Shown: positions 1 to 64,000 of the stretch, piece after piece
Layout: the number at the start of each line of letters is the position of its first letter
Numbering within the stretch: the first letter of the stretch is position 1
Source: an uncultured Gemmatimonadaceae bacterium
GTDB lineage: Bacteria > Gemmatimonadota > Gemmatimonadetes > Gemmatimonadales > GWC2-71-9
DNA: 64,000 bases
Assembly: GCA_964518955.1 (NCBI GenBank)
Contig: CAZFHS010000008.1
Coordinates: 1,017-65,016 of the forward strand
Direction: 5' to 3'
Position numbers and translations under genes: made by a program
The notes under the pieces: generated by a model
The model's input: only the letters and a program-made list of their open reading frames with translations
Told to the model about the DNA's origin: nothing
The model's database searches: none

Positions 1-1035
1 GTGGCACTGGTATCGCTGGATCTCACACACGGTGAGTACAGCGAGGAGGAGGGGATTCAGTTCTTCACAACACTGCTCGACCGATTGAGGTCACTTCCCG
101 GTGCAGAGGGCGCTGCGCTGGCACAGCGAGTACCGCTCGAGGGCGGCAGTAGTCGTTGGGGAGGCGTGGAGCCAGAGGGCTACGAGTTGGGTCAGGGAGA
201 GTACCTGGTCATCGAAACGAACACGGTATCTCCCGACTATTTCGAGCTCGTGCGAATGCCCTTGCTGCAAGGCAGAGACTTCGCTGCAACCGATAGAGTC
301 GGTGAGCCCAAGGTGTTGATCGTGAACCAGGCGTTTGTGGACAGGTTTTGGCCAGGTGAAGACGGAGTCGGCAAACGAATCACGATTCGCGACGACTATG
401 TAGTTGTCGGGGTCATACGAAATGCACTCTACACTTCGGTTACAGCCGAATCTCCACCTTTCATCTGGTCACCCGCTGCGCAGAACCCCGGGTCGATGAA
501 CTTCAGAATCCACGTGCGTACATCCGGCGATCCCTACCTAATACTTGGCGCAATCCGCGAGGAAGTGCACGCGCTGGATCCAGGCCTGCCAATCGTCGGG
601 AGCAACCTTATGAGCAATCTGAGTAGCCGCGCGATGCTCCCATACGCCATCATCTCGGCCATCCTAAGTGCCGCTGGACTGGTGGCGCTCACGATGGCAA
701 CCATGGGCATCTACGGTGTGATCTCCTATGCGGTGAGCCAACGCACGAAGGAAGTCGGTATCCGCGTGGCAATTGGAGCTCGGCGTGAGTCCGTGGTTGG
801 ACTGGTCGTTCGCGAGGGCTTGATGATGGCTGCTGTGGGATCAGCCGTCGCTCTCCCGGTGATACTCGTGATATCTCAGGCGGCAGAGGCGTTTGTCGTT
901 GGCATCAAACCCTTGGATCCGTTGTCCCTCGTCGGCGGAATCGGCCTACTTACGGTCTGCGCTGCTTCGGCGGCCCTCATCCCGGTACTGCGTGCTTCCA
1001 ATGTCGACCCGATGGAGGCACTTCGGAATGAGTGA
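1..1035 (+). CDS. ABC-transporter permease, FtsX/MacB-type, C-terminal part (5' end outside window)
   Basis: ORF open to the window edge. A periplasmic MacB-like core is followed by the FtsX 4-TM module, with the typical loop SQRTKEVGIRVAIGARRESV. Confidence 0.8.
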   Translation: MALVSLDLTHGEYSEEEGIQFFTTLLDRLRSLPGAEGAALAQRVPLEGGSSRWGGVEPEGYELGQGEYLVIETNTVSPDYFELVRMPLLQGRDFAATDRVGEPKVLIVNQAFVDRFWPGEDGVGKRITIRDDYVVVGVIRNALYTSVTAESPPFIWSPAAQNPGSMNFRIHVRTSGDPYLILGAIREEVHALDPGLPIVGSNLMSNLSSRAMLPYAIISAILSAAGLVALTMATMGIYGVISYAVSQRTKEVGIRVAIGARRESVVGLVVREGLMMAAVGSAVALPVILVISQAAEAFVVGIKPLDPLSLVGGIGLLTVCAASAALIPVLRASNVDPMEALRNE

Positions 1036-1228
1036 GTCATGACAGGGCACGGAGTGGCACCTAGTTCTCCATGAGACTAGGTCTTGTGTTGAGCCATTAT
1101 CGTTTAATAATCGATAAACACGTACCACGAAGCATTAAATATTCAAGGTTTGCGCAAACCTGGGCGAATCGCCCCTACGACGGTTCGGAAATGCATCAGA
1201 GAGAGGGAAAGATGATGGGACCGTCGAG

Positions 1229-1498
1229 TTGTTCTCGAGGATGGGCATCGCTGGTGTGCTGGAGTTTTTCGGCGGCGCTATGATAGTGCTCGGCCTCTTC
1301 ACACGACCAATTGCGTTCATTCTGTCCGGACAGATGGCAGTAGCGTATTTCTGGATTCACCGGCCTGGCGGCCTGTTCCCATGGGACAACAGAGGAGAGC
1401 TCGCGGCCCTATACTCATGGGTATTCTTGCTCTACGCCACTCTGGGAGGCGGCAGTTTCGCGCTAGACCGAGTGTTGTTCAAGAACGAGGAGAACTGA
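1229..1498 (+). pseudogene. DoxX-family membrane protein, C-terminal part only (probable 5'-truncated remnant)
   Basis: 89-aa ORF with a TTG start resembling DoxX TM2-TM4 (EFFGGAMIVLGLFTRP, GGGSFALD). An in-frame TAA lies at 1136-1138 and no DoxX-like N-terminus occurs in the other upstream frames. Confidence 0.45.
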
Positions 1499-1507
1499 TG
1501 CTGGCTA

Positions 1508-3316
1508 CTACCCTCCCCTAATCCGTTCGATCATCGCCCGCGCATTCGAGTTGTCTGGATCGAGTTCCAAGGACCTCTCGTATGCGCGGATCGCCTCTTC
1601 GTTGCGCCCCAGCCTCATGAGCGCCTCACCAAGGCTGTCCCAAGTGTTCGACGCATCTGGGAAGGCCCTGGTATTGAGTTCAAAGACTTCGAGTGCTCGT
1701 TCCACCTGCTCATTCCGCATCAACACATAGCCAACGGCATTGACCTCTGCCTCTGTTCGTGTCGCGTCGATACGGTCTGCCAGAGTTCGGATCATTCGAT
1801 CCGCGGCTTCAACCTCACCTCTGAAGAGCTGCACGACCGCTCGTGCCACTCCTACCTGAACGGTCTCCAACCCCTCAGCGAATGTGAGTGCGCGGGTCGC
1901 CTGTTCGGTCCTGCCCTGAGTCGCTGCCGTGATCGCGGCGATCGCAATCGACCGCGCATCGGAAATACCTGCGAATGCTCCAGCCTCATCTCGAACATGG
2001 ACGTACTGCTCATGACTGTCTTCCTCGTGGAGCGTACCATCTGGCTGCAGATACAGCTTGAACGTGCCTGATACCGGTGAGTATCCCACCAGGTGGCCAT
2101 CACCGGCGGTGATTTCCACTGTAGTGAACGAGTTCAAGCCAAGCGTTGACGGAGGGAAATCCCACTCACCCACGAAGGCTTCCAAACGATCTCCTGTCAC
2201 ACTCGTGATCAGCGGGTCAGCACTTTCTTCGATCGGCACGAACGCCGCGTTGGTTACGACCGTACCGGTCCTCGCCTCGAGCACCTGTTCGATCAGGTCG
2301 AGCAAGGCTGGCATGGGTGTGCTTTCGCCCTGATAGGTGTTCGCGCGATTTACGATCACCATATCGGATTTGGGTAGCACGGCGATCAACTGGTTGCCTA
2401 CGCCGAGAGCTGCAAACATACCGTGACTTGTGAAGCGGGGTTCGCGCATCACCCACCACATGAAACCGTAACCCATCACGTCGCTATCGATAGAGTAGAG
2501 CGCCGAGCTGCGGCGAACCCAGTGTTCCGAGAGTATCCGTTCTCCGGCCCACATTCCATCGCGGGCATAGAGGAGTCCGAATCGAGCCGCGTCGCGCGCC
2601 GACATCCTAAACGGGTAAGCCGGATATTGTGATTTATCGCGCTCGTAATGGTAATAGCCATCCGAGACGCGCCAATCCTCCATGCCAAGCGGCTGGCCGA
2701 AATACTCGTTGAAAGCCTCGAAGACATCGGCGCCAGTCTCTTGTTTCAGAATGGCCGCCGCGGTATTGAAGTCCCAGTTGTTATACGCGAAATAGCGGCC
2801 CGGGCCTTCACTGCCACGGGGTCGGGAGTCGGTGCGACCCGCATAAGCAGCAGGGTGGAATACTCCGGAGCGCGCCTTCAACAAGTCGAGAATGCGAGCT
2901 CGTTTTTCGGCATCGAGCAAGGGATCGGGATCGTCGTCGACACCGAGGTCGGCCAGCGTCTTGTTGAGTTCAATCTCGCCCCGGTCCCAGTAGATCCCAT
3001 ACAGGGCAGTGAGGAAACTCTTGCGCACCGAATGACACATGAAGCGGCGGTCCACATCGCCCCAAGAGGCAACCACAGCTCCATCCGCAATCACCAAAAA
3101 CGCCGAAGACGGAAGGCTCTCCCATGTGGTGCGAGCTGCCTCGAGAAGCGCGATGTCGAAACCTGCGTCCGACACGTCCGCATAGCGCATCCAGTCGTCA
3201 CCAGGGACACGATCGCTCGCCGCTTGCCCAAAACAGATTTGCGGAAGTGAAAAAACTGCGCAGAGGATCATTTGGAGCGCGACCAGGCGTCGCGTACTCG
3301 CGAATTTGCTTTGCAT
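1508..3316 (-). CDS. Secreted serine hydrolase (beta-lactamase/PBP fold) with C-terminal TPR repeats
   Basis: N-terminal signal peptide, SxxK motif (SVRKSF), YxN-like motif (YNN). The C-terminus has TPR-like repeats (EEAIRAYERSLELDPDNSNA). Confidence 0.8.
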   Translation of the reverse strand: MQSKFASTRRLVALQMILCAVFSLPQICFGQAASDRVPGDDWMRYADVSDAGFDIALLEAARTTWESLPSSAFLVIADGAVVASWGDVDRRFMCHSVRKSFLTALYGIYWDRGEIELNKTLADLGVDDDPDPLLDAEKRARILDLLKARSGVFHPAAYAGRTDSRPRGSEGPGRYFAYNNWDFNTAAAILKQETGADVFEAFNEYFGQPLGMEDWRVSDGYYHYERDKSQYPAYPFRMSARDAARFGLLYARDGMWAGERILSEHWVRRSSALYSIDSDVMGYGFMWWVMREPRFTSHGMFAALGVGNQLIAVLPKSDMVIVNRANTYQGESTPMPALLDLIEQVLEARTGTVVTNAAFVPIEESADPLITSVTGDRLEAFVGEWDFPPSTLGLNSFTTVEITAGDGHLVGYSPVSGTFKLYLQPDGTLHEEDSHEQYVHVRDEAGAFAGISDARSIAIAAITAATQGRTEQATRALTFAEGLETVQVGVARAVVQLFRGEVEAADRMIRTLADRIDATRTEAEVNAVGYVLMRNEQVERALEVFELNTRAFPDASNTWDSLGEALMRLGRNEEAIRAYERSLELDPDNSNARAMIERIRGG

Positions 3317-3435
3317 AACCTGCCCCTCAGGACTTTGAATTAGTAACGCCTGGACAAATCTCAGTCAGTTTGACACGCGCAACCCCAAAAACGTTCGACT
3401 ACCGCTTCGGCTGACATGCCGTCGGGCGGAATGTC

Positions 3436-6432
3436 TCACGTCACGGGCGGCTCGAGCAGCTCCTCGATCGTGAACACTTGTCCGTTCTTGACGACTACCA
3501 ATACCCGCCGAGCGTCTCTGATGTCCTCGAGCGGGTTTCCCGCAACCATCACAAGGTCGGCTAGCATTCCCGGCGCAACCGACCCTAGTTCATCGCCTAG
3601 GCCGAGCGCTCGAGCGGGCACCACTGTGGCGGTCTGAAGTGCTTCGTAGGGCGAAAGACCGCCATCAACGTAGTTCTCGAGCTCGGTGTGCAGGCTCACA
3701 CCGTAAGGCACGATCGGAGAGTCCGTACCTGCCAAGACCAACCCACCCGCATCCACCACCCGCCGCACCGTGCTCCCGAGTGGTTCCATCGATGCCTCGA
3801 GCCCGGCGAGATTGCGAGCCATTGAGGCCACCCTACCGGTCGCGTATTGCAGATAATCCGTCCCGTAGAACGTATGCATCCTCGGGTCGTCCAGAACCGT
3901 TGCATCGCGCGCTGCGGCCAGCCAGAAGCCACCGGAAATCCCCACTGTTGGTGTAATCGTCATGCCGGATTCGCCGAGCAGCGCGATCACATCCTGATAG
4001 GTCCTGTTCAACCGGGTCACCTTCGGCTGGTATCCTCGCCTAGAGGTGCCGCCTATGTGTTCAACGTGGTCCGTTCCGTATGCAACAGCCGGGTAGATCT
4101 CGTGCGATGTAGTCGGCACACCATGCACATGGCCAAATTCGACGATTCTTTTCTGCATCAGGTCAGGGAGCCGGACATAAGTCTTCAAGAAATCGACATC
4201 CAATGCTTCGGCGCGCTCGAGCATCAGGCCGAGTTGAGGGCCGGCCTCCAGGGGAACTGAAAGACCGCCGTAATAGATTCGACTGCCATCGAGGAGGTTG
4301 CCAGAAGCGATCTCACGAGGTCCGACTCGACGCCCGGACCGCACCGCCTCTCGACGTTCGCGGATTGCATAGGTGTCGGAGCCAGGATCTCGGACGAGTG
4401 TGATGCCGTACGACAGCCAAATCCTGCCGATCGACTCTCCGAGGTCATAACCCAAATGAGAGTGCGCCTCGATCAACCCCGGCATGACCGTCATGTTCGA
4501 TGCGTCCACTACACTGTCGCCGTGCAGATCGTCACTGTGAGGCACCACCTCAACGATGCGCTGCCCCTCTATGACTATGTCGACGTTGGTCAACATGGTC
4601 TCACTATTTCCGTCGAACAGCCGGCCCGCATGCACAACCACGCGCCCAGAGGGATGACTGGGAGCCCACGTGAGATCAACCGGAATCTTTGCCACCGCCC
4701 CATCGTCCAGAGAAACTCGTCGCAGTCCGTCGGTAGTCTGGTACACGATCGACTTCGAGTCGCCAGTCCAGGAGATGGCGTCGGCGAGCTCATTGGAAAG
4801 CACTCTCGGCGGCCCCAGCAGATCTCCCTCGTGGTTGACTGGAACGACCTGAAGGAATCCGCCTGAGACGAACGCCATCATGTTGCCATCAGGTGACCAA
4901 ACAGGACCGTCCAACCCCCTCATTCCAATACTCGTGTGCGGCAAAGGCGAAACCCGCCGGTCCGGTTCTCCATTGAGCGACATGAGGAGAATTTCGTTTC
5001 GACCCTCGCGAAACCGGCTCGAGTACTGATTGAGCGCCGAGAAAGCAATCGTGCTCCCATCGGGCGAAAACGACGCGCGTCCAGGTCCGAACAGATCGTC
5101 ACGCAGCTGCGTCACCTCACCCGTCGCCACGTCCACCATGTTGAGAACTGACGACAACCCGAGTTGCCCATTGAAGACGATGCGACTGCCGTCAGGCGAC
5201 CAAGCCGGAAGAACCGTTCCACCAGTGTGGGTGAGCTGCGTCTCTTCCCCCGTATCCATGTTTCTGATCCACAGGTCGACATTCCCTCCGCGGTCGGATG
5301 CAAACGCGAGTCTGCTGCCGTCGGGAGACCATATCGGGTAGAGATCGATGTACCGGTCGTCCGTGATCCGCTGCGGTTCGCCGCCGACCGGCAAAACCCA
5401 GAGATCCCCCAGCGCCATGAACGCGACATGGTTTCCGTCGGGCGAGACAGCGGGCGATATGATACCCATCACCGGTTCAGGATCCGTCGAATCGTAGTCG
5501 CGGACCTTCCTGGCGTAGTCGTGGCGGGTGAGTTCGAACACAGCGGTGAACGGCACCTCGCCTGGTACGTTGCCGCCTGCGTTGTTCCGTTTGATCCTCC
5601 CATCGGCGGTGTAGAGGAATTCGTTGCCCGAAAGCCAGGCCGCGCGGAACGGAAATACGTCTTCTCGCTCTGCCGACACCAGCCGAGTCTCAGCGATGGA
5701 ATCTCCAATGTCGAACACGAGCAGCTGTGCTTCTCTTCTCGAAGTCGCGTTGAAGGAGATGCTCCTTCCATCGGGACTCCACGACGGACCCGAAAGAGAC
5801 GCGGGTGCGCGAGCCACCGGTCGAAGGGCGCCCGTCGCGTCGCGAATCCAAATCCCCGGTAGTGTGTCCCGCACCGACACGAAGGCTATCGACGACCCAT
5901 CAGGCGAAAACGCCGGACCGTAGTCATTGTCCTCGTGGGTAGTGAGCTGCTGCAATTCGCCACTCGTCACATCCAACAACCAGATGTCGTAATTCTCAGC
6001 CCGGTCGGACGCAAATACGATAGAATTGCCGTCGCTCGACCAGTGTGGCTCACGATCGTCGTACGGCCCAAAGGTGTGTTGTTTCAAGTCGGACCCGTCC
6101 GCCGATATGCTCCAGATATGCCAGTTGGCGTCCCTGAACGACTGGAATACGATACGGCTTCCATCTGGCGACCACGCCGGCTGCCGCGTATCTCCGAACT
6201 CGTCGGTGATCGGAACCGCTTCACCTCCGTCGACCGGCATCGTCCAGATCCTGCCCTGCAGGTCGATGGCAAGGGTGCGCCCATCAGGTGAAAGTGCGAC
6301 AGCCATGTTGGTGCCTTCGTTGACAGTCACCTGGACTTGGCGTTCTTGCTGCGAGAGTACGGAAGCGGGGATTAGCAGGGCTGCACAGGCAAGGATCGAT
6401 AGCTGGGAAAGGTACTGAGCGAATCGAAGCAT
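3436..6432 (-). CDS. TolB-like beta-propeller (PD40 repeats) fused to an amidohydrolase domain, secreted
   Basis: Signal peptide; at least 8 WSPDG/FSPDG PD40-type repeats. C-terminal metal-dependent amidohydrolase signatures (EAHSHL, AGTDSP). Confidence 0.8.
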   Translation of the reverse strand: MLRFAQYLSQLSILACAALLIPASVLSQQERQVQVTVNEGTNMAVALSPDGRTLAIDLQGRIWTMPVDGGEAVPITDEFGDTRQPAWSPDGSRIVFQSFRDANWHIWSISADGSDLKQHTFGPYDDREPHWSSDGNSIVFASDRAENYDIWLLDVTSGELQQLTTHEDNDYGPAFSPDGSSIAFVSVRDTLPGIWIRDATGALRPVARAPASLSGPSWSPDGRSISFNATSRREAQLLVFDIGDSIAETRLVSAEREDVFPFRAAWLSGNEFLYTADGRIKRNNAGGNVPGEVPFTAVFELTRHDYARKVRDYDSTDPEPVMGIISPAVSPDGNHVAFMALGDLWVLPVGGEPQRITDDRYIDLYPIWSPDGSRLAFASDRGGNVDLWIRNMDTGEETQLTHTGGTVLPAWSPDGSRIVFNGQLGLSSVLNMVDVATGEVTQLRDDLFGPGRASFSPDGSTIAFSALNQYSSRFREGRNEILLMSLNGEPDRRVSPLPHTSIGMRGLDGPVWSPDGNMMAFVSGGFLQVVPVNHEGDLLGPPRVLSNELADAISWTGDSKSIVYQTTDGLRRVSLDDGAVAKIPVDLTWAPSHPSGRVVVHAGRLFDGNSETMLTNVDIVIEGQRIVEVVPHSDDLHGDSVVDASNMTVMPGLIEAHSHLGYDLGESIGRIWLSYGITLVRDPGSDTYAIRERREAVRSGRRVGPREIASGNLLDGSRIYYGGLSVPLEAGPQLGLMLERAEALDVDFLKTYVRLPDLMQKRIVEFGHVHGVPTTSHEIYPAVAYGTDHVEHIGGTSRRGYQPKVTRLNRTYQDVIALLGESGMTITPTVGISGGFWLAAARDATVLDDPRMHTFYGTDYLQYATGRVASMARNLAGLEASMEPLGSTVRRVVDAGGLVLAGTDSPIVPYGVSLHTELENYVDGGLSPYEALQTATVVPARALGLGDELGSVAPGMLADLVMVAGNPLEDIRDARRVLVVVKNGQVFTIEELLEPPVT

Positions 6433-6526
6433 CTTCTACACCTCGTGTGAGATCAATTGGTGTTTCGCGCGATTGGTCGGAATCGCCAGCGATACGCTAG
6501 CACAACATCACGTGTTCCGGAAGAAT

Positions 6527-6567
6527 CGAAAAATCCCCGAAGGAACAAGGTGCGCCCTTCGGGGATT
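6527..6567 (-). terminator. Rho-independent terminator downstream of the aldo/keto reductase gene
   Basis: Perfect 12-bp inverted repeat AATCCCCGAAGG (6532-6543) / CCTTCGGGGATT (6556-6567) with a 12-nt loop. It is followed on the minus strand by a TTTTT run (plus-strand AAAAA at 6529-6533). Confidence 0.65.
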
Positions 6568-6603
6568 CTCCGGCCGACTAAGAATAGCTGGCTGGGTGCG
6601 TTC

Positions 6604-7614
6604 CTACGCGTCCATTTGCTGGTCGTCGGCTGCGCCATCCTCCTCTTGAAAACCGGCGGCACCCTCTTTGTAGAATGATGCTTCCAGCGGATAGTCCGCG
6701 ACCTTGTCCTCAATGGACGCCATCTGGGCGCTGTTGAGTGGCTGGAAGCCGGCTGCCACTGAGATGTTCTCCTCGAGTTGAGCGACGTCGTCGCACCCGA
6801 CAATCACAGTGCTGATGGGCTGACTCATCGTCCACCTGAGCGCCTCGGCCATCGAAGTGAGTCCACCCTCCCGGAAGATTCGGCCGCGCGCCGGGATCTT
6901 CATAGCGATGACACCCATTTGTCTGCGATTAGCCTCGGGTAGCAGCTCGTCCATGAAGGGGCGGTGGTATTTGTCGGCGGGGTTCAACGCCAAGAGAATC
7001 GTGTCGAAGTCGAAGCGCCGCATGAATTCCATAAGGACGTCAGGGTTGGCGTGGCCGGTGAGCCCGAGGAATCTCACGGTGCCGTCGTCCCGGGCTTTTT
7101 CCAATGCATGTATTGCACCGTCGTCGGCGAAAATCTGGTCAAGCTCCTCCATGCGCCTCAAGTTGTGGAGTTGCCACAGGTCGAGGTGATCGGTCTGCAG
7201 CGACTCGAGGCTCTGCTCCAGGAGTTGCATCGATTCATCGTAGCTGCGACGGTGCGTCTTCGTAGCCAGGAACACCTCGTTCCTCCGAGTGGCCATCACC
7301 CTACCGATATAAACCTGGCTTATGCCCCTGCCGTACGCCGCCGCAGTGTCTATGTAGTTCACTCCGAGGTCGATGGCCCGGTTGATAATCGCCTCCGACT
7401 CTGCGTCGGTGTCGGCCTGTTCGATAGTGGCCTGCCCGCCGAGACTGAAGAGACGGACGTTATGGCCCGTCTTGCCCAAGGGCCGTTCAGGCATCGGGGG
7501 TGGGGTGGCACTCGTCGGGGTTTCGCAGGCAGCGGGTTCCCCAAGCACAAACCCAGCCGTTCCGATTCCAGAGACCTTCATGAAATCGCGGCGTGAAAAC
7601 TTGGAACCGGACAT
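6604..7614 (-). CDS. Aldo/keto reductase with twin-arginine (Tat) signal peptide
   Basis: N-terminal SRRDFMKVSGIG Tat motif; AKR-family blocks (GVNYIDTAAAYG, HLDLWQLHN). Confidence 0.85.
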   Translation of the reverse strand: MSGSKFSRRDFMKVSGIGTAGFVLGEPAACETPTSATPPPMPERPLGKTGHNVRLFSLGGQATIEQADTDAESEAIINRAIDLGVNYIDTAAAYGRGISQVYIGRVMATRRNEVFLATKTHRRSYDESMQLLEQSLESLQTDHLDLWQLHNLRRMEELDQIFADDGAIHALEKARDDGTVRFLGLTGHANPDVLMEFMRRFDFDTILLALNPADKYHRPFMDELLPEANRRQMGVIAMKIPARGRIFREGGLTSMAEALRWTMSQPISTVIVGCDDVAQLEENISVAAGFQPLNSAQMASIEDKVADYPLEASFYKEGAAGFQEEDGAADDQQMDA

Positions 7615-7737
7615 AATGCCTCCCTAGGCAGATTACTTTTTCGGAATGTTCGTGCAGAGAAATGCCGTGACAATAGGCATGGACTCTTGCCTCTATTAAT
7701 TATGAGGCGAGACGTCGGAGAAGTCTAGCGGCCGCGC

Positions 7738-8778
7738 TTAGGAAAAGCCCCGCGCACGCGCTAGGCGCTTGGCCTCCCTGAAACTCACCAACCGCTCTTC
7801 AGCCTCGTCCCAAAGTGCTAAGCTCATCAGGCGGATCGAATCCCACATTGTGACACGGGTGGGATTCTGAAGCTCCGGTACCGCCTCCATTGCTTCTCTC
7901 AACCGATAGTACGGTATCCGGACGCTCAGATGATGCACGTGGTGTATGCCGATACTGGCAGTGAGCCATTCGAGAGGTTTCGGCAGAGCCAGGTACGAAC
8001 TTCCTCCCAGTGCAGCGTCGAAGTAGTTCCAACTATCAGTTCGGTGCCAGTAGGTGTTCTCAAACTGATGTTGCACATAGAACAACCACACACCAGCGGC
8101 ACAAGTGAAGAGCAATACCGGGCCGTGTACGAGGAGGAAGTCCTCGAGTCCAATGGCAGCAACCATGATAGTGATGACGGCCGCCAGCGCGAGATTGGTC
8201 ATCCATACGCTTTTCCACGCCCGTTTCCACGCTCCCGGAACGTTCCACGGGAAGCGGTGGAACACAACAAAATGAAATACAGCGCCAGGCCCACAGAGAA
8301 TCAGTGGATTTCGATAAACCCGATACGCCAAGCGACCCCAGAACGAACGGACGAAGTACTCCTGTAGAGTGAGTGTGTCGATATCCCCAAAACCTCGATG
8401 GTCCAAATCGCCCGAGTGTGCGTGGTGATGAGCGTGGGTCTTTCGCCAATACTCGTACGGCGTGAGCGTCAGGACACCGATAAGAAATCCAAGAGCATTT
8501 CGGGCGATACGAGACTTAAAGAAGGTATTGTGACCACAGTCGTGTTGGATCATAAAAAGCCGCATCAGGAAGGAGCCAGCTCCAAGACCAAACAGGACTG
8601 CCAGCCAGTAGCTGACATCCAATGCCCAGTACGCCAACGCCCAGAGCCCGAGGAAAGGACCAGCGGACACGAGCAACTGGATCAAGCTTCTACGCGTGTC
8701 GGCCCCGAAGAATGGGGATAGCGTCTTGGTCCAAAATGCTGCCTTGGCTTTACCCGACGTATGAACCTCCTCAGACAT
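7738..8778 (-). CDS. Membrane fatty-acid desaturase
   Basis: Three His boxes (HDCGH, HAHHH, HHVHH) and TM segments. Start trimmed to the ATG at 8778 because the longer ORF (to 8913) overlaps the upstream M20 gene; that ATG lies directly after the upstream stop. Confidence 0.85.
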   Translation of the reverse strand: MSEEVHTSGKAKAAFWTKTLSPFFGADTRRSLIQLLVSAGPFLGLWALAYWALDVSYWLAVLFGLGAGSFLMRLFMIQHDCGHNTFFKSRIARNALGFLIGVLTLTPYEYWRKTHAHHHAHSGDLDHRGFGDIDTLTLQEYFVRSFWGRLAYRVYRNPLILCGPGAVFHFVVFHRFPWNVPGAWKRAWKSVWMTNLALAAVITIMVAAIGLEDFLLVHGPVLLFTCAAGVWLFYVQHQFENTYWHRTDSWNYFDAALGGSSYLALPKPLEWLTASIGIHHVHHLSVRIPYYRLREAMEAVPELQNPTRVTMWDSIRLMSLALWDEAEERLVSFREAKRLARARGFS

Positions 8779-8779
8779 T

Positions 8780-10240
8780 TTACGGCTTTCTTCTGTAATC
8801 CAATGGCGGATCTCTGTCTCCAAGCAGGGGCTCGTACTCGAAGTTCGGACCTCTGCGCCTATCGTGCTCGGCCTTCGCTGCTGCCAAGAGGTCTGGGGTG
8901 GTGAACAGATCAACCGCAGTCATGGCCAGAGTCTTGGCTGCGACCACCATTCCCTTGTTCCCGATGCTCGTCCCGCCAGCGGCGATCGCCTGCCACGAGT
9001 GTCCCGCCGTGCCCGGCACATATGTAGCAGCCGTCATCCCAGTTGTCGGTACAATCCAGCTCACATCGCCAGCATCGGTCGAATAGGCACCCGCCTGCTC
9101 TCGCACGTAGAAAGGCTCTACCTGGGCCGCAGTCTCGAGGGGCGGGGCGTCTTCTGGCAGTGATTGGCGCAGCACGCGAGCAAACTCCAGTTCGTCTTGG
9201 TCGTATTCGACGCCGCCGACCTGTTCAAGGTTGGAGTGCACCGCCCTCGCCAGACTCTCGTTCGGCAACAACGGGTACAGTCCGTGGATGATCTCATAGT
9301 CAACCGTCGTACCGGTGCCCATGGCCGCACCTTCGGCTGCCTTTGCCACCCGCTCGAAGATCGAGTGCACGTTTGCGGGATCGGGGTTCCTGACATAGTA
9401 GAACACTTCCGCAAAGTCGGGCGTGGTGTTCGGCGCCCAACCTCCGTCAGTGATCACATAGTGGATTCGAGTCTCCTGAGGCACGTGTTCGCGCATCATG
9501 TTGACTATCATGTTCATGGCCTCGACACCGTCTAGCGCCGAGCGTGCGCGGTGGGGAGCTCCGGCGGCATGAGCCGACACGCCGTGGAAGCGGAACTTCG
9601 CCGACTTGTTGGCCAAAGAACTCCCTGCCCCGGCGCTGTTGTTGTCTCCAGAGTGCCATTGGAGCACCGCATCCACATCGTCAAACAACCCGGCCCGCAC
9701 CATGTAAACTTTGCCAGCGCCACCCTCCTCGGCAGGCGTGCCGTAGAGGCGGACTGTTCCCGGCGTATTGGTGGCCTCCATCCATTCCTTCACCGCTATC
9801 GCCGCGGCGGTTGACCCGGTGCCGAACAAGTGGTGCCCGCAGGCATGACCTGACTGCTGCCCGGGGATTTGCTGCAGTACCGGAACTCTGTCTTGCGAAG
9901 TTCCGGGAAGGGCGTCGAACTCTGCGAGCAGTCCGATTACCGGCCGACCAGTTCCCCAAGATGCCACGAACGCGGTCGGGATCTCGGCGACGCCCGCCTC
10001 GACGGTGAAGCCAGCATCTTGAAGCGTCGACTGTAAGAGAGCCGAGCTCTGGACCTCCTGATATCCAACCTCAGCAAAGTCCCAGATGGCCTGTGCGATG
10101 TCTCCATAATGTGTCGCTTGCGCATCTATATGCGCCCGCACCATCGTCTTGCCATCTTGCCCCGCTGCCAGCGCGGGCAGCATCGTCATCACACTCACCG
10201 CAGTCATGACAACAACGAGATGCTTCGTGGAAGAAGGCAT
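8780..10240 (-). CDS. M20-family amidohydrolase/peptidase (AbgB-like), secreted
   Basis: Signal peptide; M20D-type motif HACGHH; dimerisation-domain-like middle region. Confidence 0.85.
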   Translation of the reverse strand: MPSSTKHLVVVMTAVSVMTMLPALAAGQDGKTMVRAHIDAQATHYGDIAQAIWDFAEVGYQEVQSSALLQSTLQDAGFTVEAGVAEIPTAFVASWGTGRPVIGLLAEFDALPGTSQDRVPVLQQIPGQQSGHACGHHLFGTGSTAAAIAVKEWMEATNTPGTVRLYGTPAEEGGAGKVYMVRAGLFDDVDAVLQWHSGDNNSAGAGSSLANKSAKFRFHGVSAHAAGAPHRARSALDGVEAMNMIVNMMREHVPQETRIHYVITDGGWAPNTTPDFAEVFYYVRNPDPANVHSIFERVAKAAEGAAMGTGTTVDYEIIHGLYPLLPNESLARAVHSNLEQVGGVEYDQDELEFARVLRQSLPEDAPPLETAAQVEPFYVREQAGAYSTDAGDVSWIVPTTGMTAATYVPGTAGHSWQAIAAGGTSIGNKGMVVAAKTLAMTAVDLFTTPDLLAAAKAEHDRRRGPNFEYEPLLGDRDPPLDYRRKP

Positions 10241-10251
10241 TGAACCTCCGG

Positions 10252-10599
10252 TTAGAGTCTATCTTCGTCCCGCGCTTTGGTGAGTAGCCTCTCCGCGAAC
10301 TCGATCCGGCCCGACAACTCTCTCACCTCGTCACTCTGCGAGTGGAGTACTGCTCGGATGTCATCCATCGACTCGTGCAGAAGATCGAGGGATTCCGCAA
10401 TCTTGGACATGTCGTTTGACGTACCGCCCTGCTTGAGTCGCAAGTATGTTCTCGACCCGATCCAGAACGCCGCTACGCCGCCGGCGGTCATTATCAGTGT
10501 GGGGAGAATCTCGCTCATGAAGATGATGCTGTTCAGATCACCGGGCATCTGGACCAGCATCAGGTTGGTTAGAAATAACCCGATAGGCGCCACGCTCAC
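10252..10599 (-). CDS. Hypothetical small membrane protein with C-terminal coiled coil
   Basis: Two predicted TM helices followed by a heptad-like helix (ELSGRIEFAERLL). No family recognised. Confidence 0.5.
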   Translation of the reverse strand: MSVAPIGLFLTNLMLVQMPGDLNSIIFMSEILPTLIMTAGGVAAFWIGSRTYLRLKQGGTSNDMSKIAESLDLLHESMDDIRAVLHSQSDEVRELSGRIEFAERLLTKARDEDRL

Positions 10600-10818
10600 C
10601 CCCTAACTGAGAATCGGATGTATCTACATCAGGGCGCTACTGTATTGAAGTTACTCGTGGATTCTATCGGCACAACGCGACTGCTCTGCGGATATCAGAC
10701 GGAATAAGGTGTATCCGCGACCGAACGATTACTTTGCGCATCTATGCATAGAGAAGGCTGGCGGACACCCTGCATTCCCCGGGTGTGGTTCATTTACTCA
10801 GATAAATAGTGAGGTCCG

Positions 10819-12030
10819 ATGTTCAACGTCCGTTCTCTTAAAGGTCGGTTGTGGATGGTTCTTGGTCTATTCCCGTTCATCGCAGCTTGCAGCGGTTCCG
10901 GTGGTGAGACTGGCTCAGCTGGCACCCGTGCCACTCGAGTCGAGCTCTCCGAACCCGACGCAACTTTCCCGGAGGCGTTCAGTTCGATCACCGGCATGCG
11001 GGAGTTGAGCAGCGGACGCCTATTCGTATCGGACCGCCTTGGACAGGCGCTGATGTTTGTCGACCTGGCTGCCGGAACGGCAGACACGATAGGGCGGATC
11101 GGCGGAGGCCCGGGAGAATACAGCAGCCCCGGGCCTCTCTATCCATGGCGAGGCGATTCGACTCTGCTGGTGGACATGGGCAATACACGGTTCACGCCGG
11201 TGAGTTCTGACGGCGGTTTCGGCATCAGTGCCCCCCTCATGACCCGAGACGGAGAGTCGATGAGATTTGTGTTGCCTGAGGCAGCCGACCGCCACGGCAA
11301 CGTCTATTTCCAGGCGCGCAGTTTCGGAATGGGTGCTCCTGGTGAAGACCCGCCCGACTCCGCGCGAGTAGTACGCTGGAATCCTGAGACTGGAGCTTCC
11401 GACACGGTGGCTGCTCTCACTACGCCCGAGCGGAAGATCCAGAGGTCTGGCGGAAACGTAATGATGGCTTCCATCCCATTCAGCCCCTACGATCAGTGGG
11501 CGGTATCGTGGGGCGGTGATGTTGGAGTCGCGCGTGCCGCAGGGTTCCGAATCGAGTGGTCCAGCGTGAACGGTGAACTGACTGTCGGTTCGCCGATCGA
11601 ACACCAGCCGGTTGCCATCACCCAGGACGACAAGGACGCATGGCTCGAAGCTCGAGCGAGCGCTGCCAGTGGTGGGATGTTCATAACGATGGAAGCCGGT
11701 GGTGGCGGTGGTGGGAATGTCCGCGCAAGTTCGGCGCCGAGCGGAGCTAGAATGACCGGGCCCCAGATTGCAGACGAAGATTGGCCAGAGGTTAAGCCCC
11801 CATTCCCCCCGTCAGCACTGAGTGCGACGCCGGAAGGTGAGCTATGGGTGCTGAGACACGTCGCTCACGGCGCAGTTCCTGAGTACGATGTGTTCGACGG
11901 GAACGGCGACCGTATCCGTACTGTGGTCCTCGCTGAGAACTCCCGCATAGTCGGATTCGGCAACGGTGTAGTGTACGTCGCGCGAACCGATGAAGACGAT
12001 CTGCAATGGTTGGAGCGGTATAAACGTTAG
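10819..12030 (+). CDS. Hypothetical lipoprotein, probably beta-propeller
   Basis: Lipobox-like FIAAC after a signal peptide; Gly-rich, repeat-like body. No family recognised. Confidence 0.55.
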   Translation: MFNVRSLKGRLWMVLGLFPFIAACSGSGGETGSAGTRATRVELSEPDATFPEAFSSITGMRELSSGRLFVSDRLGQALMFVDLAAGTADTIGRIGGGPGEYSSPGPLYPWRGDSTLLVDMGNTRFTPVSSDGGFGISAPLMTRDGESMRFVLPEAADRHGNVYFQARSFGMGAPGEDPPDSARVVRWNPETGASDTVAALTTPERKIQRSGGNVMMASIPFSPYDQWAVSWGGDVGVARAAGFRIEWSSVNGELTVGSPIEHQPVAITQDDKDAWLEARASAASGGMFITMEAGGGGGGNVRASSAPSGARMTGPQIADEDWPEVKPPFPPSALSATPEGELWVLRHVAHGAVPEYDVFDGNGDRIRTVVLAENSRIVGFGNGVVYVARTDEDDLQWLERYKR

Positions 12031-12032
12031 AG

Positions 12033-12048
12033 CACCTCGAACGAGGTG
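12033..12048. terminator. Small hairpin between convergent genes
   Basis: CACCTC-GAAC-GAGGTG (6-bp stem, 4-nt loop) in the 26-nt gap between two convergent stop codons. Weak, with no U-tract. Confidence 0.3.
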
Positions 12049-12056
12049 TTCGCTGC

Positions 12057-13991
12057 CTAGTTGTTTATCTCTCTAACGTTGTTCTGAATGAAATAGCGCA
12101 GCTGTTCCACTTGAGTCGGAGTGAGTTCCTCGAATTGGACCCCGCACCGGTTGATCGGCTTAGCAGGGGGGGCAGCTCCCGGATCGGTCACGATGTCTGA
12201 AACCTTCTTGCATTTGAGGTTGTCCACCGAACATCCATTGCCAGCCGCACAGACAGTCACTTCATCGTTGGGGCCCAAACTCAGTGCTGCATCCAAGTAT
12301 TTGAACGAAAGTCCAGACAGGCTGATATCCAAAAGTTTGCAGCGGTTTGAGGGATCGGATTTGGATATCACGAAAGCTCCGGTTTTCGCCGGGAACCGCT
12401 GGGTTCTTCTTCGTTCGGTGTCGCGCCCATCCAATACCCTGCGGATGATCTGGGCCAGTTGTTGCATGCCCAGCGGTTTCATGGCGAACTCGGCAACGCC
12501 CAGTTCTTTCGCATCTGCAGAGCAAAAGTTCTCGTTTAGGCCTGAGCAGAGAATGATTGGCAGCAACGGACGGATCTTCTTCATCTCTTCAGCCAGCTGT
12601 TTGCCCGTCAGGTTCGGCATGGTCATATCGGTGACAACCAAGTCGTACTGGTCCGGGTTTTCGCGGAATGTCTCTAATGCAGCACGGCTGTCTGTCGCGG
12701 CATCGACGCGGTAGCCGAGTTTCGAGACCATTTGTTTCACGATATCAGCAACCATCTCCTCATCGTCCACCAGGAGTATCCGCTCTGTTCCGGTGGGCAG
12801 AGTATCCTCTGCCGCCTTTGTGGCCTGTACAGCCTTTGCGTCTGCGATGGGAAGGAAGACTCGGAATTCCGTTTTCACATATGGCTCACTGGAGACCTCG
12901 ATGGCGCCGCCATGGTTCTGCACGATTCCGTGAACGACTGACAAGCCCATGCCGGTCCCCTCGCCAGCGCTCTTCGTAGTAAAGTAGGGGTCGAAAATCC
13001 GGTCTTTTATGGAAGTATCGATACCGTGGCCGGTATCACATACAGTCAAAGTCACATACGGTCCGGTCGCAATTCCATAACGCTCAGCAGCATCGGCATC
13101 AATCATCTGGCTGTCCAGGCTCACCTCGAGCACGCCGCCAGAAGGAACAATTGCGTGTGCTGCATTGGTGCAGAGATTGATCATGATTTGGTGAATCTGG
13201 GTCGAGTCACCACGCACCACGAACGATGCGTCGGGCAAGTTCTGTTTGATGACGATTTTGGTCGGTAGAGATGCACGGAGCAGCTTCAGGGATTCAGAGA
13301 TGATTGTTCGCAGCTCCAAGGGGATCCTTTCGGATTCGGTCTTCCTCGTGAAGCTGAGTAGTTGATTGATCATCTCCTTTGCGCGATTGCTGGCGGTCAG
13401 CACCTTGTCAACGTTCTCTCGAATCTCATTCTGTTCGGAAATGGCAGCTCTCACCAGTTCCGTGTTGCCGAGGATGATGCTGAGGATGTTGTTGAAATCG
13501 TGAGCAATCCCGCCAGCGAGTGTGCCTATTGCCTCCATTTTCTGCGACTGCCGAAGTTGTCTTTCTAGGCTCTTATTCTCTGCTTCGATTTGCCTACGTT
13601 CATCTTTGAGCTGTTTCTGTTTGAACGCGTTGCCAACTCTGATGAATAGTTCGTCGGGTTCGAACGGCTTTCTAACGTAGTCGCTGGCCCCCCTTCGTAT
13701 CGCTTCGATGGCAGAATCGAGTGAAGCATCACCAGTCATGATTATGAATACAGTGTGTACAACCTCCCGATCGAGTTCGTCCAAAATCTGATAACCGGTG
13801 AGACCGGGCATGCCGACGTCGAGTAACGCCACGTCATAAACGGAGGTCTTGAGCATCGCCAACGCTTCGATGGAGTTGTTGGTTGTCTCGATGTCGCAAC
13901 CCTGACCCATGAGTGTAGCCTTCACACTTTCGGTCATCCGCGGCTCATCATCAACAATCAACATCCTTGCGGCGTTGGCAATTTCACTCAT
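12057..13991 (-). CDS. Hybrid histidine kinase: REC - HisKA/HATPase - REC - PilZ
   Basis: REC1 (LLDVGMPG), H-box IAHDFNNIL, HATPase G-boxes (GTGMGLS), REC2 (VVTDMTMPNLTG). C-terminal PilZ with both c-di-GMP motifs intact (RRRTQR = RRxxxR; DISLSG = DxSxxG). Confidence 0.85.
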   Translation of the reverse strand: MSEIANAARMLIVDDEPRMTESVKATLMGQGCDIETTNNSIEALAMLKTSVYDVALLDVGMPGLTGYQILDELDREVVHTVFIIMTGDASLDSAIEAIRRGASDYVRKPFEPDELFIRVGNAFKQKQLKDERRQIEAENKSLERQLRQSQKMEAIGTLAGGIAHDFNNILSIILGNTELVRAAISEQNEIRENVDKVLTASNRAKEMINQLLSFTRKTESERIPLELRTIISESLKLLRASLPTKIVIKQNLPDASFVVRGDSTQIHQIMINLCTNAAHAIVPSGGVLEVSLDSQMIDADAAERYGIATGPYVTLTVCDTGHGIDTSIKDRIFDPYFTTKSAGEGTGMGLSVVHGIVQNHGGAIEVSSEPYVKTEFRVFLPIADAKAVQATKAAEDTLPTGTERILLVDDEEMVADIVKQMVSKLGYRVDAATDSRAALETFRENPDQYDLVVTDMTMPNLTGKQLAEEMKKIRPLLPIILCSGLNENFCSADAKELGVAEFAMKPLGMQQLAQIIRRVLDGRDTERRRTQRFPAKTGAFVISKSDPSNRCKLLDISLSGLSFKYLDAALSLGPNDEVTVCAAGNGCSVDNLKCKKVSDIVTDPGAAPPAKPINRCGVQFEELTPTQVEQLRYFIQNNVREINN

Positions 13992-14021
13992 TCGTTTGCT
14001 CCTTTGGTGTAGCTACCCGCA

Positions 14022-16187
14022 TTAGGAACTCACCACCGGCAAACAAATCGTGAACTGAGTCCCCGATTCGGTTTCCGGATCACAGGAGATGGTGCCACGT
14101 AACTGCCGTATAAGCCCATGTGCGATAGAGAGACCAAGTCCCTCGTGCTCAGCCTTGGATGTCACGAACGGCTGGAAGAGCCGAGCACGCACTGTGTCAG
14201 GTATGCCCGGTCCGTCATCGCGGATGATCAACTTTGCCTTGCCACCACCATTCTCGACCGAGTCGGCGGTGGCATGCTGACCGTCTCTGCCACCTTGCAC
14301 AAACTCGGTCTCAACATGGATGTTGCCGCCATTCGCAAGCGCTTCCGCTGAATTCTTGAGCAAGTTGATGACCGCCTGCTTCAAGATGTCTTTGTCTGTA
14401 AGAGTCATCGGAAGCGAAGAGCTAAGGCGCGAATGCACCTGTATGCCACCCTGATGAAAGAGATCATCTTTCATCAGGCGCAGGAGATCGCTCAACAGAG
14501 CATTTAAGTCGACGGGCGCCATAGACACCGAAGCTTCCTTCGACGACTCGACGAGCGTTGCTAGAATGCTCTTGATCCTGGTGATCTCTTCGTTGATGAT
14601 CCTGATCTCGTCATGCGCGATGTCCTGCTCAGCCAGCCTTCTGGCAAGTACTGCCAAATAGTTCTTGATGATCCCCAACGGATTGTTCACCTCGTGGACA
14701 GCGCGCCGTGTAAGAGTCACCAAAGACTTGACCGCGTCCACCGACGGTGCTCTTTCGAATGCACCCTCCGGTTTGCAGCGTTGTATCGCGCGTGCGGTGT
14801 ACCGGGAGAGCCGGTCTAGAAGCTGCTTCTGACCTGACAGGACTGCGCGGTCGGCGGCGTCGATGCCGAGGGTCATGGTTCCCACCGCTCGGTCGTCCAC
14901 AGCCAGCGGGAAGCAAACGACTCCTTCCTTTCCGAGGAATCGGACGAGCTGTTCGTCCATTATGGATATTTCCGCACCCTCGGACGCTACGAAGCAGTCG
15001 ACCACTCGCTGTTCGGTGAGTGCAAGAACTGGCGAGCTTTTGTCATACGACAGCGGTACAGCAAGTTCTCCGACGTAAGCGCAACAGCTCCCGTGCGCCC
15101 GCAATGTGGTGCCTTCAGGGTCGATCAGGAAGAACACCAAACGGTCGATATCGAAATGACCGTGCAACGTCTGCTCAACCAGTTGCAGTACATCATCTAT
15201 CTCCTCGGCGTGCAAAAGACCGTACGACAGCGTTGCCAGTAGACTGGTGTCGCGCACATGACCCGCCACCGCGGCATGCGCATCGGCGTGCGAAGGAGGC
15301 GCTTGTTCGGTATCCGTAAACGGAGTCGAGAGGTCTATGCCAAGTACCGCAACGGTTTCCGCAAAGGAGCCCAGCGCTGAGTCAACTGCTCGGTCCAGCT
15401 GCGGGCTGCTCAGTCCGAGCAAAGCCACCTCGGGACGGGCGAACGACTCCTGGTCGGGGGATTCAGATTTCAGAAGCTGATTGGCAACATATACGACTTT
15501 CACCAGCGGAAATGCCTGAGCAACGGCGCCTGCCGGGTGATGATGATAGTGAATTGCGTCGGCCAACAACGAATGACGTGGCCAGCGACGCACTAGTGCG
15601 GCCCCCACCGACGCATGATCATCGCCTACCAGGTCCTCTCCCTTGGCCTTCTTACCTTTTGCACCTGCACTACCCGACAACTGCAGCTTGTATTTGGTGG
15701 GGTAGGACGTAAGCAGCAGTAGCTTGCCAATATCATGCAGAAGCCCGGCTAGAAACGCACTTTCGGGTTGGTGAAGTCCGTGTTCCTTGCCCAGCTGCTC
15801 CGCCAGAAACCCGCATTTGACCGAATGCGCCCAGAAATCGGTGAGGTCGCCGGGGGAACAGAATGAATACGTGTCGAATACATCGAGCGTTGACGACCAT
15901 CTGACCAAATGAGCAAGAGTATCGCGGCCGATCAGCTCTGCCGCGCTGGCCACATCCGGTACTGCTGCGCCAGACTTATCCTGCGCCAGACGCATGACGT
16001 TGATGCTGAGCGCTGGATCGAGCTTGAGAACGCCCGCGAGTTCGGGAACGGCGATGGCGGGATCGTCGAGCAGCTCGAGCAGCTTGGCTGTAATGTGTGG
16101 AAGACTTGGAAGACTGTTGGTGCCTGCCAGTTGAGAGACCTGGGCGTTGTGCGGTTTTGCGAGCCGGTTTCTGTTAGTTCTGGCCAT
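14022..16187 (-). CDS. HDOD - GAF-like - histidine kinase
   Basis: HDOD signatures ([34 protein letters not shown]), H-box HEVNNPLGI, HATPase (DDGPGIP, GLGLSIA). Start uncertain: ATG at 16187 or TTG at 16211. Confidence 0.8.
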   Translation of the reverse strand: MARTNRNRLAKPHNAQVSQLAGTNSLPSLPHITAKLLELLDDPAIAVPELAGVLKLDPALSINVMRLAQDKSGAAVPDVASAAELIGRDTLAHLVRWSSTLDVFDTYSFCSPGDLTDFWAHSVKCGFLAEQLGKEHGLHQPESAFLAGLLHDIGKLLLLTSYPTKYKLQLSGSAGAKGKKAKGEDLVGDDHASVGAALVRRWPRHSLLADAIHYHHHPAGAVAQAFPLVKVVYVANQLLKSESPDQESFARPEVALLGLSSPQLDRAVDSALGSFAETVAVLGIDLSTPFTDTEQAPPSHADAHAAVAGHVRDTSLLATLSYGLLHAEEIDDVLQLVEQTLHGHFDIDRLVFFLIDPEGTTLRAHGSCCAYVGELAVPLSYDKSSPVLALTEQRVVDCFVASEGAEISIMDEQLVRFLGKEGVVCFPLAVDDRAVGTMTLGIDAADRAVLSGQKQLLDRLSRYTARAIQRCKPEGAFERAPSVDAVKSLVTLTRRAVHEVNNPLGIIKNYLAVLARRLAEQDIAHDEIRIINEEITRIKSILATLVESSKEASVSMAPVDLNALLSDLLRLMKDDLFHQGGIQVHSRLSSSLPMTLTDKDILKQAVINLLKNSAEALANGGNIHVETEFVQGGRDGQHATADSVENGGGKAKLIIRDDGPGIPDTVRARLFQPFVTSKAEHEGLGLSIAHGLIRQLRGTISCDPETESGTQFTICLPVVSS

Positions 16188-16223
16188 GATTGCGTTCAGA
16201 GTTGAAAACAATACACCAATTCA

Positions 16224-16238
16224 GCTGTGTTCGTGCCA
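16224..16238 (-). promoter_or_regulatory. Possible sigma54 -24/-12 box upstream of the HDOD-GAF-kinase gene
   Basis: Reverse strand reads TGGCACGAACACAGC. The -24 half (TGGCACG) is perfect and the GC sits at the correct spacing, but the -12 half is CAGC rather than TTGC. It lies very close to the start codon. Confidence 0.3.
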
Positions 16239-16519
16239 TCTCAGCATGAGATATGAGATACTTAGTTCGCAACTGCCAGTTGGACCTGAACTCGGCCTCC
16301 TTGTTGGCACGTGCCGCTCCGGCTCACATGCCCGGCTACCGCTAATTTGTGGACACACCCCTCCGACTACAAGTGCTTGTTTGGGACACAAGGGTACGTT
16401 TTTGGGACATTCACCTGCAGTTGGCTAGCGTCCTCGCGTCCCTCACACCCTGAAAGCGGCTGTGTAAGAGATAACCCGTGGCAGGAAGATCTTCAAGAAC
16501 GTTCGGGGTGTATGGGCTA

Positions 16520-16906
16520 CTACCGGAATTCTCCTATTAGTCTTGCCACGACGGTGTCGTGAGCAGCGCGTGCCGCGATGAGCAGTGAGGCGGAACGCGA
16601 GCTGTCACCCTCCGCTCCGGAGACTTCGAGCTGACGTAGGAGCTCCGCAAGCTGTGTTGCACCCATGCTCGCGGCAGCCGACTTGTATGCGTGCGCTGAA
16701 GATCTGACTTCTTCGGGCGCGCTGGCCTCGACGGCCGATTGAATGGCACCCATCCGAATAGGGGCATCTTCGAGAAATGCCTCTACCAGTTCGTCAATGA
16801 TGTCCTCGAGTTCAGCCTCAGCCATCGCCCGTCGGAAGTCCGCGACCTCAAAGGATGCCATCTCGTTACTGACGTCGTTCGTGACTGTCCCGGCTGTATC
16901 TGTCAT
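16520..16906 (-). CDS. Hpt (histidine phosphotransfer) domain protein
   Basis: HxxKS motif (SSAHAYKSAAASMGATQLAELLRQLE) in a roughly 120-aa helical protein. It lies 13 nt downstream of the preceding response regulator gene. Confidence 0.8.
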   Translation of the reverse strand: MTDTAGTVTNDVSNEMASFEVADFRRAMAEAELEDIIDELVEAFLEDAPIRMGAIQSAVEASAPEEVRSSAHAYKSAAASMGATQLAELLRQLEVSGAEGDSSRSASLLIAARAAHDTVVARLIGEFR

Positions 16907-16919
16907 GACGTGATTCCCT

Positions 16920-17492
16920 CTAGGTTTCTAAGGTATCGAACTGCCTCAGCTGCGGCTCGATTCGTGACTGGTAACACTGGGGGCAGATGCCGTGCGTAAA
17001 TGTTGATTCGGTGCGGCTGGATATGTAGGTCTCTACGTCTTGCCAACGGTCGTTTGCGTCGCGGATCTTTCGGCAGTACGAACAGATAGGAAGCAAAGAC
17101 TCTAGTTCCTTAACCTCCGAATACAATCCGAGTATTCGCTCTGCAACACGTACTCTGGCGGCCAGTTCATCTCTATCGAGCGGTTTTCGGATGAAGTCGT
17201 CCGCACCTGCATCCATCGCACGTAGATAACACCGCTTGCCACCTAACACGGTGAGCATGATGATGTACGTATATGCCGGTCGATCTTCCGCCCGCACGGC
17301 TCTGCATAACTCCAGGCCGTCGAGCTGAGGCATCATCCAATCCACAATCAGCAATCGGGGGTGATCTTCTGAGTAGCGTTCCCAGGCAACTGCTCCATTG
17401 TCAGTTTCAACCACCTCATGTCCGAAAGATTCGAGTGTGCTTTTCAACAGCAGCCTCGCAACTCGGTCGTCTTCGGCAATGAGGATCTTCAT
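16920..17492 (-). CDS. Response regulator: REC + C-terminal 4-Cys tail (CxxC...CxxC)
   Basis: REC with DD, acceptor D (LIVDWMMP) and K (IRKP). Tail is LPICSYCRKIRDANDRWQDVETYISSRTESTFTHGICPQCY. Start set to the ATG at 17492, preceded by AGGGGGGA. Confidence 0.85.
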   Translation of the reverse strand: MKILIAEDDRVARLLLKSTLESFGHEVVETDNGAVAWERYSEDHPRLLIVDWMMPQLDGLELCRAVRAEDRPAYTYIIMLTVLGGKRCYLRAMDAGADDFIRKPLDRDELAARVRVAERILGLYSEVKELESLLPICSYCRKIRDANDRWQDVETYISSRTESTFTHGICPQCYQSRIEPQLRQFDTLET

Positions 17493-17590
17493 TACATCCC
17501 CCCTTAGCATCGATGCTCACCTACTCCGCAAACAAAGCAGATCAGGTTGAACCAAACCCTACGTATCCCGCAAATACCCGTTTCGTCTGA

Positions 17591-17618
17591 TTATCGGCGC
17601 GTCGCCGCAGATACCTTA
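17591..17618 (-). promoter_or_regulatory. Sigma28 (FliA)-type promoter for the REC(4-Cys)/Hpt pair
   Basis: Reverse strand reads TAAG-N16-GCCGATAA (perfect -10). The -35 overlaps the TAA stop of the upstream hybrid kinase. About 100 nt upstream of the ATG at 17492. Confidence 0.55.
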
Positions 17619-19838
17619 GCTGTCCACAGGATCAGCGACTTCGGTGTGGATCCACTTCTCGAGGACTTCGACCAGAACCTGACGTTTGATTGGTTTTATC
17701 ACGTGGTCGTCCATGCCGGCTGCCAGGCACTTTTCTCTGTTGCCGTTCGTGATGTTCGCGGTCAAAGCAACGATCGGTGTACGGCATGCGGCCCCTTCTA
17801 ACTCTCGGATGGCCCGGGTAGCCTGGTATCCATCCATGGTCGGCATTTCGCAGTCCATCAGGACAATTTCGTAACAACCGTTTTGCGCCGATCGGACCGC
17901 TTCACTGCCATCGCAGGCGATATCCACGACATATCCGAGTTTCTCGAGCGTTCGTACCATCACCTTTTGATTGACCGGATTGTCCTCGGCCAGCAGTACT
18001 TTGCCCCGATACGATATTGAGGCCGCTGTGCCGGTATTCTCGCTCTCGTCGCTGTTGGCGTTGTCCGATCGCCGCTGCTTTGAGCCCAACGCAGCCACCA
18101 GACAACGCGACAGACGATCACGTCGAATCGGTTTAGGCAGACACGCAGCGAAGTCTGCATTAGTCGCGGCCATCGATTCACCACTTGCACCGATGGGTGC
18201 CATCAATACCAGACGTGCGTCCCTCAACGACGGATCCGCCAGGATCTTGCGACCGAATTCTTCGCCATTCGTCTGCTGTAGTGAGTTGTCCACCATCACA
18301 ACATCATAGGGGGCGGCTTTCTTGATGGCGCTGAGCAGCATATCGATCGCTACATCCGGCGCGTCGGCAACGTCCGCGGCCATATTCCACCCACAAAGAA
18401 GTGCCTGTAGCGATTGGCCACTCGCGGGATGATCCTCCACGATGAGTACCCGTTTCTTTGCGAATTCTCCCGTCTGCAAAGCGGGTATGGCCGCGGGTCC
18501 CTTGTGCCGCCCCATCCTGACGGTGAACCAGAAAGTGCTACCTTCGCCCAGCTGGCTCCTTACTCCAATCTCTCCAGCCATTGCCGCAACCAGGCGCTGT
18601 GAGATCACCAATCCGAGTCCGGTACCCCCGTATTTTCTGGTAGTAGAACTGTCGGCCTGCACGAAAGCCTGGAAGATTCTTTCTTGCGCATCCAAGCTCA
18701 TACCCACACCCGTGTCGCTCACCTCGCCCCGTATCGTCACAGATTCGGAATCGCTGTCTACCACATCGAACCGTGCGACTATCTCTCCGCTTTCCGTGAA
18801 CTTCACCGCGTTACCCATGAGATTCAAAACGATTTGCCGCAAGCGCCCAGGATCACCTACCAGTGTGTCCGGTATCGCCGGTGCAACACTGCTCACCAAT
18901 TCCAGCTGCTTTCCGATCGCTCGCGCAGCGATGAGGTCCGCCGTTTCTTCGACGGTCGTGCGCAGATCGAACGGCACTTCCTCGAGTTCGAATGTGCCGG
19001 CTTCGATCTTGGAGAAGTCGAGGATGTCATTAATGATGTCCAACAGCGACTCGCCAGATACGCGAATAGTTTCAACGAAGTCCCGCTGTTCTTCACTCAG
19101 GCCCGTTTCCCTGAGCAACTCGGTCATTCCGATCACGCCGTTCATCGGAGTGCGAATCTCGTGGCTCATCGTGGCGAGAAACTCACTCTTGGCGCGAGTA
19201 GCTGCCTGCGCTTCTTCATTCGAGCGTTCTAATTCGAGCGTTCGTTTGGCTACCATTCCCTCCAAGTTTTTCGCGTAGCCACTCAACGAACCATAGAGGG
19301 ACAGGTTCTCGATCGCATTTGCGCAGTCAGCAAGTACGATCGAGGTGAATTTCTGCGAGGCTTCGAGTACGTAGTTACGATCCTTTTGCACGACGCCCAT
19401 GAACATCCCGACCACCCTCGACCGGGTAGCCAAAACGTGCAACAGCACCCTACCATCCATCATCTTTCCTGGAACTATCACCGGCCGATTTTGTCTCACA
19501 GCCCACGCGAACGTTCCGGATTCGATGTGCCTCTCCAACTCATTGATAAGTCGCGGTGAGAGTTCCGTGGGATCGAGTTCGATCGGAGAAAAGTCGAAAG
19601 TATCTGCATCGGCAATCCAAAAGCCCACCGCTTCGAAGTCGACTATCGATCTGAGTGTCGACGCAGCAGAGGCACAGATCGCGGCTGGGTCTGCATGTTC
19701 TGTGAGGTCTCGACGTGACCGGAACAACGCGACCACGGAATCGAGACACTCCAGTAGCCATTTGTTCATCCGGGTGGCGCTAAACTCAGCAGACACCTCA
19801 GTTTCGGGTACCGGACGCGAGGCCGGGTTCGCTGTCAT
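17616..19838 (-). CDS. Hybrid histidine kinase: GAF-like - HisKA/HATPase - REC - REC
   Basis: H-box [14 protein letters not shown], HATPase ([15 protein letters not shown]). Two receiver domains (VVMVDNSL; [13 protein letters not shown]). ATGA overlap with the upstream HDOD gene. Confidence 0.85.
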
Positions 19839-20689
19839 TCGGATTCCTCGAGAATCGTACGAACCGCTGCCGCGTATTGTTGGTCGATGTCAGTCAGTAT
19901 GCCGGTGAGAACGTCTTCGGATAGACCTAGTCGCTCCCAAGCGAACCCGGAGAGAGGTGGCACCCACCGCTCACCGCTACTTCCCATCAGCATTGAGTGC
20001 GCCAGTATGTCTGCCAGATGAATGACTGCCACTTCGACTTGAAATCGTGTGGCACGTGCGGGCCTGTGATGATTTGACACGGGTTCTTGCAATGAAACCG
20101 GGAGATTCCAATTAGACAGCAGAGCCTCACCCACTGCTGCATGGTCGTATCCCATGACCACTTCCTCGGCCTCGTGCAGCATCATCTGTTCATCTCGCGC
20201 GTGCTCGATCGCGGTGCGCGCACCGTCTGGGTCGGACATGAATACCAGTAGCTTCCCGATATCGTGCAACAATCCCGCGACGAAGTGCCGCTCCACATTG
20301 GGCGCTCGCAACTCGGTAGCAAGTGACCTTGCGCATACCCCGCACCCAATGCTGTGCTGCCAAAAACTGGACATGTCTACCAGTTCTTGAGGTACATCCT
20401 TGAACATGTCCACAACCGATGTGGCGAGAGCTAGGTCGTGTATCTGCTGAGTGCCGACAACCGTCAACCCTTGCCTCACAGATTCGATCGTGGAGGGGAA
20501 ACCATACATGGCGCTGTTCACGAGACGCAGCAGTCTGGCCGTGAGGCCGATGTCTTCACTAATGACAGCTCCAACGTCATCTGCTGAGCTGTACGGGTCT
20601 TCCATCACCTCTACCAATCTCGTGTAGATCGCCGGTAGGGACGCGATATTCGTAGACTTACGAACGAGGTCATCGATGTTAGGCGCCAT
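19835..20689 (-). CDS. HDOD domain protein
   Basis: Full-length HDOD pattern ([56 protein letters not shown]). Confidence 0.85.
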
Positions 20690-21017
20690 TGTTGCCTCTG
20701 CCGGCTATGCGGCGCGCGCATTCGTCTAGCAAGAGCGCCACCACTGGATGATCTATGTCGCAGTGCTTGAACAGTTCTCGTGCGGCAGCGGCATGCTGTG
20801 GCTCGACCACGAGGTCCTGAGGCGTGTCCTGGGATTCCTCTGCGGGACCGTTACCACCCACGATTTCAATATTCTGCACCCCCCAGATCTTGAACAACCG
20901 CAACTCCTTCTCGGCGAGTACTTTGCCCGCCTTCGCAAGCAGTTGGCCGTTTCTGTCAACGGCATCTGAGGCTAGCTGCATACCAGGATGCGCCTGCTCT
21001 AACCGAATCACACCCAT
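20679..21017 (-). CDS. Small protein carrying a GM-x-LA-x-D module (function unknown)
   Basis: Start set to the ATG at 21017 with GAGGAG 5 nt upstream; the longer ORF reaches 21071. The N-terminal ~50 aa share an ungapped pattern with the C-terminus of the MotB-coupled protein (23952-24119). Confidence 0.55.
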   Translation of the reverse strand: MGVIRLEQAHPGMQLASDAVDRNGQLLAKAGKVLAEKELRLFKIWGVQNIEIVGGNGPAEESQDTPQDLVVEPQHAAAARELFKHCDIDHPVVALLLDECARRIAGRGNNGA

Positions 21018-21121
21018 GACGGCTCCTCGGTTTCGAGGGTTGAGCCAAGTTGACCGCGTCGCCCAGCCCATTCATTGCGACAGCCCCTCACGGCGGACGT
21101 CGCGTTCCTTGTCAACTCAAA

Positions 21122-21149
21122 TTATCGGCTGTGCTAATCAGCTCCTTTA
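21122..21149 (-). promoter_or_regulatory. Sigma28-type promoter for the HDOD/hybrid-kinase operon
   Basis: Reverse strand reads TAAAGGAG-N12-GCCGATAA. About 105 nt upstream of the ATG at 21017. Confidence 0.6.
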
Positions 21150-21181
21150 ACCGCAGGTAGCAATCTCTAAGACGTCTTATC

Positions 21182-21209
21182 TCAAGCTTCTCAGCGTTCG
21201 GTCCGATAC
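21182..21209 (+). promoter_or_regulatory. Sigma28-type promoter for motAB
   Basis: TCAA-N16-TCCGATAC, about 55 nt upstream of the motA ATG. GGAGGA RBS at 21245-21250. Confidence 0.5.
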
Positions 21210-21263
21210 TTCCCCTAGACAGGGATTTTTTCTGATTTCTTAACGGAGGACAGGGACGCAAAC

Positions 21264-22124
21264 ATGCTCGCCATCATCGGCGTGTTGGTCGTCATTGTGT
21301 CAGTACTCGGCGGGTTCAGCCTGGCGGGAGGGCACCTCGCAGCGCTATTCCACGTATCGGAGTTCGTCGTAATCGGTGGTACTGCGCTGGGAACGATTAT
21401 GATATCGACGCCGAGGTCCATTCTGAAGGAGCTGTTCGCCAAACTCACGGGGGTGATCAAGCAGACTCCCTTCTCGAAGGACCTCTACCTCGAAGCTTTG
21501 AAGATGATATTCGAGTTGTTCCAAATTGCTCGGCGCGACGGGCTCGTGGCAATCGAATCGCATATCGAGCGCCCAGCAGAGAGTGAGGTATTCAAGAAGT
21601 ACTCCGCAGTGTCGTCACGTCATCATGCAATCACATTTCTGTGTGATTCCCTCCGCCTCGTCCTCGTCGGGAGTGTGCCACCCCACGATTTGGAAGCATT
21701 GATGGATGCGGACATTGATGTTCATCACGAACAGGAAGCGCGGCCTGTGAACGTGCTGCAAAAGGTCGGCGACGCCCTCCCGGGAATTGGTATCGTTGCG
21801 GCCGTGTTGGGCATCGTCGTCACGATGGGCGCGATCGCCGGGCCCGTAGAACATATCGGCGAGAAGGTGGGCGCTGCTCTGACCGGCACATTCCTCGGTG
21901 TGCTGCTTGCTTATGGCTTCGCTACTCCCCTGTCTAGTAGCATGGAACACCAGAACGCCGAGGAAGCGCGTTTTCATCATTTCATCAAAGCCAGCGTAGT
22001 GGCATTCGCAAAGGGTTTCGCTCCAATAGTCGCAACGGAATTTGCCCGCAGAGCGATCTTTGCCGAGGTGCGTCCATCGTTCGAGGAAATGGAAACCGCC
22101 TGCAAGAGCACGAGGGGCAAGTAG
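21264..22124 (+). CDS. motA: Flagellar stator protein MotA (E. coli MotA-type)
   Basis: 286 aa, collinear with MotA (MLxxxGxLVV start, LPGIGIVAAVLGIV, GTFLGVLLAYGF, ERPSFEEME). Confidence 0.9.
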   Translation: MLAIIGVLVVIVSVLGGFSLAGGHLAALFHVSEFVVIGGTALGTIMISTPRSILKELFAKLTGVIKQTPFSKDLYLEALKMIFELFQIARRDGLVAIESHIERPAESEVFKKYSAVSSRHHAITFLCDSLRLVLVGSVPPHDLEALMDADIDVHHEQEARPVNVLQKVGDALPGIGIVAAVLGIVVTMGAIAGPVEHIGEKVGAALTGTFLGVLLAYGFATPLSSSMEHQNAEEARFHHFIKASVVAFAKGFAPIVATEFARRAIFAEVRPSFEEMETACKSTRGK

Positions 22125-22128
22125 CGAC

Positions 22129-22953
22129 ATGAACAAGGACCGTGAAGCCCCGCTACGAATCATCGTGCGCAAGAAGCGCAGCGATCATGGTGGGCATCAT
22201 GGTGGTGCCTGGAAAGTCGCCTTCGCCGACTTCATGACCGCAATGTTTGCACTGTTCCTCGTGCTCTGGCTCGTCAACCAGAGTTCCGAAGTACGGTCGT
22301 CGATAGCCGGTTACTTCGCCAATCCAATGGGATTCCCGGGTGAGGCTGGAAGCTCACTGTTGCCCGCGGACGGAACGGTGGCTTCAGATATCCGCCCGGT
22401 GCTGCTGGAAACATTCAGCCTGCGTCGGCTTCAACTGCGCGAGCTCGAGGCGAGGTTGCGCACCCGAATGGACGACCTCCCCGGATTGGAGTCAGTATCG
22501 GCAAACATCGAAATGGAGATGGTTGATGAGGGATTGAGGATTCAACTGCTCGAGGATTCGTCCGGCGTATTCTTCGAGACTGGAAGCAGTGATCCGAAGA
22601 CAGAAGGGCTGCAGGTGCTGCAAATCCTCGGGACAGAGCTGGCCCTGCTTCCAAACACCGTTGTCATTGAAGGTCACACAGACTCCCGCCAGTATGCTAT
22701 GGGTAACCGGTATACCAACTGGGAGCTGAGCGCCGACCGTGCTAACGCCGCTCGCCGTATTCTCACCGCAAACGGATTGGATGACTCGAAGATTGGCCAA
22801 ATTCGTGGTCTTGCAGACCGGGAGCTGCGGGACCCTGATAACCCCTTGTCCCCCGGCAACCGACGGGTCACCATAACAATTCAAGAGATCGGGCAAGGCC
22901 AACCTCCCGACTCCAGTGCTACCTCCATTCGAGTTCGTCGGGGCGCGCCATGA
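22129..22953 (+). CDS. motB: Flagellar stator protein MotB (OmpA-like C-terminus)
   Basis: HGGAWKVAFADFMTAMFALFLVLW carries the conserved TM Asp. OmpA-like peptidoglycan-binding domain (NWELSADRANAARR). Start at the ATG at 22129, 4 nt after the motA stop. Confidence 0.9.
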   Translation: MNKDREAPLRIIVRKKRSDHGGHHGGAWKVAFADFMTAMFALFLVLWLVNQSSEVRSSIAGYFANPMGFPGEAGSSLLPADGTVASDIRPVLLETFSLRRLQLRELEARLRTRMDDLPGLESVSANIEMEMVDEGLRIQLLEDSSGVFFETGSSDPKTEGLQVLQILGTELALLPNTVVIEGHTDSRQYAMGNRYTNWELSADRANAARRILTANGLDDSKIGQIRGLADRELRDPDNPLSPGNRRVTITIQEIGQGQPPDSSATSIRVRRGAP

Positions 22954-24122
22954 CACCAGCTGTAACGGTACTGTTGGCGTGCGACGATCCCTTCGCAACG
23001 CGAGGACTCTCGGAGGAGGTGCGTCAGATCCAGGATATGGATCTAACGGTGACAATCGACGGAGATGGTGTCCTTGACCTGGTGTTGGAGCTGTCCCCCG
23101 ATCTAATCATATGCGGAGCGACAGTGGGCGACGCCGACGGCCTCGAGATTTGCCGTTCCATTAAATCCGACGGCCGTATCGCGCATGCGCACTTAGTGTT
23201 CCTCGCTCCTCATGGTGATCGGGACGCAAAAGACGATGCGCTGCAGGCGGGCATTGACGCGTTCTTGACCGTGCCGCTGGACCCCGAAGACGTACGCGCG
23301 ATGCTCAAGCAGGCTGAACGGTTGGCATCCCAACGTGACCAGATTTTACAGAGCGATGTCCGACTCAAGACCGCGGGCCGCGACACCGAGCAGCTGGTGA
23401 CTTTTCTGGTCAGCCTCATTGAGGCCCAAATGTCCGGTGCCGCCAGCCGCGGCGAGACCCTGGCGAACCTCGCAGGCAAGATCGCCGACAGGTTCAAGAT
23501 ACCGTCTCATCTACTCCAGGACCTCGATACCGCCGCACGCCTACAAGAGATCGGAAAGATCGTTGACCCGGCGAATGCGCCGCACGTGGCGCTCGAACAT
23601 AGACCTGCATGCACCGGCCCCTACTACACAGTCGTATCGGCTGCCGTGCTGGCTCAGTTGGACCTGCTTTCTGGAGCGGCTGAGGTAGTCGGCGCAATGT
23701 GCGAGAATTGGGACGGCACAGGGCTGCCTGACAGACTCCGCAAAGGACAGATCCCGCTTCGATCTAGGATTCTCAGAGTCCTCGCCGATTTCCTCGACGA
23801 AATGCCCGACCCCGACCTGCCTAAGGCGGCAAACGTCCTTTCACAGCTTAAGGCCCAAGGCGGCACTCTATACGACCCACTTGTGATAGTGCACCTTCGC
23901 TCGGTGCTCGGAGATGAGGACGGTTCAGATATAGCTGACGGCAACACCCAGCTTACTGTGGCGGACCTGAAGGAGGGTATGGTGCTCGCCGAAGACATGT
24001 TCACGAGCTCAGGGGTGATGCTCCTGGCACGCGGAGCGGTGCTGACAGATGCTACGCTGGAAGTCATCAAGTACCGCAATCAGGTGGATCCTGTCGTTTC
24101 TGGAGTGTCGGTGTGTTGCTAA
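22950..24122 (+). CDS. Pseudo-receiver + degenerate HD-GYP-like domain + GM-x-LA-x-D module; translationally coupled to motB
   Basis: ATGA overlap with motB. REC fold with Gly at the acceptor position (DLIICGATVGDADG), Ala for T/S (LAPHG) and Val for Lys (LTVPLD). HD-GYP-like block has LQEIGK in place of LHDIGK and MCENWDGTGLP in place of HHERWDGSGYP. Confidence 0.75.
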   Translation: MTPAVTVLLACDDPFATRGLSEEVRQIQDMDLTVTIDGDGVLDLVLELSPDLIICGATVGDADGLEICRSIKSDGRIAHAHLVFLAPHGDRDAKDDALQAGIDAFLTVPLDPEDVRAMLKQAERLASQRDQILQSDVRLKTAGRDTEQLVTFLVSLIEAQMSGAASRGETLANLAGKIADRFKIPSHLLQDLDTAARLQEIGKIVDPANAPHVALEHRPACTGPYYTVVSAAVLAQLDLLSGAAEVVGAMCENWDGTGLPDRLRKGQIPLRSRILRVLADFLDEMPDPDLPKAANVLSQLKAQGGTLYDPLVIVHLRSVLGDEDGSDIADGNTQLTVADLKEGMVLAEDMFTSSGVMLLARGAVLTDATLEVIKYRNQVDPVVSGVSVCC

Positions 24123-24215
24123 TGGTATTCGCAGCACCTTGCGCTTTGAGTTGGAACCGCCTACTCTGGCACGGCATCCCCTCATTCTTGCTGGATCTTC
24201 AGCACGTTAGGAGTC

Positions 24216-24983
24216 GTGCCGGCAATGTTGGAACCCGATAAACTCACGTCATATCTGTCTGGGTTGAGCAACGACCAGATCCGAGACATGCTGGCCAAAT
24301 TGGATCGCACCAACCAAGGGCACAGCATGTTTAGAGGAGTTGCACACGACCTCAGCAATGCCTCACAGGCGCTTTCCATGGGAGCGCCCGCGGTTCAGGC
24401 CGGAGATATCGAAGCCGAGAAATGGTTGTCGATGACGCATTGGGTTGACGAGAAGATGAACCGCGCCGCTGCAGTAGCGCGTGACTTTGGAACTCTCGGA
24501 GCCGACGAAGAACATCCTGTCAGCGTTCATGAGGTCGTCAGCACGGTGTTTGATTGGCAGCAACTTCAACGAGCACAACCGGTCGGCAACATCCAATGTC
24601 AGATGGCGCCACACATGCGCCCAGTTCGAGCTTCAGATCGACGACTCCGCCAGATCCTTCTCGCGTTGATTGCCAATTCCAAGGAATCGATTGAGGATCA
24701 GCAGGAAGCAAAGATACTGCTGGAGGCAAATCCAACGGACGGCGGAGTGACAATAGCAGTAGAAGACTCCGGCTCCGGCATCGATCCCGACATTAGAGCC
24801 AAGGTTTTCGACCCATTTTTCACCACAAAGGAGCCTGAGCTACATGTGGGCCTCGGTTTGACGGTGGCTCACGCATCAGCAGAGAGTTGGGGTGGAAGTC
24901 TCACTATCGATGAGCCGAAGGGCGGCGGCACCAGGGCGGAGCTGCTCCTGCCCTACTGGTCCAATCAACCGTCCACTGCGTAG
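24216..24983 (+). CDS. Minimal soluble histidine kinase (DHp + HATPase only)
   Basis: H-box FRGVAHDLSNASQAL; N/G1/F/G2 boxes (LIANSKES, DSGSGID, FDPFFTTK, GLGLTVA). The start could instead be the ATG at 24225. Confidence 0.7.
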   Translation: MPAMLEPDKLTSYLSGLSNDQIRDMLAKLDRTNQGHSMFRGVAHDLSNASQALSMGAPAVQAGDIEAEKWLSMTHWVDEKMNRAAAVARDFGTLGADEEHPVSVHEVVSTVFDWQQLQRAQPVGNIQCQMAPHMRPVRASDRRLRQILLALIANSKESIEDQQEAKILLEANPTDGGVTIAVEDSGSGIDPDIRAKVFDPFFTTKEPELHVGLGLTVAHASAESWGGSLTIDEPKGGGTRAELLLPYWSNQPSTA

Positions 24984-24994
24984 AGTCCAATACC

Positions 24995-26359
24995 TCAGAC
25001 CATCCTCAACAACTCTGTCACCATTTCGTCGGCAATTGTTACGAGTCGAGACGCTGCGGCGAACGCCTGCTGCTGCGCTATCAGCATAATCATCTCTTCG
25101 TCGACGTTCACACCGTTCGAGCTGGCACGCATCATCTGAGCTCGATCGACCATGGTTTCGTGTACTGCCGCAGTCTGTTGCGCATTTAGAACCGTAGACC
25201 CGAAGGATGTGACCGTACTCGTATAGAAATCACCGAACTCACTGCCGCCGAGCGCCGCAATGGACGTCGATCGCAATGCTGCGATCTGTAGCGCAACATC
25301 TCCGTCTCCAGCGGCGGTCGTACTACCGGCGGCGATTTCATCGACGGAATTCTCAACCGCTGCAGACAAGCTTATGGTGTGAGCGGTCACACCTGCTGGG
25401 TCGAAGAAGTCCACGTTGGTTGCACCGCTTGCAGTGAACCCACCGTTGTGAATGGCATTCACTTCCGTCACCAGTGCTTCTGCGAACTCGTCTAGGCTAC
25501 TGCGCAGCCCCTGAAGCTCAACGTTCAATACCTCTGTCATAGCAAGCAGGCTACCAGATCTAGGATCTACATCGCCGCCGCCGACAACCCCTACGCCGGT
25601 TCCACCTCCTGCCAAAACGCGCACTTCCAGAGTTTGCGTCATGCCTCCATCCACCAAAAGAGTGTCTCCTGCGGCGACTCCTACGGTGCCATCGTCGCGC
25701 TGAAGCACCCTCACCCCCATCGACTCTGAAAGCTGATCGATCAACACGTCGCGCCGATCCTCCAGATCGGGCGCCGACTGCGTAGAACCGCCCGACGCAA
25801 GGATCAACTGGTTCAGCCTGGCTATCTCGGAGGTAACGCTGTTCACGTCTTCAACAGTGGCGTTCATCTCGGCGAATGCATTGCGCTCCGTTTCTACGAT
25901 GTTCTCATCCAAGAGGTGCAGCTGATCTTCCAGCCGGCGCGCGTGTTGCTGCACTAACCCACGATGCACACTGCTCGAAGGATCGTTCGCAAGCTCACTG
26001 AAGGCATTGAACATCCCGTCTAACGCTGCACCGATGCCGTACTCTGACGGTTCGTTGATGGCAGCTTCGACCTGGCCAAGGAAATAGCCAAGTGTTTGCG
26101 AGTGGCCCAGCAAACCAGATTCTCTACGCAGGCTGGAGTCGTGCAGCCAATCACGAATTCGGGTTATGCCCGTATCTGACACACCACGCCCCATTGGCCC
26201 CAACAGCGATGCCGACGGATCGGCAGCCGCAAGGTCCAGACGCTGCCGAGAGTACCCTGGCGTCATCGCATTTGCCACGTTATGCCCGGTCACGTCGAGA
26301 GCCCTCTGATGCGTAATGAGGGCGCTACGCGCGATGCCGAGAAGACTGATCAGTGTCAT
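24995..26359 (-). CDS. flgK: Flagellar hook-associated protein 1 FlgK
   Basis: N-terminus LLGIARSALITHQRALDVTGHNVANAMTPGYSRQ; C-terminus GVNVDEEMIMLIAQQQAFAAASRL. Both are typical of FlgK. Confidence 0.9.
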   Translation of the reverse strand: MTLISLLGIARSALITHQRALDVTGHNVANAMTPGYSRQRLDLAAADPSASLLGPMGRGVSDTGITRIRDWLHDSSLRRESGLLGHSQTLGYFLGQVEAAINEPSEYGIGAALDGMFNAFSELANDPSSSVHRGLVQQHARRLEDQLHLLDENIVETERNAFAEMNATVEDVNSVTSEIARLNQLILASGGSTQSAPDLEDRRDVLIDQLSESMGVRVLQRDDGTVGVAAGDTLLVDGGMTQTLEVRVLAGGGTGVGVVGGGDVDPRSGSLLAMTEVLNVELQGLRSSLDEFAEALVTEVNAIHNGGFTASGATNVDFFDPAGVTAHTISLSAAVENSVDEIAAGSTTAAGDGDVALQIAALRSTSIAALGGSEFGDFYTSTVTSFGSTVLNAQQTAAVHETMVDRAQMMRASSNGVNVDEEMIMLIAQQQAFAAASRLVTIADEMVTELLRMV

Positions 26360-26363
26360 CAGT

Positions 26364-26873
26364 TCATGCCTTTCGATTCAAAAACCTTCCTGACATCTCC
26401 CTTTCATTCTCCCCCGGTCCACGACCATATACCGAATCCGAGCGTGCTACTGCAGAGAACAGTTCTTGGAGAAAAGCGTCATTGGCGTCTTTGGCACGTC
26501 GCAGAACCGCTTTATTTACGACAGCCTCACGCGCCACTGACTGCGCAGCCAATCGGAGTTGAGCGCGAGCGGTGTCTAAGTCGAGCGGTAGTGGATCGCC
26601 GAGGAAATACTCTAGCTGATTGAGCGCGAGATCTTCGCGCCCGGTCAGATAGTGCACTATGGATGCTCGCCGTTTCTTTGCTTCTTCGAGCGTTCGTACG
26701 ATTCGTCCGACGGCCTGAGAGCTCGATTGCAACGCTTCGTCTTCGTTCGCGGCAACGGCTGCACGCTGAGATGCCATTGCACGTTCCAACTGGTCCAGTA
26801 CAGTAGCCTCGTCGCGGAGTGCGCGTGAAAGGCCAGCAAGCCAATCGGGTGTTTCTTCAGTCTGGAAGACCAT
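26364..26873 (-). CDS. FlgN-like helical protein (putative FlgK/FlgL chaperone)
   Basis: 169-aa all-helical ORF immediately upstream of flgK (4-nt gap). Position and length fit FlgN, but sequence similarity is weak. Confidence 0.45.
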   Translation of the reverse strand: MVFQTEETPDWLAGLSRALRDEATVLDQLERAMASQRAAVAANEDEALQSSSQAVGRIVRTLEEAKKRRASIVHYLTGREDLALNQLEYFLGDPLPLDLDTARAQLRLAAQSVAREAVVNKAVLRRAKDANDAFLQELFSAVARSDSVYGRGPGENEREMSGRFLNRKA

Positions 26874-26876
26874 CGG

Positions 26877-27182
26877 CTATGACCCGGCAGTGCCTGGTTC
26901 GGTCAATCGACGACTCAACTGCCGATACAAATCTTCGCCCAGCCCGCCCTCCCACTTGAACGCCGCCTCTTTCGCCAGCTGTTCGTCAAGCATCGCAGTG
27001 AACATCTCTTCACCAGGTGATGCCTCTCCGAGCCCACCGTCTGGTACCGATTGACGCATGGCCTGAAATAGCTGATTGAGGAATACGCTCTCTAGTTCAT
27101 CGGCGAGACGACGCAACTTGGCATCGTTGTTGGTTGGCGCAGCGGTTAGTGCGCTCGCGTTGACACCAGACACGCCACTCAT
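26877..27182 (-). CDS. Rod-binding protein (FlgJ N-terminal domain only, no muramidase)
   Basis: LESVFLNQLFQAMRQS and EMFTAMLDEQLAKE blocks typical of the rod-binding domain. ATGA overlap with flgI. Confidence 0.7.
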   Translation of the reverse strand: MSGVSGVNASALTAAPTNNDAKLRRLADELESVFLNQLFQAMRQSVPDGGLGEASPGEEMFTAMLDEQLAKEAAFKWEGGLGEDLYRQLSRRLTEPGTAGS

Positions 27183-28264
27183 CGCACAACCACGCGTGCA
27201 GTCAGTGCACCGGCTGCCTTCAATGACTCGAATACGGCAGCGATCTCCCTGGGTTCAGCGCCAACCGCATGCAACCCTGCCGCAACGTCCTGGACCGTAG
27301 CATCGGGACCTAGCCATACGCTTCCGGGACTAGTGGGGTCTCCGGCACCGGTCGGTTGACCCACCTGGAGAGACAACCCATGATGGCTTACTGCTGCCTG
27401 CCCTATTCTCGTGCCACCACCAGCCACAACAGTTCCCTCACGAGCATCAATGATGACCACAGCCGGTACATGTACCTGCACTGGCAAGGTGTACACTTGG
27501 GCGAGGAAACCATTCACATTATCGGTGAAATCAGCAGTAGGACGCAGTGCCACTGACCCGGGATCGTCAACTATTGCCGTGCCATCTCCTAAGGACCCAT
27601 TGATGGCTTCCGCAATCCTGACGGCGGTGACTTGATCCGGTTGTTTCAGGATCAAGCGCGGTTCGGCTCCCAGCACAACAGGCGGTGGATCGACCTCCAT
27701 CACCCCACCGTCCGGAAGCCGCCCAGAATTACCTCGTCGCGCATACGAGCCCACATTCTGGGGATCGTCAGCTACGACCAAGGGGCCCTGTGCAGTCGCC
27801 ACTGGAGGTGAATTTGGATTTGAAATGAGAGGTGTCATCCACAAGAGTCCGCCGCGCAGCGATGCCGCGTCTCCAAGAGCGGCGACCTGCACCTCAAACC
27901 GCCCTCCAGCGCGCAAATACGGCGAGACTTCCGCCGTCACTAGCACTGCAGCTGCCGTTCGAAGTCTAAGGTGATCTGAAGGCACTTCGATATTGAAGCG
28001 CCGGAGCAGATTCACCACCGACTGCACAGTATGCACCGCGCCATAGTTGGCGCCGTAGCTACGGTCGCCTGTACCATCGAGGCCAACCACGAGCCCGTAA
28101 CCCACGAGTCTTCGCGGAACGGCACCTTGTTGAACCGTGAGATCGGAGATGCTGGTTTGCGCATGGATGCGCGCTTCGATAGAAAGCGCGAATCCCAGCG
28201 ATAGCAGCGCAACAGCCGCGGCTATGCGCAGTATTGATCCTGTTGCTGCGTTGGAATTTGTCAT
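27179..28264 (-). CDS. flgI: Flagellar P-ring protein FlgI
   Basis: Signal peptide, then LVGYGLVVGLDGTGD and the rest collinear with FlgI. Confidence 0.92.
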   Translation of the reverse strand: MTNSNAATGSILRIAAAVALLSLGFALSIEARIHAQTSISDLTVQQGAVPRRLVGYGLVVGLDGTGDRSYGANYGAVHTVQSVVNLLRRFNIEVPSDHLRLRTAAAVLVTAEVSPYLRAGGRFEVQVAALGDAASLRGGLLWMTPLISNPNSPPVATAQGPLVVADDPQNVGSYARRGNSGRLPDGGVMEVDPPPVVLGAEPRLILKQPDQVTAVRIAEAINGSLGDGTAIVDDPGSVALRPTADFTDNVNGFLAQVYTLPVQVHVPAVVIIDAREGTVVAGGGTRIGQAAVSHHGLSLQVGQPTGAGDPTSPGSVWLGPDATVQDVAAGLHAVGAEPREIAAVFESLKAAGALTARVVVR

Positions 28265-28869
28265 GGCCAGAAGATCCCTAGAATCTTGCCGAGGATACCG
28301 CGTCTCGGGCCAACATTATCACCGTCGTAGCTGATGGACGCACCAACTATTCTGCTCGAAAGCACCAGGTTTGTGGATGAGACGTCTTCCGGTCTCACAA
28401 AACCTTCGAGTTTTACCTCTTGGTCCCTCCCGTCCACAGCCACCACCTTCTCACCTTCAATGCGTGCGACACCGTTCGGCTCGATCTCGACGACGCGCAC
28501 ACTGAGTACAGCAGCCAGATCGCCTTGGCGGTTTGCCTCGCCAACGTCCTTCGAGTCAGCACCGATCCCGGTTCCAAATCCGGCCGAACCAGCACCCGAT
28601 ATCGGACTCGTATCTACACTTCCCGACAGATTGGCGGTCTGTTCGCGGTCGGATGTCGCAATCCGTGACACCCGTTCTCTTGCGGTTGACTGTTCATCAA
28701 CCACAATCGTCAGTATGTCACCAACGCGAAGCGGAATTCGATCCGACAGCCATGATGCCCTGCCGGCGGCCGGCACGGCGGTAGTTTGAGTCTGTGCCTG
28801 AGCCAACTCAGCGATAACGCCGAGTAGTAAGAGCATCAGACAAATCCGTGTTGCGTGGTGGTGACTCAT
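28261..28869 (-). CDS. flgH: Flagellar L-ring protein FlgH
   Basis: SWLSDRIPLRVGDILTIVVDE and the C-terminal FlgH pattern. No Cys lipobox is seen in the signal peptide. Confidence 0.88.
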   Translation of the reverse strand: MSHHHATRICLMLLLLGVIAELAQAQTQTTAVPAAGRASWLSDRIPLRVGDILTIVVDEQSTARERVSRIATSDREQTANLSGSVDTSPISGAGSAGFGTGIGADSKDVGEANRQGDLAAVLSVRVVEIEPNGVARIEGEKVVAVDGRDQEVKLEGFVRPEDVSSTNLVLSSRIVGASISYDGDNVGPRRGILGKILGIFWP

Positions 28870-29573
28870 TCGCCACCTCCTCTGAGTTTTGCGGTTCCAG
28901 GGCCGGTAGCGATTCCGTTCACGTGCGTGGACGAGCGACCCGAAATCCGGGCCCGTACTCTTTCACCAACCCGCGCGGCATTCAGAGCCACACCGGTCAG
29001 AGTTATTTGCACCGCGCCCCGGCTCCAGGTGAGCTGGACCGGTTCGCCTGCCGATACGACATATGGTTGCGAGACTGCTGGAAAGGTGAGTTCCTGGCCT
29101 GACGCGATCGGGCGACGAACAACCCAACCCACGTCCGGTCTCGCAATCCGCTTTCTTCTCGGCCTTGGCCAAACCACCCGGAGCTCACTTTGAATGTCAC
29201 CTGCAGCGAGTTCACTGCCCGCATCGAGCGGTCGTGAAGCAACCAGAACTGTATCTTCGATACCCACACGGACACGTGCTGCGACGGTGGACCCATTGTC
29301 TCTCACAAATGAAGCGACAAACCACCCGTCGGCTCCGCTACCAATCAAGCGAAACGGAGTGTCTCCATCCAAAGGAGCATCCAACTCGAGGCGCCCCCAC
29401 TCTGGATGCAGCAGCTCCAGAGCAACGTCCCAATCGTCGGCGACGCGTTCGAGCACCCGAAGCTCTAGCTCCAGCGGTATGGCGGCAGATTGGCCTTGCG
29501 CCGTAGGTACTGCCAGTGCGGCCAACAAACCGAACAGCAGCCAAACTCTACCGAATGATGTCGGTCGTTGCAT
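28866..29573 (-). CDS. flgA: Flagellar P-ring assembly chaperone FlgA
   Basis: Signal peptide; SAF-like segment and C-terminal pattern GERVRARISGRSSTHVNGIATGPGTAKL. Sits between flgG and flgH. Confidence 0.75.
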   Translation of the reverse strand: MQRPTSFGRVWLLFGLLAALAVPTAQGQSAAIPLELELRVLERVADDWDVALELLHPEWGRLELDAPLDGDTPFRLIGSGADGWFVASFVRDNGSTVAARVRVGIEDTVLVASRPLDAGSELAAGDIQSELRVVWPRPRRKRIARPDVGWVVRRPIASGQELTFPAVSQPYVVSAGEPVQLTWSRGAVQITLTGVALNAARVGERVRARISGRSSTHVNGIATGPGTAKLRGGGE

Positions 29574-30336
29574 AAGCCATGTCCTGACCTACCTGGACAG
29601 CCTTTGAGTTGATTTCATATGCCCTCTGTGCGGCAATCATGTCGGTCATTTCCTGCACGATTTCCACGTTGCTGCTTTCGAGGCTGCCTTGCAGAATCCG
29701 CCCGAATCCTTCCTCTTGCGGATATCCCACCATCGGTGGGCCGGACGCATACGTCTCGGCATAAAGATTCTCACCCACTGCAACCAAGCCACTTGGATTC
29801 AGGAACCTCACGAGTTCGATTTTGCCCACTTCGACAGGATGACTCGCTCCTGCCGCAGTGATGCTCACGACGCCGTTTGCGGAGACTGACACGCTCGTGG
29901 CATCCTCGGGGATCGTGATTCCAGGTAGTACCAAGTAACCGCTCGTATTCACGAGGGTACCCGAGTCAGAAAGTGTGAACCCACCGTCACGGGTGTAGCC
30001 AATTGTCCCGTCGGGGCGCTCAACCTGAAACATCCCCGCGCCGTCAATGGCCAGATCCAACGGGCGTTGGGTCATCTCCGGAGCGCCCTGACTGTGGAGC
30101 CGTAGCACACCTGCGACTCTGACGCCTTTTCCGATCTGAATCGGAGCTACCACTTCACTACCCTGATAGCTCACCAGTTCTGCGCCTCTCACCGTCTGAT
30201 ATAGGACATCCTGAAAGCTCACCCGACTACGCTTGAAGCCAGTCGTATTGACGTTGGCGAGATTGTTGGCGATCACATCGATCATCTTTTGCTGCGCCAT
30301 CATACCGGACGCTGATGTTCTCAGACTCGGGTTCAT
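29548..30336 (-). CDS. flgG: Flagellar distal rod protein FlgG
   Basis: N-terminus LRTSASGMMAQQKMIDVIANNLANVNTTGFK; C-terminus LESSNVEIVQEMTDMIAAQRAYE. Confidence 0.92.
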   Translation of the reverse strand: MNPSLRTSASGMMAQQKMIDVIANNLANVNTTGFKRSRVSFQDVLYQTVRGAELVSYQGSEVVAPIQIGKGVRVAGVLRLHSQGAPEMTQRPLDLAIDGAGMFQVERPDGTIGYTRDGGFTLSDSGTLVNTSGYLVLPGITIPEDATSVSVSANGVVSITAAGASHPVEVGKIELVRFLNPSGLVAVGENLYAETYASGPPMVGYPQEEGFGRILQGSLESSNVEIVQEMTDMIAAQRAYEINSKAVQVGQDMAYATTDIIR

Positions 30337-30361
30337 ACGGCACTCTCACTTGCAGTTGTCA

Positions 30362-31054
30362 TCAGACAGTTCCGACGTCGTTTGCAATCGAGCTAAGGAC
30401 GGCGTCCATAGCTTGAAGCGCGTCGACGTTGGCTTTGTATGACTGTTGGATCTTTACGAGCTCTACCATTGACGAGACGGGATCGAGGTTCGCCTCCTCG
30501 ACATATCCCTGCAGTATCTCGGACTGCCCGATTGCTGGCGGTTGGGTTGCCTCTGAAGAGAGATACCGGCCAGCACCTTCCTTCATTAGACCCGACAAAT
30601 CCTCCACCGTCTCAATGCGCAGATTGTCGAGCAGAGCGCCGTCTACCATCACTGCCCCGTCGCTCAACACTTCGATCGTGCCGCCCGCAATCACGATCGG
30701 ACCATCTCTCCCGAGCACCGGTGCACCCAATGCATCGATCAACTGGGCGCCCGCATCCAACCGAAACGACCCGCCTCTCGTCAGCCGCTCTCCGTTCTCG
30801 GTCTGAACCACAAAGAAACCTTCACCCTCGAGTGCGAGGTCGAGTGTGCGCCCAGTCTCACGCAGCGCACCCTGCTGGAAGTCTGTCAATTGCACGGGAA
30901 TCGGAGCATCACTCCCGTCAAATACCCGGGCTGTCACACGATCCACTTTGAAGCCATCTGTGTTGGCGTTTGCCAAGTTATTTGCGACCACCTGCTGCAT
31001 ACGCGTGTAGTACGACAACGTTCGGGCGGTCTCTACTATTCCCTTCAGGGGCAT
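30362..31054 (-). CDS. flgF: Flagellar proximal rod protein FlgF
   Basis: Rod N/C motifs (VANNLANANTDGFK; EEANLDPVSSMVELVKIQQSYKAN). Start at the ATG at 31054, preceded by GGAGG. Confidence 0.85.
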   Translation of the reverse strand: MPLKGIVETARTLSYYTRMQQVVANNLANANTDGFKVDRVTARVFDGSDAPIPVQLTDFQQGALRETGRTLDLALEGEGFFVVQTENGERLTRGGSFRLDAGAQLIDALGAPVLGRDGPIVIAGGTIEVLSDGAVMVDGALLDNLRIETVEDLSGLMKEGAGRYLSSEATQPPAIGQSEILQGYVEEANLDPVSSMVELVKIQQSYKANVDALQAMDAVLSSIANDVGTV

Positions 31055-31095
31055 CGTGCCTCCCTCGAGTGCGTTTCTCTCCTCAGGTAGGAATG

Positions 31096-31110
31096 GCAAA
31101 GGCTATGCCG
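31096..31110 (-). promoter_or_regulatory. Sigma54 -24/-12 promoter for the flgF-flgK operon
   Basis: Reverse strand reads CGGCATAGCCTTTGC (GG-N10-GC with TTGC). 42 nt upstream of the flgF ATG. Confidence 0.55.
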
Positions 31111-31136
31111 CCACCTAGCCATCGCGTACTGACGGC

Positions 31137-31568
31137 TTAAGTCTCTGCTAGTGTTGAGTTTACGAGCTGGGTGCCAGCCTGGTGCAGTGCTTGGAGAGGA
31201 ATGTACTCGTTGCCGCTACCGGCAAAAACTTCCCGCTGATGAGGGCTGCCGTTGCCGGTCGAGCTGGCAGTCAAGAACGCCACCGCATCCTGAGATAGGT
31301 TTGCCGTATTTGCTATCGTGGAGCTCGACGTACCGAACCGAGCTAGCACTCGGACCAGATTGCGGCGCACCACCCAGGTGCGATAGAGCTTCACAAGCGA
31401 AACTAGCCATAGGACGCAAGACACTGTCGAAAGCACAACCACAGTCGAGGGTAGGTTTCGAATCTGTCCGACTAGGCCGGCCATCGTTGGCCATGCACTG
31501 ACCGCGCTCGACGCCAATAGCAACGTCGCCGTCGTGACGACCACTGTGGTCCAGACTCTTCTCCTCAT
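31137..31568 (-). CDS. Hypothetical membrane protein translationally coupled to fliA
   Basis: ATGA overlap with the fliA stop and GGAGG 7 nt upstream. Two TM helices, then a Ser/Thr-rich soluble tail. No family recognised. Confidence 0.45.
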   Translation of the reverse strand: MRRRVWTTVVVTTATLLLASSAVSAWPTMAGLVGQIRNLPSTVVVLSTVSCVLWLVSLVKLYRTWVVRRNLVRVLARFGTSSSTIANTANLSQDAVAFLTASSTGNGSPHQREVFAGSGNEYIPLQALHQAGTQLVNSTLAET

Positions 31569-32329
31569 GTCACCGCCTCCAACAGTTCAGCGTTGGCTCT
31601 GAGACGACCCAGCGCCTGGCTCCTTATTTGCGAGACTCTCGACTCCGTGAGATGCAGTACCTCACCTACCTGTCGCAAATTGAGATTCTCGTAGTAGTAG
31701 AGCGAGAGGACGATTCGTTCCTTCTGTGGCAACCCTGCGATCGCTTCTCTCAAACAGGCAAGATTTTCGTCGTGGGTAATCCTGCTGGACGGGTCCTCTG
31801 CATCGGGATCACAGATTATTTCGTCCAATCGAACAGACCCTGGTGCGAAATCTGGTGCGGAGCTATCCAGCGGGATCGTCTGTGAGCGGTCGCCGTCCAC
31901 CCACCGACGCCAATACGCATCCATGTCAACTTCCAGGAACGCAGCTATCTCCGTATGCGACGGCGCCCTACCCAGTTGTGCTTCTAGCTGGGCAGTTGCT
32001 TCGGCGAGTTTCCGCGTCCTGCTGCGTGCCGTACGAGGTACCCAATCGCGACTCCGCAGGTCATCGAGCATCGCCCCGCGAATGCGCTGCATCGCGTAGG
32101 TGCTGAACACGTGTCCGCGCGATATATCGAAACCCTCTAGCGCTTGGATCAAGCCCAGTGTTCCAGCACTGACCAAATCTTCCAGCTCTACGGTTTGGGG
32201 TATCTTGGCCGCCAGTTCCCGGGCGCTGTAGTGAACCAACCCGAGGTATTGATCGAGTAGGTTGGAGCGTGCCTCCGAGGAACCGGTTTCCTTGTATTTC
32301 TTCCAGAGTTCGTCTGTCACTGTCGTCAT
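31565..32329 (-). CDS. fliA: Flagellar sigma factor FliA (sigma28)
   Basis: Sigma70-family regions 2-4 (LIQALEGFD, RDWVPR, ERIVLSLYYYENLNLRQVGEVLHLTESRVSQIRSQAL). Start at the ATG at 32329. Confidence 0.9.
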   Translation of the reverse strand: MTTVTDELWKKYKETGSSEARSNLLDQYLGLVHYSARELAAKIPQTVELEDLVSAGTLGLIQALEGFDISRGHVFSTYAMQRIRGAMLDDLRSRDWVPRTARSRTRKLAEATAQLEAQLGRAPSHTEIAAFLEVDMDAYWRRWVDGDRSQTIPLDSSAPDFAPGSVRLDEIICDPDAEDPSSRITHDENLACLREAIAGLPQKERIVLSLYYYENLNLRQVGEVLHLTESRVSQIRSQALGRLRANAELLEAVT

Positions 32330-32348
32330 GGCATTCTCCCCACGCAAA

Positions 32349-33182
32349 TCAACTGTGCGTGGTTGACCCTGCAAAGAATTCGGGCTGCTCAGTTACGATG
32401 CCGCGCAACGTCTGCGCTGCCTTGCCTAGCGAACCCCACCGCCTCGAGCTGTCCGGACTCCTAGCTGCAGATTGCAGCTCGGGGTCGTCTGGCACGGCTC
32501 CGATGTAACTCAGTTGGAGGTTGAGGAATCGCTCACCCGCGTGGGCGAGTCTGTCGAAGGCGGCTCGCCCTTCGCTCTCGTCATTCACCTGGTTGACCAG
32601 TACGCCGATCCTCAAACCGGGCACTCGGGAGCTCACTATCTTGATCACGGCGTACGCATCTGCGAGCGCGGTTGGCTCGGCCATAGTGACAATCACCAGA
32701 CCTGACGCCCTGATCGTACAGAGCCTTACGACGTCCTCGATTGAGGGACCGGAATCAACGACAACCGAATCAAAGCCCTGATAGAGGTTGCTCAAGCTGT
32801 AGTGGAGTCTTGCCCGGTCGATCGAGTTGAGCGAGTACACCGACTCCACACCCGAGTCGCTGGGTAGGAGCCAGAGGTTTTCGCCCACAGCACTAATCAT
32901 GTCTTCGGGTCCAACCTCTCCCGCGAGCAACGCATCTAGGCGGCCGAATTTCGAGCAGCCTAGTAGGATGTGCAGGTTGCCGAGGTTCTGAGAGCCGTCC
33001 AACAACAACACTCGTCTCCCGCTGTCGCCCAGTACCGAACCCAGTGTTACCGCAAGGACCGACTTGCCGACACCACCTTTGCCGCTGGCGAGCACTACGG
33101 CCGCCGGCCCCGCGTCCCTGTCCGCAAGCGCCGAATCCATCAGCATGGCGCTATCGTTCGCTGATTGACCGATTTGCATCAT
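32349..33182 (-). CDS. flhG: MinD/ParA-type ATPase FlhG (FleN/YlxH)
   Basis: Deviant Walker A SGKGGVGKS. Located between flhF and fliA, with an ATGA overlap with flhF. Confidence 0.85.
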   Translation of the reverse strand: MMQIGQSANDSAMLMDSALADRDAGPAAVVLASGKGGVGKSVLAVTLGSVLGDSGRRVLLLDGSQNLGNLHILLGCSKFGRLDALLAGEVGPEDMISAVGENLWLLPSDSGVESVYSLNSIDRARLHYSLSNLYQGFDSVVVDSGPSIEDVVRLCTIRASGLVIVTMAEPTALADAYAVIKIVSSRVPGLRIGVLVNQVNDESEGRAAFDRLAHAGERFLNLQLSYIGAVPDDPELQSAARSPDSSRRWGSLGKAAQTLRGIVTEQPEFFAGSTTHS

Positions 33183-34030
33183 GCCGCCGTAGCTCCGTGC
33201 AACAGGATACCGTCCAGCGTGATCGAATCTGGAGCAACCTGTTGGGAAAGCGTGACAATGTCGTTCGGTACATCCTGGCCAAAGCAGACCCAGCGTACTG
33301 GTAGGTCGTTGTCGCGGGCGAGTGCCTCAACCGTTCGCTCGCCGGGATACTCATCCAACTTTGTAGCCAGAAGATGAGTCACTCCACGCCACTTGTATTC
33401 AGCGATTATCCGCGCGGCGTGTTCGGTCATCATCCCTTCGGGTAGTACGAGATGCACTTGTTGAGGGTCAATCCCTTTCAACAACTCCATAACTGCGGCA
33501 GCCTCTTGATTCTTCGCCGGGCCCCTTCCCGGAGTGTCGACCAGGATCACATCACATTTGCGCAGCCGTCGCTTTGCCTTGGCCAAATCCTTCAACTGGA
33601 ACACACGTTCCATGCGGATGCCTGCGGCATTCGCGTACTCCTTGAGTTGATCGGCGCCTCCCGCTCGATGAGTGTCGAGGGTCAGCAGCCCGACTTTCTG
33701 GGTTCCGAACGCCATCGGGTTGAGCGCGAGTTTGGCAATCGTCATTGTCTTTCCAGATCCCGTAGGCCCGACCAGAGCAATCACCTGCTGCACAGAACGC
33801 TGTTCGATGAGTGGATGCGGCTCGGTTGCAGCCTCTACCGGACGTGGGGCGGGAGTACTCACCAAAGCCAGGGCCGAGGCTTCATCGGCTGCTGTGAGCT
33901 CGAAGCGTGCGAGCCCATTTGGCAACCTCGTCCGATTGACATTCACTACAACGGCGTTGCTACCGAGTTCGGCTTGTGCTTGGGCAAGCAACGCTGGCAC
34001 GCGCGGTCCGGCATAAGTCTCAAGAGTCAT
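33179..34030 (-). CDS. flhF: SRP-type GTPase FlhF
   Basis: G1 GPTGSGKT, G3 DTPGR, G4 TKLDE. Start taken at the ATG at 34030; the longer ORF reaches 34084. Short N-terminal region. Confidence 0.85.
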   Translation of the reverse strand: MTLETYAGPRVPALLAQAQAELGSNAVVVNVNRTRLPNGLARFELTAADEASALALVSTPAPRPVEAATEPHPLIEQRSVQQVIALVGPTGSGKTMTIAKLALNPMAFGTQKVGLLTLDTHRAGGADQLKEYANAAGIRMERVFQLKDLAKAKRRLRKCDVILVDTPGRGPAKNQEAAAVMELLKGIDPQQVHLVLPEGMMTEHAARIIAEYKWRGVTHLLATKLDEYPGERTVEALARDNDLPVRWVCFGQDVPNDIVTLSQQVAPDSITLDGILLHGATAA

Positions 34031-36200
34031 TGTCGAGCTCCCATATGGCGAGGCTCTGAACCGGGGTCTGCGTGGGCAATTCACTCAGTGAAATCACTGG
34101 GAGTCGCGGCACTACCGGCTCAACCAAACGACGGATGCCCACCCGCAGACTGGGGGGCGCAATCAAAGGAACCTGTTCGCCTTCGCGCCTTGTCTGATCA
34201 GACAAGGCGGCAAGCGACCTGAGTAGTTCCGTTATCTCTTCGGGAGTCAGAATCCGCGAGCCGTCGGGATTAGACCGAGGGCTGAACAGCTGCATCAGGG
34301 CCGCTTCCAAGCGCGGGCCGACAGTGATGGCGGAAATCACTCCTGCGGCGTCCTTGAACATCTCGACGATCACCGGCGAGAGCGCGCGCCGAACATTCTC
34401 TGCGAGCATCTCGGGGTCTTTCGTCTGATCGGAGGCGTCTGACAGCGCTTCGAGTATGGTGACCAAATCCCGGACGGGCACACCTTCGCGAAGTAGACGT
34501 TGAAGCACGCGGTGTACCGTTCCCAGCGATAGTTTTGCAGGTACCACGTCCTCAATCAGCGCCGGGTGTGTTTCTTTGAGGCCATCGAGCAGTTCGCGCG
34601 TGTCCTGCCTGCTGATCAGTTCGGAAGCGTGTCCCCTGATCGTCTCCATGAGGTGAGTTGCCAACACTGTCTGCGGCTCGACCACATGGTAGCCTCCCGA
34701 CTCAGCCTCAACTCGCCGATCGGGAGTGATCCAAGTGGCGTCGATGCCGAAGCTCGGATCCTTGGTCGGCACGCCCTCGATGGAAACGGCATTCCCATCC
34801 ATATCGAGAGCCAAGAGATGGCGCGGCATAACCTCACCCGACGCAACTCGGACTCCGCGTAACCGGATCAGGTACTCTGTGGCTTTGAGCTGGATGTTGT
34901 CCCGTATGCGCGCTGAGGGAACAATGATGCCAAGTTCGAGCGCGAGTTGTTTGCGCATGATCCCCACTCGCTGAAGCAGGTCGCCCTCTTGGGCCTCATC
35001 CACTAGCGGCACAAGAGCGTATCCCACCTCTAGCTCGAGAGGCTCGACAGCCAGGAGGTCCTGCAGCGGAGTAGCGGGCTCACCAAGAGACTCAGATTGC
35101 TGCGCCACTTCTACTGCTTCTACTTCGGCTTCAACACGCTTCCGCCGGCCCACTCGATACGCGATCGTGGCCGAAAGGACAGCGAGGAGAAGAAACGGAA
35201 TGGCCGGCAATCCCGGAACGGCTGCGAACACAGCGAGGATTCCCGCAGCCATCCAGATAGTTCGCGTATTGCCGGTCAGCTGCGAAGCGATGGCTGGAGC
35301 CATCGTGAGGCCTCTCGAACCGTATGTCACGAGAATGCCCGCGGACGTACTGACAACCAAGGCGGGAATTTGAGTCACCAGCCCGTCACCAACCGAGAGT
35401 GACGAATAGGTCGCCAAAGCATCCGGCGCACTCATGCCTCTCTGGAGCATCCCGATGGTGAAACCGCCGATCAGGTTGATCGCCGTTATGACCAATCCGG
35501 CAATAGCGTCGCCACGAACGAACTTCGCGGCACCATCCATGGAGCCGTAGAAGTCTGCGTATTGGTTTATTTCTTCGCGGCGTCGACGTGCTTCAGATTC
35601 ATCTATGAGGCCTGCACTCAGGTCGGCGTCGATACTCATCTGCCTACCCGGCATGGCATCGAGTGTGAACCGCGCGGCCACCTCAGCAATACGCCCAGCA
35701 CCCTTGGTGATCACCAAGAAGTTGATTACCACCAGAATCAGGAAGATCACGAGGCCAACCACGTAGTTGCCCCCGATCACGAATCCACCGAAGGCCCTGA
35801 TCACTTCGCCCGCCTGCCCCGTGCTCAGAATCAGGCGTGTGCTGCTCACGTTCAGGCCTAGCCGCAATAGCGTGATCAGGAGCAGTAGACTCGGGAAGAT
35901 GCTGAATTCGAGAGGATTGCGGGCCGACAGCGTAACAAGCAGCACTACTATCGAAATCGCAAAGCTGAGCGCCAACAGTGCATCGAGCACGAATGGGCGC
36001 AGCGGCACTACCAGAAGCGCCACAATTACTACTACTCCCAAAGCCAAATACGTCTCAGCCGATGCCGACACGAGTCGGTTTACGACCGCTTCGCTCTTGG
36101 GCACGTGAGCGGGCGTGGTCCCGGCATTCAACGGGGATCCGCTGTTTCCCACGAATGGCGGCGCCGGTGATGCAGCGATCGGTGCACTCGGAGCGGTCAA
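34020..36200 (-). CDS. flhA: Flagellar export apparatus protein FlhA
   Basis: Collinear with FlhA (FLVITKGAGRIAEVAARFTLDAMPGRQMSIDADL). TTG start preceded by AAGGAGG. Confidence 0.95.
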   Translation of the reverse strand: MTAPSAPIAASPAPPFVGNSGSPLNAGTTPAHVPKSEAVVNRLVSASAETYLALGVVVIVALLVVPLRPFVLDALLALSFAISIVVLLVTLSARNPLEFSIFPSLLLLITLLRLGLNVSSTRLILSTGQAGEVIRAFGGFVIGGNYVVGLVIFLILVVINFLVITKGAGRIAEVAARFTLDAMPGRQMSIDADLSAGLIDESEARRRREEINQYADFYGSMDGAAKFVRGDAIAGLVITAINLIGGFTIGMLQRGMSAPDALATYSSLSVGDGLVTQIPALVVSTSAGILVTYGSRGLTMAPAIASQLTGNTRTIWMAAGILAVFAAVPGLPAIPFLLLAVLSATIAYRVGRRKRVEAEVEAVEVAQQSESLGEPATPLQDLLAVEPLELEVGYALVPLVDEAQEGDLLQRVGIMRKQLALELGIIVPSARIRDNIQLKATEYLIRLRGVRVASGEVMPRHLLALDMDGNAVSIEGVPTKDPSFGIDATWITPDRRVEAESGGYHVVEPQTVLATHLMETIRGHASELISRQDTRELLDGLKETHPALIEDVVPAKLSLGTVHRVLQRLLREGVPVRDLVTILEALSDASDQTKDPEMLAENVRRALSPVIVEMFKDAAGVISAITVGPRLEAALMQLFSPRSNPDGSRILTPEEITELLRSLAALSDQTRREGEQVPLIAPPSLRVGIRRLVEPVVPRLPVISLSELPTQTPVQSLAIWELDNDS

Positions 36201-37306
36201 TTGACCTCCTTACCGGCCATCAAACCACCCATGGGAATGTCGGCGCGTTGACGGTAGACAAATGCGAGGATCTCGGCAATCACCGCGTACAAGGCCGGCG
36301 GAATGGGATTCCCGACTGTGGCTGTCGCGAGTAACGCGCGAGCGACCGGCTTGTTTTCGATTACCGGCACGCGTGATTCGAGTGCTAGTTCCTTGATGCG
36401 TGCAGCGAGTTTGCGTTGACCCATCGCGACCACCACGGGCGCAAGAGCAACGTTCAAGTCGTATTTCAATGCGACTGCGATGTGTGTGGGGTTCACCACT
36501 ACAACGTCGGCTGTCGGAACATCCTGTAGCATCCGCTTCCGGGCCATCGACATCGCGATCGATCGAATGCGACTCTTGATTAGAGGATCGCCTTCGGTTT
36601 CCCTGTGCTCCCGAACGACTTCCTGCTTGGTCATCCGAAGGCTCTTCTCGAGCTTGTAGACCTGGTAGCCGTAGTCGGCCGCCGCGAGTATCAGGAACGA
36701 GAATCCGGTTGTAACAGCCAACTTGAGGGCAAGACTCTTTAGCACAGAAACGGCTTCTGCAGCACCTGTCTCACCGAGTGAAACGAGTTCCGGCCAACTA
36801 TTTGAAAGAACGAGATAAGTAATCAGACCGAGCGTCGCGATCTTGAAGACCGCCTTAACCAGGTTTGCTACAGAATCCCACCCCACAATGCGCTTGATGC
36901 CAGATAGCGGGCTCATATTTGAGAATTTGGGAGTCACCGGCTTGACCGATACGACACCCCGAGCCTGTATCAGATTCACCACTAGAACAGCGGCGAGCAC
37001 GACCACGGTAAATGGCACGATGGCCACGAGCGTTGTCGATGCGACCTCCCTTATAACGCCGATTGCAGCGGTGGCAGTCATCGGGCGTGCGGAAATCAGT
37101 CGTGTTGCTTCAACCATCAGCTGGCGCAAGTGAGAAGCCAGCGCACCGCCACCAACTAGCGCAAGTGCCAGGGTGCCGCCCAGTAACACGACGGCCGCCG
37201 AAAGCTCCGGGCTGCGAGCAATACGGCCCTCTTCGCGCGCCCGCTGTCGTTGCTGCGGGGTCGCTTTCTCTGTGCGTTCCTGACTGCTCGTGCGCTCTTC
37301 AGACAT
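36197..37306 (-). CDS. flhB: Flagellar export apparatus protein FlhB
   Basis: N-terminal EKATPQQRQRAREEGRIARS; NPTH autocleavage site (VVVNPTHIAVAL). Confidence 0.92.
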   Translation of the reverse strand: MSEERTSSQERTEKATPQQRQRAREEGRIARSPELSAAVVLLGGTLALALVGGGALASHLRQLMVEATRLISARPMTATAAIGVIREVASTTLVAIVPFTVVVLAAVLVVNLIQARGVVSVKPVTPKFSNMSPLSGIKRIVGWDSVANLVKAVFKIATLGLITYLVLSNSWPELVSLGETGAAEAVSVLKSLALKLAVTTGFSFLILAAADYGYQVYKLEKSLRMTKQEVVREHRETEGDPLIKSRIRSIAMSMARKRMLQDVPTADVVVVNPTHIAVALKYDLNVALAPVVVAMGQRKLAARIKELALESRVPVIENKPVARALLATATVGNPIPPALYAVIAEILAFVYRQRADIPMGGLMAGKEVN

Positions 37307-37308
37307 TG

Positions 37309-38106
37309 TCAGCGTACCCCGGGTTCAAGGGTGTACCCATCAATGACCGTCGTGATGTTCACGGGCAGATCCAGTATCCAGCCATTGACCGCCGACGCGA
37401 TGATCGGCAGCGATACCCCGATCATCAGGAGTCCTATTCCTATCGTCATCGGAAACGAGACCATTATGACGTTTAGCTGCGGTACCGCCCGCGACAGAAT
37501 TGCCAGCGCTATGTTGGTGAGCAAGAGGGCAACCATCGCGGGTGCCGCTACTCGGGCTGCGCTCGAGAAAACCACGCTGAACGCAGATGCCGCGGTCGCA
37601 CCGCCCGCTTCGAGGTTCATTGGTGCACCAGGGGGCAGGACTCGGAGGCTCTCCGCCAACCCCTGCAGCATGATCAGGTGGCCGCCTAATGCCACGTAGA
37701 TGAGTAGCGCAGTCACACTCTTCATCTGGCCTAATCCCGCACCGGGGATGTCACCGCCCGAGAGCGCTGCACCGAGAGACAAACCGGTTTGCAGCGAAAG
37801 CACATCGCCCGCATACGCAACGCCCTGGATGATTACGGCCGCCGTCAAGCCAATCGACATGCCGATGATGAATTCCATCGCGAGCGGCAGTGGTATATCC
37901 AGCACCCTCTCAGGCAGCGGATTTTCCGGCACCGAAGGGAGCAGCAGCAAAGCGAGTACGGCGATCGTGGCTGCTCGAACACTTCGCGGGTAGGTCGGCA
38001 TCGACCAAAGCGGTACTGTGAGTCCAAGCCCTATCAGACGAGCCGTGATGAACACGAACACCGCCCAGCGGTCGGGGCCAAAGAACTCGTTGACGAAAGC
38101 AGGCAT
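37309..38106 (-). CDS. fliR: Flagellar export apparatus protein FliR
   Basis: Polytopic FliR pattern. Start set to the ATG at 38106 (TGATG overlap with the fliQ stop); the 74-aa upstream extension overlaps fliQ. Confidence 0.88.
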   Translation of the reverse strand: MPAFVNEFFGPDRWAVFVFITARLIGLGLTVPLWSMPTYPRSVRAATIAVLALLLLPSVPENPLPERVLDIPLPLAMEFIIGMSIGLTAAVIIQGVAYAGDVLSLQTGLSLGAALSGGDIPGAGLGQMKSVTALLIYVALGGHLIMLQGLAESLRVLPPGAPMNLEAGGATAASAFSVVFSSAARVAAPAMVALLLTNIALAILSRAVPQLNVIMVSFPMTIGIGLLMIGVSLPIIASAVNGWILDLPVNITTVIDGYTLEPGVR

Positions 38107-38375
38107 CAACTCACCACGGTCGGTAAGCTGCGGATCACCGAAACCAGGAACTCCGAGAGTTTCACCAGTATCCACGGCAGCGTGATCACGAGCATCAGTC
38201 CGACCGCCAACAGCTTCGGAATGAACGTGAGGGTCTGCTCCTGTAGCTGTGTGACTGCCTGCACGAGGCTCACGACAACGCCGACCACTAGAGCAGTTAG
38301 TAGCAGTGGGCCTGCCACTAACAGACACAGCGTGACTGCAGAACGTGTGAATTCGATCGCAAGTGCCACTGACAT
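38106..38375 (-). CDS. fliQ: Flagellar export apparatus protein FliQ
   Basis: 89-aa two-TM protein (AVTQLQEQTLTFIPKLL). Start at the ATG at 38375. Confidence 0.9.
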   Translation of the reverse strand: MSVALAIEFTRSAVTLCLLVAGPLLLTALVVGVVVSLVQAVTQLQEQTLTFIPKLLAVGLMLVITLPWILVKLSEFLVSVIRSLPTVVS

Positions 38376-38379
38376 GGCG

Positions 38380-39495
38380 TTAAATCCTGAATCCCGCCAC
38401 AACGTTCTGCACGACGAGTGTCCAACCGTCCGCGAGAACGAAAAGCAGCAATTTGAATGGCAGAGAAACCATGATCGGTGGCAGCATGAACATGCCCATA
38501 CTCATCAACACAGATGCAACGATGAGATCGACCACGATGAACGGGACGTATATCAAAAACCCAATCTGAAACGCGGTTCTCAGTTCGCTTACCACGAACG
38601 CCGAGACAACGACCAGCGTCGAAAGCTCTTCTACCGACTCGACCGGCTCAGCATTACTGAGGTCCGCCAGAGCGGAGAGATCCTGCTCTCGGGTGTTTGC
38701 TAGCATGAAACTGCGAAATGGAACGATGCCGAGTTTGAAGGCTTCGGCCTGCGTGATCTCGCCTTCGAAGTACGGAGTAACCGCGACTCGGTTGGCTTCA
38801 TCGAGCACCGGCGACATGACCACCGCAGTCAACAACACGGCAATCGCAACGAGCAGCTGCCCCGGTGGTGTGGTTTGGGTACCCAGGGCAGACCTGAGAA
38901 AGTGCAGAGTTACCAGTATTCGTGTGAAGCTGGTCATCAGCAGCAAAAGCGCCGGGAGCAGAGTCAGAGCACCCAGGAAGACGACTATGCCGACAGCGCC
39001 TGTCAGTTGGAGGTCGCTCTCACCGTTACTCAGATCGAGGGAGATCGTTGGGGGTGCCGGCGGATCGACCCGGGGTCCACCCTGCACAGTGGCACTGGGC
39101 GGTGTTGGCGCCGTCTGCGCCGTGGTTTGGATCGGCATCAACGCTAGAAGAACGGCGAGTCCAACCCAACCCAGACGAGGCAAGCGCCACCGGCCTACCG
39201 GTCGGTCGATTGTCTCCAGCTCGGTGCTCTCGAGCGCTGCGTCCAAGCCGTCGCCAGAAAGCTCAGTCAGCAGCTTCGTGCCACCTTCACTCACCGAAAC
39301 GAGCAACACCCGATCTCCCACTCGTAACAACGCCACGCCGTGACGCGGTCCCATCGATATTCGCTGCAAGACCTGAAGCGGAACGCCATGCCCGTTCCAC
39401 GGGCGGGCACCCTGATACTGCTTCAACAGCTTCAAGCCCAGTAGCAGCACGCCCAAGGTGACGGCGAGGGCGGCGAGCAAGCCCAAGATTCCCAC
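38380..39495 (-). CDS. fliP: FliO-FliP fusion protein (single ORF)
   Basis: aa 1-~100 are FliO-like: one TM plus LQVLQRISMGPRHGVALLRVGDRVLLVSVSEGG. A second signal-like segment (WVGLAVLLALMPIQTTAQT) and complete FliP follow (LLLLMTSFTRILVTLHFLRSALG ... MVSLPFKLLLFVLADGW). No stop codon between them. GTG start preceded by AAGGAG. Confidence 0.85.
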   Translation of the reverse strand: MGILGLLAALAVTLGVLLLGLKLLKQYQGARPWNGHGVPLQVLQRISMGPRHGVALLRVGDRVLLVSVSEGGTKLLTELSGDGLDAALESTELETIDRPVGRWRLPRLGWVGLAVLLALMPIQTTAQTAPTPPSATVQGGPRVDPPAPPTISLDLSNGESDLQLTGAVGIVVFLGALTLLPALLLLMTSFTRILVTLHFLRSALGTQTTPPGQLLVAIAVLLTAVVMSPVLDEANRVAVTPYFEGEITQAEAFKLGIVPFRSFMLANTREQDLSALADLSNAEPVESVEELSTLVVVSAFVVSELRTAFQIGFLIYVPFIVVDLIVASVLMSMGMFMLPPIMVSLPFKLLLFVLADGWTLVVQNVVAGFRI

Positions 39496-39500
39496 TCCGC

Positions 39501-39818
39501 CTACTCCTTTGCCCCGCCGTTGCGGTCTGAGAGGATTTCGGTGATCTGGATGCCAAAGTGGTCGTCGACGACAACGACCTCACCGGCTGCCAGCTTCCGA
39601 TCGCTCACGTAGATGTCTACTGGTTCACCAACCGTACGGTCCAGTTGTACTACAGAGCCAGGTTGGAGCTCCAACACATCCTGGAGCATCATGCTCGTGC
39701 GTCCGAATTCGATTACAACCGGTACCGATACATCTAGCAGTGCATCGAGCGCACCACGGCCGGTCTTGGTTGCAGTGTTTTCGGTCGTTGGTGCGTCAGT
39801 CTTCTTTGGGTTAGTCAC
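39501..39818 (-). CDS. fliN: Flagellar C-ring protein FliN
   Basis: SpoA domain (LLDVSVPVVIEFGRTSMMLQDVLELQPGSVVQLD ... FGIQITEI). Confidence 0.88.
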   Translation of the reverse strand: MTNPKKTDAPTTENTATKTGRGALDALLDVSVPVVIEFGRTSMMLQDVLELQPGSVVQLDRTVGEPVDIYVSDRKLAAGEVVVVDDHFGIQITEILSDRNGGAKE

Positions 39819-40798
39819 AGGATTCTCCCGCGCGTGGTACTTGCTGGTTTTTCTATTGGGCTGCCAGGAACTGCCTCCGTGAGCTGCACGCCCACATGCC
39901 GGCGAACCTGCCCTAGTGTGCCCACAAATCTCGGGTGTTCGTTGACGTGAACTTCGATCGGCACTTCCACATGCTGTTTGGTCTGAATCACCTGGCCTAC
40001 GGATAGGTCTGCTATCGTCCGGGCAGCTAGTGATAGAGGGGCCAATCGCGCAGAAAGCGACATGCGAGCGTGTTTGAGATCTCCCTCGATCGCAGACCTA
40101 TACTCGCGCGCCTCGATTCGATCGGAGTATTGATGCTTTCCACCGCAAAGATCGTCTTGCAGAAAGCTCTCGAGTGCTTCCATGGGGAGCGCTATGGAAA
40201 GAATGCTGCTGTGTGACTCTATGTTCACCGCAAGGCGGGTGACTAAGGCCTCGCCGCGATCTTTGGTACGTAGGTCTTCAGGCGAAGAAGCAAACGTCGT
40301 TATCTCTGGTGTCAGCTCGATGTGTTCGCTCCACCCGGTCCTCAATGCTTCCAATACCCGTTCGGCTATTCCACTGACTACAGACTGTTCGAGTTCGCTG
40401 AGCGGCCTTCCCTGTTGCGAGGATTCGCCCGAACCACCGAAAAGACGGTCGATGAGGAAGAACGCGCAGTCGGTACCCATGTCGACGGCGCCTTCAGCAC
40501 CAGAAGCGTCCGCTCTGAACACGAAGGCGGCGCACGGATTCACCAGCAGGTCTGTGAAATCGGCAAACGGCATGTTCTCCGTGTTTTCAACCGTGACCTG
40601 AGCCGGTACTCTAGTCAGAGATGACAGCTTTCTTTCCACGGAACTTGCCATCCGATGAGTCACCATCTTGAAAAGGATCTGCTTTTCGTTGGTGATTCTG
40701 GTCGGCCGCACAAAATCGAACGACTGAACGTCAGGCTCTTTCGGCTCGCCTTGGGCTCGCTTCACGGACAGGTTTTTTCTTTCAGTTTTGACGGCCAT
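39815..40798 (-). CDS. fliM: Flagellar C-ring protein FliM (no N-terminal CheY-P docking motif)
   Basis: Collinear with the FliM middle and C-terminal domains. Start at the ATG at 40798, preceded by AGGTGG. The N-terminus MAVKTERKNLSVKRAQGEPKEPD lacks an LSQxEIDALL-type peptide. Confidence 0.85.
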   Translation of the reverse strand: MAVKTERKNLSVKRAQGEPKEPDVQSFDFVRPTRITNEKQILFKMVTHRMASSVERKLSSLTRVPAQVTVENTENMPFADFTDLLVNPCAAFVFRADASGAEGAVDMGTDCAFFLIDRLFGGSGESSQQGRPLSELEQSVVSGIAERVLEALRTGWSEHIELTPEITTFASSPEDLRTKDRGEALVTRLAVNIESHSSILSIALPMEALESFLQDDLCGGKHQYSDRIEAREYRSAIEGDLKHARMSLSARLAPLSLAARTIADLSVGQVIQTKQHVEVPIEVHVNEHPRFVGTLGQVRRHVGVQLTEAVPGSPIEKPASTTRGRIL

Positions 40799-40809
40799 TT
40801 TGCCACCAC

Positions 40810-41370
40810 CTATTGAATGACAAACCTTGGGAGATACACGCGCACCCACTCCATCCCACCACACAACGGCTTCACAACCTCCAACAGATCCGTTTTCAAA
40901 TCGTCTCGTGCGCCTGGATAGGTGAGATCATCGAGTGAGCGTGCCTCCAAGGTCGCGCTGACGACGTCGCGAATCTGTATCTCGCGTTCGTGCAGGTGTT
41001 CGAGTGCCTCTTCATCCGGAACCTCAAACGCAACTGACACCATGAGAAACCGTTCCCCTCGCGAGCCAGCAGGATTTACAAGGAGGTTTTCGAGTTCGAG
41101 GAATTTTCCGGTGACTTCTTCGTGGGCTGCATCGTGCGTTTCCGCGTCCGCCTCAGCGTCCGCCTCAGCACCTGCTTCCGTGTCGGTTTCGTGTTCCTGT
41201 GCGGCCATTTTGGCTACGAGCTTCGGTCCGATGACAAATCCTCCCGAGGCTCCACCAAGGACCACCGCGATCATCACGACACTCATGAGCAGCGGCCTCT
41301 TCTTCGCCGGCGCTCCGGTATTTTCGTCTCCGGATTTGCTCTGAGCCTGGTTCTTTGTTTCGCTCGTCAT
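40810..41370 (-). CDS. fliL: Flagellar basal-body-associated protein FliL
   Basis: Single TM; LENLLVNPAGSRGERFLMVSVAFEV ... VYLPRFVIQ is typical of FliL. Acidic low-complexity linker. Confidence 0.75.
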   Translation of the reverse strand: MTSETKNQAQSKSGDENTGAPAKKRPLLMSVVMIAVVLGGASGGFVIGPKLVAKMAAQEHETDTEAGAEADAEADAETHDAAHEEVTGKFLELENLLVNPAGSRGERFLMVSVAFEVPDEEALEHLHEREIQIRDVVSATLEARSLDDLTYPGARDDLKTDLLEVVKPLCGGMEWVRVYLPRFVIQ

Positions 41371-41426
41371 CTCGTCCTGTCGCTACACGAGTTACCAGTT
41401 GGGCTTCTGTGCGTGGAGCGGAAAAA

Positions 41427-41441
41427 GCAACTGCCGTACCA
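41427..41441 (-). promoter_or_regulatory. Sigma54 -24/-12 promoter for the fliL-fliA operon
   Basis: Reverse strand reads TGGTACGGCAGTTGC. 57 nt upstream of the fliL ATG. Confidence 0.55.
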
Positions 41442-41598
41442 ACCCATATCCGGACCGGCAGCAAGCTCTCAACCGCATATATCACAACACGTTACGGGCT
41501 CACATAGAGACACGGGCGGTCAAAATGTCGTTTGGGCGGAAAGCTTTGACGGGACCTGATGGGAAGAGTGTGCCGGGGGTGGCGGTGAATCTTGCCGG

Positions 41599-41634
41599 TG
41601 AGTGATGCCACTCCACGAGGAGTGGCATCACTCA
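41599..41634 (-). terminator. Perfect 16-bp stem-loop 12 nt downstream of flgE
   Basis: TGAGTGATGCCACTCC-ACGA-GGAGTGGCATCACTCA. No U-tract follows on the minus strand. Likely a 3' stabiliser or terminator marking the operon boundary before the fliL promoter. Confidence 0.55.
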
Positions 41635-41645
41635 GTCTACGTACT

Positions 41646-42899
41646 CTATCTGCGGATGTTGACGAGCTCTTGAAGAATCTCGTCGGCCGTGCTGATCACC
41701 CGTGCATTCGCTTGGAACCCACGCTGAGCGATGATCATGTTTGTGAACTCCTGCGAGATATCTACGTTCGAACTCTCGAGAGCGCCCGGTGTGACCGAAG
41801 AGGAGCTGCCGTCGCCTGCGTAGTCTAGAATCGCCAGACCAGAGTTAGCAGACTCCGTATAGACGTTCTCACCATTTCTCTGTAGACCGGACGGATTGTC
41901 GAAACTAGCGAGAGCGAGCTGTGCGAGGTTCGTGCTCGTGCCGTTGGTGAAGTATCCAGTGATCATTCCGCGATAGTCTACGCTGATATCGACGAGGTTC
42001 CCCGCCTGGAAACCATCTTGTGAATTGACAACTGCACTCGACGACCCCGCGAACCCAGTGAGTCCGTCGATGCCATCTACCGTTCCAGATTCAATAGCGA
42101 CGGTAAACGGGTCTGCCGAGCCAGCCGTTGGCGTGATCGTGAGGTCCGAGCCGCCACCTGGATATGTGAATGACGCGAGCGTTCCATCGCCGTTGAACGT
42201 CACCGCTCCGGCGGCAGCAGGCGTAACCGTGGCCGAGTCGGAGCTAGCGGTCCATGACCATGCTCCAGGGCCGGTGTTCGTGAACTCAATCTCCACCACG
42301 TGAGGCCCGCCGGTGGCATCGTACACGGTGATTCCCATGGTGTGCGTGTCATCTACTGCGGCGTTTGAGTCCAGGTTGCCCGAGAACCCCATGGTCGTCG
42401 TTTCGCGAGCCGGCGAAGTAGCGCCCATGTTGATCTGAATGTCCTCAACCTGATTACCGGACGGGAACTGCCCCAATTCGTCTGCAATCCTACCCTGTGC
42501 AATGAAGCCCACAGGCGTCACCAGTCGGCCGTTGGCGTCGAGTTGGAAGTTGCCAGCCCTCGTGTACACGCTGCGCTGGCCGTTGTTCACGATGAAAAAC
42601 CCATCGCCTTGAATGGCGAGGTCGGTGTTCTGACCGGTGGATTGGAGGCTTCCTTGAGTGAACATCTGGTCGATGCTGCCAACGTTGACACCAGCACCGA
42701 TCTGGATCGGGTTAGTTCCGCCGACACTTGGCGTGGGTTGAGCACCGCCCTGCATCAGCTGGGCGAAAGCCTCTTTGAATGTGACACGCGACGCCTTGAA
42801 AGCCACGGTGTTCACATTCGCGATGTTGTTGCCGATTACGTCCATCCAGGTCTGATGGTTCCTGAGCCCGGAGACGCCGGCGAAGAGTGCACGCATCAT
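41646..42899 (-). CDS. flgE: Flagellar hook protein FlgE
   Basis: N-terminus MMRALFAGVSGLRNHQTWMDVIGNNIANVNTVAFK; C-terminus LESSNVDISQEFTNMIIAQRGFQANARV. Confidence 0.9.
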   Translation of the reverse strand: MMRALFAGVSGLRNHQTWMDVIGNNIANVNTVAFKASRVTFKEAFAQLMQGGAQPTPSVGGTNPIQIGAGVNVGSIDQMFTQGSLQSTGQNTDLAIQGDGFFIVNNGQRSVYTRAGNFQLDANGRLVTPVGFIAQGRIADELGQFPSGNQVEDIQINMGATSPARETTTMGFSGNLDSNAAVDDTHTMGITVYDATGGPHVVEIEFTNTGPGAWSWTASSDSATVTPAAAGAVTFNGDGTLASFTYPGGGSDLTITPTAGSADPFTVAIESGTVDGIDGLTGFAGSSSAVVNSQDGFQAGNLVDISVDYRGMITGYFTNGTSTNLAQLALASFDNPSGLQRNGENVYTESANSGLAILDYAGDGSSSSVTPGALESSNVDISQEFTNMIIAQRGFQANARVISTADEILQELVNIRR

Positions 42900-42956
42900 T
42901 GTTCCACTACTCCTGCTTGAGGTTAGCTTGTTGTCCCGTCATCGGATCGATCTTCG

Positions 42957-43622
42957 TCATGTCGGGAGTGTTGCCGGTCTGATCTCTGCTAGTGAGTGGA
43001 GCGGCACCTCCATCGCCCCAATCCGAAGTACGATGTCGCCGTCTCTGAAGTAGACTCCGTCAACGACACCCGATGAATACGTTACGACGGGGACAGAACC
43101 TCCCTCTCCACCGTCGACTTCAACTGCATACGAGTACTCACCCGGGGCAATTCCAGGAGGAAGTGGAATTGTTTGCCTACCGGGGGGCAAGTTCCCAAGC
43201 TCGACGTTGGCGACTTCACGCCCGTGTTCGTCGAGCACCTTGAGCTGGCCGGAACCTCCCTGACCACCGACCTCGATCTGCACGCTGGCGATGCTACCGT
43301 CGATAACCTGGACCTGGTTTCCTTCAGCAACGACATTCTTTCCGAGTAGCGATGCACTCAGGCTCGTCTCGCTGAGGAACGTGGCCATCTGATTGGATTC
43401 GGTCTGCATGGCTACAGCATCGTTCAGTTCAGTCAGCTGTTCCACACTGGAGAACTGCGCCAGCTGGGCGGCGAACTCATGTGGCTTGAGAGTGCTGAAC
43501 GGATCTTGATTGCGCAGCTGTGCTACCAAGAGCGTGAGGAAGGTGTCTTTGTTCACCGAGGCTTCGGTTGGTTGATTCACCACTGGCGCCGTCACGCCAA
43601 TTGTTGAGACGGGTGCGGTCAT
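42957..43622 (-). CDS. flgD: Flagellar hook cap/scaffold protein FlgD
   Basis: KDTFLTLLVAQLRNQDPFSTLKPHEFAAQLAQFSSVEQL. Start at the ATG at 43622, preceded by AGGAAAGG. Confidence 0.85.
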   Translation of the reverse strand: MTAPVSTIGVTAPVVNQPTEASVNKDTFLTLLVAQLRNQDPFSTLKPHEFAAQLAQFSSVEQLTELNDAVAMQTESNQMATFLSETSLSASLLGKNVVAEGNQVQVIDGSIASVQIEVGGQGGSGQLKVLDEHGREVANVELGNLPPGRQTIPLPPGIAPGEYSYAVEVDGGEGGSVPVVTYSSGVVDGVYFRDGDIVLRIGAMEVPLHSLAEIRPATLPT

Positions 43623-43830
43623 GATTGGCCTACCTTTCCTGCCGCTCTCTGGAGCGTTGCTGCGAGCGACCGCTGTTCTGCTGCTGTTGATCGCGCGTAC
43701 TCGGCTGCTGGCGCTCACGGTTCGCCTGATCGTCTAGCGTTCTAGCGGCCTGTGAACCGGCCGCATTTTCGGGCCCTGCACGCCCCCCCGATGCGATCGC
43801 TAGGCCACCACCTTCATCAGAACCTCGCGC

Positions 43831-45291
43831 CTACTGCACCGTTATCTGTGGGTCGCGAAAACCCTGCTTGTCCAACACACGTTGGAGTTCCGAAATCCCT
43901 GAGCCGATGCGCTCCGCTATCGCTGGATCACCGGACACGATCGTCGCCCGAACCGAATCACCTCTCAGCGCGACTCTGAGCCTGCCCTCCACCCCACCGT
44001 CGTCGGTGAACTTGAGTGTCACTCTATCTTCCGGTTTTGGCTGAAATACGGCATCCTCGACCGAGGTTTTTTGCACCGCAGGTCCGACCTGGCTTTCCAC
44101 CGGACGGTGACCCACCGACCGTTCAGCTCCACCAGGATTGCGCGCGCCAACCACCGGTGACGTCAGATCCGCCTGTGTTGCGGAACCAGAGCCCATGCTG
44201 CTGTTCGGTTGACGCTTTCTGCCCGTCGCAGCTTCTGCATCGCCTTGTGCCAAGACTCGTTGTTCAACTTTGTCTATTCGTGTCGTCCTTGGACCAGACT
44301 CAGTGTCCTCGATGCTTGAATCTGCCGGTCTCAACCCCTGCCGATCCCGAAGACCTTCCCGGTCACGCATGCCGGCACGCGTATGCTCATACATGCGACT
44401 CTGTGCGGGCTGATGTTCGCTGTTTGGAGGCTGTTGCGGCACAGCTTTGCCTGCTGTCGATAGCGATTCTGCCGAAGTAGTTTCCAGCGCTGGTTTGGGA
44501 TTTGACTCTCCGCCTACCGACGTTTTCGGTGGGGTGGAGGTCTCTACTCGATGCGCGTTCTCCATATTGGGTTTCGACAAGGAGACTGCTGAGTACCCAT
44601 TTGGCCCGGCTACTACTTGCGGACGCGCAGGTATGCTGGAGTGTTTGCTGCCGCCAACACGCGATTCGGTCGAGGTCTGAGTTCGTACGTTGGAGATCTC
44701 GGCCGACTCGATCGTTATCTCAGGCAGCGGAGGCCGAGCCCCTGCGCCTTCACTTGCCGATTTCGCCTGCGTCGCAGTTTCGGGCACACTCGGAATTCCA
44801 CCCCGCGGCGTTTGCGGCGCAGCTTCCGTGTGAGCCCTCGACCGTTCAACAGGAGCGATTCCGTCCTTAACATTGGCAGCGATTGCAGGGGTGGCCGGGG
44901 TATCAGGCTGAACCTTTTGGTGCTCCGTTTGATGCGGCACCTGAGCCGGCGTTCCCGCTGTCGCTTTTGTGTTGGGTTCTAGATCGGTCTGCGCCGTGCT
45001 GACCGTTGTGCCAGGAGAACTACCCGCCGTTCGGATGGGGCTGCTACCCGTTTCGTCCAGCACGACTTTCAGCTGATTTCCGGCGTTTTCTGCGTCAACG
45101 TTCGGCTGAGTAGTTGAGCCGGGTGCGGCATCGTCAGTCTGCAATTGAGTTACCGGAGTCGACTGCGGCGCGATCATAGCCAGCAGCATAGAAAGTCCAA
45201 AGGCCTCCGCGTGTGCCCGGTCTTGTGGATTCGACTGACCGACTTTCGAGCATATTCCGGCAGCCGGCGTCGATCCTTGAATGAATGTCAT
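43831..45291 (-). CDS. fliK: Flagellar hook-length control protein FliK
   Basis: Pro/Thr/Ala-rich extended N-terminal part. C-terminal hook-length-control-like domain (VTLKFTDDGGVEGRLRVALRGDSVRATIV). Sits between fliJ and flgD. Confidence 0.7.
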   Translation of the reverse strand: MTFIQGSTPAAGICSKVGQSNPQDRAHAEAFGLSMLLAMIAPQSTPVTQLQTDDAAPGSTTQPNVDAENAGNQLKVVLDETGSSPIRTAGSSPGTTVSTAQTDLEPNTKATAGTPAQVPHQTEHQKVQPDTPATPAIAANVKDGIAPVERSRAHTEAAPQTPRGGIPSVPETATQAKSASEGAGARPPLPEITIESAEISNVRTQTSTESRVGGSKHSSIPARPQVVAGPNGYSAVSLSKPNMENAHRVETSTPPKTSVGGESNPKPALETTSAESLSTAGKAVPQQPPNSEHQPAQSRMYEHTRAGMRDREGLRDRQGLRPADSSIEDTESGPRTTRIDKVEQRVLAQGDAEAATGRKRQPNSSMGSGSATQADLTSPVVGARNPGGAERSVGHRPVESQVGPAVQKTSVEDAVFQPKPEDRVTLKFTDDGGVEGRLRVALRGDSVRATIVSGDPAIAERIGSGISELQRVLDKQGFRDPQITVQ

Positions 45292-45848
45292 CAGTTCTCG
45301 CTCCTAGAGTCGGTTGCCGCCACTAATAGTCGGCGGCTCAACTCAGCCGCCCTCTCACCCGACAGCTGGCTGAGGATTCGTGCCCCCTCACGCGCCGTCA
45401 CGTTGCGCAGAATGACTTCAATCTCCGCATCGTCTATGTGGGCTAGCAGCTGAGCCACTTCTGAATCCCCCATGTTCGCCAAGATTCGAGCAACCTGTCG
45501 ATAAGCCTGTCTCTGCGCTTCAGGATCAGGCCCTGCCGGTTCCGGGGCGGACACTGGTTGCGACTCACTCGCCAAAAGCACGGTCGGGCAACCCCCGTCC
45601 GGCGTAGCCATGCTAGAGTCGACGATCGCCACCTCAATAGGGGTCTCTGTGCCGCTACTATCGAGTGTAGCCGTCACACTGTCCGGCGGCTCTGCGTGTT
45701 GCTCCGCAGTATCGGGTGCCTCAGCAACCACGTGTGAAGAATCACTCACAGCAGCGGCTGGTTCTTTATTGGACTGCAGCGCTACATAACCTGCGGCTGC
45801 CGCCGAACTGGCACCGAGCGCCAACGCGCTCAGCAGCATCCATTTCAT
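45291..45848 (-). CDS. MgtE_N-like flagellar operon protein (YlxF/MotE-like position)
   Basis: N-terminal TM/signal segment; C-terminus VARILANMGDSEVAQLLAHIDDAEIEVILRNVTAREGARILSQL resembles the MgtE N-domain. ATGA overlap with fliJ and TGATG overlap with fliK. Confidence 0.6.
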   Translation of the reverse strand: MKWMLLSALALGASSAAAAGYVALQSNKEPAAAVSDSSHVVAEAPDTAEQHAEPPDSVTATLDSSGTETPIEVAIVDSSMATPDGGCPTVLLASESQPVSAPEPAGPDPEAQRQAYRQVARILANMGDSEVAQLLAHIDDAEIEVILRNVTAREGARILSQLSGERAAELSRRLLVAATDSRSEN

Positions 45849-46297
45849 GTGCTCCACCCCGTCGCTGTCCGAATGCGGGCTGCGGCCTCGTCCATTTCTT
45901 TCTGTTCCGCTCTTGCGGCCCCGTGAGCCCATGCATCCAGTTTGCGCATCCTGAGTTTTTCGATGACCCGACGCTCCACCCTGGCCTTGCCCCATCGTTC
46001 CCGTTCTTGCTCGGTCTCGCGTTGTCTGTCTTCGTGTTGCCCTTTCGCGGTTTCAGCCTGCTCGATCGCGGCACCCAACACGAGTCCTAGATTGCGCAAG
46101 GCTCCGGCGGTTGCGACCGCGCCCATTTCCGACGTGATACAATCCGCCACAGCGTTCAAGCGCTCGGCCTTCGCCTCAGCATCGGCTTTGGACTTCTCCT
46201 CAGCATCGACCGCAGCACCGAGCGCTTCGGCCCTCTCCCGCTCAGCGTGTTTGCGAAGCTTGAGAAAGCGGTCTAGGCGAAAGACGAACGGGCTCAT
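45845..46297 (-). CDS. fliJ: Flagellar export chaperone/stalk protein FliJ
   Basis: 150-aa coiled coil, FVFRLDRFLKLRKHAERE ... EQKEMDEAA. Located directly after fliI. Confidence 0.7.
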   Translation of the reverse strand: MSPFVFRLDRFLKLRKHAERERAEALGAAVDAEEKSKADAEAKAERLNAVADCITSEMGAVATAGALRNLGLVLGAAIEQAETAKGQHEDRQRETEQERERWGKARVERRVIEKLRMRKLDAWAHGAARAEQKEMDEAAARIRTATGWST

Positions 46298-47649
46298 GTG
46301 CTAACCCCTTCCTTGATGGCTGTAGCTTCTGACGCGATGCGGAGCAAAGCCTCTCGCGCATCGACTAGGCCGGCTGGTTCACCAGCCGGTTGTTGTAGAA
46401 AATCCAGCACCTGCGGCCGCATTGCGATTGCAGTATCGACCGCCGGATTCGCACCTGGTTTGTACGCGCCCACGGAAATGAGATCCTCATGGGCGCGATA
46501 CGCGGCTTCGAGCTGCAGGATCGTGTTGGCCGCGTCGCGATGAGTGAGGTCGATTACCTCGTCGCGCACGCGGCTCACGCTGTCTAGAACATCGATCGCG
46601 GGGAAGTGTTTAGCGCTGGCGAGGTTCCGAGCAAGCACGATGTGACCGTCCAGTATTGAACGAGTCGCATCCGCAACAGGCTCATTGAAATCGTCACCCT
46701 CCACCAGGACTGTGTAGAGCCCCGTGATGCTACCCTTCGCGCCTGTACCCGCACGCTCCAGTAGTCGAGGAAGCTGAGCGAATACCGAGGGCGGATAGCC
46801 CTTAGTTGTGGGCGGTTCACCAACCGCCAGCCCAACTTCACGCCAGGCCATGGCAACGCGTGTGACGGAATCCATCATCAACAGCACGTCACGGCCAGTA
46901 TCTCTGAAGTGTTCGGCGATCGCAGTCGCAACCAGTGCTCCGGTCGCGCGCACAACCGCGCTCTGATCACTCGTCGCGGCGATAACAACCGAGCGTTTGA
47001 GACCATCAGGGCCTAGGTCACGCTCGATGAAATGCCGCACCTCACGCCCCCGCTCACCCAACAGCGCTATTACGTTCACGTCCGCCGTGGTCTGGCGGGC
47101 GATCATGCCAATCAAAACACTCTTCCCAACACCACTCCCCGCCATAATCCCGATTCGCTGACCCTTACCGAGGGTGATCAGCCCGTCGATGGCACGCACA
47201 CCTGTGCCAAGCGGGTTCTCGATCTGGGTGCGTTCCAATGGGCTCGGCGGAGCTGCGGTCAATGGACGTCGTCGCGACAGCACATTGTCTTGAAGCCCGT
47301 CGATCGGCTCACCCAGACCATTTAGGACCCGCCCAATCAGGCCGTCACCCACCTTCGCGTAAAGAGCTCGGGCAAGACGCACGACTAGCGCACCTGGGTG
47401 AATTCCTTGTGGATCGCCGAGCGGCATGAGTAGAACGCCACGCTCATGAAATCCAACAACCTGAGCCAGAACGCTCTGGTGATGGTCGGGTTCGATGCGA
47501 CACACCTCTCCCACCGCCACTTCTAACGACGAGACCTCCACCACCTGTCCGATTACACGGGTTACTCTTCCGTGAACGGCGTACGAAGACTGGGCCGCGA
47601 TCTTTGGCAGAAGCTTCGCTACGATATCGGGAGTCGCTGTGTCAATCAT
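46294..47649 (-). CDS. fliI: Flagellum-specific ATPase FliI
   Basis: Walker A GSGVGKS; F1/T3SS ATPase blocks (RDVLLMMDSVTRVAMAWREVGL, GSITGLYTVLVEGDD). Confidence 0.95.
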   Translation of the reverse strand: MIDTATPDIVAKLLPKIAAQSSYAVHGRVTRVIGQVVEVSSLEVAVGEVCRIEPDHHQSVLAQVVGFHERGVLLMPLGDPQGIHPGALVVRLARALYAKVGDGLIGRVLNGLGEPIDGLQDNVLSRRRPLTAAPPSPLERTQIENPLGTGVRAIDGLITLGKGQRIGIMAGSGVGKSVLIGMIARQTTADVNVIALLGERGREVRHFIERDLGPDGLKRSVVIAATSDQSAVVRATGALVATAIAEHFRDTGRDVLLMMDSVTRVAMAWREVGLAVGEPPTTKGYPPSVFAQLPRLLERAGTGAKGSITGLYTVLVEGDDFNEPVADATRSILDGHIVLARNLASAKHFPAIDVLDSVSRVRDEVIDLTHRDAANTILQLEAAYRAHEDLISVGAYKPGANPAVDTAIAMRPQVLDFLQQPAGEPAGLVDAREALLRIASEATAIKEGVST

Positions 47650-48340
47650 GGCCTAACCGTTCGTAGAGCGTTCGGAGGGCTTCATCGGTTCGTCCGTCAA
47701 CCACCCTCAGAGGTGTTTCGAGCAAGAAACTGCCGCGCTCGAGCGAAGCGTCCTCAATCCACTGCACGTTTAGCGGGCGGCCCGCAATCTCCAGCTGATC
47801 TAGTTTCCCGTGTAATACTTCCAGATCCGTGGGATTCAACCGTACTTCGAGCATCAAATCATGGGGAACCAGGTCGAGGGCGCGCTCGATCAGATCGCTG
47901 ACGATGGTCGGGTCTGCCTTCACCTCGCGCTGAATGAGCTGCCTGGCAACCGCCATAGCGAGTGCGTGAAGTCCACGTTCGAGATCTAGTCGAAAATCGG
48001 CGTGTGTTTGTTCGAGGGCTTCAGTCAAACCGCTCAGCGTTTCCAACGCCGGCAGCATCTTCTCGTAGCCCTCGGCGACCCCTTGCTCTCTGCCATCCGC
48101 GAAGCCGCTTTCGTAGCTCAGTTGAATTTCATCTGGCCCAACGGCGGTTTCCGGTTGCTCGAGTGTCGCCACCAGCTCGGGTTCTTGGCTAAATTCCCGG
48201 AGCTCGTGCGTCTCGTAAGAACACGAAGTTTCCTCTCTTTCACCGGCGATCTCCAAGAACGGAAGATCGGTGAGAGATGGGCTCTCCTGGGTCGGCCACA
48301 TCGGGCTGAACTCAGACGATGACATCGTCATCTCCGCCAC
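47642..48340 (-). CDS. fliH: Flagellar export protein FliH
   Basis: Position between fliG and fliI; C-terminal FliH pattern (RGSFLLETPLRVVDGRTDEALRTL). Confidence 0.75.
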   Translation of the reverse strand: MAEMTMSSSEFSPMWPTQESPSLTDLPFLEIAGEREETSCSYETHELREFSQEPELVATLEQPETAVGPDEIQLSYESGFADGREQGVAEGYEKMLPALETLSGLTEALEQTHADFRLDLERGLHALAMAVARQLIQREVKADPTIVSDLIERALDLVPHDLMLEVRLNPTDLEVLHGKLDQLEIAGRPLNVQWIEDASLERGSFLLETPLRVVDGRTDEALRTLYERLGHD

Positions 48341-49346
48341 GGCCCTGAATGATCACTTCACCTGCATCTTCCAGTCGCCGCACGGACTCGATGATCCGTG
48401 CATGAGCAGCTTCGACTTCGCGCGCTTTGACCGGGCCGAGGAATTCCATCTCCTCCTCGAGTGCCGATGCAGCCCGTTCGGACATGTTTTTCATTATGTG
48501 CTGCTTCATTTCATCGCTGGCTACCTTCAGAGCCAGTGCCAGCTCTTTGCCCTCTATCTCCCGTAGCAGGCGCTGCATGCTTCTATCGTCCAAGAGCAGC
48601 AGATCTTCGAACACGAACATGAGACGACGGATCTCGTCTGCTAGCTCAGCGTTGCGGCCTGCGATCTCCTCCATCAGTTTTGACTCGATTTCCTGATCTG
48701 CCTGATTCAATACCTTTGCAACAGCTGCCGGACCGCCGGTCAATGTCATCTCCTGAGACAACGACACATCGCCCTTTTGCGCTAAGCACGCCTCCACTGA
48801 ATCGAGCATCTCGGGAGAGACCTGCGTCATATTGGCTACTCGAAACAGCACATCTGCCGCCAACTCGGATTCCATCGATTCGATGACGGTGAGAGCCTGT
48901 TTCACATCAAGATGTGCCAATACGAGAGCCACCGTTTGCGGATGCTCGCCGCGCAACAGGTTTGAGAGGACCTCCGGCGCCGCACCCTTGAGCTGATTCA
49001 GACTGGATGCTTCGAGGTCGTCTTCAATCTTCTCAACAATGTTTTTGGCTTTGTTTTCACCAAAGGTGTGCTGAAGGACTTGTTTGGCGTATTCCACGCC
49101 ACCGCCAGCCACAGACTCGACCGAGCGTGATACATCACCGAACTCGCCCATAACAGACTCGACTACTTCCGGCGGCACTGCTTGGATCGATGCTATCTCC
49201 CTGGTTACCAGTTCCACCTCTGTTGGAGAAAGCGACTGCAGCACCTGAGCGGCCTGCTCGGCACCCAACGCCATACATAGGACGGCGGCCTTCCGCACGC
49301 CGTTCATTGACGGCGCGGCTTGGGTTTCTGTGGCTTGCTCAGGCAT
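48312..49346 (-). CDS. fliG: Flagellar rotor protein FliG
   Basis: Collinear with FliG (RKAAVLCMALG, MFVFEDLLLLDDRSMQRLLREI, MSERAASALEEEME). Start at the ATG at 49346 (TGATG overlap with fliF); the longer ORF reaches 49367. Confidence 0.92.
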   Translation of the reverse strand: MPEQATETQAAPSMNGVRKAAVLCMALGAEQAAQVLQSLSPTEVELVTREIASIQAVPPEVVESVMGEFGDVSRSVESVAGGGVEYAKQVLQHTFGENKAKNIVEKIEDDLEASSLNQLKGAAPEVLSNLLRGEHPQTVALVLAHLDVKQALTVIESMESELAADVLFRVANMTQVSPEMLDSVEACLAQKGDVSLSQEMTLTGGPAAVAKVLNQADQEIESKLMEEIAGRNAELADEIRRLMFVFEDLLLLDDRSMQRLLREIEGKELALALKVASDEMKQHIMKNMSERAASALEEEMEFLGPVKAREVEAAHARIIESVRRLEDAGEVIIQGRGGDDDVIV

Positions 49347-50854
49347 CAGGTTGTACCACCCAGCCACGCGCGGACTACCTGTGCGGCTAGTTCAGGACGT
49401 TCTGTGGCCTTGCTCAGGTGGTTTTGTAGTTGCGCAGCTGGCACGGCCTCCTCACCTCCCTGCAAATCCGGTTCGTCGCCGGCAGGCAGGTCGCCTTGTT
49501 GTCTTGCACCGGCAACTGCGGGTGGTAGCACTGGCGTCGTCTTGAGTACGCTCCAAGCGAGTGCGATTAGAGCTGCGATCGCGGCCAGGCCTAGTATCGG
49601 GCGACTTAGCCGCTGTATCATGTCGATGACGTCGAAAGATTCTTCGGGCGCGCCAGTCATACCGATAGCTGGCCCATCACCACCTGAGAGCGGCATGAAT
49701 GGGATCGCGGTCACAGTCAACCGATCGCCGCGCGCAGCATCGATACCGATGGCGTCCCGAACCATTGCTTCGACACTCGCGATGCGATTCGCAGTCCCGC
49801 CCTCAGCAAGTTCTCCCGATTCGAGAGCGTTCTCATCGACCAGTACCGCCACGGTCAGTCGTGTCAAACCGCCAACCGCGCCAACGATTCGCTCGAGCCT
49901 TCGAGAATTCTGGTATGAGTTGCTTATGATCTGCTGGGAGCCGGCTCCGGCGGCAGCCGTACCGGTACCAGTCTCGCTGCGCTGCTCCGTCTGGACTACC
50001 TGCCCATCAGGATCAAATGACTCAATCGTACGGTCTACCTGTTCGAAGTTGAGTTGTGCAGCGACCTGAACTCGTGCTCGTCCCAATCCAACTACGGTGG
50101 AGAGAAGGTTCTCTACCTTTGAAACCAGGTGCTCTTCAACACTTTGCTGTATGTCCAGTTGGCGCGACGTGAGGCCACTCACCGAGGCATTGGCCGCCGG
50201 TACAGATAGCACGTGCCCTGCATCGTCCAGGACGGCGACGTCGTCGCTGGTGAGCTGCTCAACACTGTTCGCAACGATGTAGGTGATCCCGCGAACGGTC
50301 TCTGGATTGAGTGAGGATCCCTGGGCGAGTTGAACTACGACCGAAGCTCCAACCTGTTGTTCCTGACTCCTGAAAGAGGTCGTTTTCGGAAGAACCAAGT
50401 GAACCTGTGCGCGCTGGACACCCCTCAATCCGCCAATAGTTCTGGCGAGTTCACCCTCCAGCGCCCGTTGGTAGGTCACTCGCTGCGTGAAGTCGGTCAT
50501 GCCCCAGGAAGGCTGATCGAACAACTCCAGGCCTGGTCGGCCACCCACCGAGAGCCCGTCTCGGGCAAGCGTTACCCTCGCTCGCGCAAGCTGCTCGGAC
50601 GGCACAAGGACTCCCGATCCGCCACTAGCCAAACGGTAGCTGATGTCGGACTGAGAGAGATGTTCGGTGATCGTCCCGACCTCTCCGAGTTCGAGGCCTT
50701 CATAGAGAGGCACGTAGTCCGGTTCGCTGGCCCAACTGCCCACCATCCATATGCCCACCAGCGCAACAGCCGCCACCCCAAGTACCACGAATCGCTTTGT
50801 GGCCGGCATCTTACGGACTGCATCGAGCGGATTAGCTACAAACTGTTCGCTCAT
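49346..50854 (-). CDS. fliF: Flagellar MS-ring protein FliF
   Basis: N-terminal TM; LARARVTLARDGL, YQRALEGELARTI; C-terminal TM plus FliG-binding tail. Confidence 0.9.
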   Translation of the reverse strand: MSEQFVANPLDAVRKMPATKRFVVLGVAAVALVGIWMVGSWASEPDYVPLYEGLELGEVGTITEHLSQSDISYRLASGGSGVLVPSEQLARARVTLARDGLSVGGRPGLELFDQPSWGMTDFTQRVTYQRALEGELARTIGGLRGVQRAQVHLVLPKTTSFRSQEQQVGASVVVQLAQGSSLNPETVRGITYIVANSVEQLTSDDVAVLDDAGHVLSVPAANASVSGLTSRQLDIQQSVEEHLVSKVENLLSTVVGLGRARVQVAAQLNFEQVDRTIESFDPDGQVVQTEQRSETGTGTAAAGAGSQQIISNSYQNSRRLERIVGAVGGLTRLTVAVLVDENALESGELAEGGTANRIASVEAMVRDAIGIDAARGDRLTVTAIPFMPLSGGDGPAIGMTGAPEESFDVIDMIQRLSRPILGLAAIAALIALAWSVLKTTPVLPPAVAGARQQGDLPAGDEPDLQGGEEAVPAAQLQNHLSKATERPELAAQVVRAWLGGTT

Positions 50855-50868
50855 AGTTCACACACCAC

Positions 50869-51177
50869 CTAGGCCTGCATGTTCATCACCGCACGATATG
50901 CGTCGGTGAGCTTATTCCTGATCTCGACCAGGAATTCGAGTGAGATTGCTGCCTCTTCGGCGGCTGCCATAACCTGGTGCAACTCGACCGGCTCACCGCG
51001 TACGAACGCTTCGATGAGACTACGAGAATCGGTCTGGAGTTGGCTGGCGTCGTTGAGGACCCTCGTGAACACTTCGCTGAACGAGGGCGATTCGGTTCCG
51101 AGTTCCAGTTGAATTCCCCGCCCTTGCTCGAGCGGACTGACCACTGGCGGCAACTGAGGACGAACAGGGATGGTCAT
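50869..51177 (-). CDS. fliE: Flagellar hook-basal body protein FliE
   Basis: ELHQVMAAAEEAAISLEFLVEIRNKLTDAYRAVMNMQ is typical of FliE. Confidence 0.85.
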   Translation of the reverse strand: MTIPVRPQLPPVVSPLEQGRGIQLELGTESPSFSEVFTRVLNDASQLQTDSRSLIEAFVRGEPVELHQVMAAAEEAAISLEFLVEIRNKLTDAYRAVMNMQA

Positions 51178-51180
51178 TGA

Positions 51181-51447
51181 TTACACCCTCACGTCGAGAC
51201 GCTGCCCTTTGGGCGGTTCAAGGTGTTCGGCTCTCGCGCCCTTGGGGCCGTAGGTGAGCGCACCTAGTTCAGCTTGCTGCGCAAAGAAGGTCCGTTCCTC
51301 CTCCGTCAGGACGCCCCAGAGAGATTGCTCGCCTGCACTTTCGCTGGCACCGGCGGCTGAAGCAGCCGGCTTATTCGCGACCGGTGCTTCGACACCGGTT
51401 GTTGGCGCCTTAGGCAGAGGTGGGAGAGTTGGACCATAAACAACCAT
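51181..51447 (-). CDS. Hypothetical 88-aa protein inserted between flgC and fliE
   Basis: Own GGAGG RBS 9 nt upstream; the stop lies 3 nt before the fliE ATG. Pro/Ala-rich N-terminus, then LTEEERTFFAQQAELGALTYGPKG. No family recognised. Confidence 0.45.
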   Translation of the reverse strand: MVVYGPTLPPLPKAPTTGVEAPVANKPAASAAGASESAGEQSLWGVLTEEERTFFAQQAELGALTYGPKGARAEHLEPPKGQRLDVRV

Positions 51448-51467
51448 TTCAGAAAGCCTCCATTACT

Positions 51468-51893
51468 TCATATCTCGAGAGCCGTGCGCAGCATGCTCTT
51501 GGCGGCCTGAAAAACACTGGCGTTGGCCTCGTGCATACGCCGCGCTACCATCAGGTCTACGAGTTCAGTGTTGACGTCCACATTTGGATATTCCACGTAT
51601 CCATCTTCATTCGCATCCGGGTGGCCGGGGTCGTAAACCATCTGCCCTGCACTCGGGTCCTCGACGATACGTGTCACCATTTGACCGGTAACCGGGTCAG
51701 GTTCGTTCACGGCGATCTGCCGCCGATAGGGCGTCCCGTCTGGAGTGCGTGTCGTTTCGGCGTTAGCAATGTTTCGCGCAATCGCTTCGAGGAACCGCTG
51801 CTGAGTGGCCATCCCAGCCGCACTCGTACCCAACGGTCGCATCAGCGATCGGACTGGCCGCGGCCAGACTGGAAAACCATTGATGTTAGGCAT
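51468..51893 (-). CDS. flgC: Flagellar proximal rod protein FlgC
   Basis: RFLEAIARNIANAETTRTPDGTPYRR and the C-terminus VEYPNVDVNTELVDLMVARRMHEANASV. Start ATG at 51893 is approximate. Confidence 0.85.
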   Translation of the reverse strand: MPNINGFPVWPRPVRSLMRPLGTSAAGMATQQRFLEAIARNIANAETTRTPDGTPYRRQIAVNEPDPVTGQMVTRIVEDPSAGQMVYDPGHPDANEDGYVEYPNVDVNTELVDLMVARRMHEANASVFQAAKSMLRTALEI

Positions 51894-52176
51894 CGCGCAT
51901 TGCCGTCCGGAGTTGCGTATAGGCGATCTGCAGGAGCTTGGCTTCAGCTTCATAGCGAATCTGAGTATCCGCGAGCGCCGCCATCTCAGTCTGCAAATCG
52001 ATCTCTTCCGGGGCTCCTTGCGCCGCCGCCAGTTGTTCCGCGAACCCTCCCTGGGTGCTCGCGATTGAGGCGCCTGCTACCCGTGAAGAGATTTCACGAT
52101 GGGTGGCGCTGGTCTCTTCCAGCGCACCTCGCAGCATGTACGTTGTCGTATCCGATCCAAACAGTCCCCGCAGCAT
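51886..52176 (-). CDS. flgB: FlgB-like proximal rod protein (short, divergent N-terminus)
   Basis: Sits immediately upstream of flgC. The C-terminus EIDLQTEMAALADTQIRYEAEAKLLQIAYTQLRTAM fits FlgB, but the protein is only 96 aa and lacks the NxANxxTPGY N-terminal rod motif. Confidence 0.6.
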   Translation of the reverse strand: MLRGLFGSDTTTYMLRGALEETSATHREISSRVAGASIASTQGGFAEQLAAAQGAPEEIDLQTEMAALADTQIRYEAEAKLLQIAYTQLRTAMRDA

Positions 52177-52216
52177 TACGACCTCCGAGATTGCGGTTCG
52201 TAACGGCGGTCCTAGG

Positions 52217-52231
52217 GCAATCCCCGTACCG
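52217..52231 (-). promoter_or_regulatory. Sigma54 -24/-12 promoter for the flgB-flgE operon
   Basis: Reverse strand reads CGGTACGGGGATTGC. 41 nt upstream of the flgB ATG. An AT-rich patch (52277-52290) lies further upstream. Confidence 0.6.
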
Positions 52232-52411
52232 CTTGGTTTCTATCCATTTTCCATCACGTTAGTCCGAGCCCTAACCATATGACATATAATGACTTGGCCG
52301 CGTTCGACAGGCCTGCTTCAACGATCGGAAAACCATTTTTCGGGGGAAAACAATGAGCCCGCGATCGGAAGAAAGTTCCGGCCGCGGGCGGGAGATCCTT
52401 GCCGCTTTTAC

Positions 52412-53803
52412 CTAATTGTCGCGGCTCTTCGAAGGGTTGTTGAGCTTGTTGCGGAGGGTCCTCTCACTAATGCCGAGAAGCTGAGCTGCCTTTCGGCGAT
52501 GGCCTTCTGTCGTATTCAAGGCGCGTTCGATTGCGAGTTCTTCTAGTTTGCCCAGATTGTGTGGCAGCGTTTCGGCTTGGGGTGTAGCCTGGGTACCCCC
52601 GTTGAGCTCTTCGTGGCCCGGCCCACCCTGTGAGTTCACCGCTTTTCGCACCCGCTCGAAGTGCTCCATTTTTGGCTTGCCACCCGAAAGAATGACGGCA
52701 CGTTCTACCACATTGGCGAGTTCTCTCACGTTGCCCGGCCAGTCGTATTCCTGGAGGACCAACATCGTTTTTTCTTCAATCGGCTCAGCAGGCACATCCA
52801 GCTCGGAGGCTACACGCATCTGAAAATGCCGCACTAATAAAGGAATGTCTCCTCTTCTCTCCCTGAGCGGTGGAGTATGTATCGGAACCACACTCAGTCG
52901 GAAGAAAAGGTCGTTTCGAAACCGGCCGGCCTCTACTTCTTCCTCTAGATTGCGATTTGTAGTTGCTACAATTCGAATGTCGACCCGGATCGGTTGGGTG
53001 CCTCCTACCCGTTCGAACTCCTGTTCTTGGATCACTCTCAATAGCTTCGACTGCAGGTCGAGCCGCATCTCGGAGATCTCATCCAACAACAACGTTCCCC
53101 GATTTGCTCGCTCGAATGCGCCAAGAGATCTGGAAGATGCCCCGGCAAAAGCGCCTTTCTCATGGCCAAAAAGCGCGCTTTCGACCAAACCCTCAGGCAT
53201 TGCTGCGCAATTGAGGGTAACGAATGGATTCTCGGCGCGTGGGCTTTGCTCATGTATCGCACGCGCCAGCAGTTCCTTGCCGGTACCGGATTCGCCCTCG
53301 AGCAGAACAGTCGCCTTTGTCGGAGCAACCTGCGCAACCATATCCAGCACCCCCTCGAGCGCTGAGCTCTCACCGACAATTGCCCGCCTACCCTTGAGAG
53401 AACTCAATTCCCGCCGGAAAGAGCTGTTCTCTTTGCGAAGGCGTGTTAGCTCAATGGCTTGGTTCACTGCTATGCGAAGCGTCTCGGTCTGGACGGGTTT
53501 GGTCAGATAGTCGATCGCGCCACTGCGCATGAGCTCGACCGCGTTTTCGATGCTCCCGTATCCGGTCATGATGATGACCGGGATTTCGTGCCCAGCCTCT
53601 TCGAGCTGCTTGATCAGGTCCATGCCACTGGCATTGGGCATACTGTAGTCGGATATGACCAGGTCGCATGGCGCGTGGTTGACCTTATCCATTGCTTCTG
53701 CGACGCTATTGGCGATCACTGCCTCGTGCCCGAGGCTGACGAGCGCATTTTCGAGGACTACGCTGACTGGTGCTTCGTCGTCTACACATAGCACGGTTGC
53801 CAT
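52412..53803 (-). CDS. Sigma54-dependent response regulator (REC - AAA+ - Fis-type HTH; FlrC/FleR/FlbD-like)
   Basis: REC with intact D/T/K, Walker A GESGTGKE, L1 loop GAFAGA (variant of GAFTGA), ESALFGHEKG. C-terminal HTH (KAAQLLGISERTLRNKL). Confidence 0.9.
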   Translation of the reverse strand: MATVLCVDDEAPVSVVLENALVSLGHEAVIANSVAEAMDKVNHAPCDLVISDYSMPNASGMDLIKQLEEAGHEIPVIIMTGYGSIENAVELMRSGAIDYLTKPVQTETLRIAVNQAIELTRLRKENSSFRRELSSLKGRRAIVGESSALEGVLDMVAQVAPTKATVLLEGESGTGKELLARAIHEQSPRAENPFVTLNCAAMPEGLVESALFGHEKGAFAGASSRSLGAFERANRGTLLLDEISEMRLDLQSKLLRVIQEQEFERVGGTQPIRVDIRIVATTNRNLEEEVEAGRFRNDLFFRLSVVPIHTPPLRERRGDIPLLVRHFQMRVASELDVPAEPIEEKTMLVLQEYDWPGNVRELANVVERAVILSGGKPKMEHFERVRKAVNSQGGPGHEELNGGTQATPQAETLPHNLGKLEELAIERALNTTEGHRRKAAQLLGISERTLRNKLNNPSKSRDN

Positions 53804-53822
53804 CTATTTGCAGCTCCACGTG

Positions 53823-53837
53823 TGGCTTAAGAATTGC
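53823..53837 (+). promoter_or_regulatory. Sigma54 -24/-12 box upstream of flgL
   Basis: TGGCTTAAGAATTGC, 54 nt upstream of the flgL ATG. A weaker sigma28-like TTAA-N15-TACCGATG overlaps it (53827-53853), so the promoter class is ambiguous. Confidence 0.45.
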
Positions 53838-53890
53838 GTCAAACCTACCGATGCTAGACAGAAGCGGCAACTCCTACCGGTGGTGTAGAT

Positions 53891-54754
53891 ATGAGAATTA
53901 CGAGTCAGTCACATTTGTTACACACTCTTCAGTACCTGCGCACGAGCCAGAAAGCGCTTGCTGATGCCGAGCTCGAAGCTGTTACTGGCAAACGAGTTCG
54001 GACGATTTCCGACGATCCAGTTTCCGCCGGCGCAATAATGCGCATCGATCAGAAACTGAGAGCAACGGAGCAGTTCAGACGTAATGCCGCGTCGGTTCGC
54101 ACACGTCTCGCCGTGGAGGAGGAGGTTTCAACCGCTCTCCGCGACCTTGTGGACCAGGGCAGAGGCGTGGCCATGAGCGGGCATTCAAACTCCCCAACAG
54201 ATCCAGTGCGTTTGGCCGCACTGGACCATGTTCGCAACCTCATCGATCAAGCCATTGCACTGGGCAACTCGCAGGTGGGTAGCGACTACATTTTCGGCGG
54301 CAGTGAGACCGACACGGCACCGTTCCTTGCCGACGGCACGTACGTGGGCGATTCGAATTCCCGGCAGGTCGAGATCCAACAGGGGCTCCGGATAGACACG
54401 AATCACACCGGCGATCAACTGTTTGAGAGTTCGATACAAGCACTTCAAGACCTCGCCACCGAACTCGAGTTCGGTACAGGAGCATCAATACAGGCCACCT
54501 CAGGCGATCTCGGGGCAGCACGGATTGATGTGTTGAACAGCCAGGCTGCGCTTGGATTGCGGCAGCAGGAGATCGATTGGGCCGACCGCCACTTGGCGCA
54601 GCAGACGCACTCTATGCTTCAAACGCGCGACGACATGGCTCAGGCCGATCCGGAAGAGTCGATCGTGCGGTTCTTAGCGGCTCAGACGGCACTCGAACAG
54701 GCTCGTGAAGTCATTGCGCGAATCATGCAGACGAGTCTGATGGACCATCTTTAG
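53891..54754 (+). CDS. flgL: Flagellar hook-associated protein 3 FlgL
   Basis: MRITSQ ... GKRVRTISDDPVSAG N-terminus and a flagellin-like C-terminus. Confidence 0.8.
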   Translation: MRITSQSHLLHTLQYLRTSQKALADAELEAVTGKRVRTISDDPVSAGAIMRIDQKLRATEQFRRNAASVRTRLAVEEEVSTALRDLVDQGRGVAMSGHSNSPTDPVRLAALDHVRNLIDQAIALGNSQVGSDYIFGGSETDTAPFLADGTYVGDSNSRQVEIQQGLRIDTNHTGDQLFESSIQALQDLATELEFGTGASIQATSGDLGAARIDVLNSQAALGLRQQEIDWADRHLAQQTHSMLQTRDDMAQADPEESIVRFLAAQTALEQAREVIARIMQTSLMDHL

Positions 54755-54829
54755 GATTTGACATTAAGGATCCTCCTAATTGTGTCCTCAGTTACAGCAA
54801 AACTGGGAATTCCCATCCGAAATTAAGCC

Positions 54830-54856
54830 TCAAGTTCCCCGCAAGGTTGCCGATAA
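54830..54856 (+). promoter_or_regulatory. Sigma28-type promoter for flagellin
   Basis: TCAAGTTC-N11-GCCGATAA, about 70 nt upstream of the fliC ATG. Confidence 0.7.
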
Positions 54857-54927
54857 AGTGAAGTGTCGGCAGGAAATCCGGTACTTGGCAGAAGCCAGAC
54901 AACCACAACCCTAGAAGGGGAAAAACC

Positions 54928-55725
54928 ATGGCTATCAGTGACATCACCCTGGGCGCGGGCATGCGCCAGAACCTGAACAGTCTGCAGCTCACTTCCGCTC
55001 TGATGGGACGGACGAGCACGAGACTGGCAACAGGGCTCAAGGTGAACAGCGCAGTAGACGATCCGACCGCGTTCTTTGCGGCACAAGCGCACAGAGCTCG
55101 CGCCAGCGATTTGGCTGGGCTCAAAGACGGCATGAACGAGGCTGTCCAGACCGTTCAGGCCGCAAACGAAGGCATCGAGGCCATTACGGAGTTGATCGAG
55201 TCGATCAAAGGTCTAGCCTCGGCTGCTCGTTCAGCATCCGATCTGACTGATCTCGAGGCACAGCTGACGGAGACACTGGCTCAGATCGACGCAATCGCTG
55301 GCGACTCCGGCTACAAGGGCACTAACCTGCTCGGCAGCGATACGTTGACGGTCACATTCAACGAGGACGCATCATCGACCCTCGACATCGTTGGTTTTGA
55401 CGGCACCAACGCCGGCGCCGACCTAGCCATCACCGTTGCCGACTTCTCGGACGTTGACGCGGTAGTGACCGAGATGGATGCCGCCCTCGACACCCTGAGG
55501 AGCAAATCGAGCGTCCTGTCCTCCAACCTGAACGTTGTCAACTCTCGCATGGAGTTCACGACCGGTATGATCACCACCTTGCAGGTCGGTGCTGATAAGC
55601 TCACCGTCGCGGACGAGAACGAGGAGAGCGCCAACATGCTCGCGTTGCAGACCAGGCAGCAAATCAGCATTGCGACAATGGGCATGTCGTCTCAGGCGTC
55701 GCAGAGCATCCTGAGGCTCTTTTAG
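54928..55725 (+). CDS. fliC: Flagellin (short, 265 aa)
   Basis: Flagellin N-domain (RLATGLKVNSAVDDPTAFFAAQ) and C-domain (ESANMLALQTRQQISIATMGMSSQASQSILRLF). Almost no variable middle domain. Confidence 0.92.
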   Translation: MAISDITLGAGMRQNLNSLQLTSALMGRTSTRLATGLKVNSAVDDPTAFFAAQAHRARASDLAGLKDGMNEAVQTVQAANEGIEAITELIESIKGLASAARSASDLTDLEAQLTETLAQIDAIAGDSGYKGTNLLGSDTLTVTFNEDASSTLDIVGFDGTNAGADLAITVADFSDVDAVVTEMDAALDTLRSKSSVLSSNLNVVNSRMEFTTGMITTLQVGADKLTVADENEESANMLALQTRQQISIATMGMSSQASQSILRLF

Positions 55726-55747
55726 CCGAAGATCTAACTACGGATTA

Positions 55748-55773
55748 GGGTGGAGGCCTAACGGCCTCCGCCC
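55748..55773 (+). terminator. Stem-loop downstream of flagellin
   Basis: GGGTGGAGGCC-TAAC-GGCCTCCGCCC (11-bp stem with one G-U pair). No clear U-tract. Confidence 0.45.
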
Positions 55774-55806
55774 GTTCACCCTAAACCACCGCGAGTGAGG
55801 TAGCAG

Positions 55807-56205
55807 ATGCCGTTGAGACTGACACTCAAGTCGCAAGAGCGAGTAATTATCGGCGGAGCGGTGGTTAAAAATGGTGACTCTCGAACCGAACTGCACGTTG
55901 AGAACAAAGTACCGATCCTGAGAGAAACCGACATTCTGAGTCCCAAATTGGTGAAGACTCCGTGCGAACAGATCTACCTGGCGGTGCAGCTCATGTATGT
56001 CGATGGTGACAACATTGAGCAGCACCGCCGGCTCTACAACAATCTGGTCGATGACGTACTAATCGCAGCACCCAGCACAACACCGCTGGTCGGCGCAATG
56101 CACAGCGAGGTTATCGCCGGTCGCCACTACCAGGCGCTGAAGAGCGCCAAAGCACTCATGGAATACGAGAAGGAGCTACTGTACTGTGGGACCGAGAGCA
56201 CTTGA
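55807..56205 (+). CDS. flbT: Flagellin synthesis repressor FlbT
   Basis: MPLRLTLKSQERVIIGGAVVKNGDSRTELHVENKVPILRETDIL matches the FlbT N-terminal signature. Confidence 0.8.
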   Translation: MPLRLTLKSQERVIIGGAVVKNGDSRTELHVENKVPILRETDILSPKLVKTPCEQIYLAVQLMYVDGDNIEQHRRLYNNLVDDVLIAAPSTTPLVGAMHSEVIAGRHYQALKSAKALMEYEKELLYCGTEST

Positions 56206-56584
56206 CGCGTACGAAGCGGCGGGAAAGGCCGCCAGTTCTAATCGCGAGCTAGAGGCGGCTGCGCTTTTCAAAGCGGCGCGAAAGCTCGAGGCAGTACGCC
56301 GTGAGTGGGACTCGCCTGACCGCGGGGAAAGCCTCCAGGCCGCGCTACGTGACAATCAGCACCTCTGGACATTCTTTCAGTCTGAGCTCTCCGTGCCTGA
56401 TCACGAGATGCTGACCGACGTGCGAGTAAACCTGCTCCGCCTGAGCAGTTTCGTGGATCGGCGCACCTTCGAGATCATGTCGGCAAAAGAGCCCGATCCG
56501 GACCAGCTACAAGTACTGATCGACATCAATCGGAATATCGCCGCAGGTCTGAGCGAGAAACCAAGCGGCTCGATTGCCGGCTAG
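56186..56584 (+). CDS. flaF: Flagellin synthesis regulator FlaF
   Basis: AYEAAGKAASSNRELEAAALFKAARKLE ... LRDNQHLWTFFQSEL ... VNLLRLSSFVDRRT fits FlaF. GTG start preceded by AGGAG; 20-nt overlap with flbT. Confidence 0.8.
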   Translation: MGPRALDAYEAAGKAASSNRELEAAALFKAARKLEAVRREWDSPDRGESLQAALRDNQHLWTFFQSELSVPDHEMLTDVRVNLLRLSSFVDRRTFEIMSAKEPDPDQLQVLIDINRNIAAGLSEKPSGSIAG

Positions 56585-56640
56585 TGCCGTAGCGAATTGA
56601 CACGAATTCCTGGTCCAGAGTTGACACAATCACGGAAACC

Positions 56641-56668
56641 TAAAGTATTGAGTCCAGTGTGCCGATAG
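56641..56668 (+). promoter_or_regulatory. Sigma28-type promoter for flgM
   Basis: TAAAGTAT-N12-GCCGATAG, about 80 nt upstream of the ATG at 56750. Confidence 0.65.
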
Positions 56669-56749
56669 TAGATAGTACAGTAGGCAGGTTCACGTCCTTC
56701 AGCTGAAAGGGACCGCGACCCGCCTGTCAGAGTTTATGCCGGAGGCAAT

Positions 56750-57061
56750 ATGACGGTCGAACCAACAAATCGAAGTCATGTACAACCTTCAAAAACGAGC
56801 AAGCCGAAAGACGCTGCCGCCGAAAAACAACCCGACTCCAAGCCCAAACAGGCATCGAGAATCCCGAACACCGTCGTGGACAAGGTGGAAGTTTCTTCCG
56901 CCGCACAGGAACTGCACGAACTAACCGGTTCTGAGCAAATCGATGCCAACACAGTTCCGACTGAGCGTATGCAGGAGATTGTGAAGCGCGTCGCAGACGG
57001 GTTTTATGACCAACCGGAAGTTCTCGATGAGACGGCGAAACGCGTGGCGGACGACATATAG
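56750..57061 (+). CDS. flgM: Anti-sigma28 factor FlgM
   Basis: 103 aa with a disordered N-terminus. C-terminus ERMQEIVKRVADGFYDQPEVLDETAKRVADDI is typical of FlgM. GGAGG RBS. Confidence 0.7.
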   Translation: MTVEPTNRSHVQPSKTSKPKDAAAEKQPDSKPKQASRIPNTVVDKVEVSSAAQELHELTGSEQIDANTVPTERMQEIVKRVADGFYDQPEVLDETAKRVADDI

Positions 57062-57144
57062 CAGACAAAGGGTGAAGGGTTCCGCCAGGCCACCATCTGC
57101 AGTGACCTAGCGGTCTAGTTTGGCAGGACGTCAGGAAGGATGTT

Positions 57145-58200
57145 TTACACCATTGCCAGGACTTCGACGGGCGAACTCTGCCCGCGACGCTTGGCTTTCG
57201 TTTTTGTGGGCTGTTTCACCAAAATCCTGTATGAGGGCCGTTTCGATTTTTCGCGATAAAGGGCCTGGTCTGCTTTCCTCAACAGATCCTCGAGGCATTC
57301 GTCGGAACCCGTCACTACCGTAGTACCAATGCTGAGCGAAAGATCATATTTGAGCTCACCCGATTCATTCGCTCGGACGAGGCAATCCTCGATCTTCTGC
57401 TTCAGCGCTGCCTTTCCGAAATCGTCGATGTCGAATGCGAGCGCGACGAACTCGTCTCCGCCAAACCGTGCCACGATATCCGATTCCCTGAAACAGGACT
57501 TGAGCAATTCGGCGGTTTTGGCAATTGCGCGGTCTCCCTCGTCGTGACCGTATGTATCGTTTATCTCTTTGAGTCCGTCTAGGTCGGCACTCAATATCAG
57601 CGAACGTTTGCGCTGACGCCGCGTCATCCGCACGTGCGAATCAGCCAGCGTCCAGAACCCCCGCCGATTCAGCAATCCCGTCAACGGGTCCGTCATCGAA
57701 AGGTCTCGCAACTGCAGCACCTGACGGTGACGATCGACTGCGCACCTGAGTGAGTGTGCCAGCGAATGAGGCGTCACCTGTTCCCTGATCAGATAGTCTT
57801 GAGCACCACGGCGTACAGCCTCCTGTGCCCGCGGTTCATCCTCCATTCCGACAACGACCACGATCGGAATCCGTTGTGCCAGTGTAGAAAGCATCGAGAA
57901 CGAATCCAGCCCTGTAACGTCGACCAGACTAAGATCCATCATAACCGCATCGAACTTTTCACGACCGAGTCGATCGACACCTGCGCTGACTCGATCCACG
58001 GTTTCTATTCTGAGGTCACCGTAACAGGAGATTTGTATCATTTGCCTGAAGAAAACCGCGTCGGAATCGTTGGCTGACATGATCAGTATCCGCGAGCACG
58101 GCGTTTGTTCGTCGACGAAAGTCGCGAACGGTATCGAATCTCTTAGCGCTGCCTGGCCTGTGGATAGCATCTGTACACTCTGCTCCAATCTCTCGTTCAC
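57145..58200 (-). CDS. Response regulator diguanylate cyclase (REC - GGDEF)
   Basis: REC (AVMMDLSL), coiled linker, GGDEF domain with an intact active site (RFGGDEF). RxxD I-site lies 5 residues upstream (RESD). Confidence 0.88.
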   Translation of the reverse strand: MNERLEQSVQMLSTGQAALRDSIPFATFVDEQTPCSRILIMSANDSDAVFFRQMIQISCYGDLRIETVDRVSAGVDRLGREKFDAVMMDLSLVDVTGLDSFSMLSTLAQRIPIVVVVGMEDEPRAQEAVRRGAQDYLIREQVTPHSLAHSLRCAVDRHRQVLQLRDLSMTDPLTGLLNRRGFWTLADSHVRMTRRQRKRSLILSADLDGLKEINDTYGHDEGDRAIAKTAELLKSCFRESDIVARFGGDEFVALAFDIDDFGKAALKQKIEDCLVRANESGELKYDLSLSIGTTVVTGSDECLEDLLRKADQALYREKSKRPSYRILVKQPTKTKAKRRGQSSPVEVLAMV

Positions 58201-58288
58201 TCAGAATAGATTGTTTCAGGCCACCCATTTCGCAGAAACCGTGCCGAGGCGTTCTAGGCCACCGGACATGCCTCTAAATAATTACCAC

Positions 58289-58308
58289 ACAATGATTTAC
58301 ATCATTGT
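58289..58308. promoter_or_regulatory. 20-bp palindrome in an AT-rich spacer upstream of the REC-GGDEF gene
   Basis: ACAATGAT-TTAC-ATCATTGT (perfect 8-bp arms) inside the 171-nt gap between the REC-HDOD stop and the REC-GGDEF start. Operator or hairpin; undecided. Confidence 0.3.
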
Positions 58309-58371
58309 TCCTACTAGATTCACGCACTCGTCCGGGCCCCCAAAAGCCCATAGAGCGGAAGATACTGCCGG

Positions 58372-59571
58372 TCAGTCAGCGGGTTCGAACAAGTCTCGTA
58401 TCGACTCCCTCCACTCTTCCAGGCGGTCCGCCACACCAACCGAGGCCAAGTAGTCATGGTTCAAGAGAGCAATGGCCCCATTTTCGGTCTGGGGTTCCAA
58501 TTCCCTGACGAGCACGTCCGCGATGTGAACGGCTGTTGCTGAATCCAGCTCCGGAGACGCTAAACCGTCAGGAGCATGGTGATGCGCTACTGCCTCCACT
58601 ACCGCACGCGGCAGTCCCCAAATACCTAGCAAATACCCACCGATTTCCGCGTGCGTGGTGTCCAGTTCTTCCTGTTCGACCGCATACATTGGTCGCCGCT
58701 CGGAACCCGCCCTTTGAACGACCGTCTTCAGTATTTCGGGCAATTTCGCCGCGAGCACTAGCTTGCCGACGTCATGCAGCATGCCGGCCATGAATGAATC
58801 ATCCGCTTCCGCTTTGCCGCGCAGTATCGCAGCTGACGCACGGGCAACGCACAAAGAATGTTGTTGCTCTACGGCCGCTGAGAAACCCGGAATATCCCCG
58901 TTCTGTTTGAACGCCTCGAACACCCCGGCCGTGAGCGCCATGCTCTTGATGACGTTGAACCCGAGGCGCGCGACAGCCTCATCGATACTCGCAGTATCGA
59001 CCTGGGCTCCGAAAAACGCCGAACGCACCATCTGAAGTACCTTCGCACTCATCCCCGGATCCTCTTTGAGGATCTCGGCCACTTCAACCAACGAGGTCTC
59101 CTCACGCGCAAGCAGTTCCACTAGCCGTGTGTACACCTTAGGCGCACTCGGAAGCGAGTCGATCCCGCCGACTAGGCTCTGCAGCTTTGTGTCAGCCATC
59201 AGCTGCCTCAGACCGCACAGCCGGTCTAGCGTGGCTTCGAGGAGCACGACGTCGAACGGCTTGGCCAGGAACTGGTGGGCAACCTTGGCTGCTCGGAGTG
59301 CGGCGCTTCGATCGCTTTGTCCGGACAGAATGATACGAACCACACCAGGGTCGATATCGCGCACTCGCTCGAGCAGTCCAGCTCCGTCCATGCCGGGCAT
59401 TCGCATGTCCGAGACGACGATATCGAAGCTCGCGGTTTCCATAACCTGAAGAGCTGCCGTGCCGCAATCAGCGAACGCCAGCTCCCAATCGGGCCTGCGC
59501 CGTGTGAGCAATCTTCTAATACCGTCCCTAAGGAATGGTTCGTCGTCGACGAACAACAGCCTCGTACTCAT
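58372..59571 (-). CDS. Response regulator with HDOD output domain (REC - HDOD)
   Basis: REC with intact D/S/K (VVSDMRMPGMDG, LAKP). HDOD (LPSAPKVYTRLVELL, AGMLHDVGKL, AHHHAP). ATGA overlap with the upstream kinase. Confidence 0.85.
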   Translation of the reverse strand: MSTRLLFVDDEPFLRDGIRRLLTRRRPDWELAFADCGTAALQVMETASFDIVVSDMRMPGMDGAGLLERVRDIDPGVVRIILSGQSDRSAALRAAKVAHQFLAKPFDVVLLEATLDRLCGLRQLMADTKLQSLVGGIDSLPSAPKVYTRLVELLAREETSLVEVAEILKEDPGMSAKVLQMVRSAFFGAQVDTASIDEAVARLGFNVIKSMALTAGVFEAFKQNGDIPGFSAAVEQQHSLCVARASAAILRGKAEADDSFMAGMLHDVGKLVLAAKLPEILKTVVQRAGSERRPMYAVEQEELDTTHAEIGGYLLGIWGLPRAVVEAVAHHHAPDGLASPELDSATAVHIADVLVRELEPQTENGAIALLNHDYLASVGVADRLEEWRESIRDLFEPAD

Positions 59572-60833
59572 CTCGCTAGCCCTCCTCGAATCCGTTCTTC
59601 CATCTCCACCTTCTCGTTGTCGCCCGTTTCACGAAACGGCAAGAGGATGGTGAAGACCGCCCCTTCTCCCATTTCCGACTCAGCTTGTATCGACCCGCTG
59701 TGTTTGTCGACGATCACAGACCTGGCCAGAGCTAGCCCCTGCCCCGTACCCTTCCCGGCGTCTTTTGTGGTGAAGAACGGGACAAAAATCGCATGCAGAA
59801 GGTCGGACGGAATGCCCACTCCGTTGTCACACACCTGAATTTCGGCATACCCGCCACGTTTCCTTGTCGCGATCGTGATATGGCCCATCTCACCAGGTGA
59901 ACCCGCCACCTTGTCAGCTATCGAATGCGCCGCGTTGGTAACTAGGTTCAGGATTACTTGACTGAATTCGTGAATCCAGCATGAGACGCTGGGCAACCCT
60001 TCGTCGAAATCGAGCTCAACGTCCGCCACGTAGCGCCACTCGTTGCGGCACACGGCCACAGCGTTTTCAATGGCTCTATTTATGTTTGCAGCCGTCTTTT
60101 CGTCTGCAGCGGGATGGAGGAATTCCCTCAGCGCCGCTGCGATCCTGTTTATGCGACCCAGCCCTTCCAACGTCTGCTCCAACGCTTCCGAAATCTCCAG
60201 CTCTAGATCGGCTACGCCCGCCTGCTCGGTCTTGAGGGCTAGTTCGGCGATCGCTTCATCAACCGGTTCGCCGCGTCGTGAACATTCCACGATCCGGTCA
60301 CCGACCCGGACCAATTCCCCTAGCACTGCCAACGCATCCCTGAGGAAGTGCACATTGTCGTTGACGTACTGCGTGGGCGTGTTGATCTCGTGAGCGACGC
60401 CCGCCGCAATTCGTCCGAGCCCTTCCAGTTTCTGCGCATTTACGCTCTCGGTCGTCGGGCGATCTGGTTCGCTGGAACTGTTGAGCGCGACCAATGCGCC
60501 TACAACGGTCCCATCGATCGTCACCGGAACCGTGGCGTAGTCCAAAGAACGTCCGTTTCCATTGCACGAATCCGCTGCCCCGCCGGCGCCTTTGCGCGCA
60601 ACTCCATCGCGAATGCAGCCTCGTACGGGGTGCTCATCTGCGTTGGCGGGTGGCTTCAGTATGCCCTCCACAGGGCATCCTAGTACATCGTCCAGCTGGC
60701 GCCCAATGATCCGCGCAGCAGCGGGACTCGCATAACGAAGCACACCTTGCTCGTCCACCGCCAACACCGCCTCCTTGACGGTCTCGAGCACTCTACCCGC
60801 AAACGAGATTGGGTCCTTCACAACGAACGTCAT
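59568..60833 (-). CDS. Soluble PAS-sensor histidine kinase
   Basis: N-terminal PAS-like segment (AVLAVDEQGVLRYASPAAARIIG), H-box GVAHEINTP, HATPase (DNGVGIP, GTGQGLALA). GAGGAAGGA RBS. Confidence 0.85.
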   Translation of the reverse strand: MTFVVKDPISFAGRVLETVKEAVLAVDEQGVLRYASPAAARIIGRQLDDVLGCPVEGILKPPANADEHPVRGCIRDGVARKGAGGAADSCNGNGRSLDYATVPVTIDGTVVGALVALNSSSEPDRPTTESVNAQKLEGLGRIAAGVAHEINTPTQYVNDNVHFLRDALAVLGELVRVGDRIVECSRRGEPVDEAIAELALKTEQAGVADLELEISEALEQTLEGLGRINRIAAALREFLHPAADEKTAANINRAIENAVAVCRNEWRYVADVELDFDEGLPSVSCWIHEFSQVILNLVTNAAHSIADKVAGSPGEMGHITIATRKRGGYAEIQVCDNGVGIPSDLLHAIFVPFFTTKDAGKGTGQGLALARSVIVDKHSGSIQAESEMGEGAVFTILLPFRETGDNEKVEMEERIRGGLAR

Positions 60834-60912
60834 CTAGTCCTTCCTCTGAGTTGCCCCACCCTCCTTGGTCAGTACAAACACGCCGATCGACGAGACCGGG
60901 GATGTTGATTAA

Positions 60913-60939
60913 GGATCGGCAAGATCCAGGGTTTCTTGA
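60913..60939 (-). promoter_or_regulatory. Sigma28-type promoter for the PAS-kinase/REC-HDOD operon
   Basis: Reverse strand reads TCAA-N15-GCCGATCC, about 80 nt upstream of the ATG at 60833. Confidence 0.5.
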
Positions 60940-60957
60940 GGATCGTTGGGAAGGCGC

Positions 60958-60984
60958 TAAAGAAACGGGCCTCGCGGCCGATCT
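60958..60984 (+). promoter_or_regulatory. Sigma28-type promoter for the second stator operon
   Basis: TAAAGAAA-N11-GCCGATCT, about 75 nt upstream of the GTG at 61058. GAGGAG RBS. Confidence 0.6.
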
Positions 60985-61057
60985 TAGAGACGAATGAGCG
61001 CGCCCCTGCGTACCACGCGGGGGAGTATCCGTATACTGATTTGAGGAGTAATCCACT

Positions 61058-61834
61058 GTGGACAAGGGAACTCTGTTCGGCGTTGTAGCTGGCTTGCTGC
61101 TCGTGGGAGGCTCCATAGCCATGGGCTCAGGGGTCCAGATTTTCTTGAGCCCTTCGTCGCTGCTTATCGTGTTCGGTGGTACTCTTGCGGCTACGGCAAT
61201 AGCGTTCCCGACCAAGGAGCTCAAGCTGATCCCCCCGGTAGTACGGCGTGTATTCAAGGATCCCAAGTCGGAAATGCTCGCGATCATGCAATTTTTGATG
61301 GAGAGCCGGAAGCTCGCCAGCAAAGAAGGTCCCCTCGCTCTGGAAAAGATGGCTCAGGAAGCTCCATCAGACCCTCTGAAGAAGGGGCTGACGCTGATTG
61401 CGGACGGTACCGACGGAACGGCCCTCAGGGAAATCCTCACTACCGACCAGATGACTGTCGAAGACCACCACAGAACCGGGCAACGCATCTTCAACGAGAT
61501 GGGCAAATTTGCGCCCGCGTTCGGGATGATTGGAACACTAATCGGGTTGGTGCAGATGTTGGCCACGCTCGACGACCCTGCCTCCATCGGTCCGTCAATG
61601 GCAGTAGCGCTCCTGACAACCTTCTACGGGGCGCTCCTCGCAAACATGTTTTTCTTGCCGATGGTCACGAAACTAGACCGTCGGATCAAAATCGAAGATC
61701 AGCAGATCGAACTCATGATCGTCGGGATGATGTCTATCAACCACAATGACAGCCTGGCCATCATGCGCGAGAAGATGAAGGCATATTTGGCCGAACAACC
61801 CGAAAACTTCGACGAGCTCCTGAGCGGTAGATGA
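61058..61834 (+). CDS. pomA: Second stator A subunit, PomA/MotC/MotP-type
   Basis: 258 aa, collinear with PomA-type proteins (MDxxTLxG start, FAPAFGMIGTLIGLVQML, DDPASIGPSMAVALLTTFYGALLANMFFLP). Ion specificity cannot be inferred from the sequence. Confidence 0.88.
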   Translation: MDKGTLFGVVAGLLLVGGSIAMGSGVQIFLSPSSLLIVFGGTLAATAIAFPTKELKLIPPVVRRVFKDPKSEMLAIMQFLMESRKLASKEGPLALEKMAQEAPSDPLKKGLTLIADGTDGTALREILTTDQMTVEDHHRTGQRIFNEMGKFAPAFGMIGTLIGLVQMLATLDDPASIGPSMAVALLTTFYGALLANMFFLPMVTKLDRRIKIEDQQIELMIVGMMSINHNDSLAIMREKMKAYLAEQPENFDELLSGR

Positions 61835-62700
61835 GCGCCGCGCCAGTCCTGCAAGTCGAGCCGGATGCGTCCACTACACCAGTAGCACCCGATATTTCGC
61901 AGTCGCCGGCGCCCGAGCGCAAGAAGTCAGACCCCCCCCCGGAGGAAGGTGCGCCTACCTGGATGGTCACCTTTGGCGACATGATGGCGCTGCTACTGAC
62001 ATTCTTCATTCTGTTGTTTTCGATGTCCGAAATCGAAGTCGACAAATTCCGTGAGGCGGCAAAGTCACTGCACGAGGGTTTTGGATCAGCTGCGATAGAC
62101 TATGGGGATTATGTACCCGTTCCAACTCCCGAGGCCACAGATTCGAACGCGCCGGGAGTCGCTGATCCTGTAGATGACCGCCTCGACGAGATCGCTACCG
62201 CTCTCGAGACCTTTGCTGTTGAAAACGGTCTCGAAACCAGCCTGCTAGTTGATCGTACAGACGAGGGCGTCTACCTCAGGATCAACGATGCGGCGCTGTT
62301 CCAGGCCGGATTTGCTGAGGTGGAACCCGATAGGCTTTGGATTATCGAAAAACTCAGCCTCATAACGAGTGCAGTCGACTTCCCGGTCAACGTGGCAGGC
62401 CATTCGGACAACACTCCGATCAGCAGCATCCGATATAGGTCAAACTGGGAACTCTCCGCGGCTAGAGCGGCGGGAGTCGCACGAGCATTGGTGGACTTGG
62501 GGCACAACCCGGCAGAGGTGCAGGTTACAGCGTTTGGTGAGTACCGGCCGATCGCTTCCAACGAGACGACTGAGGGCAGATCCCGCAACCGCCGTGTCGA
62601 CCTGTTCTACTCACGACAGACAGCACTAGAAGCAATGCTCGCGGAAGAAGATGATTCAACCGCGGCAACGGTCGAAGTGTCGCCGGCCGACTCGCTCTGA
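61831..62700 (+). CDS. pomB: Second stator B subunit, PomB/MotD/MotS-type (OmpA-like)
   Basis: ATGA overlap with the A subunit. APTWMVTFGDMMALLLTFFILLF carries the conserved Asp. OmpA-like C-terminus (NWELSAARAAGVAR, SRNRRVDL). Confidence 0.86.
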   Translation: MSAAPVLQVEPDASTTPVAPDISQSPAPERKKSDPPPEEGAPTWMVTFGDMMALLLTFFILLFSMSEIEVDKFREAAKSLHEGFGSAAIDYGDYVPVPTPEATDSNAPGVADPVDDRLDEIATALETFAVENGLETSLLVDRTDEGVYLRINDAALFQAGFAEVEPDRLWIIEKLSLITSAVDFPVNVAGHSDNTPISSIRYRSNWELSAARAAGVARALVDLGHNPAEVQVTAFGEYRPIASNETTEGRSRNRRVDLFYSRQTALEAMLAEEDDSTAATVEVSPADSL

Positions 62701-62760
62701 CAACTAGTTAGGGTTTCGCTGAATCGCAACAAGGCAGGACATTTTCCAACCACCCAAGGG

Positions 62761-63012
62761 TTACCAAACGGTGCGTAACCCGCCTCCTAGGACCCTGGCC
62801 ACGTGGGAAATGATTGCGCTGGCAACCTTTTCGCTGCGCCTCGTAGATGTGAGTCTACGGGCAATATCAGAGAGCGCCTTGCTGGCTGCGTCGTCCACTT
62901 CCACCCAGCACTCCTCCAGGGGTTCTCTAGCGCATAGCGCAGTGGATTGTATCACCATCATGTCTTCATTATCGGCGCGGCAGTGACAAGGCTTGAGCTG
63001 GATTGTCGCCAA
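62761..63012 (-). CDS. Doubtful small ORF (83 aa, TTG start)
   Basis: Lies 6 nt downstream of the RCK/REC gene. No recognisable family and no clear RBS. Kept only because no better-supported feature explains this 300-nt stretch. Confidence 0.2.
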   Translation of the reverse strand: MATIQLKPCHCRADNEDMMVIQSTALCAREPLEECWVEVDDAASKALSDIARRLTSTRRSEKVASAIISHVARVLGGGLRTVW

Positions 63013-63018
63013 CTTCTG

Positions 63019-63996
63019 TCACGCAGCGACGAGCATCTCCTGGATCTTTGATAACAGCTCTGACGTCCTAAAACCTCTCCTCAGACATCTGTCCGCACCT
63101 GCTTCCAACCCTTTCCGATCCGAATCGTCATCGTCCTCAACGGAGTAGAGGACCAGACGGCAGTTCACCAGTTCTGGCATCTGCCGGAGATCGCTGCAGG
63201 TCTTGTAGGTATCAGTCCCAGAAATCTCAGCGTGCAGCGCTATCAGTTGTGGCCTGACGTCACTTGCTACGGCCAGAGCTTCCTCACCTGACGCAGCGAC
63301 CGTGAGCGTATGGCCGGCTGCCCTCAGTTTCCGCACCAGCTGCAGGCGAAGGGCTCGTTGGTCGTCGACAATGAGGACCTTCTTTGGAGATGTCTGGCCC
63401 TTGGCAAGCCCTCTTTCGGCGACCCTGCCATCGATACAAAGGATCACTGCATCGCGAGGTGCTATCACCGTGTCTGGATTGGGCATGGTCTCCGTCGTTC
63501 CGTCGGATCTCCTCAGCGCCAGTGCGGTCATCGCATTCGAAAGTTTGATCACATCACCCACGGTCTTTGCGACTCCGTCATTCTGGTTGAACACACAGAG
63601 CTTGAATCCGGAGTTCGAACCCAGATCGCCAATCGTCTCCAGCATCCCTTCAGATTGATGATTCTCGGCTATGATTCGCGCGATCTGCTGTCCGCCGAGT
63701 GTCAGCGGAGAAACAACTTTATCCGCACCAGCACGCAACATCCTGTCCTCGACGCCTTTCTGTTCGACTCTCGAGACAATCAAGATCTTGGGGTTGAGTT
63801 CGCGTGCCGCTAGCGAGATGAACAAATTGTCGGCGTCGTCGTTCAGAGCCGCCACGACTCCAACCGCCTGCTCGACACCGACTGACTCGAGAGCTCTGTC
63901 GGTCGTGGCGTTCGCTCTCTTCACCAGAAACCCACGGTCTTCGCTCTGTTTCACCAAATCTTCGTCGTGCTCAATGATGACAAACTGGAGCCCCAA
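63019..63996 (-). CDS. RCK (TrkA_N + TrkA_C) domains fused to a C-terminal pseudo-receiver; N-terminus outside window
   Basis: ORF runs off the window edge. TrkA_N-like (VVAALNDDADNLFISLAARELNP), then a TrkA_C-like segment. The REC fold (KKVLIVDDQRAL) has His at the acceptor position (QLIALHAEISGTD) and Arg for the conserved Lys. Confidence 0.7.
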   Translation of the reverse strand: MGLQFVIIEHDEDLVKQSEDRGFLVKRANATTDRALESVGVEQAVGVVAALNDDADNLFISLAARELNPKILIVSRVEQKGVEDRMLRAGADKVVSPLTLGGQQIARIIAENHQSEGMLETIGDLGSNSGFKLCVFNQNDGVAKTVGDVIKLSNAMTALALRRSDGTTETMPNPDTVIAPRDAVILCIDGRVAERGLAKGQTSPKKVLIVDDQRALRLQLVRKLRAAGHTLTVAASGEEALAVASDVRPQLIALHAEISGTDTYKTCSDLRQMPELVNCRLVLYSVEDDDDSDRKGLEAGADRCLRRGFRTSELLSKIQEMLVAA

Positions 63997-64000
63997 CCTC

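Follow-up and report, generated by a model that had tools for sequence, protein, structure and literature searches.

Introduction

The metal ligands of the HDOD domain have been described (PMC12075610), and HDOD mutants of several other bacterial species are altered in motility (PMC11813219; PMC11004494; PMC6543031). An earlier sequence-only reading of the DNA studied here took the domain to have no established biochemical activity, in agreement with the literature (PMC12075610; PMC6543031). PDB 3HC1 is a di-iron HDOD protein of Geobacter, and the stand-alone HDOD protein of our locus (G2) has the same metal-site residues (E = 5.7e-24 against 3HC1, His and Asp positions kept); the pairing of a small protein (G1) with HDOD resembles the DUF3391-HD-GYP architecture. 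Here, we report the analysis of a 64,000-nt window (the whole stretch of DNA analysed; coordinates are window positions) from an uncultured Gemmatimonadota bacterium. We lean slightly towards reading its HDOD island as two cytoplasmic two-component modules beside motAB, of which module A (G1 to G5) would be a sigma-28-class His-Asp-His-Asp relay for post-assembly tuning of swimming, and module B comprises G6 and G7. The features are as follows:

G1, 20679 to 21017, minus strand: 113-aa DUF3391-like/BBM2-like small protein with a GM-x-LA-x-D motif
G2, 19835 to 20689, minus strand: stand-alone HDOD protein, H / HD / H / HH residues intact
G3, 17616 to 19838, minus strand: cytoplasmic GAF-HisKA-HATPase-REC-REC hybrid kinase of BarA/TorS type
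G4, 16920 to 17492, minus strand: response regulator, REC with a conserved 4-Cys C-terminal domain
G5, 16520 to 16906, minus strand: stand-alone Hpt, phospho-His in SAHAYKS
G5-G6 spacer, 16188 to 16519, minus strand: 332 nt with conserved blocks, candidate separate promoter/leader of G6-G7
G6, 14022 to 16187, minus strand: HDOD-GAF-HisKA-HATPase kinase with HDOD as its N-terminal fused domain
G7, 12057 to 13991, minus strand: REC-HisKA-HATPase-REC-PilZ hybrid (Pfam)
P1 box, 21122 to 21149, minus strand: TAAAGGAG-N12-GCCGATAA, roughly 105 nt ahead of G1
P2 box, 17591 to 17618, minus strand: TAAGGTAT-N12-GCCGATAA, roughly 99 nt ahead of G4 and overlapping the stop codon of G3
motA box, 21182 to 21209, plus strand: divergent sigma-28-type TCAAGCTT-N12-TCCGATAC
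motA (stator 1), 21264 to 22124, plus strand: Pfam MotA_N, MotA_ExbB
motB (stator 1), 22042 to 22953, plus strand: Pfam MotB_plug, OmpA
fliA (sigma-28), 31565 to 32374, minus strand: NCBIfam FliA_WhiG, 237.9 bits (cut-off, 189.6)

Gene set and domains

All seven minus-strand genes are present, and profile-HMM assignment with Pfam recovered the domains named in the sequence-only reading, G1 alone being without a Pfam match; the totals (3 kinase cores, 5 receivers, 1 Hpt, 2 HDOD, and 1 PilZ) are identical to those counted there. Read directly at the junctions, G1 and G2 overlap by 11 nt, G2 and G3 share the ATGA that had been taken as their coupling, and G4 and G5 are separated by 13 nt.

On sequence grounds, G1 is a real gene of 113 aa. 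Its family numbers 755 representatives (E ≤ 1e-3), among which G12 and M13 of the previously noted GM-x-LA-x-D motif are near-invariant; 17 of 91 family members weakly matched DUF3391, and five G1-HDOD fusion proteins (411 to 426 aa each) were found. The AF2 model of G1 (pLDDT, 72.7) has strands, one helix, and then two helices. A longer 130-aa ORF is not supported, as the closest relative, L001, has no upstream ATG and carries an indel there. The G1 family profile also matched an RNA polymerase beta repeat (E = 2.8e-4).

G2 was assigned to HDOD (Pfam, E = 1.5e-64) and HD (E = 7.6e-10) and its orthologs at ≥50% identity number in the thousands. Because G1 and G2 are translationally coupled to G3, and G1 and HDOD are fused in other organisms, the two would most likely act together as an accessory sensor in two parts, setting the activity of the kinase. 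The HDOD protein SadB is reported to be an adaptor without ligand binding (PMC12075610), and a sensor role of G2 is therefore not assured.

G3 carries GAF_3 (weak), HisKA, HATPase_c, and two REC domains (Pfam), and scored 485 bits against NCBIfam BarA, under its cut-off. Its H-box (SHEIRTP) and a 10-residue motif in the second receiver were read directly, as was the missing conserved Thr/Ser of the first receiver; no transmembrane segment was found in G3. Orthologous kinases in the more distant relatives L013, L051, L052, and L053 have a C-terminal Hpt fused to them.

The receiver of G4 (Pfam, E = 5e-26), whose start at 17492 is backed by the L001 alignment, is followed by a 4-Cys tail that had no match in Pfam, NCBIfam, or PDB; this domain probably binds zinc, and its conserved motif accompanies the G1-HDOD-kinase core at 25 loci. 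G5 is an Hpt protein (Pfam, E = 9.5e-12) with weak matches to the Hpt domains of TorS, LuxU, and ArcB, and the pair of REC-4Cys and Hpt genes was also found in L001, L053, and L056.

G6 combines HDOD, GAF_3 (weak), HisKA, and HATPase_c (Pfam), with HEVNNPL as its H-box (read directly). The PilZ domain of G7 scored 26.2 bits (cut-off, 22.5), and its RRTQR (RxxxR) and DISLSG (DxSxxG) motifs were read directly. Full-length orthologs of G7 (about 640 aa, 47 to 75% identity) include one from Desulfosarcina.

One island or two modules

The evidence points to the seven-gene island being a composite of two independently conserved modules. The gene list of the sequence-only reading stands; its single unit is not supported, since G6-G7 and G1-G3 recur separately. 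G1-G2-G3 and a REC-4Cys gene, with or without Hpt, recur away from G6 and G7; the G1-G3 core lacks them at more than 25 loci, and the order REC-4Cys, G1, HDOD, kinase is repeated in more than 20, the loci being phylogenetically related and the counts thus not independent events. Module A is conserved across Gemmatimonadales. Orthologs of G6 lie directly upstream of those of G7 in L054, L055, and L056, and the two form a free-standing pair in Desulfosarcina widdelii and L055, with no flagellar genes or boxes there.

It is unlikely that all seven genes form one branched relay, in which three kinases would serve one Hpt and several receivers, PilZ would take c-di-GMP as input, the whole would belong to the sigma-28 regulon, and MotAB would be acted on directly. 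All seven share one orientation, and the coding strand shows no terminator-like site from one gene to the next, so transcription from P1 or P2 could run on into G6-G7; the G4-G5-G6-G7 block is undivided in L001 and L056. Divergent sigma-28 boxes are common to the island and motA, and a second HDOD two-component operon is likewise paired with the second stator operon. Against a single relay stand the separate occurrence of both units, the difference in subfamily between the kinase cores of G3 (BarA-like) and G6 (AtoS/NtrB-like), and the spacer that parts G5 from G6. The spacer has conserved blocks of its own relative to L001 (63% overall identity) and L056; it contained no sigma-28 box, G6-G7 having none of their own, and no Rfam match. 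Neither a sigma-70 nor a terminator pattern was matched on its coding strand, and its RNA fold z-score was 0.09. Adjacency to motAB was seen in the window, L001, and L012 but at none of the other loci, three lineages in all.

Linkage to motility genes is wider: about 26 of 33 loci have che or mot genes within 10 kb. This screen was negative at seven of the 33 (L021, L023, and L046 to L050); L052 had no match in it either, although Pfam identifies CheW and MCP genes there. The sequence-only reading had noted no CheA, CheW, or MCP component, which is true within the island and among the window genes scanned but is specific to this lineage, most relatives having the core within CheB/CheR/CheX/PilZ operons, some with CheA. 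These neighbours suggest another reading, to which we give a probability as low as that of the single relay, namely, that module A serves a Che-type pathway as an accessory arm and is not a motor controller, its Hpt-bearing hybrid kinases feeding or draining CheY-like and CheB receivers, and that the che linkage was lost in the window lineage. In L013 and L053, a sigma-28-headed, co-oriented run comprises REC, REC, CheB, CheR, REC-4Cys, (Hpt), G1, HDOD, and several HK-REC-Hpt genes; the core adjoins CheR, CheY, CheY, CheZ, and CheA in L051 and the CheW and MCP genes in L052, and CheA homologues are close by in L005, L024, and L032. CheA, as is well established, has an Hpt domain of its own, the P1 domain. 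Module A has no adjacent che genes, however, in the window, L001, L047, or L049, and the G4 receiver scored best against PhoB/PleD-type regulators, not CheY.

Sigma-28-type boxes

P1 and P2 are on the coding strand, where the sequence-only reading had placed two such boxes. In the window, the strict pattern T[AC]A[AG]G-N14/15-[GT]CCGAT[AC]N was found 8 times (0.225 expected from Markov simulations), and GCCGATAA alone 5 times (1.44 expected). All eight strict boxes are oriented toward a downstream gene; targets include G1, G4, motA, the second stator, fliC, a flgM-like ORF, and the second HDOD operon, which bears out the earlier view that one motif precedes fliC, flgM (here the flgM-like ORF), and both stator operons. 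The fliC promoter is TCAAGTTC-N11-GCCGATAA, one base shorter between the 8-mers than the N12 island boxes. P2 has a weaker -35 (TAAGG) than the local consensus (TCAAG/TAAAG). The boxes are expected to be read by the FliA of the window.

In L001, both 8-mers of P1 are identical, whereas the 12-nt spacer agrees at only about 5 positions; P2 is TAAGGCCT-N12-GCCGATAA there and TAAAGCAT-N12-GCCGATAA before G4 in L056, with unrelated spacers. The G3-G4 intergenic region is 54% identical to that of L001, yet the box is fully kept. P1-like boxes precede G1 in L047/48, L049/50, and L046, kept in L047 and L049 though the neighbours are non-flagellar; L047 also has a box at the P2-equivalent site, before the Hpt gene. 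The motA box is retained in L001 and L012, and TCAAG-N15-GCCGATA[CGT] heads the core-bearing operon in about 17 further Gemmatimonadales loci. No pattern-matching box was found at the core-bearing loci L005, L012, L021, L024, L032, L051, and L052. Predicted sigma-28 wiring of G1-G3 and G4-G5 is strongly backed by boxes kept in relatives; the earlier placement of the whole island in the regulon is supported for these genes.

That the boxes are non-functional and the cluster a general cytoplasmic redox, metal, or stress sensor in a coincidental flagellar position would fit the N12 spacing (canonically N11), the part of P2 inside the G3 coding sequence, the relatives lacking a box or motility neighbours, and the suitability of an HDOD di-metal site and GAF domains for redox or small-molecule sensing, but is very improbable given the excess and correct upstream orientation of the strict boxes, their perfect retention amid diverging DNA, the persistence of G1 boxes after relocation to non-flagellar neighbourhoods, and the frequency of che or mot neighbours.

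Proposed mechanism

In the two-module reading that we favour, G3 would autophosphorylate on its H-box His, and the phosphoryl group would move to the C-terminal receiver of the same protein, onward to G5 (Hpt), and finally to the receiver of G4 with its 4-Cys output domain, G4 being the probable terminal acceptor. The sequence-only reading inferred a branched relay; the conserved core would instead read as a linear four-step one. In module B, G6 is the probable phosphodonor for the N-terminal receiver of G7, whose kinase, second receiver, and c-di-GMP-competent PilZ domain could combine phosphorylation with c-di-GMP. We infer the direction of phosphotransfer, as we do the role of G1 and G2, cross-talk between the modules, the final target, and motor control as the output.

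Module A would be produced only after sigma-28 release. As it is predicted to be sigma-28 dependent and stands within CheB/CheR/CheX/PilZ operons in most relatives, its role is most likely post-assembly tuning of swimming via the stator, the motor, or chemosensory adaptation. Its boxes offer a testable motility link for the poorly understood HDOD domain.

Genes downstream of motAB

Translation of motB probably starts further downstream than the TTG listed for it; the alignment with L001 begins only at residue 30. Two genes follow it:

Third motAB-operon gene, 22950 to 24122, plus strand: REC, degenerate HD-GYP, and a C-terminal G1-like module
Kinase-like protein, 24216 to 24983, plus strand: 255 aa, Pfam HATPase_c

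The third gene matched HD_5 and REC (Pfam) and, under the cut-off, a NosR-family REC phosphodiesterase (NCBIfam, E = 1.2e-40). Read directly, its HD is replaced by QE and its GYP by GLP, and its C-terminal module is LKEGMVLAEDMF...LLARG. No HisKA was detected by Pfam in the kinase-like protein, which is AtoS-like across residues 38 to 250; L056 has a 251-aa counterpart of it next to its own G4-G7 block.

Signalling proteins and predicted relay

The seven minus-strand signalling genes beside motAB (G1 to G7, 12057-21017, hereafter the island) are predicted to encode a phosphorelay of the late flagellar class in which the accessory sensor pair is unusual and the output domain falls in no known class. 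Profile-HMM assignment was run on all seven proteins and confirmed the observation of the sequence-only reading, whose domain list agreed with Pfam gene by gene.

Domain content of the island genes (Pfam)
G1 (start 21017, 113 aa), GM-x-LA-x-D protein, no Pfam threshold reached
G2, HDOD
G3, GAF-HisKA-HATPase-REC-REC
G4 (start 17492), REC plus tail
G5, Hpt
G6, HDOD-GAF-HisKA-HATPase
G7 (644 aa), REC-HisKA-HATPase-REC-PilZ

HDOD (PF08668) scored 217.5 bits in G2 and 128.8 bits in G6 (cut-off, 22.9); GAF matches in G3 and G6 were under the Pfam cut-off, and GAF in the G3 ortholog of L013 (a locus of a relative) was over it (36.9 bits). An ATG upstream of the G1 start is absent in L001 (the closest relative), where there is an indel. 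G1 and G2 overlap by 11 nt, the G2/G3 junction is ATGA, and a 13-nt gap separates G4 from G5. A complete set of phospho-acceptor motifs was read from the island proteins, and no membrane-spanning stretch was found in any of the seven.

G3, G5, and G4 carry the motifs expected of a His-Asp-His-Asp phosphorelay and would together make up one. G3 has the H-box SHEIRTP (HisKA, E 2.1e-25; HATPase_c, E 7e-26), a second receiver (REC2, 614-726) with EDN, MDCEMP, LTAN, and KP, and a first receiver (REC1) with the Asp present and Ala at the Thr/Ser position; G5 matched Hpt (E 9.5e-12) with SAHAYKS, and the G4 receiver (E 5e-26) has canonical D, T, and K. Because orthologous kinases in relatives carry a fused Hpt, G5 is the predicted cognate Hpt of G3. 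G4 (REC-4Cys) is likely the terminal regulator, since it is co-conserved in 25 loci with a nearly invariant tail (LLPICSYCKRIRDE..W..VE.Y...RT.AQF.HGICP.CY). This C-terminal region (16920-17100, minus strand; ortholog, for example, in L013 at 9032-9205) forms a conserved domain of ~50 residues after the receiver, with the pattern CxxC...W...HGICPxC. The tail had no match in PDB, Pfam, or NCBIfam, a single-sequence structure model of G4 was unusable (pLDDT 46), and the domain may be a new type of response-regulator output that binds zinc. The G7 PilZ domain (residues 526-635) scored 26.2 bits (cut-off, 22.5) with RRTQR (RxxxR) and DISLSG (DxSxxG) intact, and is a predicted c-di-GMP receptor.

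Predicted sigma-28-type promoters

The fliC promoter of the window reads TCAAGTTC-N11-GCCGATAA, which shows the local -35 element to be TCAAG/TAAAG, and a strict box pattern was built from this reading. GCCGATAA by itself occurred 5 times in the window (1.44 expected), and the strict pattern gave 8 sites (0.225 expected), each upstream of, and aimed at, a gene.

Strict sigma-28-type boxes in the window
21122, minus strand, G1 (P1, 21122-21149)
17591, minus strand, G4 (P2, 17591-17618)
21182-21209, plus strand, motA
54830-54856, plus strand, fliC
56641-56668, plus strand, 103-aa flgM-like ORF (56750-57061)
60958-60984, plus strand, TAAAG-N14-GCCGATCT, second stator
60913-60939, minus strand, TCAAG-N14-GCCGATCC, PAS-kinase operon
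62969, minus strand, small ORF without family match

The sequence-only reading had placed the same motif ahead of fliC, flgM, and both stator operons; this holds because strict sites point at those genes, with the flgM-like ORF a weak match under the cut-off (Pfam FlgM, E 0.0024). P1 and P2 have an N12 spacer, one base over the N11 of fliC, and of the two -35 elements that of P2 (TAAGG) is the weaker. With coding-strand boxes upstream, the same motif ahead of late flagellar genes, and fliA present, the G1-G3 and G4-G5 units have the attributes of sigma-28 regulon members, and their genes are presumably FliA dependent. When the island was scanned for sigma-70 promoters and terminators, sites were fewer than expected by chance, with zero on the coding strand.

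The fifth exact GCCGATAA, at 55847-55854 (minus strand, antisense inside flbT), is without a -35 partner and is probably due to chance. The ORF behind the 62969 box was first read as flgM; this was dropped, as it has no family match, and the flgM-like ORF is at 56750-57061. At 62761-62996 (minus strand), a perfect box (TCAAGCCT-N12-GCCGATAA) lies ~7 nt upstream of the ATG ATG opening a 66-aa ORF that had no family match; a late flagellar gene with a leaderless transcript is one possible reading.

Conservation in relatives

The sigma-28 assignment was well supported by phylogenetic footprinting, boxes being kept in L001, L056, L047/48, and L049/50. L001 matches the window at every specified position of the two island boxes and differs in the spacers; the G3-G4 intergenic region has 54% identity to that of L001, against 66-78% for coding DNA. 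The MAFFT mean column identity (79% and 86%) overstates intergenic conservation, global pairwise identity being 63% and 71%. In L056, a G4-G5-G6-G7 block adjoins fliA and flgN, not G3, and the G4 ortholog is still headed by TAAAGCAT-N12-GCCGATAA. L047/48 and L049/50 (HDOD proteins, 62% and 60% identity) carry the G1-HDOD-kinase core among benzoyl-CoA-reductase-like, Asn-synthase, Mla, and sigma-70 genes, with TAAAG-N15-TCCGATAC or TAAAGGAT-N11-GCCGATAC upstream of G1; L047 has an additional box ahead of a separate Hpt gene. The P1-type box is also kept in L046, and TCAAG-N15-GCCGATA[CGT] heads a core-containing, co-oriented gene run in ~17 other Gemmatimonadales loci. The box pattern had no match in 7 core-bearing loci.

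Comparison of the window proteins with 45 loci (tblastn) identified a recurrent core of REC-4Cys, G1, HDOD, and the GAF hybrid kinase, and among these loci G5, G6, and G7 were found only in L001. The gene orders around the core include the following.

Gene order around the core in four relatives
L013 and L053 (starting with an MCP in L053 and a globin-PAS protein in L013), CheB, CheR, CheX, PilZ, sigma-28 box, REC, REC, CheB, CheR, REC-4Cys, (Hpt), G1, HDOD, GAF-HK-REC-Hpt, PAS-HK-REC-Hpt
L051, REC, G1, HDOD, HK-REC-Hpt, REC-4Cys, FapA, HEAT, CheR, CheY, CheY, CheZ, CheA
L052, CheW, G1, HDOD, HK-REC-Hpt, REC-GGDEF, MCP

Chemotaxis (che) or mot genes lay within 10 kb in ~26 of the 33 core-bearing loci (tblastn plus annotated contexts). 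CheA, CheW, and MCP were not found among the seven island genes, as had been claimed, or among the scanned window genes, but the cores of relatives adjoin CheB, CheR, CheX, CheA, CheZ, and MCP genes. Adjacency to motAB, for which a neighborhood search had been proposed, was seen in the window, L001, and L012 and in none of the other loci compared (tblastn).

The proposal of one seven-gene, motor-directed system is only partly supported: the island is composite, with G1 to G5 (module A) joined by G6 and G7 (module B). Full-length orthologs of G7 (~640 aa, 47-75% identity) were found, and in Desulfosarcina widdelii and L055 an HDOD-kinase gene lies directly upstream of the G7 ortholog, with no flagellar genes or boxes near the pair in either; G6-G7 is therefore a separate conserved pair. 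GC content over G7 (12001-14000) dips to 52.6% (flanks, 57-59%), and outside the lineage its closest full-length matches are from Desulfosarcina (~50% identity), a hint that module B was laterally transferred. A large spermine-synthase-like gene adjoins module B in L054 and again in L055.

Comparison with known systems

The predicted relay resembles BarA/GacS, TorS-TorR, ArcB-ArcA, and LuxQ-LuxU-LuxO in that G3 has HisKA, HATPase, and a C-terminal receiver, and in having a terminal receiver and an Hpt that is either its own protein or fused. The top NCBIfam scores of G3 (BarA, TorS, LetS, LuxQ, and ArcB) were all under the family cut-offs, and G3 is thus not an ortholog of any named system. 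Unlike those kinases, G3 is a cytoplasmic protein lacking any membrane segment, would take its input from GAF and the translationally coupled G1/HDOD pair, and has an additional, partly degenerate receiver; the island Hpt is split off under its own sigma-28 box, and the putative terminal regulator (G4) has the unassigned 4-Cys domain and no DNA-binding domain.

In enteric bacteria, the class 3, FliA-dependent signalling genes are motAB-cheAW, tar-cheRBYZ, ycgR, and pdeH/yhjH. Promoters of the class 3 type (TAAA-N15-GCCGATAA) express PilZ and c-di-GMP-related signalling proteins together with stator genes, so such proteins act only after the flagellum has been assembled. The island differs in its components (HDOD, hybrid kinase, Hpt, and REC-4Cys), in its local -35 (TCAAG/TAAAG), and in that its FliA dependence is predicted from sequence.

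The PilZ motor effectors include YcgR, FlgZ, DgrA, and MotI. G7 likewise has a PilZ, at its end, with RxxxR and DxSxxG intact, near stator genes, but this PilZ is the C-terminal domain of a REC-kinase-REC protein and no small stand-alone brake; the architecture also occurs in Desulfosarcina, away from flagellar genes. Matches of G7 to CckA (~1e-80 to 1e-88), VirA-like kinases, and the LvrB "hybrid RR" model (2.8e-52), and of G6 to LvrB (1.4e-18), were all far under the family cut-offs. G7 has a REC ahead of the kinase core, as in Leptospira LvrB, whereas Leptospira LvrA/LvrB and Caulobacter CckA are systems without HDOD and PilZ.

HDOD and its partners

The G1 family is large and consists mostly of stand-alone proteins of ~110-120 aa; five members are G1-HDOD fusions (411-426 aa). 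A G1-family profile matched RNA polymerase beta repeats (E 2.8e-4), which we take to be the "beta-beta-prime module 2" of Iyer, Koonin, and Aravind. The sequence of G1 gave only a chance match in PDB, and in an AF2 model (pLDDT 72.7) two helices come after a part made of strands and one short helix. DUF3391 (PF11871) was the sole Pfam family matched recurrently, by 17 of the 91 G1-family members and weakly (best E 1e-4), and the fold described for this family, that of Bd1817, resembles the G1 model (10.1101/2021.11.05.467447). Like DUF3391 in the DUF3391-HD-GYP phosphodiesterases of the Bd1817 family, G1 would be a small module of strands plus two helices, with conserved Gly and Met, ahead of an HD-superfamily signalling domain, and may be related to DUF3391. 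Nearly all DUF3391 proteins have HD-GYP (Galperin and Chou, 10.1101/2021.11.05.467447), whereas the partner in the island is HDOD, and G1 and G2 are separate overlapping genes, though fused in other organisms.

Alignment of G2 to 3hc1_A (di-iron HDOD structure 3HC1; metal ligands as described in PMC12075610) showed the HS, HD, H, and HH positions kept, and G2 is predicted to carry the same metal-binding His/Asp set. In G6, HDOD is fused directly upstream of the GAF kinase. Taken with the translational coupling, these fusions favor a functional chain G1 to HDOD to GAF to kinase, with HDOD probably on the input side.

HDOD is a widespread signalling domain, and the studied cases are few and discordant. 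SadB serves as an adaptor in the proteolysis of AmrZ, its pocket being occluded and not functional (PMC12075610), GsmR lacks the catalytic His, and the phosphodiesterase activity of DVU0330 is weak and generic; DVU0330 and 3HC1 keep the HD-type metal residues, as does G2. Effects of HDOD proteins on motility have been described for Xanthomonas (GsmR), Campylobacter (Cj0248), and several Pseudomonas species (PMC11813219, PMC6543031, PMC11004494); knock-outs alter motility in several bacteria (PMC11813219, PMC11004494), and a mechanistic role for HDOD had not been established (PMC6543031). GsmR (a Xanthomonas REC-HDOD protein), Cj0248, PSPTO_4229, PFL_0554/PFL_5871, and SadB share with the island an HDOD and a genetic link to flagellar motility, but none is described as sigma-28 dependent, with a DUF3391-like partner, or paired with a hybrid kinase. 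In the literature searched, HDOD was not linked to FliA-dependent promoters, DUF3391-like partners, or Gemmatimonadota flagella.

The main value of the locus is as a handle on what HDOD does. It gives one HDOD protein defined, widely conserved partners (a DUF3391-like protein, a cytoplasmic GAF hybrid kinase, an Hpt, and a 4-Cys response regulator), and by its promoter signature this set belongs to the late flagellar class across Gemmatimonadota, for which, to our knowledge, there is almost no experimental motility genetics. A vague HDOD-motility link becomes specific, testable questions of binding and phosphotransfer, and a new response-regulator output domain is flagged.

Stator operons

Both stator operons have an HDOD two-component operon as a divergent partner, and in each pair the shared intergenic region has back-to-back sigma-28 boxes. 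The second HDOD operon (57145-61057, minus strand) diverges from the second stator operon in the same arrangement as the island and motAB.

Stator operons and the second HDOD two-component operon
21264-22953, plus strand, stator operon 1 (MotAB-type)
61058-62700, plus strand, stator operon 2 (PomAB/MotPS-type)
59568-60833, minus strand, PAS-kinase
58372-59571, minus strand, REC-HDOD
57145-58200, minus strand, REC-GGDEF

HDOD might be a stator-coupled sensor: the G1/HDOD pair would sense a motor-related cytoplasmic signal (metal, redox, nucleotide, or ion) and, via the relay and the REC-4Cys output, with the PilZ kinase as a second input, would govern stator engagement or the choice between stator types. 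We consider this improbable. If true, it would be the first mechanistic role for HDOD and would add a new response-regulator output class, and a functional stator pairing would bear on the choice between two stator sets in bacteria.

In L012 (3222-3345), the motA-HDOD intergenic region has overlapping divergent boxes on opposite strands (TCAAG-N15-TCCGATAC and TGAAG-N14-GCCGATAC), and an additional HDOD paralog is the first gene after the divergent promoter of motA.

The third motAB-operon gene (22950-24122, plus strand) encodes a receiver apparently without the phospho-Asp (LIICG), a degenerate HD-GYP domain, and, at the C-terminus, another GM-x-LA-x-D module of the G1 type, and is kept 3' of motB in L001 and L012. 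It has QE for HD and CENWDGTGLP (GLP for GYP) for HHExxDGxGYP, and its NosR-family score of 139.9 bits is under the 400-bit cut-off; by these motifs, it would not be an HD-GYP c-di-GMP phosphodiesterase.

Untranslated regions and flanking genes

The G5-G6 spacer (332 nt, 16188-16519, minus strand) has conserved blocks and no sigma-28 box. It contains a direct repeat (TGTCCCAAA twice plus GTGTCCACAAA), and blocks such as CGTTCTTGAAGATC...GCCACGGGTTATCTCTTAC and CTGGCAGTTGCGA are kept in L001 and partly in L056. No sigma-28, sigma-70, sigma-54, or Rfam assignment fits this spacer: a candidate sigma-54 promoter (TGGCAGTTGCG) has the wrong GG-to-GC spacing, and a c-di-GMP riboswitch or other known RNA was ruled out because Rfam returned nothing for the whole window (gathering thresholds) or for 16100-17700 (E<=1). 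Folding was no better than that of shuffles for the spacer (z 0.09) or the G1 5'UTR (z 0.17). The G1 5'UTR (21018-21115, minus strand) has CAAGGAACGCG just 3' of the -10 and GGTCAACTTGGCTC, both kept in L001, and a small hairpin (CCTCG-AAAC-CGAGG) over the ribosome-binding site; these elements might be GGA-type post-transcriptional control sites.

The nearest relatives of the G2-type HDOD in a species-level genome collection were all uncultured Gemmatimonadota MAGs (Gemmatimonadaceae and Gemmatimonadales; top match, 81% identity). Other flagellar genes of the window are as follows.

Flagellar gene clusters in the window
24995-31099, flgF, flgG, flgA, flgH, flgI, rod-binding protein, flgN, flgK
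31565-34084, fliA (31565-32374), flhG, flhF
53891-56584, flgL, fliC, flbT, flaF

The flagellin translation regulators flbT and flaF, best known in Alphaproteobacteria, here lie 3' of fliC (55807-56584, plus strand) in a Gemmatimonadota genome; FlbT (NCBIfam, E 1.2e-35, 122.4 bits) was under its 153-bit cut-off, and FlaF (E 7.3e-33, 113.1 bits) was over its 91-bit cut-off. Between the island and an M20 peptidase gene are two ORFs without a confident family (10252-12030), one of 115 aa (minus strand) and one of 403 aa (plus strand). The latter and G7 are convergent, and a short hairpin (CACCTC-GTTC-GAGGTG) lies between their stop codons.

What the first reader, a model, noticed from the sequence alone, without database searches (positions are those of the whole stretch)
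21122..21209. Two mirror-image pairs of back-to-back sigma28 promoters, each joining a stator operon to a signalling operon
At 21122-21209, a minus-strand TAAAGGAG-N12-GCCGATAA box (HDOD/kinase operon) and a plus-strand TCAA-N16-TCCGATAC box (motAB) are arranged back to back, with their -35 elements about 33 bp apart. At 60913-60984 the same layout recurs. There a minus-strand TCAA-N15-GCCGATCC box (PAS-kinase/REC-HDOD operon) faces a plus-strand TAAAGAAA-N11-GCCGATCT box (PomAB-type operon), with the -35 elements about 18 bp apart.

Each of the two stator sets therefore appears to be co-regulated with its own private signalling module from a shared divergent FliA-type control region. This suggests stator-specific control, such as stator selection or engagement, rather than one common pathway.
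Basis: seen in the sequence. Interest (0 to 1): 0.65.

Follow-up and report, generated by a model that had tools for sequence, protein, structure and literature searches.

The report
Back-to-back FliA promoters at stator operons
In this Gemmatimonadota flagellar region, both stator (motor) operons and the signalling operons beside them carry conserved late-flagellar (sigma-28/FliA) promoters. This is an ordinary kind of wiring seen in a little-studied phylum, and it gives no evidence for stator-specific control.

Summary
All four boxes exist exactly as described. They belong to a set of eight FliA-type promoters in the window. The other four sit upstream of flagellin, a probable flgM, a REC-Hpt pair and a 49-codon ORF.

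Statistics:
- The a-priori pattern TMAA-N15-16-KCCGAT occurs 7 times, all in noncoding DNA, against 0.07 expected there.
- An external matrix from E. coli FliA ChIP-seq sites ranks the HDOD-operon box 4th and the pomA box 5th of ~128,000 positions.
- That matrix places the PAS-kinase box 36th and the motA box 348th, both within noise.
- A lineage matrix trained only on fliC and flgM ranks those two boxes 7th and 8th.

Conservation: both weak boxes are held in relatives while their spacers vary freely. fliA is encoded in the window.

The "private, stator-specific control" reading is not supported:
- One sigma factor serves all eight promoters.
- The distance between paired promoters varies (16-74 nt).
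- motAB orthologues keep their promoter without the HDOD operon beside them.
- Two relatives have deleted pomAB yet keep both promoters and the signalling operon.

Verdict: real, well-supported FliA promoters and a new member of a known kind. Modest interest.

The parts
21121..21150 (-). FliA-type promoter of the small-ORF/HDOD/hybrid-kinase operon: TTAAAG-N15-GCCGATAAT
   Evidence: Sequence. Rank 4 (21.0 bits) with the E. coli ChIP-seq matrix. Conserved in L001/L041 and in L042 (TTCAAG-N15-ACCGATAAT) with different spacers.
21181..21210 (+). FliA-type promoter of motA-motB-(REC-HD_5)-HATPase: CTCAAG-N15-TCCGATACT, with a weak -10
   Evidence: Rank 348 with the E. coli matrix, but rank 7-8 with lineage matrices not trained on it (0.09 chance hits per window). 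CTCAAG-N14/15-(G/T)CCGATAC is conserved in L001, L002, L003, L004, L014 and L042 with free spacers.
60912..60940 (-). FliA-type promoter of the PAS-kinase/REC-HDOD(/REC-GGDEF) operon: CTCAAG-N14-GCCGATCCT
   Evidence: Rank 36 with the E. coli matrix. Rank 7-8 with lineage matrices (0.02 chance hits per window). Conserved in L016, L017, L043 and L044.
60957..60985 (+). FliA-type promoter of the PomA/MotP-like stator operon: CTAAAG-N14-GCCGATCTT
   Evidence: Rank 5 (16.3 bits) with the E. coli matrix. Conserved in L016, L017, L020, L043 and L044.
17590..17619 (-). FliA-type promoter of the REC-Hpt pair: CTAAGG-N15-GCCGATAAT (not in the finding)
   Evidence: Top hit of the window with the E. coli matrix, 22.1 bits. 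Conserved in L001/L041 with a different spacer.
54829..54857 (+). FliA-type promoter of the flagellin gene: CTCAAG-N14-GCCGATAAA (internal positive control)
   Evidence: Rank 3 with the E. coli matrix. The flagellin call comes from Pfam.
56640..56669 (+). FliA-type promoter of probable flgM: CTAAAG-N15-GCCGATAGT (internal positive control)
   Evidence: Rank 2 with the E. coli matrix. Conserved in L016, L045 and L046.
62968..62997 (-). FliA-type promoter of a 49-codon ORF convergent with pomB: CTCAAG-N15-GCCGATAAT
   Evidence: Rank 6 with the E. coli matrix. The promoter and ORF are conserved in L016 although the upstream DNA differs.
31565..32374 (-). fliA (sigma-28), last regulatory gene of the flhA-flhF-flhG-fliA run
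   Evidence: TIGR02479 FliA_WhiG, 237.9 bits against a cutoff of 189.6. Neighbours are FHIPEP, an SRP54-type GTPase and a MinD/ParA-type ATPase.
56750..57061 (+). Probable flgM (anti-sigma-28 factor), 103 aa
   Evidence: Pfam FlgM is the best hit but sits below threshold (18.5 bits against 25). Four of six orthologues hit FlgM. The best PDB profile hit is 'Negative regulator of flagellin synthesis', E = 0.11.
20679..21017 (-). 112-aa first gene of the HDOD operon, unknown family
   Evidence: No Pfam, NCBIfam or PDB match. It has 16 homologues only. The start at 21017 is supported by a GAGGAG ribosome-binding site and by a frame-breaking indel upstream in L001.
19835..20689 (-). Standalone HDOD protein, 284 aa
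   Evidence: PF08668, 217.5 bits.
17616..19838 (-). GAF-HisKA-HATPase-REC hybrid histidine kinase (two Response_reg stretches)
16520..17510 (-). REC (16920-17510) and Hpt (16520-16906) genes
21264..24983 (+). motA (21264-22124), motB (ORF 22042-22953, true start uncertain), REC-HD_5 (22950-24122) and an HATPase-only protein (24216-24983)
   Evidence: TIGR03818 MotA1, 350 bits against a cutoff of 303.8. Pfam domains. The four-gene order is conserved in L001, L002 and L004; in L003 the first three genes were detected.
57145..60833 (-). PAS kinase (59568-60833), REC-HDOD (58372-59571) and REC-GGDEF (57145-58200)
   Evidence: Pfam domains. The trio is conserved in L016 and L043-L046; in L017 the locus ends inside the REC-HDOD gene.
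61058..62700 (+). PomA/MotP-like (61058-61834) and MotB-like (61831-62700) stator genes
   Evidence: Pfam MotA_ExbB and MotB_plug/OmpA. The best NCBIfam hits are MotP and PomA, but both fall below the equivalog cutoffs.

Best explanation
The two intergenic regions each hold two independent, outward-facing sigma-28 (FliA) promoters. They are four members of a set of at least eight FliA-type promoters in this 64-kb Gemmatimonadota flagellar region. The local consensus is CT(A/C)AAG-N14-15-GCCGATA(A/C)T.

Inferred mechanism, taken from the established FliA/FlgM paradigm:
1. fliA is expressed with the early flhA-flhF-flhG genes.
2. FliA is held inactive by the probable FlgM until the hook-basal body is complete.
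3. FliA-RNA polymerase then fires all of these promoters together.

This would deliver flagellin, flgM, both stator sets, three two-component/HDOD/GGDEF signalling operons and one tiny ORF at the time the motor becomes functional.

Shown here: the motifs, their statistical excess, their position and orientation, their conservation, and the presence of fliA.

Inferred: actual FliA dependence, transcription starts and the FlgM checkpoint.

The back-to-back layout is simply what two divergent operons with short leaders look like. The promoters are not a single fixed-geometry control element, and the wiring puts both stators under one common signal rather than a stator-specific one.
For: - All four boxes are present as written.
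- fliA is confirmed above the curated cutoff.
- The a-priori pattern gives 7 hits, all noncoding, against 1.05 expected window-wide and 0.072 expected in noncoding DNA. There were no double-strand hits in 5000 shuffles of either region.
- An external matrix from 25 strong E. coli FliA ChIP-seq sites (PMC4183435 Table 2) puts six window sites at ranks 1-6 of 127,920 positions. All six are upstream of genes in the right orientation, and they include fliC and flgM.
- A lineage matrix trained only on fliC and flgM puts all eight sites at ranks 1-8. Expected chance hits per window are 0.09 and 0.02 at the scores of the two weak boxes.
- Phylogenetic footprints: the motA box is held in six relatives with 57-95% MotA identity. 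The HDOD box is held in L001/L041/L042. The pomA and PAS-kinase boxes are held in L016, L017, L043 and L044. In each case spacers and flanks diverge.
- No sigma-70-consensus promoter occurs in either region and no Rfam element occurs in the window.
- Precedents: FliA-dependent motAB, yhjH and ycgR, and the divergent fliC/fliDST FliA pair, in E. coli. FliA-dependent PmotA in P. putida.
Against: - No transcription data exist for this organism.
- Under the E. coli matrix the motA box (3.1 bits, rank 348) and the PAS-kinase box (8.7 bits, rank 36) cannot be told apart from coding-sequence noise.
- Their -10 elements, TCCGATAC and GCCGATCC, depart from GCCGATAA.
- FlgM is only a sub-threshold match.
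- Only 64 kb of this genome could be scanned, so the true genome-wide background is unmeasured.
- The YTMAAG hexamer was noticed after the fact. The main statistics use the a-priori tetramer pattern and external or held-out matrices instead.
Confidence: 0.78

Rival explanations
1. Each stator set has its own private signalling module, co-regulated with it from a shared divergent FliA control region, and the module acts specifically on that stator (selection or engagement).
For: - Every contig seen that carries the small-ORF/HDOD operon has it divergent from motAB.
- The PAS-HK operon is divergent from pomAB in the window, L016 and L017.
- Signalling genes recur next to motA in other forms: EAL-HDOD in L003, REC plus Ser/Thr kinase in L004 and PAS-GGDEF in Acidobacteria.
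- HDOD proteins affect swimming in several species.
- In P. aeruginosa, c-di-GMP influences the localisation of its two stator sets (abstract of bioRxiv 10.1101/483339).
Against: - One sigma motif serves all eight promoters, so transcription gives no stator specificity.
- The inter-promoter distance is not conserved and no conserved operator lies between the promoters.
- L002-L004 keep motAB and its promoter without the HDOD operon beside it.
- L043 and L044 have lost pomAB but keep the PAS-HK operon and both promoters.
- L019 and L020 keep pomAB without the kinase operon beside it.
- The PAS-HK operon is linked at least as constantly to flgM (in the window, L016 and L043-L046, with flaF/flbT beyond it in four of these) as to pomAB.
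Confidence: 0.15
2. Only the two strong boxes (the HDOD operon and pomAB) are FliA promoters. The motA and PAS-kinase boxes are conserved for another reason, such as another sigma factor or a DNA-binding regulator that recognises CTCAAG / CCGAT(A/C)C.
For: - The E. coli matrix scores are 3.1 and 8.7 bits, within the range of coding-sequence hits.
- Both have non-consensus -10 elements.
Against: - Their -35 hexamer is identical to that of the flagellin promoter (CTCAAG) at the same spacing.
- In relatives the motA -10 reads GCCGATAC, closer to consensus (L002, L014, L042).
- They rank 7-8 of about 128,000 positions with matrices that never saw them.
- The -10 variant GCCGATC(C/T) is shared with the strong pomA box.
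- No sigma-70 or sigma-54 alternative occurs in either region.
- FliA-dependent motA promoters are the rule in E. coli and P. putida.
Confidence: 0.1
3. The boxes are chance matches in a sequence where GCCGAT is common.
For: GCCGAT alone occurs 67 times in the window against 51 expected.
Against: - The bipartite pattern is about 100-fold enriched in noncoding DNA and absent from coding DNA.
- All sites are oriented towards a downstream gene.
- All eight are conserved in relatives.
Confidence: 0.01

Closest known systems
E. coli/Salmonella class 3 FliA promoters (motAB-cheAW, fliC, flgMN, yhjH/pdeH, ycgR)
   Same: - Same bipartite motif, TAAA/TCAA-N15-GCCGATAA.
- Same target classes: flagellin, flgM, stator genes and c-di-GMP signalling genes (PMC4183435).
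- Six of the eight window sites score within the range of the E. coli training sites (6.4-24.6 bits, median 18.8).
   Different: - Here the preferred -35 is CT(A/C)AAG, and spacing is 15 or 16 nt from the tetramer to the -10.
- Two promoters have -10 variants (TCCGATAC and GCCGATCC) that an E. coli matrix rejects.
- The signalling targets are HDOD/two-component operons rather than an EAL enzyme and a PilZ brake.
- The phylum is Gemmatimonadota and the fliA context is flhF-flhG-fliA.
E. coli fliC / fliDST divergent FliA promoter pair
   Same: Two outward-facing FliA promoters sit in one intergenic region. Their motif centres are 120 bp apart, with the ChIP peaks displaced in opposite directions (Table 2 of PMC4183435).
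   Different: Here the pairs are much tighter (16-30 nt between -35 hexamers). They join a stator operon to a signalling operon rather than two filament operons.
Pseudomonas dual stators MotAB/MotCD with c-di-GMP control (FlgZ, SadC)
   Same: - Two stator sets serve one flagellar system.
- PmotA is FliA-dependent in P. putida.
- flgZ expression depends on FliA and FleQ (PMC3913639).
- c-di-GMP influences the localisation of the two stator sets (abstract of bioRxiv 10.1101/483339).
   Different: - In Pseudomonas, motCD lies inside the flhA...fliA-che operon and is boosted by an internal FliA promoter. It is not divergent from a signalling operon.
- No HDOD operon is known to pair with either Pseudomonas stator.
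- Here both stators have their own FliA promoter.
HDOD-domain motility modulators (Xanthomonas GsmR, P. syringae PSPTO_4229, P. protegens PFL_0554/5871, C. jejuni Cj0248, SadB)
   Same: - HDOD proteins, both standalone (~280 aa) and REC-HDOD, are genetically tied to swimming.
- The window encodes both architectures.
   Different: - Mechanisms are unknown in every case.
- A full-text search for HDOD together with FliA found three papers. In the two whose passages were read, neither reports FliA control of an HDOD gene.
- Here HDOD operons carry conserved FliA-type promoters and sit next to stator genes.

Membership tests
FliA (sigma-28) dependent promoter | Bipartite motif TAAA/TCAA - ~15 nt - GCCGATAA | tested here: met
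   All four boxes match, with tetramer-to-(-10) spacing of 15 or 16 nt. Two have a degenerate -10 (TCCGATAC, GCCGATCC).
FliA (sigma-28) dependent promoter | Scores above background with a matrix from experimentally bound FliA sites | tested here: inconclusive
   Met for the HDOD box (rank 4, 21.0 bits) and the pomA box (rank 5, 16.3 bits). Not met for the PAS-kinase box (rank 36, 8.7 bits) or the motA box (rank 348, 3.1 bits) with the E. coli matrix. All four pass with held-out lineage matrices.
FliA (sigma-28) dependent promoter | Cognate sigma factor encoded in the genome | tested here: met
   31565-32374 (-) matches TIGR02479 at 237.9 bits against a cutoff of 189.6.
FliA (sigma-28) dependent promoter | Same motif upstream of canonical late genes (flagellin, flgM) in the same genome | tested here: met
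   fliC at 54829-54857 and probable flgM at 56640-56669.
FliA (sigma-28) dependent promoter | Located upstream of a gene and oriented towards it; conserved in orthologous regions | tested here: met
   The -10 elements lie 54-104 nt from the start codons. The boxes are conserved with free spacers in L001-L004, L014, L016, L017 and L041-L044.
FliA (sigma-28) dependent promoter | Transcription start downstream of the -10, and loss of expression without FliA | not testable with these tools
   No transcriptome or genetics is available for this uncultured lineage.
FliA/FlgM checkpoint | Anti-sigma-28 factor FlgM present | tested here: inconclusive
   For 56750-57061, Pfam FlgM is the best hit but sits below the gathering score (18.5 against 25). 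Four of six orthologues hit FlgM. The PDB profile hit to FlgM has E = 0.11.
MotA/MotB proton-type stator (MotA1, TIGR03818) | Equivalog model above cutoff; MotB plug plus OmpA-like domain partner | tested here: met
   350.1 bits against 303.8. MotB_plug and OmpA are present.
PomAB / MotPS sodium-type stator | Equivalog model above cutoff; sodium dependence | tested here: not met
   The best hits are MotP at 207.6 bits (cutoff 394) and PomA at 200.1 bits (cutoff 341). 'PomAB-type' is therefore a resemblance only. Ion specificity is not testable here.
HDOD domain proteins | PF08668 above the gathering score | tested here: met
   19835-20689 scores 217.5 bits, 58372-59571 scores 165.4 bits and 14022-16211 scores 128.8 bits.
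Single shared divergent control region (one regulatory element serving both operons) | Fixed geometry, or a conserved element between or overlapping the two promoters | tested here: not met
   Hexamer-to-hexamer distances are 30, 31, 49 and 48 nt at locus 1 and 16, 17, 74 and 16 nt at locus 2. The DNA between the boxes is not conserved.

The most novel reading that the evidence does not exclude
The HDOD-containing two-component operons are dedicated regulators of individual stator types in Gemmatimonadota. The small-ORF/HDOD/hybrid-kinase/REC-Hpt relay would act on MotAB, and PAS-kinase/REC-HDOD/REC-GGDEF would act on the PomA-like stator. Each would be made together with its stator under FliA and would control which stator engages the rotor. 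That would give HDOD domains their first defined mechanistic role.
Probability: 0.12. Interest if true: 0.7.

Novelty: new member of a known kind. Interest (0 to 1): 0.3.

Why it matters
The result extends the FliA/sigma-28 late-gene paradigm, with an almost unchanged promoter motif, to Gemmatimonadota. I found no published description of flagellar regulation in this phylum in the library searched.

It also places two stator systems and three HDOD/two-component/GGDEF operons in the predicted FliA regulon. That gives a concrete expression context for HDOD proteins, whose link to motility is repeatedly seen genetically but not understood mechanistically.

It does not reveal a new regulatory principle. 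FliA-driven stator genes, FliA-driven c-di-GMP genes and divergent FliA promoter pairs are all known from E. coli and Pseudomonas.

Tried and rejected
- **Sigma-70 promoters.** A consensus scan of both intergenic regions found none.
- **Sigma-54 promoters.** There is no enrichment in the window and no site in either region. One good site lies upstream of fliL only.
- **Riboswitch or other structured RNA in the leaders.** Rfam at gathering thresholds gave 0 hits in the whole window.
- **GCCGAT alone as a signal.** Rejected: 67 occurrences against 51 expected.
- **E. coli FliA matrix as the sole judge.** It validates only two of the four boxes. It was supplemented with held-out lineage matrices and footprinting.
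- **Recent duplication as the origin of the two pairs.** Rejected. MotA and the PomA-like protein fall in different NCBIfam families. The two HDOD proteins are about 29% identical. The intergenic regions share only the boxes.
- **Identity of the 112-aa first gene of the HDOD operon.** No Pfam, NCBIfam or PDB match, and no similarity to the C-terminus of the REC-HD_5 protein.
- **N-terminal extension of that ORF to 21071.** Rejected because L001 has a frame-breaking indel there.
- **Two contigs from JGI sample 3300042731.** No DNA could be fetched; only the gene order was usable.
Full report
**1. Observation**

- TAAAGGAG-N12-GCCGATAA on the minus strand at 21122-21149.
- TCAA-N16-TCCGATAC on the plus strand at 21182-21209.
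- TCAA-N15-GCCGATCC on the minus strand at 60913-60939.
- TAAAGAAA-N11-GCCGATCT on the plus strand at 60958-60984.

The gaps between the paired -35 tetramers are 32 and 18 nt. All four boxes share a longer -35 hexamer, YTMAAG.

**2. Genes**

- Locus 1, minus strand: a 112-aa ORF with no known family (start at 21017), a standalone HDOD protein, a GAF-HisKA-HATPase-REC hybrid kinase, then REC, Hpt, an HDOD-GAF kinase and a REC-kinase-REC-PilZ fusion.
- Locus 1, plus strand: motA (TIGR03818, above cutoff), motB, a REC-HD_5 protein and a 255-aa HATPase-only protein.
- Locus 2, minus strand: a PAS kinase, REC-HDOD and REC-GGDEF.
- Locus 2, plus strand: a stator pair whose A subunit is closest to MotP/PomA but falls below the equivalog cutoffs. 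'PomAB-type' is therefore a resemblance, not a demonstrated membership.
- Between the loci lies a complete flagellar cluster. It includes flhA-flhF-flhG-fliA, with fliA confirmed by TIGR02479 at 237.9 bits against a cutoff of 189.6.
- The window also holds flgL, flagellin, flbT, flaF and a 103-aa ORF that is a probable flgM. FlgM is consistently its best hit in Pfam and PDB, but always below threshold.
- The organism is a Gemmatimonadota bacterium. The closest MAG has 95% MotA identity.

**3. Is it more than chance?**

GCCGAT alone is uninformative: 67 copies against 51 expected. The bipartite pattern is informative.
- The a-priori pattern TMAA-N15-16-KCCGAT occurs 7 times against 1.05 expected in dinucleotide shuffles. 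All 7 fall in the roughly 7% of the window that is noncoding.
- Shuffling only the intergenic segments gives 0.072 expected.
- Neither divergent region produced hits on both strands in any of 5000 shuffles.

The three hits outside the finding are upstream of flagellin (54829-54857), upstream of the probable flgM (56640-56669) and upstream of a 49-codon ORF after pomB (62968-62997). A CTAAGG variant precedes the REC-Hpt pair (17590-17619). The window therefore holds eight such sites, each pointing at a gene.

**4.

I built a matrix from the 25 strong (FAT>4) E. coli FliA ChIP-seq sites in Table 2 of PMC4183435 and scanned all 127,920 positions.
- The six best distinct sites are REC-Hpt, flgM, fliC, the HDOD-operon box (21.0 bits), the pomA box (16.3 bits) and the small-ORF box. 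All six are noncoding and correctly oriented.
- The PAS-kinase box ranks 36th (8.7 bits) and the motA box ranks 348th (3.1 bits). Both fall among hits inside coding sequence.

Lineage matrices give a different answer.
- A matrix trained only on the canonical targets fliC and flgM places all eight sites at ranks 1-8.
- A matrix trained on every family except motA and PAS-kinase scores those two at 18.1 and 19.6 bits, against 14.5 for the next best position.
- At those scores the expected number of chance hits per whole window is 0.09 and 0.02.

**5. Conservation**

*motA box.* It reads CTCAAG-N14/15-(G/T)CCGATAC in L001 (95% MotA identity), L002 (83%), L003 (70%, with GGCGATAC), L004 (66%), L014 (57%) and L042. 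The spacers are unrelated. The -10 lies 51-54 nt from the start codon in the window, L001, L041 and L042.

*HDOD-operon box.* It is kept in L001/L041 and in L042 (TTCAAG-N15-ACCGATAAT).

*Locus 2.* Both boxes are kept in L016, L017, L043 and L044. The pomA box is also kept in L020.

*Extra sites.* The flgM, REC-Hpt and small-ORF sites are conserved as well.

In every alignment the boxes are conserved islands in diverged DNA. Neither region has a sigma-70-consensus promoter, a sigma-54 site or any Rfam element.

**6. What it is and how it most likely works**

These are FliA-type late-flagellar promoters.

Inferred from the established FliA/FlgM paradigm: FliA is made with the early flhA-flhF-flhG genes and is held by FlgM until the hook-basal body is complete. 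It then directs RNA polymerase to all eight promoters. Flagellin, flgM, both stator sets and the neighbouring signalling operons would therefore appear together.

Shown here: the motifs, their excess over chance, their placement, their conservation and the presence of fliA.

Not shown: transcription starts and FliA dependence.

**7.

The 'FliA-type' part holds. The 'shared control region' and 'private, stator-specific' parts do not.
1. One sigma motif drives everything, which is a common signal rather than a stator-specific one.
2. The two promoters of a pair are independent modules. The distance between hexamers is 30, 31, 49 and 48 nt at locus 1 and 16, 17, 74 and 16 nt at locus 2. Nothing between them is conserved.
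3. The divergent HDOD operon is a clade-specific addition. All contigs seen with the 112-aa gene have it divergent from motAB, and that gene family has only 16 members. L002-L004 keep motA-motB-REC-HD_5 and its promoter with other neighbours: a GH109 enzyme, an EAL-HDOD protein, and a REC plus Ser/Thr kinase.
4. L043 and L044 (81% and 78% PAS-kinase identity) are a natural experiment. pomAB has been deleted, leaving a 59-81 codon stub that is 94% and 85% identical to the PomA N-terminus. Both back-to-back promoters and the whole PAS-HK/REC-HDOD/REC-GGDEF operon remain. That operon is linked at least as constantly to flgM (and, where the locus extends far enough, flaF/flbT) as to pomAB.
5. They are conserved across L001-L004.

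Association of stator genes with c-di-GMP-type signalling genes is widespread. In Acidobacteria, for example, a PAS-GGDEF gene overlaps the motA start. A general motor link is therefore plausible, but specificity is not shown.

**8. Comparison with what is known**

- FliA-dependent motAB-cheAW, fliC, flgMN, yhjH and ycgR are textbook in E. coli.
- E. coli fliC and fliDST form a divergent FliA promoter pair with motif centres 120 bp apart.
- In P. putida, PmotA is FliA-dependent, and FliA boosts motCD from an internal promoter.
- flgZ expression depends on FliA and FleQ.
- c-di-GMP influences the localisation of the two stator sets in P. aeruginosa (abstract).
- HDOD proteins modulate swimming in Xanthomonas, Pseudomonas and Campylobacter by unknown mechanisms.
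- A full-text search for HDOD together with FliA found three papers. In the two whose passages were read, neither reports FliA control of an HDOD gene. No paper describing flagellar regulation in Gemmatimonadota surfaced.

**9. Verdict**

I put that at about 0.85 for the strong boxes and about 0.7 for the motA and PAS-kinase boxes.

This is a new member of a known kind: the FliA regulon of an under-studied phylum, with HDOD/two-component operons among its targets. The stator-specific control idea remains a speculation that several observations here weaken. Interest is modest.

Noticed in passing
window 62761-62997 (-): A strong FliA-type promoter (CTCAAG-N15-GCCGATAAT, 62968-62997) drives a 49-codon ORF (62761-62910, GTG start after GGAGGAG). 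The ORF is convergent with the 3' end of pomB. Both promoter and ORF are conserved in L016 (64% aa identity) although the upstream DNA differs. It has no family match.
   Followed up: partly
window 17590-17619 (-): The best E. coli-matrix FliA hit of the whole window (22.1 bits) lies in the 105-nt gap between the hybrid kinase and the REC-Hpt genes. It is conserved in L001/L041 with a different spacer. The REC-Hpt pair therefore appears to have its own FliA promoter inside the signalling cluster.
   Followed up: partly
window 22950-24983 (+): The motAB operon continues into two more genes. One is a REC-HD_5 protein whose HD-GYP motifs look degenerate by eye (LQEIGK where HD-GYP proteins have HDxGK; WDGTGLP in place of GYP). 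The other is a 255-aa protein with only an HATPase_c domain. motA-motB-REC-HD_5 with convergent flgK is conserved in L001-L004; the HATPase gene and flgN were detected in L001, L002 and L004.
   Followed up: partly
L043 3032-3500 and L044 2510-2910: In two relatives pomAB has been deleted, leaving a 59-81 codon N-terminal pomA stub (94% and 85% identical to the window's PomA). Both back-to-back FliA boxes remain intact, and an acyl-CoA dehydrogenase gene now lies beyond the stub.
   Followed up: yes
window 41426-41441 (-) and 41645-41674 (-): A near-consensus sigma-54 site (TGGTACggcagTTGCT) lies 56 nt upstream of fliL. A weak FliA-like match (TTCAAG...GCAGATAGA) lies further upstream in the same flgE-fliL gap. 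This may indicate dual control of the fliL operon, as is known for fliL in E. coli.
   Followed up: no
window 12057-13991 (-): A hybrid kinase with an unusual REC-HisKA-HATPase-REC-PilZ architecture sits at the end of the locus 1 signalling cluster. This suggests c-di-GMP input into that phosphorelay.
   Followed up: no
window 55807-57061 (+): FlbT and FlaF, flagellin regulators as I recall best known from Alphaproteobacteria, coexist here with FliA and a probable FlgM. They lie directly between the flagellin gene and flgM. The flaF-flgM linkage is conserved in L016, L045 and L046.
   Followed up: no
window 20679-21017 (-): The 112-aa first gene of the HDOD operon has no Pfam, NCBIfam or PDB match and only 16 homologues (68-100% identity). 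Wherever its context could be seen, it is divergent from motA.
   Followed up: partly
window 31137-31568 (-): A 143-aa ORF with no family match overlaps the fliA stop by 4 nt, so it is probably co-transcribed with fliA.
   Followed up: no
L003 1489-2715 (+); L005 5075-6007 (+); L014 5253-5597 (-): Other signalling genes sit next to MotA1-type stator genes in other lineages. L003 has an EAL-HDOD protein in tandem upstream of motA. Acidobacteria (L005) have a PAS-GGDEF gene that overlaps the motA start. L014 has a divergent REC-domain gene with its own CTCAAG-N14-CCCGATAC box.
   Followed up: partly
window 21035-21060: In the 5' leader of the HDOD operon, a segment (GAGCCAAGTTGACCG on the plus strand) is nearly identical between the window and L001 but not conserved in L042. 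Its function is unknown, and it is not coding, because L001 has a frame-breaking indel nearby.
   Followed up: no

Follow-up and report, generated by a model that had tools for sequence, protein, structure and literature searches.

Gene X, the third gene of a flagellar stator operon in an uncultured Gemmatimonadaceae bacterium, encodes a protein that is best read as a stator-associated, protein-binding adaptor, ancestrally controlled by phosphorylation and phospho-independent in this lineage. Judged by its architecture, a receiver (REC) followed by an HD-GYP domain in the Pfam order, protein X is an RpfG-family member that is catalytically inactive and carries an extra C-terminal domain. That this gene arrangement recurs in two little-studied phyla favours a motor-associated adaptor not described before over the c-di-GMP phosphodiesterase of the public annotation. 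The family comprises at least 340 homologue clusters (E ≤ 1e-5) in Gemmatimonadota and Candidatus Eisenbacteria. The window, meaning the whole stretch of DNA that was analysed, is 64,000 nucleotides long, and all coordinates refer to it.

The stator operon and its promoter

The genes and signals around gene X are the following.

19835..21071, minus strand: divergent pair formed by an HDOD gene (19835-20689) and, overlapping it, a small ORF (20679-21071, 130 aa)
21182..21208, plus strand: TCAAG-N16-CCGATA, a promoter motif of the FliA (sigma-28) type, 56 nt before the motA ATG, found by pattern search
21264..22124, plus strand: motA of stator set 1, 286 aa (Pfam MotA_N, E 6e-25; MotA_ExbB, E 8e-12)
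22129..22953, plus strand: motB of stator set 1, 274 aa (Pfam MotB_plug, E 2e-16; OmpA, E 4e-11)
22950..24122, plus strand: gene X, 390 aa (pseudo-receiver, putatively dead HD-GYP-like domain, C-terminal beta domain)
24216..24983, plus strand: small sensor-less histidine kinase, about 252-255 aa (HATPase_c, E 5e-19)
24995..26359, minus strand: flgK, convergent (Pfam FlgK_D1 and Flg_bbr_C in the orthologous genes of related loci)

The start of motB was taken as the ATG at 22129, which agrees with orthologue length, instead of the upstream TTG at 22042 given in the ORF list. Its TGA stop occupies 22951-22953, and the junction with gene X reads gcgcc-ATGA-cacc, with ATGA at 22950-22953, so that the ATG of gene X, a start backed by the N-termini of homologues, shares the TGA of the motB stop. 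A first-pass annotation of the window had placed the start of gene X inside the motB stop and counted the gene as the third of the motAB unit. Both statements hold, the first by direct sight of the ATGA, the second by the 4-nt motB-gene X overlap in 67 of 76 loci and the FliA-type motif ahead of motA. That motif is matched 4 times in the window against 0.12 expected in the pattern search, with another of the matches lying just 5' of a flagellin gene, and it precedes motA in 51 of 61 orthologous loci, the background rate being 0.014 per 265 nt. We infer from these patterns that 21182..21208 acts as the promoter of the motA unit. A consensus scan found no sigma-70 promoter inside the operon, and no convincing terminator was found there either, terminator-like matches numbering 6 compared with 3.6 ± 1.8 in shuffles.

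Co-occurrence with the stator genes extends across genomes: of the 73 informative species-level loci in the two phyla, 72 have motA and motB directly 5' of gene X; one family member, P0032 (L003/L061), lies away from motAB. In a mirror-tree comparison, evolutionary distances of X correlate with those of MotA and MotB when FlgK is controlled for (partial r 0.58 and 0.61), compared with 0.63 for MotA-MotB and 0.09 for X-FlgK given MotA, values that carry no significance level and that the shared history of linked genes can inflate. Synteny and translational coupling show co-expression, not contact.

Downstream, the main flagellar cluster (24995-50854, minus strand) has its end at flgK, which occupies the equivalent position in most related loci (tblastn). 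A REC-GGDEF gene at 57145-58200 also belongs to the flagellar neighbourhood of gene X, and 16920-17510 encodes a stand-alone receiver protein. Upstream, the divergent pair forms a context that is possibly functionally related to the operon: the HDOD gene (Pfam HDOD, E 1.5e-64) is divergent and 5' of motA in 27 of the 39 loci with a canonical receiver.

Domain chemistry of protein X

Within gene X, three domains and their key codons were located.

22968..23306, plus strand: receiver-fold domain, predicted to be non-phosphorylatable, aa 7-119 (Pfam Response_reg, PF00072, E 2e-11; 44.3 bits, cut-off 30.2)
23115-23117, 23205-23207 and 23271-23273, plus strand: receiver codons G56, A86 and V108
23409..23879, plus strand: HD-GYP-like domain lacking most metal ligands and the nucleotide-binding motifs, aa 154-310 (Pfam HD_5, E 2e-19)
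23448-23450, 23544-23549 and 23697-23729, plus strand: HD-GYP codons R167, Q199-E200 and MCENWDGTGLP
23940..24113, plus strand: conserved small C-terminal beta domain, aa 331-388

The receiver is complete in fold, with a (beta-alpha)5 arrangement whose five strand-helix units have pLDDT >90 in the AF2 model and which many REC structures match at an rmsd of about 2 Å (Foldseek). HMMER alignment equates D12/D13 with PleD D9/D10, the acidic pair after strand 1, and G56/A86/V108 with D53/T83/K105 of PleD Rec1; in the model (pLDDT 84.7), these three residues stand at the C-terminal ends of strands 3, 4 and 5. Across 75 orthologues, the same columns hold Asp in 43 (G56), Ser/Thr in 45 (A86) and Lys in 40 (V108). 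Protein X thus retains the fold and the acidic pair of a phosphorylatable REC and lacks its acceptor Asp, Thr/Ser and Lys, just as the first-pass annotation had read it, and neither structure prediction nor profile alignment puts an Asp at the acceptor site. On this alignment, the receiver of the window's lineage is not phosphorylatable at the canonical site.

The helical fold of the second domain matches the HD-GYP structures of DvhD (9rbz), PA4781 (4r8z) and PmGH (4mcw) with a Foldseek probability of 1.0, and by sequence the region aligns to DvhD, PA4781 and V-cGAP3. In the ligand series H...HD...H...HH...D, the metal-binding residues are replaced by R167, Q199-E200, Y226 and M250-C251; of the six metal-ligand positions that could be aligned, five are substituted and D280 is the sole one kept, and E252, W254, D255 and G256 are retained beside it. 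The GYP motif reads G258-L259-P260, the tyrosine position being taken by His, Met or Leu across the family. These substitutions are widely shared: the first His is replaced by the equivalent of R167 in 75/75 orthologues, the Asp of HD by that of E200 in 71/75, and the HH pair by hydrophobic residues; WDGTGxP at the GYP loop is invariant. The HD-GYP-derived domain is most likely unable to bind catalytic metals, and by these alignment columns its dead state is a family-wide feature. Residue mapping therefore sustains the earlier claim that the HD-GYP metal ligands are lost, and the broader one that both domains are chemically dead holds for protein X itself. The IPL-x-x-RI-x-x-x-AD motif noted before is kept as a scaffold, with a spacer of four residues (RILRVLAD) rather than three, one longer than in PA4781.

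Public annotations name the protein "response regulator RpfG family c-di-GMP phosphodiesterase" or "HD domain-containing phosphohydrolase", and HD_5 does match. Nevertheless, an active RpfG-type c-di-GMP phosphodiesterase was rejected and is close to refuted by the sequence, since the metal ligands and the substrate motifs are lost and since DvhD and HnoD, which bear comparable substitutions, are inactive (PMC13090378; 10.1101/2021.11.05.467447).

A metal-independent receptor deserves more thought. DvhD's HD-GYP domain, with SQ and MN in place of HD and HH, binds c-di-GMP without metals at a Kd of about 99 nM (PMC13090378); it is the best HD-GYP structural match of our model, and motor brakes are typically c-di-GMP effectors (PMC13432727). 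K203, at the position after HD-x-G, is Lys or Arg in 68 of 75 orthologues. By analogy, X could be a cyclic-dinucleotide receptor that performs a PilZ-like job as a c-di-GMP-dependent stator brake. However, the substrate-binding motifs of HD-GYP domains, namely KPG, RxY[K/R] and the Tyr of GYP (10.1101/2021.11.05.467447), are found in only 2/75 orthologues (KPG), in only 1/75 (RxY[K/R]) or are replaced (Tyr), and the loop where KPG would sit is variable and poorly predicted (pLDDT <50 at residues 208-222). Mapping the eight DvhD contact residues of PMC13090378 (Y523, L577, K582, Y621, M646, R650, Y652, E668) through the HMMER alignment showed none to be conserved in the 75 orthologues, Y523 corresponding to an invariant Gly and R650 and Y652 to a shortened variable loop. 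The PilZ domain, known by its RxxxR and D/NxSxxG motifs, and PilZN gave no Pfam match in protein X at E ≤ 1. Because every known c-di-GMP-binding determinant is missing family-wide, nucleotide sensing is unlikely and the c-di-GMP-sensor option entertained by the first-pass annotation loses favour; we regard the receptor as improbable. The absence of the known residues may be compatible with a novel ligand site.

Two further HD-GYP proteins help to place the domain. DvhD of Desulfovibrio vulgaris (PDB 9rbz, 9rc0) resembles X as a non-catalytic signalling module devoid of metal ligands, but it is a membrane dCache-PAS-HD-GYP receptor whose c-di-GMP contacts are not conserved in X. For the GYP region, the best PDB sequence match is the degenerate N-terminal HD-GYP of V-cGAP3 (PDB 5z7c). 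There, DEHWNGQGRP stands against CENWDGTGLP of X. This N-terminal copy, a non-catalytic regulatory domain, differs from X in its setting: it is joined to an active HD-GYP within a cGAMP phosphodiesterase, with no motility context.

The first-pass description recognized the receiver and the HD-GYP domain correctly and overlooked the C-terminal beta domain, the best-conserved part of the protein. Its motif reads L..GMVLAeDl.T.sGvkLLa.Ga.L....le.I.rrh..dPi, and 19 of about 65 positions are at least 90% conserved, the densest stretch in the protein, compared with 3 such positions in the receiver and about 35 in the HD-GYP-like domain. Modelled alone by AF2, the domain reaches a pLDDT of 89.7. Even at E ≤ 10 it matches no Pfam family, and Foldseek returned no significant PDB fold; barrel-like insertions of RNA polymerase and of MoeA/gephyrin were considered and set aside, their matches being weak (E ≥ 0.19). 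Searching with a profile built on the domain retrieves 1256 representatives, among them tandem copies at the N-terminus of a true HD-GYP protein. Separately, the N-terminus of the small ORF at 20679-21071 resembles this domain in hhalign (E 8e-5, probability 61%), with negative results from BLASTP and HMMER.

Receiver history and the downstream kinase

As the first-pass annotation had stated, a minimal soluble kinase follows gene X. It starts at GTG 24216 or at the in-frame ATG 24225, 11 nt after GGAG, and only about 35 residues stand ahead of its H-box. It has an intact H-box (RGVAHDLSN) and intact N, G1 and G2 boxes, all of them conserved in 43 orthologues. The kinase of the window keeps its H-box and ATP-binding motifs although its presumed substrate, protein X, is without an acceptor Asp, an observation that the adaptor model leaves unexplained.

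A canonical receiver (D/T/K) is present in 39 of 75 orthologues. The kinase gene lies downstream in 32/36 loci with a canonical receiver versus 12/28 with a degenerate one (Fisher p = 1e-4), and the receiver state changes at least five times on the tree, changes that we read as losses of the phospho-site. The dead receiver is lineage-specific, the family ancestor very probably having had a normal phosphorylatable receiver paired with the downstream kinase. The label "doubly degenerate" given earlier is accordingly true for this lineage and too broad for the family, about half of whose members keep D/T/K.

With three key receiver residues lost, and with residue sets that differ among close relatives (GAV, GIV, SAG, AVK) as relaxed constraint predicts, gene X might be taken for a decaying remnant in the window's lineage that inherited its operon position and has no function. 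Several observations make this very improbable. The ORF is intact and its start conserved, and degenerate-receiver lineages persist over a whole phylum-level clade. Against L007, dN is 0.18 across all three domains, the pseudo-receiver included, falling to 0.065 for the C-terminal domain. Both pairs tried gave a saturated dS, and selection is therefore expressed as dN and amino-acid identity only. The receiver shares 74% identity with its L007 counterpart, and the model gives it a complete receiver fold with high confidence.

A more serious alternative makes the stator the sensor and X the output: the sensor-less kinase would read stator activity or load and phosphorylate X, which would then bind and modulate a true diguanylate cyclase (DGC) or phosphodiesterase (PDE). 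If true, such a relay would link surface or load sensing to c-di-GMP. Its model is NosK reading NosP. NosR of Burkholderia pseudomallei (BPSS1648) is the best curated match of X, and like X it combines REC with a degenerate HD-GYP ("HG-GTP") and has as operon partner a soluble histidine kinase with no recognised sensor domain, by which it is phosphorylated; NosR has been proposed to act on other c-di-GMP enzymes through protein contact (PMC12570481). Unlike X, it keeps the acceptor Asp that NosK phosphorylates, and its operon, in Proteobacteria, contains NosP (a FIST/haem NO sensor) and not motAB. Membership of the NosR family (NCBIfam NF053512) was rejected: residues 129-378 of X align to positions 160-412 of 422, reaching into the C-terminal region, at 139.9 bits (E 1e-40), far under the curated cut-off of 400. 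The relay can also draw on the short stretch preceding the kinase H-box, on the REC-GGDEF gene in the flagellar neighbourhood and on the invariant GYP loop. This loop reportedly mediates contacts between RpfG and GGDEF proteins.

HnoD of Shewanella oneidensis (SO_2541) offers the same kind of support, since it inhibits an EAL phosphodiesterase; together with RpfG and ECA3548 it represents the inactive RpfG-family regulators that share the REC-HD-GYP order with X, and with SE and QLE in place of HD and HHE it performs no hydrolysis and regulates through protein-protein interaction (10.1101/2021.11.05.467447). HnoD differs from X in serving an H-NOX phosphorelay and in having no linked stator genes, and X differs from this group in being without KPG and RxY[K/R], in its conserved C-terminal beta domain and, in this lineage, in having no acceptor Asp. 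Against the relay, the conserved module holds no DGC or PDE gene, and in close to half of the lineages the phospho-site is gone, often along with the kinase, yet X stays tightly coupled to motB. This pattern is easier to reconcile with a core role independent of phosphorylation than with a relay, which we consider unlikely, though the most credible of the alternatives.

A proposed adaptor at the stator and its meaning

We therefore return to the adaptor, according to which X is a cytoplasmic, non-enzymatic protein made together with the MotA/MotB pair of stator set 1 and binding a component of the motor; we advance it tentatively, at somewhat less than an even chance. Translational coupling to motB and the FliA-type late-flagellar promoter motif suggest that X would be co-made with the stator. 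Its conserved surface would comprise ENWDGTGxP, GQIPLRSRILR and the C-terminal beta domain, and this surface may bind part of the motor, the most plausible partner being MotA, at its cytoplasmic face or where it meets FliG. Such contact would tune the engagement or the torque of stator set 1. Where the receiver is canonical, the kinase would switch the contact between X and the motor by phosphorylating X; in the window's lineage the switch would have been lost, and X may be constitutive or else be controlled by binding of the retained kinase instead of by phosphotransfer.

Inactive REC-HD-GYP proteins that act through protein contacts (HnoD, RpfG, NosR, PA2572) are counted as precedent for this adaptor. 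PA2572 of Pseudomonas aeruginosa, likened to X by its description, pairs REC with a degenerate HD-GYP (YN-GYP), affects motility and virulence, and binds the MCP-like PA2573 through its REC domain (PMC3411652); it differs from X in adjoining a chemoreceptor-like gene rather than a stator operon, and its mutant changes the expression of 49 genes. As these regulators were already described, the architecture itself is not new. The statement of the first-pass annotation that no stator accessory of this architecture was known to it stands, the literature searched containing no HD-GYP or response-regulator gene downstream of motB.

The motor brakes and clutches covered in reviews are PilZ proteins or EpsE. 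MotI/DgrA are further PilZ-type motor brakes. The PilZ brakes YcgR and FlgZ are cytoplasmic, contact MotA and/or FliG and change motor output, and we propose that X behaves similarly. A precedent is the tetrameric PilZ protein of Campylobacter, which is blind to c-di-GMP, having lost ligand binding, and now stabilises the stator (summarised in PMC12943098; PMC13432727). PilZ brakes nonetheless have an unrelated fold; X, whose motor binding we infer, carries a receiver or pseudo-receiver input.

It is possible, and rather less probable than the adaptor alone, that X is the founding member of a new stator-regulator class, in which a receiver and a nucleotide-blind HD-GYP scaffold take the place of PilZ or a glycosyltransferase. 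It would bind the cytoplasmic face of one of two stator sets, and in its ancestral form stator engagement or torque would depend directly on its phosphorylation by a dedicated sensor-less kinase. If so, a two-component pathway would end at the stator and not at the switch complex or a promoter, and this lineage would keep a fixed accessory resembling a stator subunit after loss of the switch.

For the family at large, more than 300 sequence clusters are labelled c-di-GMP phosphodiesterases, almost certainly wrongly, which matters for how many c-di-GMP turnover enzymes are counted in Gemmatimonadota and Eisenbacteria. The family adds to the emerging view that HD-GYP, like GGDEF and EAL, is recycled into non-catalytic modules, its loss being one step past that of DvhD because the nucleotide site is gone too. 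It also offers natural controls, in the form of members with a canonical receiver and a kinase and of members whose receiver is dead, some having the kinase and others lacking it. CheY, at the switch complex, is the known means by which phosphorylation controls the motor; a protein that contains a receiver and is co-translated with MotB in two phyla would represent a new route, with signalling aimed at the stator.

Gene X and its probable transcription unit

The open reading frame X encodes a 390-aa protein with a receiver-like, an HD-GYP-like and a C-terminal beta domain, and follows the first of two stator gene sets in the window:

21182-21208 (+), FliA-type motif TCAAG-N16-CCGATA, a pattern match upstream of motA
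21264-22124 (+), motA of set 1
22129 (ATG) to 22951-22953 (TGA) (+), motB of set 1
22950-24122 (+), X
24216-24983 (+), histidine kinase with intact H-box and ATP-binding boxes

At the junction the DNA reads ...GCGCC ATG A CA..., the last two bases of the ATG at 22950 being common to the motB stop codon, exactly as the first-pass annotation had placed it. Its further claim, that X is the third gene of the motAB unit, agrees with the Pfam identification of motA and motB and with a 4-nt overlap (ATGA or GTGA) kept in 67 of 76 loci. A one-genome-per-species scan yielded 118 relatives, of which 80 were kept, nearly all from Gemmatimonadota and Candidatus Eisenbacteria MAGs. Co-occurrence with motAB, checked across these genomes by tblastn with the window neighbours, is nearly complete: motA-motB lies directly upstream of X in 72 of 73 informative loci, and flgK is convergent downstream in most. 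P0032 (L003/L061), a homologue whose receiver is canonical, sits apart from motAB genes, between HAD hydrolase and DUF4097 genes, and may be a paralogue that escaped from the operon.

The FliA-type motif also precedes motA in 51 of 61 loci (background 0.014 per 265 nt), and the window holds 4 matches against 0.12 expected. Because of this motif and the motB overlap, X is most likely expressed together with the stator as a late flagellar gene, and motAB and X are probably carried on one transcript. The remaining matches are:

54830-54855 (+), TCAAG-N15/16-CCGATA, just upstream of the flagellin-like gene 54928-55725
62970-62996 (-), TCAAG-N15/16-CCGATA, near the small unannotated ORF 62761-63012
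6084-6107, within a gene; may be chance

Degeneration of the receiver and HD-GYP-like domains

Residues 7-119 match Response_reg (Pfam, E 2e-11), and the AF2 model (mean pLDDT 84.7) contains a complete five-stranded receiver fold. In the HMMER alignment to PleD Rec1, D12/D13 correspond to D9/D10, G56 to the acceptor D53, A86 to T83 and V108 to K105; in the model, G56, A86 and V108 terminate strands 3, 4 and 5, respectively. The earlier reading of a receiver that keeps its N-terminal Asp pair and carries Gly, Ala and Val for the acceptor Asp, Thr/Ser and Lys is thus borne out, no Asp being restored at the acceptor site by profile alignment. Of 75 non-redundant orthologues, 39 have a canonical receiver (D, S/T, K) and the others a degenerate one. 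Fitch parsimony on a neighbour-joining tree requires at least five state changes; since regain of all three residues is implausible, the phospho-site has been lost repeatedly and independently, and the variety in the window's clade (GAV, GIV, SAG, AVK) reflects drift after loss. X is under purifying selection in this lineage: its receiver is 74% identical to that of the orthologous locus L007, with dN 0.18 over the protein (dS saturated) and 0.065 in the C-terminal domain.

The second domain (aa 154-310; HD_5, E 2e-19, Pfam) was aligned to DvhD, PA4781, V-cGAP3 and two canonical HD-GYP proteins. At the metal-ligand sites, the first His is replaced by R167, the HD pair by Q199-E200, the third His by Y226 and the HH pair by M250-C251; L259 takes the place of the GYP Tyr. 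The protein retains E252, W254, D255, G256, G258, P260, the IPLRSRI helix and D280. The alignments therefore uphold a scaffold stripped of most of its metal ligands; only the spacing RI-x-x-x-AD was, trivially, one residue off. R167 is invariant across the 75 orthologues and E200 occurs in 71 (the pair is mostly HE, and QE in the window's X); the HH pair is [IVM][FY], and the GYP Tyr is H, M or L. Judged from these substitutions, the HD-GYP domain is dead in all 75. The statement that both domains are dead therefore holds for this domain throughout the family and for the receiver of the window's protein, but not for the family's receivers as a whole.

c-di-GMP binding by HD-GYP domains depends on the metals, KPG, RxY[K/R] and the GYP tyrosine (Galperin and Chou, 10.1101/2021.11.05.467447). 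The DvhD structure (2026) showed that a metal-free HD-GYP domain still binds c-di-GMP (Kd ~99 nM), through Y523, L577, K582, Y621, M646, R650, Y652 and E668 (PMC13090378). Mapped onto X by HMMER alignment, none of these eight contacts is conserved in the family: the place of Y523 is taken by an invariant Gly, and the loop that would hold R650 and Y652 is shortened and variable. KPG is found in 2 of 75 orthologues and RxY[K/R] in 1, and the loop where KPG would sit is variable and poorly predicted in the AF2 model. With these features and the GYP Tyr not kept, the suggested c-di-GMP-sensing role is disfavoured and nucleotide sensing by X seems unlikely; a novel ligand site is conceivable, but the known ones are gone. 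As an HD-GYP enzyme or DvhD-type receptor, X was rejected on every catalytic and ligand-binding criterion.

The conserved core and the extent of the family

Conservation of at least 90% is reached at 3 receiver positions, at ~35 positions of the HD-GYP-like domain, clustered in ENWDGTGxP and GQIPLRSRILR, and at 19 of the final 65 residues. The core of HD-GYP scaffold and C-terminal domain is conserved with or without a phosphorylatable receiver. The C-terminal domain is small and beta-rich with one helix (model pLDDT 89.7), and has no Pfam family match and no significant match among PDB folds. Searched against 1.84 billion proteins, its profile finds 1256 representatives; the best 150 are mostly X-like, with some small stand-alone proteins, and at least one of the best matches, P0158, carries N-terminal tandem copies before a true HD-GYP domain.

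A single-sequence search with X returned 44 close relatives, and a profile of the HD-GYP and C-terminal regions at least 340 clusters at E <= 1e-5, the best 120 of which are all full-length relatives (E < 1e-89) with generic names only. Family members including P0002, P0011 and P0030 are annotated 'RpfG family c-di-GMP phosphodiesterase' or 'HD domain-containing phosphohydrolase', which, with most catalytic metal ligands absent, is likely a systematic error affecting over 300 clusters.

Divergent from motA lies a dense signalling cluster (12057-21071, -), which includes an HDOD protein and:

20679-21071 (-), small ORF
17616-19838 (-), hybrid kinase
16920-17510 (-), stand-alone receiver
14022-16211 (-), HDOD-kinase fusion
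12057-13991 (-), REC-kinase hybrid with a second REC match

At its N-terminus, the small ORF resembles the C-terminal domain of X (23940-24113, +) by hhalign (E 8e-5), with BLASTP and HMMER negative. It is coupled to the HDOD gene and may share this beta domain; if so, a small beta domain with an HD-type domain would recur in the window, fused and split. At 27 of 39 canonical-receiver loci, motA has an HDOD gene upstream in divergent orientation.

Kinase, stator and a proposed role for X

Orthologues of the downstream kinase are ~230-270 aa long, with a conserved H-box (RG.AHDL(R/S)N..Q) preceded by only ~35 residues; it reads AHDLSN in the window's clade versus AHDLR(G/N) in canonical-receiver lineages. 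The kinase is present at 32 of 36 canonical-receiver loci versus 12 of 28 degenerate ones (odds ratio 10.7, Fisher p = 1e-4), and because of this excess kinase -> X was very probably the ancestral pair. In the window's lineage, an apparently intact kinase adjoins a receiver without the acceptor Asp.

We tentatively propose, at somewhat less than even confidence, that X is a stator-associated adaptor, which would act by binding the stator or the interface between stator and rotor. In lineages with an intact receiver the kinase would switch this contact; in the window's lineage X would be constitutive or controlled by binding. With the FlgK signal removed, X distances track those of MotA and MotB (partial r 0.58 and 0.61, for linked genes and without a significance test; MotA-MotB 0.63, X-FlgK given MotA 0.09), which is no more than suggestive of such contact. 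As the main alternative, stator and kinase could be the input and X a modulator of a cyclase or phosphodiesterase, as HnoD is and NosR is proposed to be (PMC12570481). This fits the resemblance of X to NosR, but is harder to reconcile with a phospho-site and kinase that were lost repeatedly while motB coupling was kept, and we consider it the less likely of the two.

The organism has two stator sets, and only set 1 carries X, no X-like gene following set 2 in the window:

61058-61834 (+), motA2, 24% identical to set 1
61831-62700 (+), motB2 (MotB_plug and OmpA), 23% identical to set 1, also overlapping motA2 by 4 nt

Since this second pair lacks X, a role specific to one stator set is plausible. 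An operon-like run (57145-60833, -) adjoins motA2B2 and the flagellins:

59568-60833 (-), PAS histidine kinase
58372-59571 (-), REC-HDOD
57145-58200 (-), REC-GGDEF, which may be a diguanylate cyclase partnering an HD-GYP-type adaptor

Elsewhere, the 371-aa ORF 38380-39495 (-) matches FliO (aa 35-92) and FliP (aa 174-364), apparently a fusion, and two ORFs of the flagellar cluster at 43831-45995 (-; 486 and 234 aa), which lie between fliJ and flgD, have no Pfam match at E <= 1e-5; from their position they could encode a hook-length protein of FliK type and a partner protein.

By architecture, X is an inactive RpfG-family (REC-HD-GYP) protein, nearest in kind to NosR, HnoD and PA2572; as a NosR family member it was rejected, scoring below the cut-off. 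The contact proposed here would resemble that of PilZ brakes or the ligand-blind Campylobacter PilZ stator stabiliser, although the fold of X is unrelated to theirs. In a 2026 review of how motility is suppressed, PilZ brakes and the EpsE clutch are the only such devices listed (PMC13432727), and our literature search turned up no description of an HD-GYP or response-regulator gene located after motB. The view that this architecture is undescribed as a stator accessory stands to that extent, but non-catalytic REC-HD-GYP adaptors are known. X is real, conserved and uncharacterised: the putative adaptor is of a known kind, and its fixed coupling to a stator operon is what is new.
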